Made by a program: the position numbers and the translations under genes. From Chloroflexota bacterium (GTDB lineage Bacteria > Chloroflexota > Dehalococcoidia > Dehalococcoidales > UBA2162): a stretch of DNA of 35,091 nt. Positions within the stretch are counted from its first letter, which is position 1. Each line of letters opens with the position of its first letter. Below, one piece after another: positions 1 through 35,091 of this stretch. The stretch lies in the NCBI GenBank assembly GCA_016193545.1, contig JACPSA010000041.1, forward strand, positions 1 through 35,091, written 5' to 3'. The notes under the pieces are model-generated. The model did no database searches and was not told the origin of the DNA. It saw only the letters and a program-made list of their open reading frames with translations.

Positions 1-1006
1 CCAGTAAATCGATACTGAAACGGCCCCGAATATCATCCAGGTAAATTCCCTGGGAAAGCCTCAGTCCGAGGATGACTGTTTCCGCCAACTCCAACTCCGG
101 GTTTATTACCTCGTCCAGGTCCAGCGCTGGCGGCAGATTATGCGAAAAGGCAGCCAGGTACTTATCCAGGCTTTTAGTATTAGCCAGGCGGTGACCGTCC
201 AGGTAGGAATGAGCAGCGACGCCGGCTCCCAGATAGGGCCGGTTTTGCCAGTAGGTCAGATTATGCGGGCACTCCCGCCCCGGTTTTGCCCAGTTTGATA
301 TCTCATAGTGGTGATAGCCGTGTGCAGCCAGCAGGTCTTCGGCCAGTTCATACTGGTCGGCACTGGCGTCAGGGTCGATATCAGGTAAACGATGCTCCTT
401 GATTGCTCGCCACATCGGTGTCTCCTTTTCCAGACTGAGGCAATAGAGAGAAAGATGCTCCGGCCCCATCTTGATTACTTCATCCAGCGTCTTCTGCCAG
501 TCCGGCCGAGTTTGACCGGGCAACCCGTAAATAAGGTCTAAGTTCAAGTTCGTGAATCCAGACTTTCGGGCAGAGAATACCGCGTCTCTAGCTTGTACGC
601 TGGTATGAATACGGCCCAGCAGTGCCAGTTCCCCGTCATGTAAACTTTGTATTCCCAGACTCAGGCGGTTAACCCCCAGCGCTCTGATGGCGGTAAGGTA
701 GCTTGTGTCGACCGTGCCCGGATTGGCTTCAGTGGTTACTTCAGCCATTTTATCCACAGTAAATAGTGAACTGATGCTGGATAGAATATCCTCAATCTGC
801 TGGCTAATAAGTAAACTGGGAGTACCTCCGCCAAGATAGATACTGCGCACACGTTTTCCGTCAGCGCGCCGGGCGAGCTCATTCTTGAGGGCATTTATGT
901 AATTGGGAATGTCAGTCTCACGGCACTGGTATGAAACGAAAGAGCAGTAGTTACACTTGCGGTGACAAAAAGGGATATGTATGTAGAGAGCAATATCGTC
1001 AGACAC
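1..1006 (-). CDS. hemW: Radical SAM HemW/HemN-like protein (heme chaperone / oxygen-independent coproporphyrinogen III oxidase-like). The 3' end runs off the window.
   Basis: Absent from the ORF track because there is no stop inside the window. Reverse-strand translation from GTG at 1006-1004 reads VSDDIALYIHIPFCHRKCNYCSFVSY...YLGGGTPSLL...RLSLGIQSL...NLDLIYGLPGQT. This contains the CxxxCxxC radical-SAM motif and HemN/HemW family blocks. Confidence 0.8.
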   Translation of the reverse strand, partial: MSDDIALYIHIPFCHRKCNYCSFVSYQCRETDIPNYINALKNELARRADGKRVRSIYLGGGTPSLLISQQIEDILSSISSLFTVDKMAEVTTEANPGTVDTSYLTAIRALGVNRLSLGIQSLHDGELALLGRIHTSVQARDAVFSARKSGFTNLNLDLIYGLPGQTRPDWQKTLDEVIKMGPEHLSLYCLSLEKETPMWRAIKEHRLPDIDPDASADQYELAEDLLAAHGYHHYEISNWAKPGRECPHNLTYWQNRPYLGAGVAAHSYLDGHRLANTKSLDKYLAAFSHNLPPALDLDEVINPELELAETVILGLRLSQGIYLDDIRGRFSIDLL

Positions 1007-1062
1007 GGTTACAATTATAACAGATATAACCGATAAATTTTTGTCCCTTGTATCAGGCGTTC

Positions 1063-1091
1063 TTGACAAAGTCCGTTTGGCTAATTAGAGT
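1063..1091 (+). promoter_or_regulatory. Candidate sigma70-type promoter for the methyltransferase gene
   Basis: TTGACA (1063-1068), 17-nt spacer, TAGAGT (1086-1091). It lies about 50 nt upstream of the ATG at 1143, in the divergent intergenic region. Confidence 0.35.
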
Positions 1092-1142
1092 GTTCAGAGT
1101 TGACGAGGTGAAACTGGACGAACTGGAAAAGGTGAAGATGAT

Positions 1143-1901
1143 ATGACTGCTCCTCTGAAACCATTGTTGTGGTACAAAAAACTGGCTACGAAAAAGGGGC
1201 GGCTTGATGCCGGGGCGTTTCTGGTCGAAGGAAACCGGGCTATTCAGCAGATAATCGGTAATCGCCCAGATGAGATAATCGAGCTTCTGGCCATAGAAAA
1301 GCCGTCCTCTATTTACCGCAATTATGCCGTACGGTTGGTTACGGAAAGTCAGTTCCGCTCCATCTCCAGTACCAAGACACCGCAGGGAGTTATGGCCGTT
1401 GTCCGCCTGCCCGTAGATGTGTACTCCGGCAATCTGCCCCGGCATGTGGGCAGTAAAATCTTACTACTGGAAGATATTCAGGACCCGGGTAATGTGGGTA
1501 CTCTTATCCGTACTGCTGCGGCCTTTGATTTTTCGGGAGTCATTATGACCGAAAAGTGTGCTGACCCGCTATCGCCAAAATGTGTTCAGGCAACTGCAGG
1601 TGCCGTATTGTCGGTATGGCTGAGAAGAAGCACATGCTATTTTGAGCTGGCCGGGATACTGAAAAAAGAGGGCTATTTCCTGATAGCAGCTGAGCTCAGT
1701 GGAGTGCCTGAACCATCCATTCTTTATCACCAGAATAAATTACTGCTGGCGCTGGGCAACGAAGCCGCCGGACTTTCGAAAGCTATATTGGATGCAGCTG
1801 ATTACCGACTGCGAATCCCTACTGTCCGGGGAAAAGCGGAATCGCTGAACGTGGCCGCCTGTGGTGCAATCTGTATGTACTTAAGCTCACAAAAACCATG
1901 A
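1143..1901 (+). CDS. TrmH/SpoU-family RNA 2'-O-ribose methyltransferase
   Basis: 252-aa ORF with SpoU motifs: EDIQDPGNVGTLIRTAAAF, LALGNEAAGLS, IPTVRGKAESLNVAACGAICMY. Confidence 0.85.
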   Translation: MTAPLKPLLWYKKLATKKGRLDAGAFLVEGNRAIQQIIGNRPDEIIELLAIEKPSSIYRNYAVRLVTESQFRSISSTKTPQGVMAVVRLPVDVYSGNLPRHVGSKILLLEDIQDPGNVGTLIRTAAAFDFSGVIMTEKCADPLSPKCVQATAGAVLSVWLRRSTCYFELAGILKKEGYFLIAAELSGVPEPSILYHQNKLLLALGNEAAGLSKAILDAADYRLRIPTVRGKAESLNVAACGAICMYLSSQKP

Positions 1902-2030
1902 GGTGGCGCGGTCACTATTGATGGATTTCAAAAACAGCGCCGACAATGACGCCCCTATGGCATATTGGCTGGTTACCAGTAATGGAGCTAAATAAACCAC
2001 TGTGCGGTTATTCTTTTCCCGGTTTGCCGA

Positions 2031-2426
2031 CTACATCTGGACAAATGGTGATTTCTGTATATGTTTGTCTTTGGCAGCCAGCAGTGCCAGGTCTACGGCA
2101 ATAGCTTCTTGCCTGATTTTGTCCTGAAGTGTGGTCAGTTCCGATTCGAGAGTCGAAACCCTCAAGGCCACCGCATCAATCGCTCTGGTCGCTTCTTCTC
2201 TGACCTTGGCTACGGCTGCGTCGGCGGCTTTCTTAGCGGCTTCGGCGGCTCTCTCGCCGCTTATCTTTGCTTAGGCCGCGGCTTCCCTCGATTCTCTGGC
2301 GGCAGCTTGCGCTTGCCTTACCGCTTCCTCTACCCGCTTGATATAATTTTCAAGCTCATCCAGTATCTCCGGTAGAGGTTTGGTCATTATCTTGGGCTGT
2401 CTTGATTCCTCTGTTTTAGTGGTCAT
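2031..2426 (-). pseudogene. Ala-rich coiled-coil protein, PLPxILDE-motif family, paralog 1, interrupted by an in-frame TAA
   Basis: Not in the ORF track; the antisense ORF 2061..2375(+) is its mirror. AAGGAG lies 8 nt upstream of the ATG at 2426. The translation is MTTKTEESRQPKIMTKPLPEILDELENYIKRVEEAVRQAQAAARESREAAA*AKISGERAAEAAKKAADAAVAKV...VQM*. The internal TAA is at 2273-2271, where the paralogs have Glu (GAA). Confidence 0.7.
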
Positions 2427-2540
2427 TTAACTATCTCCTTCTCTGCCGGTTGGACGGTTCCCGGTCCCAGAGTATTAGTGGGAACTCTGAACCGCCAGTC
2501 AACCAACCTGATTAACTCTTATCCTGTAGGTCACTAAAGG

Positions 2541-2897
2541 CTATGTCTTGCCCCCAAGTTTTTTCTGCACGCTGGCGGTAGCTTCGATGATTGTCGAGTT
2601 TAATAGTCTGGCCAGTTCTAATGCGTCTGTGGCTGTCTTCTGGACTCTGGAGATTGCTTCAGCAGCAACTCTGGCGGCTTCGCCGGCAGCCTTTTCACCA
2701 GCCTGGCGGGCCTCTTCAGCCGCTTTTCTGGCATCTATAGCAGCTTCATTGGCTGCCAGGATACTATCATCAATCTCATCTAGGATTTGCGGAAGCGGCT
2801 GAGTCATTATTTTCTTTTGTTTGACATCGCCGGTCATTTTGCTCTCCCCCGGGTTCGGCTTTCCCGTTGTTTTCTTTGGGTCGTCTCTTTTGAACAT
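2541..2897 (-). CDS. Ala-rich coiled-coil protein, PLPxILDE-motif family, paralog 2 (small, no TM segment)
   Basis: The track ORF is 2541..2921. GGAGG (2907-2903) sits 5 nt upstream of the second ATG (2897), so MFKRDDPKK... is the likelier start. It contains KKIMTQPLPQILDEIDD followed by a helical Ala/Glu/Lys/Arg-rich sequence. Confidence 0.7.
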   Translation of the reverse strand: MFKRDDPKKTTGKPNPGESKMTGDVKQKKIMTQPLPQILDEIDDSILAANEAAIDARKAAEEARQAGEKAAGEAARVAAEAISRVQKTATDALELARLLNSTIIEATASVQKKLGGKT

Positions 2898-3120
2898 TGT
2901 GCCCTCCGTTAGTTCTTTCATCTATTCAAGCCCGTAGCAATAATAATAACGGTGACGGAACTTGAATGTTACCTTCTATATCGATTGAAAGGGCCATTCT
3001 CTGCAGAACAATCCTTCTATCTTGTGTTTAGTATCTCGGTTATCTATTCTGGACATCCAGACGTTATGCTCTAGTGCCGGGTCTTTCGGCTAACTAAGCG
3101 CCGTTGGCCCATTTACAATC

Positions 3121-3492
3121 TCACCTTGACAAACCATAGTAAGATATGAAGGTGCTGAAAGCTACCGAGGCAACCACGGCCCCCAGAATCAGTACTATGG
3201 CAAAGACGAGGAACTCCCATGAAGAGAGGAGTTTTTTCAATAGTGCCGCGGGGAGGGCTGCTGCAGCCTTGGCCCCAGCCTCTTCAGCTACCTTTGCCGC
3301 TGCAGCCGCAATCTCTCTGGCTGTTCTGGCTACTTCCTCAGCATGGGCCGCAGCCTCTGCGGTCACTCTCTTGGCTTCCTCGGCCGCCGCTCTAGCGGCT
3401 GCCGCTACCGCTTCAGCCCGTCGGGCGGCTGCCTCTGCTGCCCTCTTGGCCTCTTCGGCTTGGCGGGCCGCTTCAGCGCCTGCTGCCTTCAT
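3121..3492 (-). CDS. C-terminal fragment of the large Ala-rich protein, carrying the only TM (tail-anchor) segment
   Basis: 123-aa ORF, Ala-rich, ending in LLSSWEFLVFAIVLILGAVVASVAFSTFISYYGLSR (a hydrophobic helix). Its frame stays open upstream of the ATG and reads as a continuation of the 3489..5204 repeats (AKKAAEAAGLRAEKAAQAAREAAEAAAREAKEAAQAAMKAAG...). Confidence 0.75.
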   Translation of the reverse strand: MKAAGAEAARQAEEAKRAAEAAARRAEAVAAAARAAAEEAKRVTAEAAAHAEEVARTAREIAAAAAKVAEEAGAKAAAALPAALLKKLLSSWEFLVFAIVLILGAVVASVAFSTFISYYGLSR

Positions 3493-5204
3493 TGCTGCCT
3501 GAGCGGCTTCTTTAGCCTCTCTGGCCGCCGCTTCAGCTGCTTCTCTAGCGGCTTGGGCCGCTTTCTCGGCTCTGAGTCCGGCGGCTTCCGCTGCCTTCTT
3601 GGCGCTTCTCTGGCCGCGGCTTCGGCTGCTTCTCTAGCGGCTTGAGCCGCTTTCTCGGCTCTGAGTCCGGCGGCTTCCGCTGCCTTCTTGGCTTCTTCGG
3701 CTTTGCGGGCAGCTTCCTCACTAGCGGCCTTCATTGCCTTGGCCGCCGCCTCTTCAGCCTCTTTGGATGCCTTCTTAGCGGCTGCAGCGGCTACTTCAGC
3801 AGCTCTGGATAATTCTTCGGCTCTGGTCACTAACTGGTGTAAAGCCTGTGATGCGGCCTCGATGGCTTCATCACCGGCGATATCAGCTTGCTCTGCCTTC
3901 TGGCGAATCTTATCGGCGACATCGAAGCCCCTGGCTGCCGTTTCTTTAGCCTCTTGTCCGGCCTCTTCAGTCCTCTCGGCAATTTTCCCTGAAACCCGGG
4001 TAGCCGCTCCGATAGCTTCGTCACCAGCAGCAACAGCCGCCTGTGCTTTAATTCGCGTATCTTCTGCCGCCTGGAAAGCGGTGCCGGCGGCTCTTTTTGC
4101 TTTTCTACCTGCCTGCTCCGACTTGGTCGCTGTATCCGCGGCTAATTTCTTGGCAAGTTCAGCCCGGGCGGCTTTAGCTTCCTTGGCGCTGGCATCAGCC
4201 TGTTTGCCGGCAGCATTAGCCGTTTCAATGGCTTCCTGTACTGCCTGAGTGGCCAGCCTGGCATTCTCTTCAGCTCTAGCTGCCGTTTCCTCAGCCGCCT
4301 GAGCTGCAGCTGCGGCTGCTTCCTTGGCAGCGAGGTCCACATCCTCAGACCTTCTGGTGGCTTCCTCAGCGGCAGCTATGGCCGCTCTGGCTGTCTTTTC
4401 AGCTTTGGCGGCGGCTTCTTCAGCCCTTTCGGCCGCCTCTCTGGCCGCGCGAATAGCTTCTTCGGCCGCTTCTTCGGCTCTTCGGGCCGCTTCTTCCGCA
4501 GCCATGGTAGCTGCCTCGGCGGCTTTCTGGGCTGCCTCAGCGGCGGCCGTGGCAGCAGCGCCTGCTTCCTCGGCTCTTTGGGCAGCTGCTTCAGCAGCTA
4601 GGGTGGCTGCCTCCCCGGCTTCTTTGGCCAGTCTGGCGGCTTCTTCAGCGGCCTTGGTGGCGGCTTCTCCGGCTTTTCTGGCTAGTTTGGCTGCCTCCTC
4701 TGCCCTCTTGGCAGCGTCAGCGGCGGCTTTTTCGGCCGCTTTGGTGGCTGCCTGAGCTGCGGCCGTGGCTGCGGCTCCTGCTTGCTCGGCTCTTCTAGCC
4801 GCTGCTTCAGCCGCCTTCTTAAATTCTTCAATGGCTTTCTTAGCGGCTTTATCGGCCTCTTCTGCCTTCCTGGCGGCGGCTTCGGCCGCTAGCCTGGCAG
4901 CTCTAGCTGTCTCTTCAGCTTTGGCGGCGGCGGCTGCCGCCGAACGAGTCGCGGTCTCGGCCGCTTTCTCGCCAGCTAAGCGAGCTTCCTCAGCCCTTTT
5001 TTCGGCCTCTAAAGAAGCTTTAGTGGCTGCTTCGGCGGCCTGCCTGGCTGACCGGGCGGCTTCCTCAGCCCTACGGGCAGCTTCGGCTACCGTACGAATA
5101 TTGTCATCCATCTCGTCGAGAATCTGGGGAAGGGGTCTTGCCATTATTTTGGGTGGCGCCGGTGGCTTCTGCTCGCCGGATGGCCTGACATTTCTGGTAG
5201 TCAT
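3489..5204 (-). CDS. Large Ala-rich coiled-coil protein, PLPxILDE-motif family, paralog 3 (frameshifted near its 3' end)
   Basis: 571-aa ORF. AAGGAGG lies 6 nt upstream of the ATG at 5204. The N-terminus is MTTRNVRPSGEQKPPAPPKIMARPLPQILDEMDDNIR. The body is very Ala-rich with AEEAAR/AKKAAE periodicity and internal duplications (RRAEQAGAAATAAAQAATKAAE versus QRAEEAGAAATAAAEAAQKAAE). The last ~37 aa (PRRQRKPPDSEPRKRPKPLEKQLKRRPERLKKPLRQQ) are an out-of-frame reading of the same repeat. Confidence 0.8.
   Translation of the reverse strand: MTTRNVRPSGEQKPPAPPKIMARPLPQILDEMDDNIRTVAEAARRAEEAARSARQAAEAATKASLEAEKRAEEARLAGEKAAETATRSAAAAAAKAEETARAARLAAEAAARKAEEADKAAKKAIEEFKKAAEAAARRAEQAGAAATAAAQAATKAAEKAAADAAKRAEEAAKLARKAGEAATKAAEEAARLAKEAGEAATLAAEAAAQRAEEAGAAATAAAEAAQKAAEAATMAAEEAARRAEEAAEEAIRAAREAAERAEEAAAKAEKTARAAIAAAEEATRRSEDVDLAAKEAAAAAAQAAEETAARAEENARLATQAVQEAIETANAAGKQADASAKEAKAARAELAKKLAADTATKSEQAGRKAKRAAGTAFQAAEDTRIKAQAAVAAGDEAIGAATRVSGKIAERTEEAGQEAKETAARGFDVADKIRQKAEQADIAGDEAIEAASQALHQLVTRAEELSRAAEVAAAAAKKASKEAEEAAAKAMKAASEEAARKAEEAKKAAEAAGLRAEKAAQAAREAAEAAAREAPRRQRKPPDSEPRKRPKPLEKQLKRRPERLKKPLRQQ
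3514..3691. repeat. Two tandem copies of an 89-bp unit inside the Ala-rich gene
   Basis: Copy 3514-3602 versus copy 3603-3691. CCTTCTTGG recurs at 3594-3602 and 3683-3691, giving a period of 89. About 6 mismatches per 89. The period is not a multiple of 3. Confidence 0.85.
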
Positions 5205-5290
5205 TATTGTCCTCCTTGCCTTAGAGCATGAAATATCTCATGCGCCTGTTTTATAGGGAGCTCGTTAGCGGGCGTCATACTATCGAAAAT

Positions 5291-5323
5291 TCGTGTCATG
5301 AATATGTGACATCTATAACACGA
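5291..5323 (-). promoter_or_regulatory. Nested inverted repeat in the leader of the large Ala-rich gene (possible operator or leader hairpin)
   Basis: tcgtgtcatgaatatgtgacatctataacacga. The outer arms are TCGTGT (5291-5296) and ACACGA (5318-5323). The inner arms are TGTCA (5294-5298) and TGACA (5307-5311). Confidence 0.3.
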
Positions 5324-5341
5324 ATAGTTTATCACTGATGA

Positions 5342-5370
5342 ATAGTATCACCCCTAAATGGAAAAGTCAA
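5342..5370 (-). promoter_or_regulatory. Candidate sigma70-type promoter for the large Ala-rich gene
   Basis: In the minus sense: TTGACT (5370-5365), 17-nt spacer, TACTAT (5347-5342). It lies about 140 nt upstream of the ATG at 5204. Confidence 0.35.
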
Positions 5371-5377
5371 TATATAT

Positions 5378-5545
5378 TCAGGCGTTATTGTCATGGTTTT
5401 CTTCAGCTATCGGGTTGAAGAAAGCGGTAAAGCCGTAGAAGGCTGCGCCGCCACAAATAAGGAACATGAACCAGGAGGCAGCTACTATCTACCATCCGTA
5501 GAAGACACTATTCAGTGACCTCTTAATCGAGGTAAAAAAATTCAT
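5378..5545 (-). pseudogene. Relic of the N-terminus of an MFS-type transporter
   Basis: Minus-strand reading: MNFFTSIKRSLNSVFYGW*IVAASWFMFLICGGAAFYGFTAFFNPIAEENHDNNA*. It resembles the FYGWWIV...FYxF..FF.P N-terminal block of many MFS permeases. TAG (5491-5489) sits where a second Trp is expected, and only ~55 codons remain. Confidence 0.5.
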
Positions 5546-5586
5546 TACTGCCACACGAAATACCGTATACTAACGAAGCCACAACA

Positions 5587-7170
5587 CTAAGAGACTGTTC
5601 TGCTAACCCGGGCAGCGGCCGGTGTAAAAGTCATCTTGAGGAGGCGGGAATAGAGACCTCCTTGCGCGGAGAGTGCCTCATGACGTCCGACTTCAACAAT
5701 CCGTCCGTTGTCGAGTACGATGATACGGTCAGCATTGCGCGCTGTCGACAGGCGGTGGGCAATGACTATGGCCGTTCTCCCTTTCAGTAATTTTTCCAGA
5801 GCTTGCTGGATGATATGTTCACTGTAGGAGTCCACGTTAGCCGTGGCTTCATCCAGCAGCAGGATGACCGGGTTAACCAGCAGGGCACGGGCAAAGCTGA
5901 TGAGTTGACGCTGGCCCATACTCAAGTTCTGCCCTCGTTCCTGCAGCCAGGTATCATATCCCTTTTCCATCTTGATGATAAAATCATGGGCACCGACAGT
6001 GCTGGCGGCGGCGACTATCTCCTCGTCGGTAGCTTCCAGGTTACCGTAGCGTATGTTATCCCGAATAGTGCCTGAGAAGAGGAACGGCTCCCGAGGCACC
6101 AGCCCCAGCTGCCGTCGGTAGGCAGTCTGGTCAATCTGGCGCAGGTCATTACCATCAATCAATATCCGTCCACTGGTGGCGTCATAGAAACGGTCAATAA
6201 GGCTGACGATGGTGCTCTTACCCGCCCCTGTAGGTCCCACCAGCGCCACCGTCTCTCCCGGTGAAATATGCAGGTTAATGTCATGAAGGACCTCCAGCCC
6301 GGGTTCATAGCTGAAAGAGATATCTTCAAATTTAATTTCACCTTTTAAGTGAGGTACCTTGATGCTTTGAGAGCTATCCGCTATTTCCGGCTTTACGTCC
6401 AGAAGCTCGAAGATACGGTTGCCTGAGGCCATTGCCCTCTGTAGCTGGGTATATTCCATGGTCATCGTTCTAATCGGGTCAAAGAACTCCTGTATATAGA
6501 GAGCGAAAGCCACCAGAGTGCCCACGAGAAGTGTTCCCCGCAGTACACTCATGCCACCGAAGATAATAATCAGCGCCATAGCCAGTGCCACCAGTAATTC
6601 CACCACCGGCATCATTATTGCTGATAGCTTGGCTGCTTCAAGGTTGGCTTCAAAATGGGCACGGTTGACCTGTTCAAAACGCCGGGAATTCTCATTCTCC
6701 CGGGACAGGCTCTGGATAACCCGGACGCCGGAGATATTTTCCTGGAGAGCAGTATTTACCGCTGATATGGCACGCCTCACCTTAATGAAAGACTGGCGTA
6801 CCCTCTTTTGCCAGAAGAATATGAATAGAAAGAGGAGGGGGATAACGGATAAAGTGACCAGAGCCAGGTTAAAGGCCATGGCAAACATAGCTGCGACTAT
6901 TGCTATCAGGCTAATTATCTCGCCGGCTACCCAGAAAGCTCCGGAATCAAGAAAGTCACCCAGTTGCTCTACGTCATTCTGCACCCGGGACATGATGCGG
7001 CCGACTTCATTATGGTCGAAAAAACTCACGGAAAGGCGCTGCAGGTGGTCGAAGACCTGGCTGCGCAGACTGAGCAGGATACCCTGCCCGATAGTTGCTT
7101 CGGCTCTGATTTGGGTGTAATAAGACGCCAGGTTAAGCAGGGAATTGCCCAGGAAAAGCAGGATAATCAT
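5587..7170 (-). CDS. ABC exporter, fused permease/ATPase half-transporter (MsbA/MdlB-like), N-terminally truncated
   Basis: 527-aa ORF with the ABC TMD, Walker A GPTGAGKST, signature LSMGQRQ and Walker B ILLLDEATA. The ORF begins inside TM2, so the first ~55 residues (TM1) are missing when compared with its partner. Confidence 0.85.
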   Translation of the reverse strand: MIILLFLGNSLLNLASYYTQIRAEATIGQGILLSLRSQVFDHLQRLSVSFFDHNEVGRIMSRVQNDVEQLGDFLDSGAFWVAGEIISLIAIVAAMFAMAFNLALVTLSVIPLLFLFIFFWQKRVRQSFIKVRRAISAVNTALQENISGVRVIQSLSRENENSRRFEQVNRAHFEANLEAAKLSAIMMPVVELLVALAMALIIIFGGMSVLRGTLLVGTLVAFALYIQEFFDPIRTMTMEYTQLQRAMASGNRIFELLDVKPEIADSSQSIKVPHLKGEIKFEDISFSYEPGLEVLHDINLHISPGETVALVGPTGAGKSTIVSLIDRFYDATSGRILIDGNDLRQIDQTAYRRQLGLVPREPFLFSGTIRDNIRYGNLEATDEEIVAAASTVGAHDFIIKMEKGYDTWLQERGQNLSMGQRQLISFARALLVNPVILLLDEATANVDSYSEHIIQQALEKLLKGRTAIVIAHRLSTARNADRIIVLDNGRIVEVGRHEALSAQGGLYSRLLKMTFTPAAARVSRTVS

Positions 7171-9139
7171 GTTGAGTCCAGCCAGATTGCCGGCAACGCA
7201 GGGGTACGGCTACCTTATACTGGGTAAAGTATTTTATCAGGCGAGCGACGATACGTGAATCATAAGGCTTGCCGTAGATAATATCATCGGAGCCACTCAG
7301 GCTGCTTCTCAGCCGCCCCTTTCTGGTACTTTTAGAATCAATGTTATTGTTGTCAGCAGATGGAATGGGCACTGGCTCCAGGGCAACCGTAGTCGCCACC
7401 GGTTCTGTCCAGTCTTCCTGATGCTGAAACTGGAGACGGAAGAGTTGCTGGTAGAATTCGTTGCTGGCAAGAAGCTCCTGGTGTGTGCCCTGCCCGACGA
7501 TGCGCCCGTCCTTGAGTACCAGGATAATGTCGGCCATCTGTATCGAGCGCAGGCGTTGAGCGATAACGAAAGTAGTCCGGCCTCTCAGTAGCTCGGTCAA
7601 TGCCTGCTGGATGAAGTATTCGGTCTCCGTATCGACACTGGACGTCGAATCATCCATTATCATGATGCGGGGGTTGAGCAGTATCGAGCGAGCGATAGCC
7701 AGTCTCTGCTTCTGCCCGCCGGAGAGAGTTATCCCCCTCTCGCCTACCCACGTCTCGTAGCCATCGGGTAAACTCATAATAAAGTCATGTAGCTGGGTGG
7801 CTTTGGTGGCATGTATGATTTCGTCCGTGATAGCTTTCGGGCGGCCGTAACTAATGTTTTCCCGGATGGTGGCGGAAAAGAGAAAGGTATCCTGCTGCAC
7901 AATACCGACATGACGGCGTAAGGACGCCAGTGATAAGTCCCGAACATCTATGCCGTCAATAGTGATGCGGCCATCGGTAACATCATAAAAGCGCGGTATC
8001 AGATTGGCTATGGTTGATTTGCCGCTGCCACTGGCCCCAACCAGAGCCACCATCTGGCCCGGTTTAACTTCAAAATTGATGTCCTTCAAGACTGCGCCGT
8101 GGGAACCGTAATCAAAGGAGACATTCTCAAAGCGGACCATGCCCTTGATTTCATTGATGTCGATAGCATCAGGCTTCTCGGTTACGGGGGATACCTCGTC
8201 CAGAATCTCGAATACACGCTGCCCGGAAGACATTGCTCTTGAGAAGAGTATCGTCAGCCACCCCAGCATCCGTACCGGCATGTTGAGCATGACAAGGTAG
8301 AGTAAAAACTGGGCCAGTTCACCTTGGGTGAGGACTCCGGCTACCACCTGCTGGCCCCCGTACCACAGGATACCCCCCATTGCCAGCAGCAGTGCAAAGC
8401 TCATCACCGGGCTGTTGGCAGCGAGCAGGTTGTTGGCTTCTATCTCCTGGTTATATATAGTCTCGGCCTGTTTGCGGAACTTCTGGTTCTCAAAATCCTG
8501 GCGGGCGAAAGCCCGTACTATTCTGGCGCCGACCAGGTTTTCCTGGACAATAGTGCCGAGAACACCGATACCCTGCTGAATTTTCATCCATAGTGTCCGC
8601 AGTTTCCGGTTAATGGCAATAGTCCTGAAGGAGATAAAAGGTAGAACGCTTAAGCTGAGCAGCGCCAGTTGCCAGTTGAGTAAGAGCAGTAAGACAGTAA
8701 TTGCCACCAGCAGGACCAGGAAATAGACCCCCCGAAGCAAAGCGAAACCGACAAACATGCGTACTCCGTCGACATCGACGGTTGCCCGGGACATCAGTTG
8801 ACCGGTCTGCGAACGGTCGTGAAAGGCGTAGCTGAGCCGTTGCAGGTGGTCATAAATGATATTGCGCAGGTCATAAGCCACTCTCTGAGAAAGGAACTCA
8901 GCCAGATAGCTCTGCCAGTAGCTAAGCAGACTGCGTAGAAGTCCAGCGACAGCAATACCCAGGGCGGTGAGGACAATGGCCCTGGTCTGGCCTGAGCCTA
9001 GCGCGAGGTCTATTGCCTGGCCGGTAAGGCGGGGTATCAATACGGCCAGCCCGGCTCCCGCAAACAGACAGACGTAGGTCACCAGCGCCCGTGGCCAGTA
9101 TTTCCAGAATAGCGCCGCTATTCGCCAGAAGATACGCAT
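7133..9139 (-). CDS. ABC exporter, fused permease/ATPase half-transporter (partner subunit) with an abnormal ~90-aa C-terminal extension
   Basis: 668-aa ORF with Walker A GASGSGKST, signature LSGGQKQR and Walker B IMIMDDSTS. After the usual end (...FYQQLFRLQFQ) it continues in frame into ...GKPYDSRIVARLIKYFTQYKV. That stretch resembles the N-terminus of the downstream subunit (compare its own MRIFWRIAALFWKYWPRAL). Confidence 0.85.
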   Translation of the reverse strand: MRIFWRIAALFWKYWPRALVTYVCLFAGAGLAVLIPRLTGQAIDLALGSGQTRAIVLTALGIAVAGLLRSLLSYWQSYLAEFLSQRVAYDLRNIIYDHLQRLSYAFHDRSQTGQLMSRATVDVDGVRMFVGFALLRGVYFLVLLVAITVLLLLLNWQLALLSLSVLPFISFRTIAINRKLRTLWMKIQQGIGVLGTIVQENLVGARIVRAFARQDFENQKFRKQAETIYNQEIEANNLLAANSPVMSFALLLAMGGILWYGGQQVVAGVLTQGELAQFLLYLVMLNMPVRMLGWLTILFSRAMSSGQRVFEILDEVSPVTEKPDAIDINEIKGMVRFENVSFDYGSHGAVLKDINFEVKPGQMVALVGASGSGKSTIANLIPRFYDVTDGRITIDGIDVRDLSLASLRRHVGIVQQDTFLFSATIRENISYGRPKAITDEIIHATKATQLHDFIMSLPDGYETWVGERGITLSGGQKQRLAIARSILLNPRIMIMDDSTSSVDTETEYFIQQALTELLRGRTTFVIAQRLRSIQMADIILVLKDGRIVGQGTHQELLASNEFYQQLFRLQFQHQEDWTEPVATTVALEPVPIPSADNNNIDSKSTRKGRLRSSLSGSDDIIYGKPYDSRIVARLIKYFTQYKVAVPLRCRQSGWTQHDYPAFPGQFPA

Positions 9140-9277
9140 ATTTTTCCCCTCTCATATTATCATAAATGGACTGACTAATGCCTGTGAATGGAAAGATATT
9201 GATGGAGCGGGAGTAAAACAGAGAAAGGAGACGGCGTATATCGTTACTGCTTAGTATTGCTCTAAGGAGTATGTTGC

Positions 9278-9856
9278 TTAGAACCGTAAAACTGCCATGA
9301 CAAAGATGATGGAAAGCTGAAGTATGCCCTGGATGCCGCCGAGCCGGGCATTTCTCATCCCTAGTCGGGCGATTTTTTCTATGTCCGGGGCGTTGGAAAG
9401 TAACTGTTTCAGTATCCTGATTTCATTTGGCAGCAGAATGCCAAACCCCTGAATCGTCAGAATAGTCACGATAATTAACGATATGACAATCTTGGGATTG
9501 GTCAGTGAGAAGATACCGAGTCGCTGAGCGAGGTTAATGCCGGCAGTTACGGTTACTCCAGCGATTACCGGCATGAAGAAGGTCATCTTTGGCGTTAGTC
9601 GCTTGAATACATTGGCGCGTTCTCCGGGGTTAACGCCGCCAAGAGTCGGGCCTAGAATAAGTCCCATGAAAAGGTCGATTCCCGTCCAGAGAGCTCCGCT
9701 CATAATATGAACGTAGTTTATCGGGAGCAACTCTCTCCGGTTCATGGCGAACACCAGGGCGGTAATTGGCAGTCCTATGGCCAGAATTACAAAGTAGGGG
9801 TTGGCGATTTGAATAATAGTCCAGAGTGCGTTCGATTTTGCCGTTTTGTTTTTCAT
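9278..9856 (-). CDS. Hypothetical integral membrane protein (about 5 TM helices)
   Basis: 192-aa ORF with hydrophobic segments throughout. It lies 79 nt downstream of the cytochrome gene on the same strand. I recognised no family. Confidence 0.6.
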   Translation of the reverse strand: MKNKTAKSNALWTIIQIANPYFVILAIGLPITALVFAMNRRELLPINYVHIMSGALWTGIDLFMGLILGPTLGGVNPGERANVFKRLTPKMTFFMPVIAGVTVTAGINLAQRLGIFSLTNPKIVISLIIVTILTIQGFGILLPNEIRILKQLLSNAPDIEKIARLGMRNARLGGIQGILQLSIIFVMAVLRF

Positions 9857-9935
9857 GTTTTTGGCTACCTAAAACAGGTGAGCCAGCGTAACTGGTCAAT
9901 CACGTTGGCTCACCGAAAAGGGCTCTCCTCTCTAG

Positions 9936-10844
9936 TTACTTCAGCATATCCTCGAATTTCTCCCAGCGCTCCTTGGTCTGCTGCGGGGGAATATGCACGA
10001 AATGGCATTTCATGCAGCTTTCGTTGCCTACGGCGCCCATCAGTTCTCCTATCGTTTTGGCATCAGGCGGAGTCGCGTCTACCGCTTTGCCAATCTGGTC
10101 AATCATGGCTAGTACGCTCGGGTCGACAAAGTAGGTTCTGGGCGTATTGTGACAGGCGGCACAACCCGCCGGCAGGGTCTTAAACCGGACACTAAACTCC
10201 TTAAAATGCTGGCGAGCCTTGTCCAGTTGTCCTTGCTGAAGGTCGTTGGACACTCCGCTAAAGCTGGTGGCTAGAGCTATCATATAGTCTCTCCAAGCCA
10301 TTGGTTTATTGGTTACCGGATCATTTACTTTGACTATCTTGAAATCAGGCCAGTGGTATTTCTGAAAAACTTTGCTCTGGAATAGCAAATGGCATGAGCC
10401 GCAAACCTCTCCTACCTGCCCCATGGCTGGCCCGACTTTGGCCGGGTCACCGCTGGCCAGGGCCTGGCCCAGAGTATCCACCGGGGTCATGGGAAACTTG
10501 TCCTTCCACTCCGGGACCATGTCGGACATTTTGATATATTGTTTCTGGAAAGCGTCAAAATTGGCTTTTGCCCCGGCAATATCTCCTTCCTGGAGGTCTA
10601 TTCCAATGCCCTCAAAGGGACCGGAAAGGCCGAACATTTCAAGTAAATAGACGGGGGCGGGGGCTTTAGGTGGGAAGAGATTGTCCAGCGACGCCGGCGG
10701 CGGTCCGGCAATTTCCCTGAGCATTTTGTTCTCCTCTGTCAGCTTGTCTACCTGAGGCTGGAGGTTCTGACCACAGGATACTAGAGCCGCCAGCAGCAGC
10801 ACCAGACTAGCGATGATACCTAATATCAGAATAGCTTTCTTCAT
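9936..10844 (-). CDS. Lipoprotein c-type cytochrome with three CxxCH heme-binding motifs
   Basis: The track ORF starts at TTG 10868. AGGGGG lies upstream of ATG 10844, giving MKKAILILGIIASLVLLLAALVSCGQ (signal peptide plus lipobox). The CxxCH motifs are CGSCH (10403-10389), CAACH (10163-10149) and CMKCH (10016-10002). Confidence 0.8.
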   Translation of the reverse strand: MKKAILILGIIASLVLLLAALVSCGQNLQPQVDKLTEENKMLREIAGPPPASLDNLFPPKAPAPVYLLEMFGLSGPFEGIGIDLQEGDIAGAKANFDAFQKQYIKMSDMVPEWKDKFPMTPVDTLGQALASGDPAKVGPAMGQVGEVCGSCHLLFQSKVFQKYHWPDFKIVKVNDPVTNKPMAWRDYMIALATSFSGVSNDLQQGQLDKARQHFKEFSVRFKTLPAGCAACHNTPRTYFVDPSVLAMIDQIGKAVDATPPDAKTIGELMGAVGNESCMKCHFVHIPPQQTKERWEKFEDMLK

Positions 10845-11139
10845 AATACTACCCCCTTCAATTCGCAAGAAATCGCAATAACAACATTACCTCTGACTGT
10901 AATTGCCCATCAGTCCTTATATGGGTAATGGTGAGCATACCACCAATATGTCAATCTGGGTATACTGAAAATAGCTCATTGTTGGCTACATAGAAGTGCC
11001 TGTTTCCTGACCTTAAGTGCGTATCATTATGGTAATGTGGTATCAGCAGGTAATACTTTCCGGCGTAACCAGCAGGCTTCATTCCAGTCAGCTTATTTCT
11101 AACTCTGACGTTGAAGCTGTTATATACATGAGGCTCGGC

Positions 11140-11949
11140 ATGGCTTATAATACCAGTATGGTTAGCCGACATTTAAGGGATAGGTATTCCAGGCAGACGA
11201 TGTTTCCCGGTATCGGCGAAGCCGGGCAGGCTAAATTAAGCCGGAGCAGTGCGGTTATCATCGGCTGTGGTGCGCTGGGCAGTAATATCGCCACTTTCCT
11301 GGTGCGCGCCGGCGTGGGTAAGGTCAGAATTGTCGATAGGGATTTCATTGAGTACCATAATCTGCAGCGTCAGGTTCTCTTTGACGAAGATGACATCAAG
11401 GCTGACCTGCCTAAAGCCATCGCCGCGGAGCGGTGTATTTCCCCTGTTTTGCCTCCCCCTGATGCCAGTCTTACCTGCGAGACGGCTGGAGTAGTGGGTA
11501 CGGCTCCGGCGGTTATTGCTTCTCTACAGGCTACCGAGGCGATAAAGATATTAGTTGGTGCTGAAAAGATAAAGCGGGAACTTATTGTCATCGATGTCTG
11601 GGAGGGTACTTTTCATAATCTTAAAGTAGAACCCCGTCCCGGGTGTCCTGCCTGCCGTGGACAATACGAGTTTCTGGAGACAAAGTTTGCCCTGAGAACC
11701 GTTTCACTTTGCGGGCAGAGTCGGGCGGTACAGGTGGTGAATACTAGGGTGAGTGAGATTGCCTTAGATGGACTGGCACGGCGACTCAGTAAGATAGGTA
11801 ATGTGAGCTGCAATGAGTTTATGCTCCGGTTTACCGCTGGTGATGACGAGATAGTTGTTTTTCCGGATGGGCGCGCCATCATTAAGAATACCATCGATGA
11901 ATCACAGGCCAGGGCGCTTTACTCTAAATATGTTAGTGATCTTGGTTAA
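11140..11949 (+). CDS. ThiF/MoeB/HesA-family E1-like adenylyltransferase, with an internal in-frame deletion of the core
   Basis: RYSRQTMFPGIGEAGQAKL, the GCGALGS nucleotide loop, VDRDFIEYHNLQRQ, then ...AAERCISPVLPPPDASLTCETAGVVG...CPAC. The start is placed at ATG 11140 (GAGG 6 nt upstream); the track ORF starts at 11017. Confidence 0.75.
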   Translation: MAYNTSMVSRHLRDRYSRQTMFPGIGEAGQAKLSRSSAVIIGCGALGSNIATFLVRAGVGKVRIVDRDFIEYHNLQRQVLFDEDDIKADLPKAIAAERCISPVLPPPDASLTCETAGVVGTAPAVIASLQATEAIKILVGAEKIKRELIVIDVWEGTFHNLKVEPRPGCPACRGQYEFLETKFALRTVSLCGQSRAVQVVNTRVSEIALDGLARRLSKIGNVSCNEFMLRFTAGDDEIVVFPDGRAIIKNTIDESQARALYSKYVSDLG

Positions 11950-13393
11950 GAGGTAGACTATTTTGCGTTTGCCTCCAGGCGACGAGCCGAGCCATTGCCC
12001 TGGCTGTCCGGCGCATTGAGTGGAATACCGGTAATCCGGCGGCCACGAACGCTTCCTGGGCGGTGAGAAATTCCTTCATACTCTCCAGGTCTGGTGGGGG
12101 ACGCAGTGCCAGCAGCACCGGCTTCCCTGTGGTTTGTTGTACTTCTCTGATGGCATCACTGACGGGTTTCAGATAAGTCTCTGCAGAGAAACGGCCGCCG
12201 CGCCAGCGGCTGACCGGGTGAAATCCCAGATGATAGATAAGCATATGAACATCGGGGACCCGGCCGACCACACGCAGCGCTGCCGCGATATTCTTTGGAG
12301 AGTAGATGGTGTCAGCATCCAACGGGTTGCTGAAGATACTGCCCGCCAGAGGCAAAAACCCTTTTAACTCTGACTGTGCTTCTGGAGAGAAAGGCGGCAG
12401 ATGAAGCCCGGCCTTCTCCATCTCGTCGGCTGCCTGAACACTGATGCCACCGCCGGCGCCGATAATAGCGACGCCGCTACCTTGCGGCAGGGGGTTGACA
12501 AACTGGAGTGCTACCAGCATGTCGGTTAGTTCTTCAATATCATCGACCTGAATCGCTTTCATTTGTCGGCACAGGGCGTTGAATACGGCGACTGAGCTGG
12601 TGAGACTGGCGGTATGGCTACGGGTGGTTCTGCGGCCGGCTTCAGTGGTGCCGCCTTTGCAGATAACTACCGGTTTGCGGGCGGTTGCTTCCCGGAGTGC
12701 CTTCACAAACCGCCTCCCATCCCTTACCCCCTCGATGTAGATGGCAATAATTCTGGTCTCCGGGTCTATGGAGAAATATTCCAGGAGTTCGCATTCATTT
12801 ACATCCAGGGCGTTGCCGTAGCTGACAATCTTACTGAAGCGTAATCCTCTCGGGCTGCCGAATAAAGGAATGTCCTCGACATAGCCGCCGCTCTGGGAGA
12901 TAACGGCAATCGGGCCTGGTTCCAGAGGTATTCTGATGTTGTTGACCAATCGGCTTTTTGGTACCATCAGTCCCAGGGAGTTGGGACCGATAATGCGAAA
13001 TCCGCCAGCTTTAGCCTTATCCAGCATGGCTTTTTCCAGCCCTGCCCGTTCTGTATTACCCGTCTCGCTGAAACCGGCGGTAAAAAAGTGGACTGACTTC
13101 ACACCCTTGGCGGCGCATTCGTCCAGCAGCTCCAGAACGGACTCAGCCCGAATACTGACGATTACATGGTCGACTGGCCCGGGGATGCTGCCAAGGCTGG
13201 GGTAACAGGGCAGTCCGAGCACCTCTTGATAATTCGGATTGACCGGATAGATATTCGGAAATTCAGCCTCTTTGAGGAACTGGAGGACTGAGGTGGCCCA
13301 GCCCCCTGATGGCGATGCACCGACGATAGCAACTCCGCGGGGGGAAAAAATCTCATCCAGTGATGGCTTCTCTTTTTTCGTCTGGTAAATCAT
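11933..13393 (-). CDS. ADP-forming acyl-CoA synthetase alpha subunit (CoA-binding plus CoA-ligase domains)
   Basis: 486 aa. It has the GVAIVGAS CoA-binding Rossmann start, ISQSGG, and a His loop GRRTTRSHTASL typical of the NDP-forming acyl-CoA synthetase / succinyl-CoA synthetase alpha superfamily. Confidence 0.8.
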   Translation of the reverse strand: MIYQTKKEKPSLDEIFSPRGVAIVGASPSGGWATSVLQFLKEAEFPNIYPVNPNYQEVLGLPCYPSLGSIPGPVDHVIVSIRAESVLELLDECAAKGVKSVHFFTAGFSETGNTERAGLEKAMLDKAKAGGFRIIGPNSLGLMVPKSRLVNNIRIPLEPGPIAVISQSGGYVEDIPLFGSPRGLRFSKIVSYGNALDVNECELLEYFSIDPETRIIAIYIEGVRDGRRFVKALREATARKPVVICKGGTTEAGRRTTRSHTASLTSSVAVFNALCRQMKAIQVDDIEELTDMLVALQFVNPLPQGSGVAIIGAGGGISVQAADEMEKAGLHLPPFSPEAQSELKGFLPLAGSIFSNPLDADTIYSPKNIAAALRVVGRVPDVHMLIYHLGFHPVSRWRGGRFSAETYLKPVSDAIREVQQTTGKPVLLALRPPPDLESMKEFLTAQEAFVAAGLPVFHSMRRTARAMARLVAWRQTQNSLPLNQDH

Positions 13394-13394
13394 A

Positions 13395-14402
13395 TCATTT
13401 TAACGAGGCAGGTAGCCGCAGTAGCCGACGTATGTTACCCTCAAATATCCTGGTCTTCTCGTTATTACCGATAGTCATTTGCTCGATGGATTGAATTGTT
13501 TGCCGGGTGTACCTTTCACCAACTTCACTGTCAAAGGGGAAATCAGTGGCGAACAACATATGGTCGGCACCGCAGAAAGCGTAACCACACATCAGGCCCG
13601 GCGTGCTGCCATAAATGGCGGTATCATAATAGAACATCTTAAAATACTCGATTGGCTCTTTAGTGAGACCTTCCTGGTACTTAGCGCCGCGCAGTATCGT
13701 GGCGTGGTCGTAGGCTCCGATTATTCTCTGTTCAAAAAATGGCACCATACCGCCACAATGATGTGTGATGAATTTGAGGTTGGGGTATTTCTCCAGTATG
13801 CCGCTGAAGACCAGCCGGGTAATAGCGACCGTGGTCTCATAAGGCCAGCCGAAGTTGCTGAATATCATGTATCTCGACCTTGTTTCCGTTTTATAGTCGG
13901 CATACCCGGCATCACGGTGAGGGTGAATCCATATCGGCAGGTCATAATGAGCCATCTTTTCATAGAGTGGCAGGAACTCGGGGGAGTCCAGGGGTTTATC
14001 GTTGATGGGTGTGAACAATTGTATCCCTTTGAGGTTCAAGTCGTTCACTGCTCTGTCCAGCTCTTTCAAAGCAGCTTCCATATTGTTCATCGGAAGACTG
14101 GCAACTGCCGCCGGGAATTTATCCGGGAACTTTAGCACCAGCTCTGCCATCTCATCATTGGCCATCCTGGCGAAATCTACCGCCTGCTGGGGGTTGGTAA
14201 AGTGTTCGATAGCGGGTGTGGATAAAGTTACCACGTGCTGTAGCCCCTCGAATTTGTTCATTATCCGGAATCTGTGCTCCAGGTTGAAGAGTGTCGGCAG
14301 CGTCTCAATGACATTTTGCAAATGAAAGCCGCGTGGATTGGCACGGTAAAGAGCCTCCTTGTATTTTGGGGGTAGAATATGAGCGAAGACATCTATTTTC
14401 AC
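13395..14402 (-). CDS. Amidohydrolase-2 family protein (ACMSD / hydroxyarylic-acid decarboxylase-like)
   Basis: 335 aa. It has MKIDVFAHILP at the N-terminus, IWIHPH, ITHHCGG and a C-terminal FATDFPF, matching the metal-dependent TIM-barrel hydrolase/decarboxylase pattern. The GTG start overlaps the upstream stop (GTGA). Confidence 0.75.
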   Translation of the reverse strand: MKIDVFAHILPPKYKEALYRANPRGFHLQNVIETLPTLFNLEHRFRIMNKFEGLQHVVTLSTPAIEHFTNPQQAVDFARMANDEMAELVLKFPDKFPAAVASLPMNNMEAALKELDRAVNDLNLKGIQLFTPINDKPLDSPEFLPLYEKMAHYDLPIWIHPHRDAGYADYKTETRSRYMIFSNFGWPYETTVAITRLVFSGILEKYPNLKFITHHCGGMVPFFEQRIIGAYDHATILRGAKYQEGLTKEPIEYFKMFYYDTAIYGSTPGLMCGYAFCGADHMLFATDFPFDSEVGERYTRQTIQSIEQMTIGNNEKTRIFEGNIRRLLRLPASLK

Positions 14403-16036
14403 CGTCTGGTCTCCTCTGGCTTTAGTTTTAGTATTAAGTCTTGAACTAATGCCATCTTGTCTATTTTCTGACCGTCAGATATCGTTGGCAGCTTATCGAC
14501 TATTTCTATCCTTTCCGGTATCTTGAACGGGGCAATTTTCTTCTTTTTCAGAAACGAGGCTAAATCTTCCAGTGTCAGCGTTTTCTTTCCGTTCAATACA
14601 ATGTAAGCACAAGCCTTTTCTCCCATCACGCTATCCGGCATGGCAACAACGGCGACGCTACGGATGTTCGGGTGAGTAATCAACAGGCTTTCCATCTCGC
14701 TGGGGTAAATGTTCTGGCCGCCCCGTATGATAATATCCTTCTTACGGCCGACGATTATCAGGTTTCCAGTATCATCCAGTTTGCCCAGATCTCCGGTAGC
14801 AAACCATCCCTCTTTAGTCCAGGTCTCTTGTGTAGCCTTGGCATCCCGGTAGTATCCCGATGCGGAATTTGGTCCTTTTGCCAGCACTTCACCTACTGTG
14901 CTTTGACCGGTCTCCCGACCGCTATCGTCGGTTATTTTGATGGTGACCCCGAGACAGGGTTTGCCGACGGTAAATGCTCGCACAGCGAAAGAATCTTCCG
15001 GCCGGGAAATGGAGATGGCTCCGAAGTCGACGGCGCCGTACTGGCTGATGACAACTCCGCCCATTTTTTTCTCTACTGCCGAGGCCAGAGATGGAGACAA
15101 CGGGGAGCCGGCACACAACCAGATGCGCACGGAACTTAAGTCATAAGCCTGGTTGTCGATTTCTGCCAGCATCATTGACAGTTGAGTCGGCACCAGGCAG
15201 GCGACGGTAACCCTTTTTTGTTTGATTGCCCACAGGGCCTCACTGGCACCGAGCCAGGGTACCATAACTATACTGGCAGCTACCTGAGGCGCTGAATAGT
15301 ACACGGCCACATTAGGACCGCGCGAAGCCGGAGAAATGGCGGCGACGATATCGTTTCTGGTTAAACCCAGGGCATCGGCTAAATACTGGCCACCGTTGGT
15401 GCCGGCACCTGCCGGGTACTCGACCAGCTTCGGGGAACCGGTCGTGCCGCTGGTGAGGAGGACTGTGGAAACTTCATCTGGCCGGTAGCGTAGGTGTTCC
15501 AGATAATCCGGGTTGTATTGTTTTTCCAGCGGCTTTTGCACCATACTGTCGATAAAAGTTCCACCACCGCCGGCGATAAGTACCTGTCTGAGCATGGGTA
15601 GCTCATGGCGGATGTTGTTGGCCATGTTGACATAATCGAAACCACGGAACTCCCGGGTGACAACCAGCGCTACTGCCTCTGTGTAGTTTGAGATATATTT
15701 CATCTCACTTTCCCGCATGTTGCTCAATACGGGGACACAAAGTATGCCGGCCTTTTCACAGGCTACCCGTAATAAATGGAGTTCCAAACTGTTCGGTAGC
15801 TGGACTACCAGCGCCTCGTCCCGGTTGATGCCCATCTCGATAAGCCCGAGAGCCACTCTGTCAATCCAGGTCTTGGCCTCTGCCCAGGTATATTCTACGG
15901 TCAGGTCGGCGATGGCTTTTTGCCGGGGGTGCTGCTCCGCATTTCTATCCCATAAGTTGGAAATAGTAGTCTGCCAGACTCCGCTCTTGACCAGTCTGTC
16001 AATTTCCTGGCTGGTGTACCGTGTTGGCTTAGCCAT
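14399..16036 (-). CDS. AMP-dependent acyl-CoA/aryl-CoA ligase (ANL superfamily)
   Basis: 545 aa with LLTSGTTGSPKLV, GWFATGDLG and GRKKDIIIRGGQNIYP motifs. Confidence 0.9.
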   Translation of the reverse strand: MAKPTRYTSQEIDRLVKSGVWQTTISNLWDRNAEQHPRQKAIADLTVEYTWAEAKTWIDRVALGLIEMGINRDEALVVQLPNSLELHLLRVACEKAGILCVPVLSNMRESEMKYISNYTEAVALVVTREFRGFDYVNMANNIRHELPMLRQVLIAGGGGTFIDSMVQKPLEKQYNPDYLEHLRYRPDEVSTVLLTSGTTGSPKLVEYPAGAGTNGGQYLADALGLTRNDIVAAISPASRGPNVAVYYSAPQVAASIVMVPWLGASEALWAIKQKRVTVACLVPTQLSMMLAEIDNQAYDLSSVRIWLCAGSPLSPSLASAVEKKMGGVVISQYGAVDFGAISISRPEDSFAVRAFTVGKPCLGVTIKITDDSGRETGQSTVGEVLAKGPNSASGYYRDAKATQETWTKEGWFATGDLGKLDDTGNLIIVGRKKDIIIRGGQNIYPSEMESLLITHPNIRSVAVVAMPDSVMGEKACAYIVLNGKKTLTLEDLASFLKKKKIAPFKIPERIEIVDKLPTISDGQKIDKMALVQDLILKLKPEETRR

Positions 16037-16107
16037 ACCGTGTGTTTCTCATCGTGAAACAGATTGGGCCATACGGTTAATCGGGACTAATTGTGCTGGT
16101 GATAGTA

Positions 16108-17094
16108 TTAATCCAGTACCTTCAGACCGGTGTTATTGGCGTGGGTAATGAAGCAAGTACCGCCCATATTCTTATCCAGGAAACGGCGTGCCTTCTGCTC
16201 AAGGTCGGACAGGTCTTCCCCGAAAGCGAAGATGGCTGCCCCCCAGCTGCTCATGCCGACGCCAATGCCGCCATTCTGTTTCAGAAAGTCCTTGCACTGT
16301 AGAATGTTATGTGATTGGGCACGAAATTCGAACTTTTTGAAGCCGTATTTCTGCGTTTCCTCAAGGGCAGAGCCGAATGATTCCAGGTCTCGTTCCAGGA
16401 TAGCTGGCAGCATCTTGAGCAGTATCAGGTGGCAGATTGTCTGCACTTCGCTCAGCGGTACCGGACAGACGACTTTAAAGATTTGGACCTCGTGGATACC
16501 GGCCGTCTGCTCACCGGTGGGAATACAGATTAAGATGTCCCAGTCGGGGAAATCATAGTGTGCCAGCACCGGCGGCGGCATCAGGCCGCGTACGGCGGAA
16601 GAGGGAGTATACTCGCTCTTGCTGTTGGCGACGCCGTCGGCACGGAATTTATGACCGCCATCGAGGATAAACCCACCATGTTCGATGCTGGCGACTCCGA
16701 TGCCTGATGTGCCGCCGCGGTTCACTACCGAGCCTAACTCGGCAGCACTCACCGAGCGTCCGGCTAGATGGCAGAGTACTTTAGCCACTCCCACCATCAG
16801 TTGTGTGCCGCTGCCCAGACCCACATGGACTAAGGGCCGCTCTTCGATAACGATTTTAGCCGGCGGGAGGTCATAGCGTTGTATTACCGCCTGGGCCCCC
16901 TCATAGGCACGCTTAGCCACCGCCGGGTCGGGCGGATACTCAACCTCCAGGCGGTTGTTTTTTTTGGCATAAATCACAGTTTGGGGGTCTTCAAGGGTAA
17001 TGCCCGTGCCGCCATCGATACGTCCGATTTCTCCATTAAGGTCAATCAATCCCAGATGCAGACGGGAAGGAAAGGCAATTCTAACTTCATTCAT
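16108..17094 (-). CDS. beta-Ribofuranosylaminobenzene 5'-phosphate (beta-RFAP) synthase family protein (GHMP superfamily)
   Basis: 328 aa. PSRLHLGLIDLNGEIGRIDGGTGITLE, VGLGSGTQL, NRGGTSGIGV, GGFILDGGH and GFKKFE match the family blocks as I recall them for archaeal MptG-type enzymes. Confidence 0.7.
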   Translation of the reverse strand: MNEVRIAFPSRLHLGLIDLNGEIGRIDGGTGITLEDPQTVIYAKKNNRLEVEYPPDPAVAKRAYEGAQAVIQRYDLPPAKIVIEERPLVHVGLGSGTQLMVGVAKVLCHLAGRSVSAAELGSVVNRGGTSGIGVASIEHGGFILDGGHKFRADGVANSKSEYTPSSAVRGLMPPPVLAHYDFPDWDILICIPTGEQTAGIHEVQIFKVVCPVPLSEVQTICHLILLKMLPAILERDLESFGSALEETQKYGFKKFEFRAQSHNILQCKDFLKQNGGIGVGMSSWGAAIFAFGEDLSDLEQKARRFLDKNMGGTCFITHANNTGLKVLD

Positions 17095-17098
17095 ATTG

Positions 17099-17905
17099 TT
17101 ATCTCCTTGTTCGTGTTTTCAGCGCCTTACCGGCTTCCTCAATGCTCAATCCCTGGTGAATCATTCGCCAGACGATATCCAGAAGTTCCGCTGGGCGAGC
17201 GCTTTGCCAGATGTTTCGTCCCATGACAATGCCCCGGGCGCCGCCCTTTAAAGCGCCGTTAATCATGTTGAGAGTGTCCAGGTCGGTATCGCACTTAGGC
17301 CCGCCGGCAATCATCACCGGCACCGGGCAGCCCGCGATAACCCGGTTGAAATCCTGGGGCGTATAGTATGTCTTGACCATGTCTGCCCCGTGCTCGACGG
17401 CGACACGTGCTCCTAGGGCCAAATACTGGGGGTCGAGCATTCTGTTTTCCATTGTCTTGCCCACACCCAGCACACCGAGCAGGGGCAGGTCATACTGGTG
17501 GCATTCGTCGGCTAGGTAGGCCATATTCATCAGTGTCTCATGCTCATTGGGGGAGCCGATAAAAGCGGTTGTAGCCAGGGCGTCAGCCCCGAGCCGAAGC
17601 GCCGTGTCTACGCTGGTGGTCAGTCCTTCATTGGTGAGGTCTTCACCGGCGATGGTGGCGGCGCCGCTGGCGCGCAGGATTATGCCCTGCCGGCCATCAG
17701 GCTCGAAGCAGGTGGTCAGTATTCCTTTAGTTATTAGCCAGGCATCTACTTTGCCGGTGGCGGACAGGGTGCGGATAGTCCTGGCGATATCGACCAGACC
17801 TGTCGTTGGCCCCAGCGCCATTCCGTGGTCTACGGCGATAATGAGTCCTTTGCCGCTGGCCGGGTTCAAGATGCGGTTCATGCGGTTTCGTTTACCTACT
17901 GTCAT
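17099..17905 (-). CDS. DhnA-type class I aldolase family protein (FbaB / ADH synthase AroA' / LsrF-like)
   Basis: 268 aa. LIIAVDHGMALGP, GADMVKTYYT (Schiff-base Lys context), CPVPVMIAGGPK and GRNIWQ closely parallel archaeal 2-amino-3,7-dideoxy-hept-6-ulosonate synthase-type proteins. Confidence 0.75.
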   Translation of the reverse strand: MTVGKRNRMNRILNPASGKGLIIAVDHGMALGPTTGLVDIARTIRTLSATGKVDAWLITKGILTTCFEPDGRQGIILRASGAATIAGEDLTNEGLTTSVDTALRLGADALATTAFIGSPNEHETLMNMAYLADECHQYDLPLLGVLGVGKTMENRMLDPQYLALGARVAVEHGADMVKTYYTPQDFNRVIAGCPVPVMIAGGPKCDTDLDTLNMINGALKGGARGIVMGRNIWQSARPAELLDIVWRMIHQGLSIEEAGKALKTRTRR

Positions 17906-17935
17906 TCCGCTTGTCTCCTTAGACCCTAGTTCTCG

Positions 17936-18964
17936 TTAGATAAGCACAACCGCCTTGAGTAGATTATGTTCTCGTGTCTGCTGCACAGCATCGAGCAGCT
18001 TGTCCAGGCTAACGCGGTGGGAGATGATTTTCTCTACAGGCGCTTTTCCGGTGGAGATGAGACGGAGCGCCTGTTTAAAATCCGGCAGTGAAGACCCGAA
18101 GGTGCCGGTGAGTATAATCTCGCCGTAGTGCAGCCATCTGGGGTCGATGGTCAGGCGGGAACCCTTTGGCGCACCGCCAAAGATGTTGAATACTCCCGCA
18201 TTCCGTACCATGGGCAAATATTTTTCCATGACCTCGGTCGAACCCAGTGCGGCAATGACCAGGTCGGCGCCAATCTCGGTAATGGAGCGTACTGCCTGAA
18301 CAGGGTCGGTTTTACCGGCATCGATGACTTTCTCTGCTCCCAACTCTCGTGCTTTATCCAGGCGCTCCGGGATGACGTCGATAACGATAGTACGTGCGCC
18401 CTGCGCCTCAGCCGTCAGCAGGTGGAGCAGTCCCATAGGGCCGGCGCCGATGATGGCTATCCAGTCTCCTTTAGCGACTCCGGCGGAGCGGAAGGCGCTG
18501 AGGCAGCAACTGAGGGGTTCAGTCATGGCTGCCAGCTCCATGGAGAGGGAATTCTTAATAGGTAAGATACCCCCTAGGTCCACCAGAGTTTTGGGAATGC
18601 GGACATATTCAGCGAAACCACCGTCGGCGCCGTGTGCCAGGCCAAATTCGTGGAGGCAGAGGCTATGTCGTCCCCGACGGCAGAAGAAACATTCTCCGCA
18701 CGAGGCTATGGGGTAGACGGCAACCCTCTGGCCGGTGGTTAATTCCTTAACGCCAGCGCCGACTTCGTGTACCAGCCCGGCGACTTCATGTCCCAGAATA
18801 GTCGGTAAATTTCGGGGTGTGCTCTCACCGGACAAAATCTTGACATCGGTAGTGCATATTCCGCAGGCTTTTACTTCGATGACCACTTCCCCGGGCAGGG
18901 CGTGCGGTGTCTCCACCTCCTGGTAACGGAGGTCATTCTCACCATATAGTACGGCTGCTTTCAT
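17936..18964 (-). CDS. Zn-dependent medium-chain alcohol/polyol dehydrogenase
   Basis: 342 aa with GHEVAGLVHEVG, the structural-Zn cysteines CGECFFCRRGRHSLC, and the GAGPMGLL Rossmann loop. Confidence 0.9.
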   Translation of the reverse strand: MKAAVLYGENDLRYQEVETPHALPGEVVIEVKACGICTTDVKILSGESTPRNLPTILGHEVAGLVHEVGAGVKELTTGQRVAVYPIASCGECFFCRRGRHSLCLHEFGLAHGADGGFAEYVRIPKTLVDLGGILPIKNSLSMELAAMTEPLSCCLSAFRSAGVAKGDWIAIIGAGPMGLLHLLTAEAQGARTIVIDVIPERLDKARELGAEKVIDAGKTDPVQAVRSITEIGADLVIAALGSTEVMEKYLPMVRNAGVFNIFGGAPKGSRLTIDPRWLHYGEIILTGTFGSSLPDFKQALRLISTGKAPVEKIISHRVSLDKLLDAVQQTREHNLLKAVVLI

Positions 18965-18967
18965 TTA

Positions 18968-19672
18968 TTATCTTTTTATCGGGACGACTCTGCGGATAGC
19001 CAACATTAGCTGGTGTAGCTTCTTGGCGTCTTTATGTCCGGGGGTGCTTTCTACCCCGTTGCACAGGTCGATGCCGTAGGGACGGACGAGTTCGATGGCG
19101 GACTGGATATTCTGCGGGTTGATGCCACCGGCCAGAAAAGTCCGTACCGAAGTAGCTTGCACCAGCTTGCGGGCAATATCCCAGTTGCTCACCTGACCGG
19201 TCCCGCCATAGCGCCGGTTACCCTGTGGTGAGCTGGCTACGGTATCGATAAGTATGGCATCGATACCGGCATCAATCAGGGAATCTATCCTGTGCCGGTA
19301 TTCAGCGATATCGATTTCTCCCAGGCCACGGGGTGGGAGGTGGATAGATTTCCACAATTCACAGGTCACAATGTTTTTGAGATTCTTGACTAAAGAAGGT
19401 GGTTCTTGCCCTAAAAGTTGCACGGCATGGGGATGCAAAGTGGATACCATTTTCTGTATCTGCTTCGCCGACCAGTTGAAAACCACCGTGACTACCGGTA
19501 GGGTCGACTGCTGGCAAATCGGCAGCGCCTGTTCTACGGTTAAGCGTCGCGGCGAGTAATCAATCTCGATAATGACGCCGATATAATCGGCACCAGCTTC
19601 CGCGGCCAAACGGGCGTCATCGATACTGGTGATACCGCAAACTTTTACCTTGACTTTTTTTTGAGCGGACAA
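18968..19672 (-). CDS. trpF: Phosphoribosylanthranilate isomerase (TrpF)-like protein, outside any trp operon context
   Basis: 234 aa with VKVCGITSIDDARLAAEAGADYIGVI...FLAGGINPQNI... No trpC, trpB or trpA neighbours are present in the window. Confidence 0.75.
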   Translation of the reverse strand: MSAQKKVKVKVCGITSIDDARLAAEAGADYIGVIIEIDYSPRRLTVEQALPICQQSTLPVVTVVFNWSAKQIQKMVSTLHPHAVQLLGQEPPSLVKNLKNIVTCELWKSIHLPPRGLGEIDIAEYRHRIDSLIDAGIDAILIDTVASSPQGNRRYGGTGQVSNWDIARKLVQATSVRTFLAGGINPQNIQSAIELVRPYGIDLCNGVESTPGHKDAKKLHQLMLAIRRVVPIKR

Positions 19673-19699
19673 AGCGACCTAGCGGAAAATACGCCGCAG

Positions 19700-19721
19700 T
19701 GTCAATCCGCTTGTCAATCGG
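19700..19721 (-). promoter_or_regulatory. Tandem direct repeat GATTGACA x2 in the 64-nt gap upstream of the trpF-like gene (candidate internal promoter or operator)
   Basis: The minus sense reads cCGATTGACAagcGGATTGACActgcggcgTATTTT. The plus-strand copies of tgtcaatc are at 19700-19707 and 19712-19719. Confidence 0.3.
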
Positions 19722-19736
19722 ATGTTATCCTGGCCA

Positions 19737-22229
19737 TCAGCCTAGATGTAACAGGCGCTTGAGCAGGGCACGGTAGACATCACGCCAGGACTGCTGCAGC
19801 CTTATCTCCTGTAGCAGGAATAACGTCTTTCTGGGGCTGAACCGGCTCTGTATGTAAGCCTGGGCGATATCATCGATAGCTTCAGTCTGTGCCGGAATAA
19901 CCGACGCCAGCCGGGTACAGTATTCCAGGGGTGTCTCGTACGGGTTGGGTCCCGATTTGACTAATGAAGCCAGCCAGCTCATCCTGGCATAAACATTGAA
20001 GGCGTTGTCGGCTCCGGTGAAGCGCCGCAGCCAGCGATAAAGGAGTATTGCCGCAGCCAGCATCACTAATAGCTGGATACTGATTGTGGGGAAAGGTGTG
20101 ACTTGCCCCGGCTTTTTAGAGAGGCTGTTATCATCCGAGGCAGCACCCGAGGGGCCGCCTAGCTCGTCTTCATCTTCAGAAGTGGCAATGCTGGAGTTGG
20201 CGTTTGTTTCATCGGGGATGTTTACCTGGTTTTCCAGACGGGTAGTCGCCTCGAATTCTACCCAGCCGTAGCCGGGGAAGTAAATCTCCGGCCAGGCATG
20301 ATAGTCCCTTGCTCGTACGATAAGCTTGCCGGTATTTTTATCTAATTTGCCGTGGAGATAGCCGGTATTGAGCCGGGTGGGTACGCCTATTGAACGGAGC
20401 ATAACGGCCATGCTTGAGGCGAAGTTGACACAATCGCCCTCTTGCTGCTTGAAGATAAAATAGTCTACAGGGTCGACCTCTGCCGGAAAAGACTCCACCG
20501 CTTCGTTATATTTGAACCTGTTGAGGAAGCGTTTAATAATTATCGCTTTGTCATAGGCCGTTACAGCTCCCTCGGTAAGTTCTTTGCTGAAGCGTTTGAC
20601 ACGTTCCGGGAGACTGTCAGGTAATTGCAGATAGTAATCAATAATCTGCTGAGTATAGTTGTCGCCGGCTTGAGACAGTTCGTCAGGTGTGGCAGTAAGA
20701 GTGCTGGCTGTCAGTTCATAGCGCTGATTAGGTTTTAGCAGTTGTGGTGCGATGATGGCAACAATGTCTCCGGCGTTTCCATGTGCCTGGCTTGTTCCAT
20801 CTGTGGTTATGTTATTGCTCTGGGGTATTAACCCGGGGATACCTGGTGGTGGGAGGCTGGAACTATCGGTGACGCTGCCCGGCGGTATGTTCGCTGGCTG
20901 AGGTTCTTTAGTCTTGTTTAGCTCCGGTAGCGTATCTACCGGCGGTGGAACTTGTCCGGAGGGAGCAGGCAAGGTCTCATTTGTAGAAGGAATGGAGTCA
21001 GCAGTGGTGGCCGGTAAGATGGTGTTGGGTATAGACGCTGTAGAAGTCTCCAGTAAAACCGGGATATTGGTAGATACAAATTCGCCGGCAGTCAGCAGGA
21101 CATCTGTTTTTAGTCTGGTTTCCACGGTATACGTCATCTTCTGGCGTTTAGGTGCCTCGGTTTCAGTGATAGGTGTTTCCGGTTTGAGCATGTGATTGGT
21201 CATAGCATTGCTGGTCCATCCCCAGGAGTAGTAAGTATCGTACCTTCTGGTGCGCCAGTAAGAAGGCCGCTCAGCGGTAATGACGAATTGTATCTCATTA
21301 CTGTAGTCGATATTATCGCTGAAAGATAGTTTTTCTTGGTCACTGCTTCTGATGATATTCCATTTTCCGGGCACGGCAGCAAAGAGATTTAACCAGTAAT
21401 TTTCGGCATTCTTCGCCCAGGGGATGGCGGCGTTAGTCACGGTTTCCAGCTGCTTAACCTGGATTTCAGGTGTGAACCAGGCGCTGGAAACGGTCAGAAG
21501 GCTGATAATAACTACTGAAGCGGTGAAGTAGACCATACCATGTTTAGGATAATCGGTACCATATTTCTGGAATTGGCTATGTTCTCGGTACAGATTTGTC
21601 AAGCCAATCAATAACATTGACATTAAGAAATAAATAATGAAGAAGTGATAGTATTGTTGAGTCAGATTAGCAAGATTGACCAGAATGATAATGGCGCCCA
21701 GAGAAACTGCTACCCACGCATTTTGTTTGCGCAAGATTAGCCATGTTGAGATATTACCCGTCAGCCAGCTGAGGAAAACAAGAAATACGGCGAAGTGCAG
21801 TATTCCCTCGCTGGGCTTGGTCAGGCTGATTGCCTGCCACCAGGACTTCAAAATAGCTATCAAGTGATTAGAGTCCGGAGTGGTGTCCGGCAGGGGTAAG
21901 AGAATAGCTGTTTGCCACACGGTAATCACAACTCCGAGGACTATGATGATGGAAAGTGTTACGGCATTATGAACTCGGGTTTTGACCAGTAGCCAGACGG
22001 TCAGTATGGCCAGGCTGAGGACCAGTGTCAGCGATGGTTGCGGTGTTATCCACTGGGCTTGCTCAACGGAACGCAGAGCGATAGCTAGAGTCAGAAAAAC
22101 AAGCAAGACGCTTACCCACTCTGGCCCGCTGCCCAGCCAGAACCTGAGACCCGATGGCAATAGTCGGTATCTTCGGGTTATTCCGGTCAAATAAGCTATG
22201 AATCTGCTTTCTTTCTGGTTCCTATTCAA
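19737..22229 (-). CDS. Transglutaminase-like (TgpA-type) multi-pass membrane protein
   Basis: 830 aa. It has N-terminal polytopic TM helices and a Pro/Ser/Thr-rich low-complexity segment. The transglutaminase core is QQEGDCVNFASSMAVMLRSIGVPTR ... DYHAWPEIYFPGYGWVEFEAT. A C-terminal TM helix follows. Confidence 0.85.
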   Translation of the reverse strand: MNRNQKESRFIAYLTGITRRYRLLPSGLRFWLGSGPEWVSVLLVFLTLAIALRSVEQAQWITPQPSLTLVLSLAILTVWLLVKTRVHNAVTLSIIIVLGVVITVWQTAILLPLPDTTPDSNHLIAILKSWWQAISLTKPSEGILHFAVFLVFLSWLTGNISTWLILRKQNAWVAVSLGAIIILVNLANLTQQYYHFFIIYFLMSMLLIGLTNLYREHSQFQKYGTDYPKHGMVYFTASVVIISLLTVSSAWFTPEIQVKQLETVTNAAIPWAKNAENYWLNLFAAVPGKWNIIRSSDQEKLSFSDNIDYSNEIQFVITAERPSYWRTRRYDTYYSWGWTSNAMTNHMLKPETPITETEAPKRQKMTYTVETRLKTDVLLTAGEFVSTNIPVLLETSTASIPNTILPATTADSIPSTNETLPAPSGQVPPPVDTLPELNKTKEPQPANIPPGSVTDSSSLPPPGIPGLIPQSNNITTDGTSQAHGNAGDIVAIIAPQLLKPNQRYELTASTLTATPDELSQAGDNYTQQIIDYYLQLPDSLPERVKRFSKELTEGAVTAYDKAIIIKRFLNRFKYNEAVESFPAEVDPVDYFIFKQQEGDCVNFASSMAVMLRSIGVPTRLNTGYLHGKLDKNTGKLIVRARDYHAWPEIYFPGYGWVEFEATTRLENQVNIPDETNANSSIATSEDEDELGGPSGAASDDNSLSKKPGQVTPFPTISIQLLVMLAAAILLYRWLRRFTGADNAFNVYARMSWLASLVKSGPNPYETPLEYCTRLASVIPAQTEAIDDIAQAYIQSRFSPRKTLFLLQEIRLQQSWRDVYRALLKRLLHLG

Positions 22230-22242
22230 GACTCGCTGTACC

Positions 22243-23469
22243 TCAAATATATCTCGTGTGCAGGGAGGCGACTCTGTTATCCAGAGCTCTGGCTAATTCG
22301 TCTCCTTTTCTGACGGTATAGACTTGGATGCCGTTGGCACTAAGGTTGTGTGCGGTGTTTAGTTGGCCGGCGGTACCGCCAAAGCTGGCTGGTTCGAGCA
22401 GGATAGCCACTGCCAGGTTGTCACGGCCTTTGAGCTGCCGGATAGCGGTCACCATCTCTTTACTGTCTGAAGGTGTGATAACAACGGCGATAGAATTGCC
22501 GTTAAAGTGTTCCATCTGGCTGGAAATCAATTGGCTGACGGGTGTCTCTCCGCTTGCTTTCATTAAGGCGAGGGCTTCCATCAGTCGCCCCAAGTGTTGC
22601 TCTCCCCTCTCAGGTGGGAAAAAGTAAGGTCGGTCGCCTGAAGCCGTCAATCCCACCTGCATGCCGCTATCGATATATTTTTTTATGAGAGAAGCGGCAA
22701 TAGTGATAGCATATTCTTCGGTGGTCTCGTCGCCTTCACCAAGTTGAGGGGCCTGTTGCATATCGATGATAATCCAAACGCTTTCCGAACCGCTATGAGA
22801 ATGGTCAGTATCAAACATCTTGACCATTAGCTTGCCGGCGTGAGCGGTACTGTGCCAGTGGATGTGGTTAAGACTGTCGCCGGTAGTGTATTCTCGTACG
22901 CTGGAGGCATTAGGACTGATTTGACTAAATGACCGGTAGCCGGAGTTATAACCGAAGACACTGAGAGGCGATGATTCAAAGAAGGGTAATTGCAGTGTTG
23001 CCGGGTAGATAAGGATAGGGTGTGATTTTCCCAGGTTTCGTTGCCGGGAGAAAAGACCGAACGGGTCCGTGGCGGTAACAGTAATCGAGCCCAGGCTGTA
23101 TTGGCCCCGGCGTCGGCAATGAACATTGCTCTGCCAGCAGTAAGAGCCTCCCGCAGGCAAATTCAATACCGTCATGTTGTGATATCCCGGTATATCGGTA
23201 GTCTCGGCTACTTTAAGCAATAGTTTGGGTAACTTGCTCTGGTTGAATAGAGTCACTTCTTTGTCGAATCGCTCACCAACCTGGCAATTGTCCGGCGGTT
23301 GACTAGCTTGAATCCTGATACCACGCAGTCCGAACAGTGCCCACAGGTAGCTGATTAAAAGTACCAGTGCTAGAAGGACGGAGAGTCTCAATACCAGTAC
23401 CAGACCCTCAGCTAGAGCTAGAAACAGGAGAATCGGGAGCAGGATAAAAATGATAGTTCGGATTTTCAT
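22243..23469 (-). CDS. DUF58 (vWA-like) protein
   Basis: 408 aa with two N-terminal TM helices and the DUF58 signature VREYTTGDSLNHIHWHSTAHAGKLMVKMFD. Confidence 0.85.
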   Translation of the reverse strand: MKIRTIIFILLPILLFLALAEGLVLVLRLSVLLALVLLISYLWALFGLRGIRIQASQPPDNCQVGERFDKEVTLFNQSKLPKLLLKVAETTDIPGYHNMTVLNLPAGGSYCWQSNVHCRRRGQYSLGSITVTATDPFGLFSRQRNLGKSHPILIYPATLQLPFFESSPLSVFGYNSGYRSFSQISPNASSVREYTTGDSLNHIHWHSTAHAGKLMVKMFDTDHSHSGSESVWIIIDMQQAPQLGEGDETTEEYAITIAASLIKKYIDSGMQVGLTASGDRPYFFPPERGEQHLGRLMEALALMKASGETPVSQLISSQMEHFNGNSIAVVITPSDSKEMVTAIRQLKGRDNLAVAILLEPASFGGTAGQLNTAHNLSANGIQVYTVRKGDELARALDNRVASLHTRYI

Positions 23470-23522
23470 AGTTTTGATGCGGAGATTGTATTTAGTGACA
23501 AACCGCCTGAGCCAGTATCGTT

Positions 23523-24488
23523 TTACCTTTTGGCTTTGGCAAATGTTCCGGGTACGGGTACCGTTTCCAGTAGTTCATCAATAGTAACTTTACCATCCTT
23601 ATCCTGTGAATCTGACGAGTGGACTATTATCCGATGAGCCAGGACCGGTTTGGCTAAAATTTTGACGTCATCCGGTAAAACAAAGTCGCGTCCCTGGATT
23701 AAAGCATAGGCCTGGGCGGTGCGGAAAAGACCTAAAGCACCCCGGGGGGAAGCTCCCAGGTGTATCATCGGATTATGGCGTGTTGCGGCCACCAATGCTA
23801 CGATGTACTGCTTTACTAAATCATCCACGTAAATAGCCTTCACGGCTTGCTGAAGCGTCAAAACGTCAGCCGCATTAGCCACCGGACTAAGTTGTTCGAT
23901 AGGATGAGTATACTGTTGTTTTTCCATAATGGTTATTTCGTCAGCTGGAGATGGATAGCCCAGAGATATCCGGAGCAGAAACCTGTCCAGTTGTGTCTCC
24001 GGAAGGGGGAAAGTGCCTTCATATTCTATGGGATTTTGGGTGGCTAAAATGTGAAAGGGAGGAGGTATCTGATGGGTAACACCATCTACGGTCACTTGTC
24101 CTTCCTCCATACATTCCAAGAGAGCTGATTGAACCTTGGGTGTAGCCCGGTTGATTTCGTCAGCCAGGACTATTTGTGCCATGATTGGACCGGGGCGAAA
24201 CTCGAAGTCGGCTGTTTTCTGGTTATAGACCGAAACTCCGGTAATGTCGCCGGGCAGCATATCAGGAGTGAACTGGATTCGCTTGAATGTGCAATCTATG
24301 GATTTGGCCAGGCTGCGGGCGAGCATGGTCTTACCAACGCCCGGAGCGTCCTCGATAAGCAAATGCCCTTTGGTAGTCAAAGCTATTACGGCCAGCACGA
24401 TTGCTTCCTTCTTGCCGAGAATGACTGTCCCCATGTTATCTATTATTTTCTCGGCCATCTTTTGTGCTGCTTTTGTTGAGTTCTCCAT
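23523..24488 (-). CDS. moxR: MoxR-family AAA+ ATPase
   Basis: 321 aa with Walker A APGVGKTMLA, Walker B VLADEINRA, and the ATQNPIEYEGTFPLPETQLDRF block. Confidence 0.9.
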   Translation of the reverse strand: MENSTKAAQKMAEKIIDNMGTVILGKKEAIVLAVIALTTKGHLLIEDAPGVGKTMLARSLAKSIDCTFKRIQFTPDMLPGDITGVSVYNQKTADFEFRPGPIMAQIVLADEINRATPKVQSALLECMEEGQVTVDGVTHQIPPPFHILATQNPIEYEGTFPLPETQLDRFLLRISLGYPSPADEITIMEKQQYTHPIEQLSPVANAADVLTLQQAVKAIYVDDLVKQYIVALVAATRHNPMIHLGASPRGALGLFRTAQAYALIQGRDFVLPDDVKILAKPVLAHRIIVHSSDSQDKDGKVTIDELLETVPVPGTFAKAKR

Positions 24489-24653
24489 CGCTGCCCTCCA
24501 AATGTTATCGAGTCTTTTCTGGTGACAACACCTTTTCTTTGTGTCTCTATTTTAATTGTAACATAAAAGAGATAAATAGTTAAAAAACCAATAATTACTC
24601 TGTCGGAACGGGGTCGGTTCGTTAAGATGACGTGTCGCTTTAAGAGTTATTAT

Positions 24654-24661
24654 TGTATAAT
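24654..24661 (+). promoter_or_regulatory. Extended -10 element (TGTATAAT) upstream of the crotonase gene
   Basis: tgTATAAT at 24654-24661 in an AT-rich divergent intergenic region, about 70 nt upstream of the ATG at 24732. The -35 is poor. Confidence 0.3.
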
Positions 24662-24731
24662 TGATTCCGATAAAAGGAGGGCTGATTTAGAGCCAGTGGG
24701 ATGGTAAATATTGTAAGGAGGCGAAGACAAT

Positions 24732-25679
24732 ATGGCTTATCGGGATATTATCTATGAGAATCGGTATCTGGACGGTGTGGCCAGGATTACTCTCAACCGT
24801 CCGGAGAAGTTGAATGCATTCAGCGCCAGGCTACTGGATGAGTTTTTCACCGCTCTGGCTGAAGCCGAAGATGATGACGAGCTCAAGGTGGTGATTATCA
24901 GAGGAGCCGGCCGATGCTTTGCTTCCGGCTATGATTTGAACCCGCCACCGTTGGAGGCATCAGAGGAGTCATCGGCGGAGCCTGATGGTAGGGGATTGAG
25001 CTGGTCTTTCTTCCGAAAAGGTTCTCGCCGACGGACGGGAACAGCCGAAGACCTGAGGTATCTTTACTTTCGGGCCACCAAATGGCTCAGTCTCTGGGAT
25101 TATCGTAAGATTACCATCGCGCAAGTGCATAACTACTGTCTTTCCGGAGCCAACGAGTTGGCTGGCACCTGCGACTTGATTATAGCTTCTGAAGATGCTG
25201 TCTTTGGTCACCCGGCAGCCAGGTCCCAGGGCAATTTGCCTAATAGTTTTGGTGCCCTCTGGGCAATCAACATGGGCTTGAGGCAGGCTAAGTGGCTGGC
25301 CCTAACCGGCAAGACCATGACCGCGGCTGAAGCATTACGTGTCGGCTATGTTAATAAGGTAGTTCCCCGGGAGAAGCTGGAAGAAGAGACTAATGAGGCT
25401 GCCAGAAGTGTGGCTCTGATGGAGATGGATTTTCTCACTCTGCATAAGCGGGCGATTAACCGGTTCTTTGAAGTTGCCGGTTTAAAGACCTGCATCAACA
25501 CGGGCGTTGAGTTTGATGCTCTGGTGCATGCTTCTGAGGCTAGTCAGAGGTTGGGAGCTGAGTTCAATAAGATAAAGCAGGAGCAGGGACTCAAAGCGGC
25601 TCTTACCTGGCGTGATGCCAGATATGCTGATGGTCGTACTGCTGGTAGGGGGGTTCAAGCGCAGGAGAAAAGGAAGTAG
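24732..25679 (+). CDS. Enoyl-CoA hydratase/isomerase (crotonase) family protein
   Basis: 315 aa with ITLNRPEKLNAF and VVIIRGAGRCFASGYDL. AGGAGG lies upstream of the ATG. A charged extra loop (PPPLEASEESSAEPDGRGLSWSFFRKGSRRRTG) follows the oxyanion-hole segment. Confidence 0.85.
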   Translation: MAYRDIIYENRYLDGVARITLNRPEKLNAFSARLLDEFFTALAEAEDDDELKVVIIRGAGRCFASGYDLNPPPLEASEESSAEPDGRGLSWSFFRKGSRRRTGTAEDLRYLYFRATKWLSLWDYRKITIAQVHNYCLSGANELAGTCDLIIASEDAVFGHPAARSQGNLPNSFGALWAINMGLRQAKWLALTGKTMTAAEALRVGYVNKVVPREKLEEETNEAARSVALMEMDFLTLHKRAINRFFEVAGLKTCINTGVEFDALVHASEASQRLGAEFNKIKQEQGLKAALTWRDARYADGRTAGRGVQAQEKRK

Positions 25680-25769
25680 CAAGCCCCGGGGTAACTTGCT
25701 TGAGTTGACCTTGATCGGATAAGCCCGAACCTGCAACTATCTTCCCGGCTGTGAAGTAGTCCTGACAAT

Positions 25770-26219
25770 TCAGAATACGGTCACTAATTGCTTGCCTTTC
25801 TCCACATAGAGACAGACAAACGTTTCACTGTTTTTTACCCCTTCTATCCGGGTCAACCTGCCGCGTAAGTACTGGGAAAGCTCTTCGGTCGAGTTAAACT
25901 GGACCAGTGCAAAAACATCAAATCGTCCGGTGGTACTGGCTATCCACATCGTCTCTGGTTGGGCGGCCAGTGTTTGCATAACATTATCGATACTTTCATA
26001 AGATATATTTAGAGCTATTATTGCCTTTATCTGTCTGTCGTCCTGGTCAATGTGAACAGCCGTAGCGCGTAGCACTCCATTGCGGAGTAGCTGTTGCCGC
26101 CTGCGTCTGACTGTAGCCGGGCTCACACCGAGAGACTTAGCCAGGGTGTCGCTGGTCTGCCAGGCATCCTGCTCCAGTAGTTTGATTAATCGTCTATCTG
26201 TTTCATCAATATTGTACAT
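25770..26219 (-). CDS. Lrp/AsnC-family transcriptional regulator
   Basis: 149 aa with an N-terminal HTH (DRRLIKLLEQDAWQTSDTLAKSLGVSPATVRRRRQQLLRNGVL) and a C-terminal AsnC-type ligand domain. Confidence 0.9.
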   Translation of the reverse strand: MYNIDETDRRLIKLLEQDAWQTSDTLAKSLGVSPATVRRRRQQLLRNGVLRATAVHIDQDDRQIKAIIALNISYESIDNVMQTLAAQPETMWIASTTGRFDVFALVQFNSTEELSQYLRGRLTRIEGVKNSETFVCLYVEKGKQLVTVF

Positions 26220-26356
26220 TTCGCTTACATAGTATACTAGTTCGCTTGATTTGTCAAATATCGGCTTTTCACCTTGACTTTATCGTATCATTCGTATTAG
26301 AATTAAATTTTAATATTACTATCAATAAAAGAAAGTCTCAATTAAAAGGAGGGGAA

Positions 26357-28192
26357 ATGCAAAGAAAAACCGTCTGGTTGATAGTGATCTGTGTGGTAGT
26401 CTTATCCCTAGTGCTGGCATCATGTGCTCCGGCGGCTCCAACGGCGCCCACTGTGCCCACCGCACCGATCACACCCACCTTGCCAACCGCTCCAACAACA
26501 CCGATAGCGCCGGCAACTCCGGTAGCGCCATCAACAGAGACACCGAAGTATGGGGGGCAGCTTGCTATTGCCCCTCTGGGCAGGTGGACAGGCTTTGACC
26601 TTCTTTACCGAAGTGTATCAGGCTACTACCCAATAGGTCAAACCAATGAGACTTTGCTATCGGGAGATTGGGCTAAGGGACCAGCCGGCAGCAATGAGAA
26701 TGACTGGGCGACGGCATCGCCCATAATTAGCCACATGACGGGTTACTTGGCCGAGAGCTGGGAGTTGCCTGATGCGGAAACCATCATTATCCACCTTCGT
26801 AAAGGAATACATTGGGCGCTTAACCCTAGGTTTGAGGCCAGCCGCCTCGTCAACGGGCGAGAAGTAGTGGCTAATGACATCGTCTACACTATTGTGAAAA
26901 CCTATACCGCCCCGGGGGCCTATTTGCTGACGAGGACGATGCCAGAGGAGCGCCCGGTATCGACGACAGCATCGGACAAGTACACTGTTATTATCAAGAC
27001 TCAGAAAGGATTCCTGGGATCCCTGTTCCAAAGGGTGGGTAGTTCTACTGGTTATTGGCCGTCTGAACCGAGGGAAAAGTACGGAGACATGCGGGACTGG
27101 AAAAGCACCGTTGGCAGCGGCCCATTTATGATTGAAGATTATGTTGACGCTAGTACCATCACTTTAATCAGAAACCCCAACTACTGGCAGAAGAACCCCG
27201 TTGGTCTCGACAAGGGGAACCAGTTACCCTATGTGGACGGCGTCAAGATATTTTCCATAACCGATAAATCTACCCGGGCAGCGGCATTTCGCACCGGTAA
27301 ACTTGACCATCTAGGTGGTAGAAGTGGTGGTCTTGTTGCCGAAGATGTAAACAACTTGGTGCAGTCCAATCCTGGGTCGATGACAAAAGCGCTTGCCGGC
27401 GCCGCTTTTGGTATAAGATTAAGGATGGACAGACCAGAACTGCCCTGGAATGACATCAGGGTACGTCGAGCACTAAACATGGCTCTAGACAGGGAGACGA
27501 TAGTGAAGGACTACTATAGGGGCAACGCCAATCTAACCAATTACCCGACGACACCATACCGTATGTACGTTACGTTGGGAGTAGCCAAACAGCTTAATGA
27601 ATGGCCTGAGGTCTTCCAGGAGGCGATGAAGTACCAGCCAGAGAAGGCGAGGCAGTTGCTGGCTGAAGCTGGCTATCCCAGCGGCTTTAAGATGGAAGTG
27701 ATTGTCGAGTCGGTGGCAGACCGTATTGATGAGTTGTCCTTAATAAAAGACTACCTAGCCAAAATCGGCGTTGCCCTCGATATACAGCCAAAGGAGAGCG
27801 GCGTTTTCGCTTCTATCTCACAAGGGAAAACGCATAAAGAGACGATATATACTGGTGCGGGCGCTATGCATTATTACTGGGAGTCCTGGCGGCCAGGTGC
27901 TCCAGCCAATGTTGGCATGATTAATAACCCTGCAGTTAATAAAGCCATTACCGAGTTCAGCAACTACTTCTTCATTAGCGACGATAAAGCTTTCCGGATA
28001 ATGAGGGAAACGGTTGTTTATATCGCTGAGCAGTTCTGGGTGGTGCCCTTCCCGTCTCCACACGAGTATGTCATCTGGCAGCCGTGGCTGAAGGGTTTCC
28101 ATGGTGAATATATGTCAGGTACTGTTAATCAATTTAGTTTTACAACATTTGCTTGGGTTGACCAGGAGCTGAAGAAATCATTGGGATTCTAA
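26357..28192 (+). CDS. ABC-transporter family-5 solute-binding lipoprotein (peptide/nickel/opine type) with a Pro/Thr/Ala linker
   Basis: The track ORF starts at TTG 26246. AAAGGAGGGG precedes ATG 26357, giving MQRKTVWLIVICVVVLSLVLASCAPAAPTAPTVPTAP... (lipobox LASC). The PKYGGQL and NPNYWQ blocks are typical of family 5. The product is 611 aa. Confidence 0.85.
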   Translation: MQRKTVWLIVICVVVLSLVLASCAPAAPTAPTVPTAPITPTLPTAPTTPIAPATPVAPSTETPKYGGQLAIAPLGRWTGFDLLYRSVSGYYPIGQTNETLLSGDWAKGPAGSNENDWATASPIISHMTGYLAESWELPDAETIIIHLRKGIHWALNPRFEASRLVNGREVVANDIVYTIVKTYTAPGAYLLTRTMPEERPVSTTASDKYTVIIKTQKGFLGSLFQRVGSSTGYWPSEPREKYGDMRDWKSTVGSGPFMIEDYVDASTITLIRNPNYWQKNPVGLDKGNQLPYVDGVKIFSITDKSTRAAAFRTGKLDHLGGRSGGLVAEDVNNLVQSNPGSMTKALAGAAFGIRLRMDRPELPWNDIRVRRALNMALDRETIVKDYYRGNANLTNYPTTPYRMYVTLGVAKQLNEWPEVFQEAMKYQPEKARQLLAEAGYPSGFKMEVIVESVADRIDELSLIKDYLAKIGVALDIQPKESGVFASISQGKTHKETIYTGAGAMHYYWESWRPGAPANVGMINNPAVNKAITEFSNYFFISDDKAFRIMRETVVYIAEQFWVVPFPSPHEYVIWQPWLKGFHGEYMSGTVNQFSFTTFAWVDQELKKSLGF

Positions 28193-28234
28193 GCCGAGTA
28201 GTTACTGAGAAATCAGTAAAGGAGAGTGAGGTAA

Positions 28235-30070
28235 ATGACGAAGAAGATTGTCTGGTTATTATTGAGTTGTCTGGTGGTGTTTTCGCTGGCACTGGCAGCC
28301 TGCGCCCCGGCGGCGCCGACGACCCCGGCAGCACCAACGACACCGGTGGTGCCAACAGCACCGACCACACCAACAGCTCCAACGGCTCCGGCAACTCCGG
28401 TAGTACCGGCAACCGAGGTGCCGAAATACGGTGGACAGCTTAACCTGGTTGAACCAGGGGTGATAAATTCATTTGCCCCGGTTTTGTTTGAAGCAACCCG
28501 TACCGGTACCATAACCAATGAGGTATTATATGGAGGGGACTGGACTAAGGGAGCAGCTGGCACTAACGAAGCGGCCTGGCTGGCGGCTACCCAGTCGTTT
28601 GGTCTGGCTACGATGCGGCTGGCCGAGAGCTACGAGTTAGCCGGCAATGATACCATTATCTTGCATATCCGTAAAGGGATTCGCTACGCCCTTAACCCGG
28701 CCAGCGAGGCTAGCCGTCTGGTAAATGGCCGGGAACTGACTGCCCAGGATGTGGCCCGTTCCTTGAATGATGGGTATTTTGATAAGGAAGGTGTCCTCCA
28801 GTCCAGGTATCTCCCCGAGCAGCGCCAGGTAACGATAGAGGCGACCGATAAATACACGGTTACAATCAAAGCTAAGCCGGAAATCCTGAGCGCCACATTC
28901 TATTGGGTTGGAGAGTCGAGCACTATCTACGCGCCGGAAGTCTATGATAAATATAACAAGATGCGTGATTGGCGGCATTCTGTGGGTACGGGACCGTATA
29001 TCCTGACCGATGTTGTTGAGGGAGCTTCGGCGACCCTGGTGAGGAATCCTAACTACTGGGAGAGAGACCCTATCGGCCCGGGGAAAGGTAATCAATTACC
29101 CTACCTGGACCGCATCAAGTTCTTGATGATAGCGGACGTATCTACTCGACAGGCGGGATTTCGGACGGGCAAGATTGACATAATAGGTGGCGCTGCTACT
29201 GGTGGGGGTGGGGGTCTTAATACGGAAGATACCCAGCAGATACTAAAGACTCGCCCCGATGTGCGTTATCTCAGCTATGTTACTAGAAATCCGAACGTAA
29301 TAGCTCTCAGAGTGGACAAGCCGGAGCTACCCTGGTACAACGTTAAGGTACGGCAGGCGTTGACCATGGCCATCGACTACAATACCATCATCAAGGACTA
29401 CTTTAAGGGTAGTGCGGAACTGATTTATCCGGTCGTCCCCTGGCCGGAATATATGGTGGTGCATACCCCCCTGGCGGAACAGAATGAGGTAGTCCGGGAT
29501 ATGTATACCTACCAGCCGGAAAAGGCTAAGAAGCTCCTGGCGGAGGCGGGCTATCCCAACGGCTTCAAGATAAGCGTAATTACTCAGAAAGAGCAGGTGG
29601 ACGACCTATCGGTGATGAAATTCTACTTGCAGCAGGTTGGCGTTAACCTGGAACTTGATGTCAGGGAACGTGGCGTCTACACCTCAATAACCGCCGGCAA
29701 GCAGCACAAAGAGGCTGTCGGTAGCTCGTTTAATGCTGGCCAACCTTTCAACATAGAGAAATGGCAACCGGGTACTACTAGTAATACCATCATACTTGAT
29801 GACCCACGCGCCAATGAGGTAGTTTCACTCGTGGTGGCGGAGGGCATGTTTAATGAGGCCAAGGTCTGGCCGGTAATGAAGGAGTTCTTCAAGTATGCTA
29901 CTGAGCAGGCCTGGTACATCCAGTTCCCGGCCCCCGCCATCTACAACCTGTGGCAGCCGTGGGTCAAGAATTACCACGGTGAGCATTACTCGGGGGTCAG
30001 GGGGCCATGGCTTTTTGTCTCTAAATACTCCTGGATTGACCAGGAGCTAAAGAAATCAATGGGATTTTAG
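28235..30070 (+). CDS. ABC-transporter family-5 solute-binding lipoprotein, paralog of the upstream gene
   Basis: 611 aa with lipobox LAACAPAAPTTPAAPTTP..., PKYGGQL and NPNYWE. It has the same C-terminus as its neighbour (WIDQELKKSMGF versus WVDQELKKSLGF). Confidence 0.85.
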   Translation: MTKKIVWLLLSCLVVFSLALAACAPAAPTTPAAPTTPVVPTAPTTPTAPTAPATPVVPATEVPKYGGQLNLVEPGVINSFAPVLFEATRTGTITNEVLYGGDWTKGAAGTNEAAWLAATQSFGLATMRLAESYELAGNDTIILHIRKGIRYALNPASEASRLVNGRELTAQDVARSLNDGYFDKEGVLQSRYLPEQRQVTIEATDKYTVTIKAKPEILSATFYWVGESSTIYAPEVYDKYNKMRDWRHSVGTGPYILTDVVEGASATLVRNPNYWERDPIGPGKGNQLPYLDRIKFLMIADVSTRQAGFRTGKIDIIGGAATGGGGGLNTEDTQQILKTRPDVRYLSYVTRNPNVIALRVDKPELPWYNVKVRQALTMAIDYNTIIKDYFKGSAELIYPVVPWPEYMVVHTPLAEQNEVVRDMYTYQPEKAKKLLAEAGYPNGFKISVITQKEQVDDLSVMKFYLQQVGVNLELDVRERGVYTSITAGKQHKEAVGSSFNAGQPFNIEKWQPGTTSNTIILDDPRANEVVSLVVAEGMFNEAKVWPVMKEFFKYATEQAWYIQFPAPAIYNLWQPWVKNYHGEHYSGVRGPWLFVSKYSWIDQELKKSMGF

Positions 30071-30103
30071 GGCTGGGTAATCAGGTCATAGAACAACAGA
30101 AAA

Positions 30104-30134
30104 GGAGCCAGAATGTTCTTGGAATTCTGGCTCC
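30104..30134. terminator. Bidirectional rho-independent terminator between convergent genes
   Basis: GGAGCCAGAAT (30104-30114), 9-nt loop, ATTCTGGCTCC (30124-30134). It is followed by TTTCTTTTT on the plus strand and by a T-rich run on the minus strand. Confidence 0.7.
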
Positions 30135-30181
30135 TTTCTTTTTGGTCATTATAGGGCGAACCGGGTACGTTTTGTGGGAAC

Positions 30182-30976
30182 TTATTCCTCAATGGCCATG
30201 GCATAGCAGCCGGCTACTCCCCATCCCTTGACTCGGAAGGGAAGGGCAATAAGCTTGAAGCGGGGTTTGGTGATGCGGGTGGCGTTGACAACGCCACCGA
30301 TGCAGGCGATGCCGTTCACAAAGAGGCGCATTATACCCCGCCGCTCGAATACCCCGGTCTTGGGAGCTTGGTGCGACTGTTTAGCCACGTAAGCCTTGGC
30401 TTCAGGTGACATCCAGGACTTGGGGCGGGGTTTTTGAGCACACCAGGTTGCTTTCATCTCTTTGTAGTCGCCGCAGTTGGCCACATCGTAGCAGAACAGG
30501 TCGCTCTTGTTCTTCTTCATCACCTCGATAATCCGCACCATGCTGCCGTCATCATAGTAGGGGCTGGTCATCTCGAAGTCGTCCCCGAGCTTAAGCAGCC
30601 GTTCTTCGGTGCCCCAGCCAGTGCGCACCAGGATGGCGTCTCCCGTCCGCAGGGTGACTTTGGCAAGGGCTTTGTCGATGTCCTGGGCGGTTACCGGCTC
30701 ATTGGCTTTCTTGGGGACATCCAGGATGACGGTATCCTTGAGGACGAACTTGGTCAGGTCGATTTCGTCCAGCTTGGGGCTGCTCTTCTGCTCGACACAG
30801 ATGCTGGGTAGAATCATTCGAGTCCCCGGCTCGGAGCTAAAAGTGTGAACCCCTCGCTGGTGGCCATGGACTTCCCAGGTATAAATCCACTCTACCTGAA
30901 AGGGTTGTTCCTGGGGGTAGGCAGCGCCATAACCCATCCCTTCATAGAATGGCATGGTCAGGCTAATCATCTTCAT
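30182..30976 (-). CDS. Cyclase-family (kynurenine formamidase fold)-like protein, apparently lacking the metal-binding His motif
   Basis: 264 aa. The layout ...VILDVPKKANEPVTAQDIDKAL...LRTGDAILVRTGWG resembles putative cyclases. Where HxGTHxDxPxH is expected, the sequence reads EPGTRMILPSI. Confidence 0.45.
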   Translation of the reverse strand: MKMISLTMPFYEGMGYGAAYPQEQPFQVEWIYTWEVHGHQRGVHTFSSEPGTRMILPSICVEQKSSPKLDEIDLTKFVLKDTVILDVPKKANEPVTAQDIDKALAKVTLRTGDAILVRTGWGTEERLLKLGDDFEMTSPYYDDGSMVRIIEVMKKNKSDLFCYDVANCGDYKEMKATWCAQKPRPKSWMSPEAKAYVAKQSHQAPKTGVFERRGIMRLFVNGIACIGGVVNATRITKPRFKLIALPFRVKGWGVAGCYAMAIEE

Positions 30977-31186
30977 TGTGTTGACTCCCTCCCTTTTATT
31001 TCTTAAAAATTTGTTCTTATATCTAAACTCATTTCCAACCCGATGTCAATCTGCCTTGGGTTTAGGCAAACGTTCATGTAGGTTGGGAATGGTTCTAGGT
31101 AGTTTTCCCTTTGCTGGTCTTACCGAACAGTATGAAATTCTATTATCACAAAGGGGTAAGCTTCTGAGAAATGATTTGCAAGCAGT

Positions 31187-31263
31187 TGGTAGCGCATACG
31201 GGATTCGAACCCGTGATCTCTTCCTTGAGAGGGAAGTGTCCTAAGCCCCTAGACGAATGCGCC
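31187..31263 (-). tRNA. tRNA-Glu (anticodon CUC), CCA encoded
   Basis: Minus-strand 77-mer GGCGCATTCGTCTAGGGGCTTAGGACACTTCCCTCTCAAGGAAGAGATCACGGGTTCGAATCCCGTATGCGCTACCA. It folds as a cloverleaf with acceptor 7 bp (G1-U72), D stem GTCT/GGAC, anticodon stem CTTCC/GGAAG with loop CT-CTC-AA, and T arm ACGGG-TTCGAAT-CCCGT. Confidence 0.9.
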
Positions 31264-31524
31264 ATTCAAAAACAAGGTTTCCGTGGCAAAATAGCTGGTT
31301 TGATATTCAGGAATCATTGAACCTTTTAAGCCCTGGCCTGGTGTTGGGATTGTAGTACCTGCTGAGGAGGTTTGACTGCTGGCAACCAGCCGTAACGATT
31401 CTAACCGGCGTAGGTGGAAATTGCAACACCAATTTACCCCTAGCCTCAGGTAAGGCCGAGGCAAAAGATACCTAGAACTGAGGCTGCTTCTCGTCTAGGG
31501 ATTGACTATCAGCCTGTTAGTTCA

Positions 31525-31887
31525 TTATTCTTTGCTTAAAGCAAATCCGCCGCCGATGAGTGAGCTAAAAAAGACCATGAGCAGGCCGAAGATGCCAGCA
31601 AGCAAACCCACCCCTACACCTCTACCCAAAATCATCCCGAAGCCAACAATCTGCAGGATTAGTGGCAGGATACCCAGTATCAAACCGTTCACAATCACGG
31701 TACTGTACTTTCCGCCGAATTGTACTGTTTTATAACCGACCCAAATACCAAAAGCGAATAGCACCAGTGCCACAACGGGTGGTTGGAAAATATCTTTCAA
31801 GCCGGGGAATATGGCCTCCGCTATCAGATGGACCAAGCCGACAATAATGGCGCTGATGAGTGGGTATTTTAGTGCCTTACCGTTCAT
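31525..31887 (-). CDS. Small hypothetical membrane protein (about 4 TM helices)
   Basis: 120-aa Gly/Leu/Ile-rich hydrophobic ORF. I recognised no family. Confidence 0.6.
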   Translation of the reverse strand: MNGKALKYPLISAIIVGLVHLIAEAIFPGLKDIFQPPVVALVLFAFGIWVGYKTVQFGGKYSTVIVNGLILGILPLILQIVGFGMILGRGVGVGLLAGIFGLLMVFFSSLIGGGFALSKE

Positions 31888-32043
31888 TTGTATGCCTCCT
31901 TATTGAATTTCTGGCTCGGATATGGAGTAGAGTTTATCGGAAAAGTAGGCGAAAGTCAAGGGGGGTATTTATTAGTTTGCCATGTTCCCTCTTTGCCCGA
32001 ATCGCTTGGGTAACGATATGTCAAGTCAATTACTGGTTATTTT

Positions 32044-32157
32044 AAGGTAATCTCGTTACCTTTACTGGCTGGGCACTCGGGACACATATCGAACTTTTTG
32101 CATCCCGATTTGGTTTCAAGATTGCGTGAACTACTGTCTAAGCAACGCCAGCCATAG
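32044..32157 (+). repeat. Copy 1 of a ~100-bp intergenic repeat with a coding-like plus-strand frame
   Basis: About 75% identical to 32618-32729 and shares a 20-nt perfect core, GGACACATATCGAACTTTTT. The plus frame from 32044 reads KVISLPLLAGHSGHISNFLHPDLVSRLRELLSKQRQP*. Confidence 0.7.
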
Positions 32158-32179
32158 ACATTATATCGGTAGAGACCAA

Positions 32180-32524
32180 CTACTTGAATTCCTTCTTCGA
32201 TAGAATAGTGAGCAGAATAATCAAAATCCCAGGCAGAGGTAGTAAAAGTAACACAGCAACCGAGCTAGCAAAGACCAGACCCCAAATTTTCTTCCTGAGT
32301 GCCTGGATACCCCCAGCCAAGGCCAAGAATCCTACAGGAAAAGAAAGAAGAAGCATTACTATCGAGAAAATATTGCTCCCTCCTAGTACGAACGAGACAA
32401 AGGCTCCGTGAGGTACCAGTAACCAGGCCAGAGAATGTGGAATGGAGGGAAAACCCCAGAGCCAGCCACCCAAGGAGAGAAAAGCACCGATAACCAAGCT
32501 TAAAATGCCAGTAATTGTCGCCAT
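32180..32524 (-). CDS. Small hypothetical membrane protein (about 4 TM helices)
   Basis: 114-aa hydrophobic ORF. I recognised no family. Confidence 0.6.
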   Translation of the reverse strand: MATITGILSLVIGAFLSLGGWLWGFPSIPHSLAWLLVPHGAFVSFVLGGSNIFSIVMLLLSFPVGFLALAGGIQALRKKIWGLVFASSVAVLLLLPLPGILIILLTILSKKEFK

Positions 32525-32617
32525 TTGATTCTCAGAAGACGCTACTTTTGTTGGTGTAAAGCCTGATAGGTTTTTTCATTACAGTCAGTATAATATCACA
32601 GAACCGCTTGTCTGAAA

Positions 32618-32729
32618 ATGGTAATCATATTACTTTTTCTTGGCTGACCACTCAGGACACATATCGAACTTTTTACGACCGGATTTGATTCCAAAGCTGC
32701 GAGAATTACTCAAGAAAGTAGTGACTTAG
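32618..32729 (+). repeat. Copy 2 of the ~100-bp intergenic repeat
   Basis: ATGGTAATC at 32618 aligns with AAGGTAATC of copy 1. A 1-nt indel follows. From TTG 32640 the plus frame reads LADHSGHISNFLRPDLIPKLRELLKKVVT*. Confidence 0.7.
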
Positions 32730-32755
32730 TCGACCCAATCAGAAGCTTTAGAGCA

Positions 32756-34768
32756 TCAGTGAACCAGCAGGAAGATCCCGCCGTCCTGGGGTTGAATTGT
32801 GAAGCTTGTACCCTTGTTACCCGTGGACACGTTCTGATAAGTGGTAGCAAATGAGATTGTGCTGGCGCTGTATGTTGGATTGACCGCCACTATACCGTTT
32901 TGAAATTCCCTTGTCCATGTACCATCACTTTGCTTTTGGGCTTTGCCTTTGGCTAAGCCAAGGTTGATATCATACTCAGGGAACCACCATAACGTACCAT
33001 AGGAACGGTCGCCCATACCAAATTGATAGTAACCGTCGTCAAGTAACGTTATTGTCAGCCCATACCTCATTTTCTGTAAATCAGTAATAGAAAGCTGTGG
33101 TTTTTCACGGTCATTAGGTCTGTTATCGGTGTCAGTAGCTATGATATGAATTCTTGAAGGAGGTGCCGGGCTCTGCATATTTCTTTCGTATATGTCCCAG
33201 ACTTTCGTGAAGTCGTGACTGCTGTAGGCGCTTGTGCCCAGAGCGTTCTCTTGCATATGACCGTTCGCATAATCAAAATAGGAGGAATTAGCAAACCATT
33301 CACTCCCGGGATTGCCGAATATTATTGCCTCCGGGCCCAGCAGGTCTCTTGTTATTTTCAGAAGCTTTGTCATGCCTTGCTGCCACAGCTGCTGGACCAC
33401 AGATGGACTTTCGGCAACACCGTCATTATTCATGTCTATGTTCTGATTAGAAGCAAATTTTTTACTGCCTTCCCAAACATTGTCGTAGAAAACTCCATCA
33501 AAAAGGCCAGAGGACATTACTTTATCTTTAACAAAATTAGCCAGATAATTAGGCCAATCACTGTTGGGATTCATGCCTTGCCATTGCTCCGGGTCGTCCA
33601 TGAGAACAACACGGCTGGGTGTTGTCTGACTTCCTGGCGCTTGTCCGTGATGCAGGAAGAGGTTCTCATTTGAATCACTTGGGGAAATTCCATAATATCT
33701 CATCAGATAGCGCATAAAATTGATACGTTCGCTGGTCATATAGCTCGGTAAATTCTGGGCTTGAAGATCGTTAGTTAATAGCCAGCGCCAATTTCCTCCT
33801 GTTCCAGCCTCTATGTAAGCAAGAATCTTGATATGTGGGTTTAACTTCCGTATCCGCTCAAGATGTTGCCTGGCAAAACTAGCTCTATTATAATCGACGA
33901 TAATAAGGTCCCATCTGGCGAGAGATTCTACGGAAGATTTTATCTGTGAGCTATCAAGCTGTTGCAGCTTCCCAAAAAACGTGACACCAATGTAACAGTT
34001 GGCTAATCGCGGAAATGAGCCTGTTTCTTTTACCCTCATGATTTCAGTGAACCCTTCGATTTCAACTGTATACAGGCCGGGAACGTCTTTCACAACATTA
34101 AAAACTGTAGTCTGAGTGGAACCCGGTCCAATCGTAAGGTCTCTTGTTTCTTGTATGGCGCCATTGACTTTCAACGTTAAGGAGTAAGACCCTTTCGTTC
34201 CCCCGATGTTGCCGACATTAGCGGTAACAGCTATTTTCTCTCCGAGCAATACTACAATAGGTGCAACATCGATGGAAGTAACCTGAAACTTAGCTGGACT
34301 GCTTGGGATAGAGGGCGGAGTCGTTGGTGAGGCAACTATAAGAGTGGTAGATTGACCGTCAATGCTCACAGAATGCGTTCCGGCGGAAACTGGTGCTATC
34401 CTGAAGGTGACCTTCTGGCTGGAGCCGCCGGACAGACTGACCGTTTCCCTGCCCCGGAGAACATCATCTAATTTAAGAATGGCATCATACGTGCCGGCCA
34501 GCTCTCCTGTATTGGTGACAAGCGCTTCGGCAGTTACCAGAGAGCCAGGCGTGGTCTCTTTAGGAAGAACTGTGAGGCCGCTAACGATAAAGTTGGCCGG
34601 TCTTGGCTCTGGTTTCGGAGGTGCTGATGATGGAGAAGATTCCGTAGTTTTGTTCTCGGTTTGCGGCGGTACCGCAGGTGCATTTTGAGCGCAGGAACTC
34701 AAAACCAGGACTGCGGTTAGCAGCCAGAACACAGCAAGGTTTGCGCCTCTTTTTACTTTAATGACCAT
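32756..34768 (-). CDS. Cell-surface lipoprotein: two CARDB-like Ig-fold domains plus a C-terminal TIM-barrel glycoside-hydrolase-like domain (GH114/GHL-type, tentative)
   Basis: 670 aa with signal peptide and lipobox (LVLSSCAQ) and a Pro/Ser linker. Two ~100-aa repeats match the CARDB pattern (VTNTGELAGTYDAILKLDD...; VGNIGGTKGSYSLTLKVNG...). The C-terminal ~400 aa include DLIIVDYN...ILAYIEAG...FDGVFYDNVWE. Confidence 0.6.
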   Translation of the reverse strand: MVIKVKRGANLAVFWLLTAVLVLSSCAQNAPAVPPQTENKTTESSPSSAPPKPEPRPANFIVSGLTVLPKETTPGSLVTAEALVTNTGELAGTYDAILKLDDVLRGRETVSLSGGSSQKVTFRIAPVSAGTHSVSIDGQSTTLIVASPTTPPSIPSSPAKFQVTSIDVAPIVVLLGEKIAVTANVGNIGGTKGSYSLTLKVNGAIQETRDLTIGPGSTQTTVFNVVKDVPGLYTVEIEGFTEIMRVKETGSFPRLANCYIGVTFFGKLQQLDSSQIKSSVESLARWDLIIVDYNRASFARQHLERIRKLNPHIKILAYIEAGTGGNWRWLLTNDLQAQNLPSYMTSERINFMRYLMRYYGISPSDSNENLFLHHGQAPGSQTTPSRVVLMDDPEQWQGMNPNSDWPNYLANFVKDKVMSSGLFDGVFYDNVWEGSKKFASNQNIDMNNDGVAESPSVVQQLWQQGMTKLLKITRDLLGPEAIIFGNPGSEWFANSSYFDYANGHMQENALGTSAYSSHDFTKVWDIYERNMQSPAPPSRIHIIATDTDNRPNDREKPQLSITDLQKMRYGLTITLLDDGYYQFGMGDRSYGTLWWFPEYDINLGLAKGKAQKQSDGTWTREFQNGIVAVNPTYSASTISFATTYQNVSTGNKGTSFTIQPQDGGIFLLVH

Positions 34769-34998
34769 GCCTCTATTTTGCAGGACTTGTTCAGTTATGG
34801 CAAATTCTAATCCGTTCTTTTAAGCTCTGTCAAACCAATGATGTAGAAATCAGCTTTTCAAAATACCCTTAATGAATATGGCGAGTGTTATTGCCAGAAA
34901 TAGAGGGTGGATACGGGAGTGTTCCATCTTGTTTGGTCTCTTGTCAGGTAAATCATCGCAAGCAATTAGCTAACTTCTGCTTTATTTTTGCAAGCACC

Positions 34999-35072
34999 TG
35001 GCTGGGGATGAAGGATTCGAACCTTCCCATACGGATTCAGAGTCCGTTGTCCTACCGCTAGACGAATCCCCA
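34999..35072 (-). tRNA. tRNA-Gln (anticodon CUG), CCA encoded
   Basis: Minus-strand 74-mer TGGGGATTCGTCTAGCGGTAGGACAACGGACTCTGAATCCGTATGGGAAGGTTCGAATCCTTCATCCCCAGCCA. The acceptor is TGGGGAT/ATCCCCA, the anticodon stem is ACGGA/TCCGT with loop CT-CTG-AA, and the T arm is GAAGG-TTCGAAT-CCTTC. Confidence 0.9.
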
Positions 35073-35091
35073 ACGCATCAAGATTATAGCC

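Follow-up and report, generated by a model that had tools for sequence, protein, structure and literature searches.

EzrA, an FtsZ regulator of Firmicutes of about 560 aa, has an N-terminal anchor and spectrin-like heptad bundles. Scy, FilP and crescentin are very long, alanine-rich, non-heptad rods that are lineage-specific and have a scaffold role, and ZapB, from the gammaproteobacterial divisome, binds its partner through one end. Golgins, the tail-anchored tethers of eukaryotes, are fixed by their C-terminus and carry, at the other end of a long rod, a short conserved motif for capture. PE/PPE proteins, type VII secretion substrates of Actinobacteria, have a conserved N-terminal module, helical, rich in Ala and marked by a short Pro signature, that is joined to varied C-termini, and adjacent paralogues pair.

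Here we analysed three neighbouring genes, P1, P2 and P3, in a 35,091-nt stretch of Chloroflexota DNA (the window). Like EzrA, P3 appears to be a cytoplasmic helical protein with a single transmembrane (TM) helix at the membrane, and its genes are often found near ftsA-ftsZ, but it is tail-anchored and has an alanine stripe with a period of 3.60. Scy, FilP and crescentin differ from it in being soluble and in lacking both a tail anchor and an invariant N-terminal head, and Pfam and NCBIfam searches gave no sequence relationship to P1-P3. P2 resembles ZapB in its size (~80-100 residues) and in being essentially one helix; however, there is no homology, P2 has a head motif and paralogues, and its divisome role is conjectural. 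Golgins follow the same logic of parts as P3 but are heptad-based and unrelated in sequence, so the likeness is an analogy alone, while PE/PPE pairs differ from those described here, in which a membrane tail anchor is one of the partners. Long, Ala-rich helices anchored in the membrane are also known from ATP synthase subunit b and TolA domain II but, unlike P3, these are anchored N-terminally.

Results

Three genes with a common head

A sequence-only reading had placed the three genes and their motifs at positions that we confirmed (Table 1). Each gene is preceded by a strong Shine-Dalgarno sequence, and the products share the N-terminal block K-I-M-x-x-P-L-P-x-I-L-D-E (the head), downstream of which each is an Ala/Glu/Lys/Arg helix. 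The synonymous codon differences previously quoted for the head were correct; over its 18 codons, paralogue pairs presented 8-10.5 synonymous versus 4.5-7.5 non-synonymous differences. The most likely start of P2 is 2897 (MFKRDD, 118 aa), judging by the match with its homologues. None of the three proteins has a hydrophobic N-terminus, and that of P3, as read directly from the sequence, is hydrophilic and basic. With no signal peptide apparent from this reading, the bulk of P3 is predicted to be cytoplasmic.

Table 1. Coordinates of the features of the P1-P3 locus within the window
Feature	Positions	Strand	Remarks
P1 gene	2031-2426	minus	131 codons, soluble paralogue; in-frame TAA at 2271-2273
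P1 C-terminal motif KHIQKSPFVQM	2034-2066	minus	family consensus [KR]-H-[IVLM]-E-Q-S-P-F-[FY]
P1 head motif KIMTKPLPEILDELENYI	2340-2393	minus	16-residue block KIMTKPLPEILDELEN, 2346-2393
P2 gene	2541-2897	minus	intact, 118-aa soluble paralogue; longest ORF reaches 2921
P2 head motif KIMTQPLPQILDEIDDSI	2760-2813	minus	16-residue block KIMTQPLPQILDEIDD, 2766-2813
P3 gene	3121-5204	minus	tail-anchored Ala-rich rod; frame-broken; 45 orthologues of 485-802 aa
P3 tail anchor	3145-3255	minus	juxtamembrane box LPAALLKKLLSSWE, 3214-3255; TM helix FLVFAIVLILGAVVASVAFSTFI, 3145-3213; 7 residues to stop
89-bp tandem repeat, 2 copies	3518-3692	minus	96% matches; shifts P3 frame
P3 conserved central region	3795-4358	minus	residues 283-470
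P3 head motif KIMARPLPQILDEMDDNI	5097-5150	minus	residues 19-36; 16-residue block KIMARPLPQILDEMDD, 5103-5150
P3 leader	5151-5204	minus	basic, Pro-rich, 18 residues
Promoter-like site 5' of P3	5342-5370	minus	TTGACT, 17-nt spacer, TACTAT, with TG; consensus match only

Lesions in P1 and P3

The in-frame TAA, overlooked when P1 was described as a gene of ~130 aa, stops it at codon 52 with no frameshift. A 98.9%-identical strain (L086) carries CAA (Gln) at this site and an intact P1 of 131 aa, and P1 was also intact in L087 and L001. P3 is split into ORFs of 571 aa (3489-5204) and 123 aa (3121-3492) by the tandem repeat, whose copies show 3 mismatches among their first 86 positions. Deleting one copy produced an uninterrupted ORF of 664 aa ending in the TM helix; the 694 aa given before for the repaired protein was the mere sum of the two ORFs. 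L087 carries an in-frame repeat at the same place. In L001, the homologues of P3 (710 aa, L001:5685-7817), P2 (96 aa) and P1 (139 aa) are all intact.

With P1 cut short, the P3 anchor lost and a third frame break in a neighbouring ABC-transporter pair, the locus might be decaying and non-working in this genome. We consider this somewhat unlikely, because P1 is intact in the close strain, dN/dS is low, also downstream of both lesions (compared with a relative of 84% identity, P1, P2 and the tail of P3 gave 0.11-0.13), and such repeats are a classic site of assembly errors, the L086 contig itself terminating inside the repeat. That three lesions lie within 7 kb points to the quality of the sequence and not to a biological cause, and the TAA and the repeat could be either recent lesions or assembly errors.

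Architecture of the rod

The C-terminal TM helix noted earlier in P3 proved to be real. It is a single helix within ~30 residues of the C-terminus, a tail-anchored topology. Among the 46 members with at least 400 aa, 45 retained it together with the juxtamembrane box, with the consensus A-[IL]-P-x-A-L-V-[RK]-K-V-L-[GS]-S-W-E-F, then TM, then I-S-V-G-L-S. The conserved anchor also bears a stripe of small residues (AVFGSVAISVGLS), which suggests TM-TM packing.

The hydrophobicity spectrum of 45 rods gave a sharp peak at 3.60 residues (power 371, compared with ~8-12 for shuffled sequences), while the power at the heptad period of 3.50 was ~20. This dominant period is not that of a canonical left-handed coiled coil. 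The alanine stripe repeats every 18 residues with unusual regularity (3.60 residues per turn), Ala falling on positions 0, 3, 4, 7, 10, 11 and 14 of every unit in a register that is kept for ~600 residues (register continuity R = 0.77 versus 0.39 in a random-shift control). A stripe so close to perfect, running through hundreds of residues, is unusual in nature, and the sole PDB sequence matches of the rods were de novo designed helical proteins.

AlphaFold2 predicted P2 as a disordered leader followed by one uninterrupted helix (residues 35-115; block-mean pLDDT 94-99 over residues 41-110). The single-sequence prediction for P3 residues 1-480 gave four helices (pLDDT 72), which conflicts with one continuous rod. 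The earlier picture of a cytoplasmic tail-anchored rod with two soluble relatives holds, confirmed by the intact L001 homologues, the conserved tail and the predicted P2 helix. The body, taken before for a spacer or scaffold, is more than a plain spacer: P3 has conserved N-terminal (~150 aa) and central (~190 aa) segments, the latter with invariant glycines. The central region contains two A-G-D-E-A-I boxes along with these glycines in the conservation map and reached 71% mean column identity in alignment A4; neither a Pfam family nor a natural protein in the PDB matched it. In the first ~150 residues of P3, every face is conserved across 45 species despite the low complexity, a pattern to be expected of packed helices and not of a spacer.

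Family distribution and known families

The head was near-invariant in ~120 proteins. These came from 79 species-level genomes, and almost all are labelled Dehalococcoidia or Chloroflexota. Of the 120 P2 homologues that were listed, 112 had the motif, as did 119 ORFs in the loci that were fetched, a recurrence far above chance; its presence in so many other genomes shows that it did not arise by local duplication here. Four classes were distinguished: rods of 485-802 aa with a tail anchor, a shorter form that is also tail-anchored, a single helix of ~100 aa (P2) and a ~140-aa form (P1) with a second conserved motif at its end. Each starts with the near-invariant head, PKIMxKPLPQILDEMDDNIRAAAEAARRAEEAAR being the P3-class consensus, and goes on with class-specific residues, ~50-150 of which are almost invariant within the class. 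P1, P2 and P3 are members of a lineage-specific, previously undescribed family that is almost confined to Dehalococcoidia, and its four classes are ancient conserved paralogues.

As the earlier failure to assign the proteins anticipated, profile searches of Pfam, NCBIfam, PADLOC, PHROG and PDB found no family explaining P1-P3. DivIVA (PF05103) reached 10.6 bits with P1 and 13.8 bits with P2, versus a gathering score of 28. ATP synthase subunit b (PF00430) gave P2 a sub-threshold, compositional 13.9 bits versus 28, and its TM helix is N-terminal, whereas P1 and P2 have none and that of P3 is C-terminal. In some sources, homologues of P2 bear the name 'ATP synthase subunit b'. EzrA (PF06160) was rejected as well: the 571-aa P3 ORF matched no Pfam family at all, and P3 is anchored at the C-terminal rather than the N-terminal end. 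Matches of P1-P3 to PADLOC anti-phage systems were compositional alone (E 0.002 or weaker).

Outside P1-P3, the head was confined to N-termini and the C-termini varied, including mini tail anchors, TIR_2 (56.8 bits), HicB (E = 9e-15) and winged-helix-like domains. The head-HicB fusion, whose HicB lacks its usual DNA-binding domain, is encoded beside hicA, and the winged-helix-like fusions lie within a toxin-antitoxin island. The TIR fusion P0159, located outside the window, matched PADLOC TIR models. One viral contig encodes a head-bearing protein of 110 aa.

Gene neighbourhood

Of 73 species-level loci, 35 have a tail-anchored and a soluble member side by side, and these pairs occur in seven orders and orientations. 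Either ftsA or ftsZ was located within 4.4 kb of 17 out of 50 tail-anchored genes; the fetched flanks of the other 33 contained neither, and none is present within the 35-kb window. Three or four classes of ftsA/ftsZ layout could be told apart, between which FtsA is just 50-66% identical, and some of the synteny could be due to common descent. In the lineage with P3 directly 5' of ftsA, the two genes are separated by a strong terminator and by a promoter-like site, indicating that they are neighbours and not an operon. No secretion system was found near the genes.

Discussion

Our preferred reading, held tentatively and as somewhat short of an even chance, is that the paralogues P1, P2 and P3 are the subunits of an assembly of helical rods, anchored in the membrane and specific to Dehalococcoidia, that acts as a membrane skeleton or division scaffold. 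Each protein would consist of a short disordered leader, the head (K-I-[ML]-x-K-P-L-P-x-I-L-D-E), whose Pro-Leu-Pro and acidic residues would begin the helix, and a long, nearly straight, striped alpha-helix. The conserved TM tail would keep P3 at the cytoplasmic face of the membrane. Lone long helices of this family cannot be stable on their own. We infer that the head, together with the conserved stretch of rod that follows it, is a common assembly or docking module through which the soluble paralogues join the tail-anchored subunit, and that head-tagged HicB, TIR and winged-helix-like proteins may join likewise in other genomes.

The earlier proposal that the head is a docking or targeting peptide fits its presence on HicB, TIR and winged-helix-like domains, but the 50-150 near-invariant residues behind it are explained no less well by paralogues that assemble with one another. 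In the stricter form of this proposal, the head would be a short linear motif for one separate conserved partner (FtsA, FtsZ or another hub), for which the paralogues compete or which they share without binding each other, and the rods would set the distance. The 12-residue core is by far the most conserved part and identical across classes, the head is always N-terminal after a disordered leader and is grafted on unrelated C-terminal domains, ftsA-ftsZ lie nearby, and the viral 110-aa protein would be expected if a phage mimicked a host docking signal. We nevertheless find this form rather unlikely: no partner gene consistently co-occurs, just ftsA/ftsZ and a DUF5343-like gene recurring in a minority of loci; the class-specific conservation past the motif would be needless for a pure spacer; and the FtsZ C-terminal peptide of these genomes (ELDMPSFLR) resembles the head only loosely.

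Alternatively, the head and the first rod segment could be a generic, lineage-specific coiled-coil oligomerisation module that merely nucleates a parallel dimer or trimer; P1-P3, the HicB, TIR and winged-helix-like fusions and the mini tail-anchored proteins would then serve unrelated jobs, with P1-P3 having no part in division. A helix that opens with Pro and acidic residues is classically N-capped, the HicB, TIR and winged-helix-like fusion domains need oligomerisation, the toxin-antitoxin fusions fit without a common cellular role, and the ftsA linkage is merely partial. Against it, the pairing of tail-anchored and soluble members, in tandem or divergent, has been kept through many rearrangements, the four classes are orthologous and conserved lineage-wide, and the unstructured K-I-M-x-K is invariant despite lying outside the helix, which makes a generic module unlikely.

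It is highly improbable that P1-P3 rank among the amphipathic proteins with a protective or lipid-binding function, such as the LEA, apolipoprotein, phasin or PspA/Vipp1 types, for although they are Ala/Glu/Lys-rich and amphipathic and one distant head-bearing protein scored 22 bits with PspA_IM30 (below the cut-off of 33.9), none of P1, P2 and P3 matched, even at E up to 1, PspA/Vipp1/IM30 (PF04012), LEA_4 or apolipoprotein in Pfam or phasin in Pfam and NCBIfam, their period of 3.60 and repeat of 18 differ from the ~3.67 of the 11-residue repeats of group 3 LEA proteins, apolipoproteins and perilipins, P2 is one helix and not a PspA/ESCRT-III hairpin, and the alanine stripe is too weakly hydrophobic for membrane insertion.

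Dehalococcoidales have lost dcw and peptidoglycan genes, and in Dehalococcoidia peptidoglycan and almost the whole dcw cluster are gone (PMC10608941). In such peptidoglycan-less cells, the P1-P3 assembly that we favour would be a membrane skeleton or division scaffold, and a role of the family in division is possible. A bolder and quite unlikely version is that the tail-anchored striped rods, up to ~100 nm long if continuous, make up a cytoskeleton unknown until now, in which the head is a universal tag, copied by phage, that recruits P1, P2 and cargo (HicB antitoxins, TIR enzymes and winged-helix-like proteins). Organising the membrane and tethering the divisome, roles that went with the dcw cluster, would in part fall to such a cytoskeleton. 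Whatever the role of the family, an invariant head that recurs on unrelated C-terminal domains would be a modular tag of a kind new to bacteria.

Dehalococcoidia are abundant worldwide and matter for bioremediation. As a lineage-wide family under purifying selection, membrane-anchored and often encoded beside ftsA-ftsZ, P1-P3 and their relatives are a concrete candidate for the missing scaffold with which these cells would maintain their shape and place or anchor the FtsZ ring.

Family extent and conservation of P1-P3

A strong Shine-Dalgarno sequence was present at each of P1, P2 and P3, together with a promoter-like site 5′ of P3 and a terminator-like hairpin 3′ of P1 (consensus matches only). 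The neighbours of the three genes in the window were a SpoU methyltransferase and an ABC-exporter pair. The N-terminal block common to the three proteins lay exactly where the sequence-only reading had placed it. That reading had also proposed, from mostly synonymous codon differences in the motif, that the peptide itself is selected; we likewise found that the paralogues differ mainly at synonymous positions, indicating ancient duplicates whose peptide sequence has been preserved.

When P2 was used to query a collection of 5.8 billion proteins, 347 proteins were retrieved, none with a Pfam domain. Source names were few and consisted of 'hypothetical protein' or generic automatic labels (e.g. 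ATP synthase subunit b), while the organism names were Chloroflexi or Dehalococcoidales. Among the matches listed, 112 of 120 P2 homologues carried the motif. A scan with one genome per species yielded 104 confirmed places, and 79 loci were kept; their labels were Dehalococcoidia, Dehalococcoidales, Dehalococcoidaceae, Dehalogenimonas or Chloroflexota, the sole exception being one 'Peptococcaceae' MAG. Among Dehalogenimonas proteins, MGI2335060.1 is a homologue. The spread of the motif across 79 species-level loci rules out that it reflects only a local recent duplication, the case that the first reading had named against itself. A head-only profile matched just 232 of 1.84 billion cluster representatives at E ≤ 0.001, and the head lay close to the N-terminus in nearly all of the best 150 of these 232 clusters. 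As a query, full-length P3 gave 8000 candidates, all of low complexity and none scoring, and the P3 central domain alone returned only 3 fragments. Compared with an 84%-identical relative, P1, P2 and the P3 tail had dN/dS values of 0.11-0.13, which also cover the sequence beyond the P1 and P3 defects. The family is lineage-specific and under purifying selection.

Coordinates of the features discussed, in the window unless a homologous locus elsewhere (L number) is named
Feature	Position	Strand	Remark
P3	3121-5204	minus	tandem with P2, P1
P2	2541-2897 (longest ORF up to 2921)	minus	tandem with P3, P1
P1	2031-2426	minus	tandem with P2, P3
P1 end motif	2034-2066		P1 C-terminus
P1 in-frame TAA	2271-2273
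P3 89-bp tandem repeat	3518-3692
ORFs antisense to P3	3146-3502, 3688-4248, 4324-4755, 4765-5256	plus	long, Ala/Ser/Leu-rich
ABC-exporter pair	5587-7170, 7133-9139	minus	looks frame-broken at about 7130-7180
Multi-haem cytochrome c-like protein	9936-10868		separate gene, unrelated to P1-P3
MoxR-type AAA ATPase, DUF58 protein, transglutaminase-like protein	19737-24488	minus	cluster, unrelated to P1-P3
Hairpin between P3-type gene and ftsA	L048:7858-7889		bidirectional
DUF5343-like gene	L001:1997-2689; L043:5003-5782		divergent beside ftsA
Head-TIR_2 protein P0159	L088:255-968
hicA and head-HicB pair	L063:5780-6387		between leuC and leuD
Head-HicB-like antitoxin	L063:5986-6387		directly after hicA
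Second head-HicB-like protein with HicA-like neighbour	L089:1291-2359		HicA-like gene downstream
Phage-like head protein	L091:3339-3671		110 aa

Lesions in the window copies

The in-frame TAA of P1 is replaced by CAA (Gln) in the 98.9%-identical strain L086, whose gene is intact (131 aa), and in more distant homologues; the TAA is thus a nonsense mutation or else an erroneous base. P3 is shifted out of frame by a tandem repeat of 89 bp, not a multiple of three, whose copies have 3 differences in their first 86 bases. Deleting one copy gave an ORF of 664 aa with a C-terminal TM helix. Since the 84%-identical relative carries an in-frame repeat at this site and the contig of L086 breaks off within the repeat, an assembly error is as likely here as a real lesion. 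The ABC-exporter pair also looked frame-broken: the upstream gene reads on, with no stop codon, into a stretch resembling the start of the second transporter (YDSRIVARLIKYFTQYK), and the remainder of that second gene lies in a different frame. As the third disruption in 7 kb, this break hints at sequence-quality problems. The lesions in the window copies of P1 and P3 may be artefacts, and functionality is a separate question. The long plus-strand ORFs opposite P3 are a by-product of its GCN-rich coding strand and not genes.

Protein classes and helix architecture

All classes share the head K-I-[ML]-x-K-P-L-P-x-I-L-D-E; directly behind it, each class has its own near-invariant residues (DELENYI for P1, DEIEDSI for P2 and DEMDDNI for P3). 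P3-type proteins are 485-802 aa long and contain about 35% Ala. Of the 46 members with at least 400 aa, 45 share a C-terminal tail made up of A-[IL]-P-x-A-L-V-[RK]-K-V-L-[GS]-S-W-E-F, a TM helix and I-S-V-G-L-S. Short tail-anchored proteins (229-296 aa) combine the same head and tail anchor with a shorter rod. P2-type proteins (about 100 aa) are conserved over their full length and P1-type proteins (about 140 aa) close with a further conserved motif, H-x-E-Q-S-P-F-[FY]. The P3-P2-P1 order of the window was found again in loci L001 (710, 96 and 139 aa) and L013. The P1-type ending, in full [KR]-H-[IVLM]-E-Q-S-P-F-[FY], suggests a putative second binding site and possibly an adaptor role for P1; it may bear a loose likeness to Q-x-x-hydrophobic-F clamp-binding motifs.

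The AlphaFold2 model of P2, built from the family alignment, left the N-terminal leader disordered (pLDDT < 50 for most of residues 1-27) and placed residues 35-115 in a single helix, with block-mean pLDDT of 94-99 for residues 41-110. Hydrophobicity in the bodies of 45 P3-type proteins gave a single, very sharp spectral peak at 3.60 residues per turn, with a power of 371 compared to about 8-12 in shuffled sequences, and the P1 and P2 spectra peaked at 3.60 as well. When the window P3 was laid out in rows of 18, Ala recurred at positions 0, 3, 4, 7, 10, 11 and 14, and this register was kept over about 600 residues. The stripe phase of P3-type proteins drifted slowly without jumps (family mean R = 0.77, compared to 0.39 with four random register shifts). 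The period of 3.60 excluded both a heptad coiled coil (3.5) and an 11-mer lipid-binding repeat (3.67); the pattern is that of nearly straight helices packing via a small-residue stripe. P3 was not uniform: its N-terminal ~150 residues, a middle region of ~190 residues with invariant glycines and two A-G-D-E-A-I boxes, and the tail were conserved, and the repeats sit in two stretches of variable length. Single-sequence AlphaFold2 modelling of P3 residues 1-480 gave four helices with three breaks (pLDDT 72), so the rod may be either continuous (about 90 nm) or folded back.

Altogether, the members of the family are straight helices that bear an alanine stripe and open with the invariant head; one class is tail-anchored, and soluble paralogues are encoded beside it. 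The proposal of a tail-anchored cytoplasmic helical rod with two short soluble relatives sharing an N-terminal handle is supported.

Gene neighbourhood and possible link to cell division

Of 73 species-level loci, 35 paired a tail-anchored member with an adjacent soluble one, and the pairs came in seven orders and orientations (e.g. TM>P1>, TM>P2>, P2>TM> and divergent P2<TM>). Of all the evidence, this pairing speaks most strongly for a joint function of the paralogues. Solitary P2 genes had no conserved neighbours beyond one strain group.

For 17 of 50 tail-anchored genes, ftsA or ftsZ lay at most 4.4 kb away; the window itself holds neither gene. P3 was directly upstream of ftsA-ftsZ in seven loci, and in locus L051 a DUF5343-like gene stood between them. 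Two loci had the divergent layout ftsZ<ftsA< >DUF5343-like>P2>P3, and in eight or more terC-rlmN-HTH separated the P3-type gene from ftsA-ftsZ. FtsA identity was 50-66% between layout classes and 62-94% within them, so the 17 cases amount to three or four independent lineages. In all seven directly adjacent loci, P3 was separated from ftsA by a strong terminator hairpin and by a promoter-like site (TTGACG, 17-nt spacer, TAGTAT), so a P3-ftsA-ftsZ operon was rejected. The terminator is a nearly identical bidirectional hairpin (AAAAATGCCCTG...CAGGGCATTTTT) in L048, with equivalents in L049, L054, L057, L059, L060 and L064. Dehalococcoidales have lost peptidoglycan and dcw genes and kept ftsA and ftsZ (PMC10608941). 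The link of the family to division is suggestive rather than established.

The head was also considered as a mimic of the FtsZ C-terminal peptide. The resemblance is slight: the FtsZ tails of the family's loci read ELD[MV]PSF[LF]R against LPQIL in the head, with opposite flanking charges and only a hydrophobic-P-x-hydrophobic-hydrophobic outline in common.

The DUF5343-like gene (about 230-260 aa, weak DUF5343 match only) stood divergent beside ftsA in L001, L043 and about 16 other loci, and directly upstream of P2-P3 in two loci. This uncharacterised gene could be another division-associated candidate.

The head on other proteins

We surveyed head architectures in 150 representatives among the matches listed. 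Besides mini tail-anchored proteins of about 100-200 aa, the head preceded a short Ala-rich coil and a TIR_2 domain (56.8 bits) in P0159, a protein on a contig too short for context. In locus L063, head and short coil formed the N-terminus of a HicB-like antitoxin (phrog_497, E = 9e-15) that lacks the usual C-terminal DNA-binding domain, and the hicA and head-HicB pair is inserted inside the leu operon. L089 encodes a second head-HicB-like protein. Six representatives joined the head to a winged-helix-like domain (weak Pfam support for the fold), one of them within an island that also holds PemK/RHH and HicB genes, and a DUF433 match on one head protein was sub-threshold. The only viral match in 2.9 million contigs was a head protein (PIMNKPLPTILDELEAAI) on the phage-like contig L091 (IMG/VR UViG_3300012931_000014), which may be a phage copy of a host tag.

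Interpretation and comparison with known families

That the head may act as a docking peptide is plausible. Most head fusions carry the P3-type head, and in several of them the following 50-130 residues match the conserved N-terminal rod of P3. In the reading we tentatively favour, which is possible and still short of probable, the head and the conserved rod segment would form a module joining the soluble members and head-tagged proteins to the tail-anchored rod on the inner membrane face, and the resulting assembly would be a membrane skeleton or division scaffold. That the head instead docks purely onto a separate partner is unlikely. Somewhat more doubtful again is a generic oligomerisation module without a role common to its proteins. 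LEA/PspA-like protection is very improbable. LEA/apolipoprotein, phasin and PspA/Vipp1 proteins, the examples that the sequence-only reading had given of families that could overturn it, were tested and none fitted P1-P3.

Pfam, NCBIfam, PADLOC and PHROGs gave P1-P3 sub-threshold compositional matches only. Searched against the PDB, profiles of the P2 family and of the central domain of P3 matched only HAMP/transducer fragments (E > 0.02) and designed helical repeat proteins; at E < 0.001, every sequence match was to a protein of the latter kind, designed de novo. With the low-confidence model of P3 as query, Foldseek matched designed proteins and one natural structure, the stalk of the Umb1 toxin, at TM-scores ≤ 0.27, which we regard as meaningless. 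An extracellular or S-layer role was rejected because no class has a signal peptide. In the literature collection that was searched, queries on the motif, on Dehalococcoidia coiled-coil or tail-anchored proteins and on division found no description of the family. The best-rated assignment is to bacterial membrane-anchored coiled-coil scaffolds, matching no known family, and there is a modest chance that P1-P3 represent a truly new cytoskeletal or tagging system.

Follow-up and report, generated by a model that had tools for sequence, protein, structure and literature searches.

A conserved four-gene bacterial module that may build an aromatic C-ribotide and then dismantle its sugar

Four adjacent genes in a Chloroflexota genome form a module whose most likely role is to join an aromatic acid to ribose phosphate and afterwards to break up the sugar. 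In the reading that we favor, with a probability of roughly 40%, the quartet would be a complete pathway in itself, in which an aromatic C-ribotide is assembled and its sugar is then dismantled to give arylacetyl-CoA and DHAP. Genes of the module recur as neighbors at well over a hundred loci in at least seven bacterial phyla. An earlier sequence-only reading did not recognize a described bacterial pathway here, and our literature searches likewise found no publication describing the module or the pathway, which is worth biochemical testing.

The quartet and its conservation across genomes

The window is the whole stretch of DNA analyzed, 35,091 nucleotides long. The ORF listing, together with a reading of the sequence, places the quartet on four minus-strand ORFs separated by 3, 30, and 4 nt.

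19673-19736, minus strand: upstream spacer of 64 nt, between the first quartet gene and MoxR/DUF58/transglutaminase genes
18968-19672, minus strand: TrpF-like (PRAI family) isomerase, 234 aa, TTG start
17936-18964, minus strand: Zn-dependent medium-chain dehydrogenase of the polyol/threonine-dehydrogenase type, 342 aa
17099-17905, minus strand: LsrF/DhnA-type class I (Schiff-base) aldolase/thiolase, 268 aa
16108-17094, minus strand: beta-RFAP-synthase-type GHMP protein, 328 aa

This layout bears out the closely spaced block described in the sequence-only reading, and Pfam and NCBIfam agree with its family calls (TrpF-like, Zn-ADH, DhnA-type aldolase, and beta-RFAP-synthase-like GHMP protein). 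Its view that the context is not a textbook one also held, as those window ORFs of at least 150 aa that were run against Pfam gave no match to families of trp, shikimate, aroB', or methanopterin genes. The 64-nt spacer is presumed to contain the start of the transcription unit. Neither a sigma-70-like site above background nor an Rfam element was found in it, and the upstream boundary of the module is drawn only from the spacing and from the changed gene content in relatives.

The proposal that the quartet is a functional unit was upheld by a survey of gene neighborhoods. In a scan of species genomes seeded with the GHMP protein (80 loci), a TrpF-like gene adjoins the GHMP gene in 58 loci, 28 of which also carry the dehydrogenase. 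The other 22 include all 12 methanogen loci. The fourth gene in the 28 three-gene loci is the aldolase in 6 and a metallo-beta-lactamase-fold protein in 2, with none adjacent in 20. In a scan of metagenomes seeded with the aldolase, the dehydrogenase was found at 47 of 50 loci, the TrpF-like gene at 36 of 39, and the GHMP gene at 20 of 21. The dehydrogenase lies upstream of the aldolase in these 47 cases, and the remaining three form an lsr-like outgroup.

Carriers belong to Chloroflexota, Thermodesulfobacteriota, Acidobacteriota, KSB1, Latescibacterota, Gemmatimonadota, and Firmicutes, and cultured examples include Desulfobacter postgatei and Pelotomaculum thermopropionicum SI. Two gene orders occur according to lineage, PRAI-ADH-aldolase-GHMP and GHMP-PRAI-ADH-aldolase. 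Conservation of the neighborhood across phyla indicates a grouping far beyond chance, and the mostly unrelated flanking genes indicate that the module is self-contained. Several variants do not automatically fit one scheme. Two loci (L012 and L013) combine GHMP, PRAI, and ADH genes with the metallo-beta-lactamase-fold protein, a third (L086) has GHMP, ADH, and this protein without an adjacent PRAI gene, and 30 Caldilineaceae loci have GHMP and PRAI only.

In the lineage of the window, the same-strand run extends beyond the quartet by three further genes, following a gap of 71 nt, an overlap of 4 nt, and a gap of 1 nt, respectively. All three are lineage-specific accessories.

14399-16036, minus strand: aryl-acid AMP-forming ligase (AMP-binding and AMP-binding_C), 71 nt 3' of the quartet
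13395-14402, minus strand: Amidohydro_2 decarboxylase-like protein (PF04909)
11933-13393, minus strand: ADP-forming acyl-CoA synthetase alpha-like protein (PF13380, PF13607, PF02629)

The closest solved structures to the ligase are salicylate-AMP and 2,3-dihydroxybenzoate-AMP ligases, and its gene occupies the same place in two other loci (L001 and L002). The Amidohydro_2 protein belongs to the non-oxidative (hydroxy)aryl-acid decarboxylase subgroup, with solved relatives that include ACMS, gamma-resorcylate, 5-carboxyvanillate, 2,3-dihydroxybenzoate, and salicylate decarboxylases; its gene adjoins the module only in the window, L001, and L004/L084. The third protein combines CoA-binding and succinyl-CoA-ligase-like domains and scores 318 bits against the acetate-CoA ligase alpha model TIGR02717, under the cutoff of 567. 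L001 carries all seven genes, including that for the acyl-CoA synthetase, in the same order as the window.

Family assignments of the four proteins

The GHMP protein contains GHMP_N/C domains and scores 354 bits against the beta-RFAP synthase equivalog NF040726, over the cutoff of 328, and 312 bits against TIGR00144. Its closest solved structure is the C-glycoside synthase ForT. Its predicted membership of the beta-RFAP/C-glycoside synthase class is well supported, and the earlier placement with these enzymes, and not with ordinary sugar kinases, stands. The aryl acid used is probably of the 4-amino- or 4-hydroxybenzoate type. In most loci, the first gene codes for a more distant form, about 400 aa long and only 23% identical to the window GHMP protein. 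Its best NCBIfam match is again beta-RFAP synthase, and it keeps Glu202, Lys253, Arg11, His13, Asp18, and Arg25.

The TrpF-like protein matches PF00697 (PRAI) with an E value of 8e-31 and falls under all 13 NCBIfam TrpF equivalog cutoffs (best 146.6 bits, against 215). Across 30 module copies, the residues corresponding to T. maritima TrpF Cys7, Arg36, and Asp126 are conserved and the DLCSGVE motif is invariant, so that the TrpF acid/base pair (Cys, Asp) is retained. TrpF chemistry requires an electron-donating C1 substituent and a 5-phosphate, and a 1-phosphate sugar is no substrate. In TrpF, an Arg binds the anthranilate carboxylate; this Arg is conserved here, and the true substrate might therefore still carry a carboxylate, a point against the pathway favored below.

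The dehydrogenase has ADH_N and ADH_zinc_N domains and meets no NCBIfam equivalog cutoff. Its closest solved structures are the uncharacterized Zn dehydrogenase 4EJ6 and alcohol, threonine, and sorbitol dehydrogenases. Both the catalytic and the structural Zn motifs are conserved, and strand beta-2 ends in an acidic residue, as in an NAD-type cofactor site.

The aldolase is of the DeoC/DhnA type (PF01791). Among NCBIfam models, it matches LsrF thiolase best (264 bits, under the cutoff of 297), and it scores 233 bits against the ADH synthase subfamily model PRK07226, under the cutoff of 241. Of the solved structures, E. coli LsrF (185 bits) comes closest, followed by MJ0400 (171 bits). The protein reaches none of the cutoffs for FBP aldolase, AroA', or LsrF.

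A make-then-dismantle pathway and its alternatives

In the favored pathway, the GHMP enzyme would join PRPP to a 4-amino- or 4-hydroxybenzoate-type acid with release of CO2 and PPi, giving an aryl beta-C-ribofuranoside 5'-phosphate. Steps 2 to 4 we infer on chemical grounds. The Cys/Asp pair of the TrpF-like enzyme could open the furanose of the aryl C-ribotide, with a para electron-donating group permitting ring opening via a quinone-methide-type intermediate; tautomerization would then yield 1-aryl-1-deoxy-D-ribulose 5-phosphate, a vinylogous Amadori rearrangement. The NAD+-dependent Zn dehydrogenase may next oxidize the C4 hydroxyl of this open-chain aryl pentulose phosphate to 1-aryl-3-hydroxy-2,4-pentanedione 5-phosphate, the aryl analogue of the LsrF substrate P-HPD. 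By analogy with LsrF, the Schiff-base enzyme would cleave the diketone, releasing DHAP and handing the arylacetyl part to CoA. The net reaction would be ArCOOH + PRPP + NAD+ + CoA -> ArCH2CO-SCoA + DHAP + CO2 + PPi + NADH. Arylacetyl-CoA could undergo reductive carboxylation by an indolepyruvate-type ferredoxin oxidoreductase and transamination to aromatic amino acids, or could serve acyl-CoA synthetases like the ones whose genes follow the quartet in the window. An aryl-acid route to aromatic amino acids, by reductive carboxylation and then transamination, is already known.

The sequence-only reading proposed that the quartet makes or dismantles a phosphoribosylated aromatic compound. Its order, from aryl-ribose phosphate through aryl-1-deoxyribulose phosphate to cleavage, fits the retained catalytic residues of each enzyme; the "or" narrows to make-then-dismantle, as a decarboxylative, PPi-releasing first step would fix the direction. 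It also left the choice between cleavage and reduction of the ribulose phosphate. The LsrF-like aldolase and the NAD-type dehydrogenase site speak for an oxidation with subsequent cleavage more than for a simple reduction. The gene context lends support to an aryl and acyl-CoA output. Genes for IOR subunits, for a PaaK-type ligase, and/or for an aminotransferase adjoin the module in four separate settings (L003, L008, L097, and L142), and the aryl-acid ligase, decarboxylase homologue, and acyl-CoA synthetase genes come after the quartet in the lineage of the window. Counting against this pathway, most modules occur on their own, with neither IOR nor CoA genes close by, and one PRPP per arylacetyl unit is expensive. 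To our knowledge, carriers of the Desulfobacter postgatei type are not degraders of aromatic compounds, which also counts against it.

It is possible, but unlikely, that the module instead makes an aryl-deoxypentitol phosphate for some bacterial cofactor or metabolite. Here the GHMP protein would form beta-RFA-P or beta-RFH-P, the TrpF-like protein the 2-ketose, and the dehydrogenase would reduce the ketone to 1-(4-aminophenyl or 4-hydroxyphenyl)-1-deoxy-ribitol 5-phosphate, the methanopterin side-arm unit, leaving a later or side step to the aldolase or the metallo-beta-lactamase-fold protein. The latter (L012, L013, and L086) could be a phosphatase acting after reduction, where R. H. White's methanopterin scheme reportedly has such a step. 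The window GHMP protein passes the equivalog model and is close to methanogen homologues at conserved sites, and the best-kept pair is GHMP and PRAI (58 loci), followed by the trio with ADH (28 loci), with a variable fourth gene. In 2011, seven proteins of methanopterin biosynthesis still counted as unknown (PMC3087415), which also speaks for this scheme. However, neither the window nor the gene tables of 12 other carrier loci (L001, L003, L084-L090, and L171-L173) show a pterin or H4MPT-dependent gene adjoining the module, no such family recurs when module flanks are clustered, and none of the 12 methanogen loci has a TrpF-like neighbor. Reduction would leave no carbonyl for a Schiff-base aldolase, yet the dehydrogenase accompanies the aldolase at 47 of 50 loci, and its cofactor site is NAD-type, not NADP-type. 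We consider it more doubtful still that, after the same first two steps, an AroA'-type retro-aldolase or transaldolase acts directly on the 2-ketose, giving a 1-aryl-3-hydroxyacetone unit (free or moved to an aldehyde) and glycolaldehyde phosphate, one fragment being then reduced or oxidized by the dehydrogenase. ADH synthase (AroA') handles a 1-deoxy-2-keto-3-hydroxy unit, the local structure of the proposed intermediate. The aldolase scores nearly as well for ADH synthase as for LsrF (233 bits against a cutoff of 241; MJ0400 171 against LsrF 185 bits), and LsrF Asp251 is replaced by a small hydrophobic residue, as in aldolases. Against this, the catalytic Tyr of AroA' and archaeal FBP aldolase is missing, with GVGK instead of YPRGK (PMC2728841), and the phosphate cradle is of the LsrF/FBPA type. 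Neither an aroB' gene nor a supplier of an acceptor aldehyde lies nearby, and the strictly co-occurring dehydrogenase would be left without a necessary role.

We give little credence to a non-orthologous sugar salvage by kinase, isomerase, aldolase, and alcohol dehydrogenase, with the GHMP protein as sugar kinase and no aromatic compound, resembling the DHAP shunt for 5-deoxyribose/5-methylthioribose released by radical-SAM enzymes. The DHAP-shunt activities match those of the quartet one to one, anomeric sugar kinases belong to the GHMP superfamily, and the module is a stand-alone operon in strict anaerobes with many radical-SAM enzymes. The divergence of the 400-aa form would suit this role too. 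Yet even that form best matches beta-RFAP synthase and keeps the six residues named above, and the window GHMP protein passes the equivalog model with the three catalytic residues of C-glycoside synthases (Thr, Glu, and Lys) in place. TrpF chemistry excludes a 1-phosphate sugar, and genes for aryl acids and arylacetyl-CoA are found repeatedly next to the module. That the four are simply unrelated housekeeping genes (a real trpF, a glycolytic or AroA' aldolase, and an independent dehydrogenase and GHMP protein) is very improbable and close to refuted by the neighborhood survey. Public annotations do name a phosphoribosylanthranilate isomerase and a fructose-bisphosphate aldolase, and the TrpF catalytic residues are intact. 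However, the neighborhood persists across at least seven phyla with rearranged order and unrelated flanks, the window and the same 12 loci have no trp gene next to the module, and neither the TrpF-like protein nor the aldolase reaches the cutoffs for such roles.

Comparison with beta-RFAP synthases, ForT, and LsrF

The window GHMP protein shares 42-46% identity with beta-RFAP synthase homologues from loci of Methanomicrobiales and other methanogens and agrees with them at 25-26 of 27 conserved positions checked. W284 is Phe in six of six methanogen sequences, while Q98 differs in two of six. The equivalents of ForT T138, E211, and K263 and of MTH0830 D19 and R26 are kept (PMC9832568, PMC6787355).

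In the aldolase, LsrF Asp251 is replaced by Val. This loss, together with the missed LsrF cutoff, means that CoA-dependent thiolysis is not secured and leaves room for a plain retro-aldol cleavage. The aldolase keeps the equivalents of LsrF Lys203, Asp57, His58, Gly226/227/253, and Arg254, and with them the Schiff-base Lys, the Asp base, and the phosphate cradle. It has the EH motif of LsrF too, and the catalytic Tyr of AroA'/FBPA is missing in LsrF as well (PMC2728841). The enzyme is closest to LsrF, yet is neither LsrF nor AroA'.

Gene content of the block and its surroundings

The four genes lie on the minus strand and are continued downstream by three further genes of the same orientation; a separate three-gene unit lies upstream. 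Homologues assign the contig to Dehalococcoidales/Chloroflexota.

Genes of the block and its same-strand neighbours in the window
18968-19672, minus: TrpF-like (PRAI) isomerase, 234 aa, TTG start; PF00697, E 8e-31
17936-18964, minus: Zn-dependent medium-chain dehydrogenase (ADH), 342 aa; Pfam GroES-like and Rossmann domains
17099-17905, minus: DeoC/DhnA-type class I aldolase, 268 aa; Pfam and NCBIfam matches
16108-17094, minus: GHMP-fold protein of the beta-RFAP synthase type, 328 aa; NCBIfam equivalog model passed
14399-16036, minus, downstream of the quartet: AMP-forming ligase; closest solved structures are salicylate-AMP and 2,3-dihydroxybenzoate-AMP ligases
13395-14402, minus: Amidohydro_2 protein; solved relatives include ACMS and hydroxybenzoate decarboxylases
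11933-13393, minus: ADP-forming acyl-CoA synthetase alpha-like protein, continuing the same-strand run from the quartet
19737-24488, minus: three-gene unit of a MoxR-type AAA+ ATPase, a DUF58 protein and an 830-aa transglutaminase-like/DUF4129 protein

The four families named in the sequence-only reading were upheld by Pfam and NCBIfam, and the tight packing it described recurs in the ORF listing and in the reading of the sequence, with intergenic gaps of 3, 30 and 4 nt. Its remark that the block sits outside any trp, shikimate, aroB' or methanopterin context also held, as no Pfam match to these families was found among the submitted window ORFs of at least 150 aa. The MoxR/DUF58/transglutaminase unit is separated from the quartet by 64 nt and is missing in two relatives of the window (L001 and L084), which places it outside the module. 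No riboswitch or leader was detected upstream of the module when the window and five module loci were scanned with Rfam, and consensus scans for promoters and terminators as operon boundaries gave background-level scores only.

Several other features of the window were recorded. The 3' end of the seven-gene run overlaps by 17 nt a convergent ThiF/MoeB-family adenylyltransferase gene (11017-11949, plus), beyond which a 310-aa protein (9936-10868, minus) gives a weak match to a cytochrome c'-type heme site. A 571-aa ORF (3489-5204, minus) is Ala/Glu/Lys-rich, highly repetitive and coiled-coil-like, has no Pfam match and holds 89-nt and 54-nt tandem repeats; it lies inside a compositionally odd stretch (2001-5000) and accounts for the strongly negative AT skew of that stretch (-0.35 to -0.52) and for its GC content, which reaches 0.62. 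The Rfam scan also located two tRNA genes (31190-31263 and 35002-35072, both minus).

Recurrence of the grouping across genomes

A neighbourhood survey had been suggested as a check on the quartet, and its linkage recurs from two starting points. The first survey was seeded with a GHMP alignment, took one genome per species and returned 80 loci. A same-strand TrpF-like gene adjoins the GHMP gene in 58 of these, and the dehydrogenase is also there in 28 of the 58. The quartet is complete in six loci, a metallo-beta-lactamase-fold gene replaces the aldolase in two, and 20 carry GHMP, PRAI and ADH genes without an aldolase; thirty Caldilineaceae loci consist of GHMP and PRAI genes alone. The remaining GHMP genes (22/80) have no partner, including those of Poribacteria and of all 12 methanogen loci.

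The second survey started from the aldolase and covered metagenome contigs, with counts made over loci that had sufficient flanking DNA. The dehydrogenase lies directly upstream of the aldolase in 47/50 loci; the TrpF-like gene is present in 36/39 and a GHMP gene in 20/21. In the three exceptions (L167, L168 and L170), whose aldolases are the most distant group at 54% identity, the gene lies in an lsr-like sugar operon. By these two independent surveys, the grouping of the quartet is more than chance.

The order PRAI-ADH-aldolase-GHMP is found in the window and in some Deltaproteobacteria, and GHMP-PRAI-ADH-aldolase elsewhere, while the flanks of the module are unrelated in most genomes. Rearranged order together with unrelated flanks marks the quartet as a self-contained functional module. 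It is carried by members of Chloroflexota (Dehalococcoidales, Caldilineaceae, Anaerolineales), Thermodesulfobacteriota, Solibacteraceae, KSB1, Latescibacterota, Gemmatimonadota and Firmicutes, with abundant uncultured sediment and sponge-associated lineages among them. The module is also present in the cultured Desulfobacter postgatei (CM001488.1, about 571883-575747) and Pelotomaculum thermopropionicum SI (AP009389.1, about 618003-621773); very close aldolase homologues, known from homologue matches, occur in Desulfosarcina ovata, Desulfosarcina cetonica and Desulfobacter curvatus. For the high-GC loci L007 and L008, genes were taken from tblastn matches and the gene calls of the collection.

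We also clustered every ORF lying up to 7 kb from any of 58 module loci outside Caldilineaceae, roughly 480 kb in total. Apart from indolepyruvate:ferredoxin oxidoreductase (IOR; three loci), no further cross-lineage family emerged from this clustering, and Amidohydro_2 proteins were confined to the window lineage. Several apparent flank clusters were rejected as antisense ORFs or as synteny among close relatives. The recurrent neighbours in Caldilineaceae and Poribacteria (an ABC transporter, a WD40 protein and DNA polymerase III alpha) were likewise set aside as lineage synteny and not function.

In the variant whose aldolase gene is replaced by one for a metallo-beta-lactamase-fold protein (Lactamase_B_3), found in Latescibacterota, Gemmatimonadota and one further lineage, the replacing gene lies at 9211-9900 of L012, 12683-13372 of L013 and 12107-12778 of L086. 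It follows GHMP, PRAI and ADH genes in L012 and L013; in L086 it comes after GHMP and ADH genes, between which no TrpF-like gene was recognised. A separate observation concerns module locus L129, which contains two copies of the TwoAYGGAY RNA motif of Rfam (9654-9811, minus, and 17495-17651, plus; 45-46 bits against a gathering cutoff of 43), one of them in the spacer between dehydrogenase and aldolase.

Family assignments and active-site residues

The window GHMP protein passes two beta-RFAP synthase models (NF040726, 354 bits against a cutoff of 328; TIGR00144, 312 against 113.5) and is 42-46% identical to its homologues in Methanomicrobiales and other methanogen loci. The 330-aa bacterial clade to which it belongs agrees with six methanogen sequences at 25-26 of the 27 conserved positions checked, differing at Trp284 (Phe, 6/6) and at Gln98 (2/6). 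In the alignment, D18, R25, T129, E202 and K253 are invariant across the bacterial clade and the methanogen homologues. The last three correspond to Thr138, Glu211 and Lys263 of the formycin enzyme ForT, and the first two to Asp19 and Arg26 of MTH0830. These are catalytic residues in ForT, where Glu211 is essential (PMC9832568), and residues that influence the Km for 4-aminobenzoate in MTH0830 (PMC6787355). The alternative raised at the outset, that the protein clusters with ordinary sugar kinases, runs against both the equivalog match and the retention of C-glycoside-synthase residues. On the residue matches to ForT, MTH0830 and the methanogen homologues, the protein very probably catalyses the PRPP-dependent, decarboxylative C-ribosylation of an acid resembling 4-amino- or 4-hydroxybenzoate, and is not a sugar kinase.

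Two other groups of related genes were noted. Most metagenomic modules, and those of D. postgatei and P. thermopropionicum, begin with a divergent GHMP protein of about 400 residues (398-436 aa), which has an N-terminal extension of about 60 residues, is about 23% identical to the window protein and is encoded just upstream of the TrpF-like gene (L102, L118, L124, L129, L134, L145, L149, L155, L171, L172 and L173). Its best NCBIfam match is still beta-RFAP synthase, at 76-96 bits and below the cutoff, and it retains Arg11, His13, Asp18, Arg25, Glu202 and Lys253; the aromatic or heteroaromatic acid taken by this form may differ. In addition, beta-RFAP-synthase-type genes 43-53% identical to that of the window occur without a TrpF-like, dehydrogenase or aldolase neighbour in L044-L055, L063 and L066, which are Poribacteria and one further bacterium, and in L006 and L010; the gene that follows in L010 resembles a GNAT-type acetyltransferase by sequence. 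Such bacterial genes without module partners suggest that the aryl C-ribotide may have other bacterial fates.

The TrpF-like isomerase retains the catalytic apparatus of its family. Across 30 module copies, the KxCG Cys and the xxDT/S Asp never vary; they align to Cys7 and Asp126 of the Thermotoga maritima enzyme, and the beta2-alpha2 loop Arg and the GG and SGVE motifs for phosphate binding are also kept. The protein nevertheless falls below all 13 of the 13 NCBIfam TrpF cutoffs (top score 146.6 bits against 215), as does the L129 copy, and it carries a clade-specific DLCSGVE motif and an insertion ahead of the catalytic Asp. Neither the window nor any of twelve further carrier loci read from their gene tables has a trp gene next to it.

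The dehydrogenase keeps the motifs GxCxTD, LGHE, CGxCxxC...LC and EPxxC, with the catalytic Cys/His/Glu zinc ligands and the structural four-Cys site of polyol and threonine dehydrogenases, and reaches no specific NCBIfam equivalog cutoff. Its strand beta-2 ends in an acidic residue, pointing to NAD(H) rather than NADP(H).

The module aldolase is strongly conserved, with a mean column identity of 75% across phyla. Its closest characterised relative is E. coli LsrF (185 bits), followed by the ADH synthase MJ0400. Seven residues that are invariant or nearly so in the same alignment (K178, D26, H27, G201, G202, G229 and R230) align to LsrF Lys203, Asp57, His58, Gly226/227/253 and Arg254, which are the Schiff-base lysine, the Asp base and the His/Gly/Arg phosphate cradle of that enzyme (PMC2728841). 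Like LsrF, the module protein has no counterpart of the Tyr that is catalytic in ADH synthase and archaeal FBP aldolase (the YPRGK motif of MJ0400 becomes GVGK) and shares the EH motif. It scores 264 bits on the LsrF model NF006081, whose cutoff is 297, against 268 for other module copies and 293 for the lsr-like outgroup. Moreover, Asp251 of LsrF, next to the Schiff-base lysine, is an invariant Val227 in module aldolases (GIVMGRN versus GVDMGRN); this replacement and the sub-threshold score leave CoA dependence in doubt. By alignment and model scores, the module aldolase is a separate LsrF-like clade.

No lsrK, lsrG, lsrR or lsrACDB gene adjoins the module, and such context appears only in the outgroup loci. 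The outgroup operon (L167, 79-8780; also L168 and L170) encodes a DeoR/LsrR-type regulator, a sugar ABC transporter, a second DeoC-family protein, a Zn dehydrogenase 36% identical to that of the module and the LsrF-like protein at 293 bits, suggesting that the pairing of dehydrogenase and LsrF-like enzyme may predate the aryl module.

A candidate pathway and its relation to known systems

Taken together, these assignments suggest a route from an aromatic acid to an acyl-CoA. The GHMP protein would join PRPP and an aryl acid into a ribofuranose 5-phosphate whose C1 bears an electron-rich aryl group. Given an amino or hydroxy group in the para position, the ring could open to a quinone-methide-type species, and loss of the C2 proton by the TrpF-like step would give an enol and then the 1-aryl-1-deoxyribulose 5-phosphate. 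Since the C-ribotide is the carbon analogue of the TrpF substrate and the GHMP and TrpF-like genes form the most conserved core, a substrate-product relation between the two is the simplest reading. The dehydrogenase would then oxidise the C4 hydroxyl of the aryl pentulose phosphate to a 1-aryl analogue of the LsrF substrate, which the LsrF-like enzyme would cleave into DHAP and arylacetyl-CoA. The direction of the route would be fixed by its irreversible first step.

We tentatively propose, with a probability of roughly 0.3, that the module encodes an undescribed, widespread bacterial pathway in which decarboxylative C-ribosylation lengthens an aromatic carboxylic acid by one carbon and a TrpF paralogue, an oxidation and an LsrF-like split yield DHAP and arylacetyl-CoA; in anaerobes, the latter would feed tyrosine-type amino-acid synthesis via ferredoxin-dependent reductive carboxylation. 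The sequence-only reading had the four enzymes making or dismantling a phosphoribosylated aromatic compound. Enzyme classes and gene linkage bear out part of that view; the intermediates are those we infer, and the reading can be sharpened to a final LsrF-like cleavage.

Genes near the module point in the same direction. In the KSB1 locus L003, IOR alpha, a ferredoxin, IOR beta, a ligase of the arylacetate-CoA type (PaaK) and an aminotransferase are encoded after the quartet in the same orientation, with solute symporters flanking the quartet/IOR region on both sides. PaaK and IorAB follow the aldolase in L142, an aminotransferase and IorBA are convergent to the quartet in L097, and IorAB lies 4 kb upstream of the module in L008. 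IOR, PaaK and aminotransferases interconvert arylacetyl-CoA, arylpyruvate and aromatic amino acids, and their anabolic use in assimilating aryl acids is established in anaerobes; IOR has reportedly been studied in this role in Methanococcus maripaludis and rumen bacteria. The window lineage in turn encodes an aryl-acid ligase, a homologue of hydroxyaryl-acid decarboxylases and the acyl-CoA synthetase alpha-like protein. These neighbours point to aromatic acids in and acyl-CoA out, with the IOR/PaaK-type association confined to a minority of lineages among the 58 non-Caldilineaceae module loci.

Other observations fit the arylacetyl-CoA route poorly, namely the 30 Caldilineaceae loci with GHMP and PRAI only, the 20 loci that stop short of an aldolase and the metallo-beta-lactamase-fold variants. 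To our knowledge, carriers of the Desulfobacter type are not aromatic degraders, which counts against this route, and the cost of one PRPP per arylacetyl unit weakens it further. If the dehydrogenase instead reduces the ketose, the product would be an aryl-deoxyribitol phosphate, the side-arm unit of methanopterin, made for some cofactor, and the module would be a candidate for the ring-opening and reduction step of methanopterin-type side chains. Under this reading, which we regard as doubtful, the aldolase would have nothing to act on and the NAD-type site of the dehydrogenase would not fit. A retro-aldol reaction of the AroA' type, acting directly on the ketose, is unlikely, since the Tyr of that enzyme is absent from the aldolase and no DHQ synthase II (aroB') gene was found in the window. 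The aldolase scores below the ADH synthase models (TIGR01949, 198 against 299; PRK07226, 233 against 241) and below the FBP aldolase cutoff. Pentose salvage resembling the DHAP shunt is decidedly improbable, being contradicted by the GHMP and TrpF assignments. A chance cluster of housekeeping genes, contradicted by both neighbourhood surveys, is hardly credible.

Beyond background papers on RFAP synthase, ForT and LsrF, the full-text literature covered, which omits most subscription journals, gave no description of the module, and we know of no pathway that matches the quartet combination. Judged from its sequence, each protein falls within a known family, as a new member or subclade; their combination appears new, with a predicted function. 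Public annotations call the genes phosphoribosylanthranilate isomerase, fructose-bisphosphate or AI-2 aldolase and methanopterin-pathway synthase, and are probably misleading. Were the arylacetyl-CoA route correct, these widespread automatic annotations would be corrected, as the organisms probably use the genes for none of the named purposes. The beta-RFAP synthase, TrpF and LsrF families would gain a new joint physiological role: beta-RFAP synthases would extend beyond methanopterin synthesis and C-nucleoside antibiotics, TrpF-type enzymes would be able to process C-ribosides, and LsrF-type cleavage would be a general DHAP harvest from 1-substituted pentulose phosphates. Because cultured carriers exist, the hypothesis is directly testable.

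In the predicted route, the module borrows its first step from methanopterin and C-nucleoside synthesis, its isomerase step from the TrpF reaction of tryptophan synthesis and its last step from AI-2 degradation. The beta-RFAP synthase MptG catalyses the first step in the non-pterin arm of methanopterin biosynthesis. The module GHMP belongs to the same family as MptG (MJ1427, MTH0830) and probably catalyses the same type of reaction, giving an aryl C-ribotide, CO2 and PPi. Unlike MptG in methanogens, it comes from bacteria and lacks methanopterin or H4MPT genes as neighbours: none was found in the 35-kb window or the gene tables of the twelve other carrier loci, and no such family recurred in the flank clustering. 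Methanogen beta-RFAP synthase loci also lack a TrpF-like gene, whereas the bacterial module protein is coupled to one. ForT (PDB 6YQQ), its closest solved structure, shares the catalytic Thr, Glu and Lys and shows that the family works outside methanopterin synthesis. In contrast, ForT Ser21 and Gln266, which hold the retained carboxylate of the pyrazole dicarboxylate, are His and Glu in the module protein; ForT and PrfT-type enzymes serve formycin and pyrazofurin biosynthesis, and ForT lies in actinomycete secondary-metabolite clusters, its products becoming nucleosides, whereas the module product is proposed to be ring-opened and cleaved.

The module isomerase shares with TrpF its fold and family, the general-base Cys and the general-acid Asp, and differs in lacking a trp-operon context and in its proposed substrate, a C-riboside where TrpF uses an N-riboside; its reaction would be the carbon analogue of the Amadori rearrangement. 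In E. coli, LsrF completes the breakdown of autoinducer-2 (P-DPD/P-HPD) as a CoA-dependent thiolase. It splits 3-hydroxy-2,4-pentanedione 5-phosphate with CoA into DHAP and acetyl-CoA (PMC7828210). The substrate proposed for the module enzyme is the 1-aryl analogue of this P-HPD, and the product classes, DHAP and an acyl-CoA, would be the same. The DHAP shunt for 5-deoxyribose and methylthioribose resembles the module in overall logic alone, as its sugar kinase or phosphorylase, MtnA-type isomerase and class II aldolase are all absent from the module, which has an RFAP-synthase-type GHMP protein, a TrpF-type isomerase and a class I aldolase. Finally, aryl-acid salvage uses arylacetyl-CoA, the proposed module product, but the known route starts from free arylacetates, whereas that of the module would start from aryl carboxylates.
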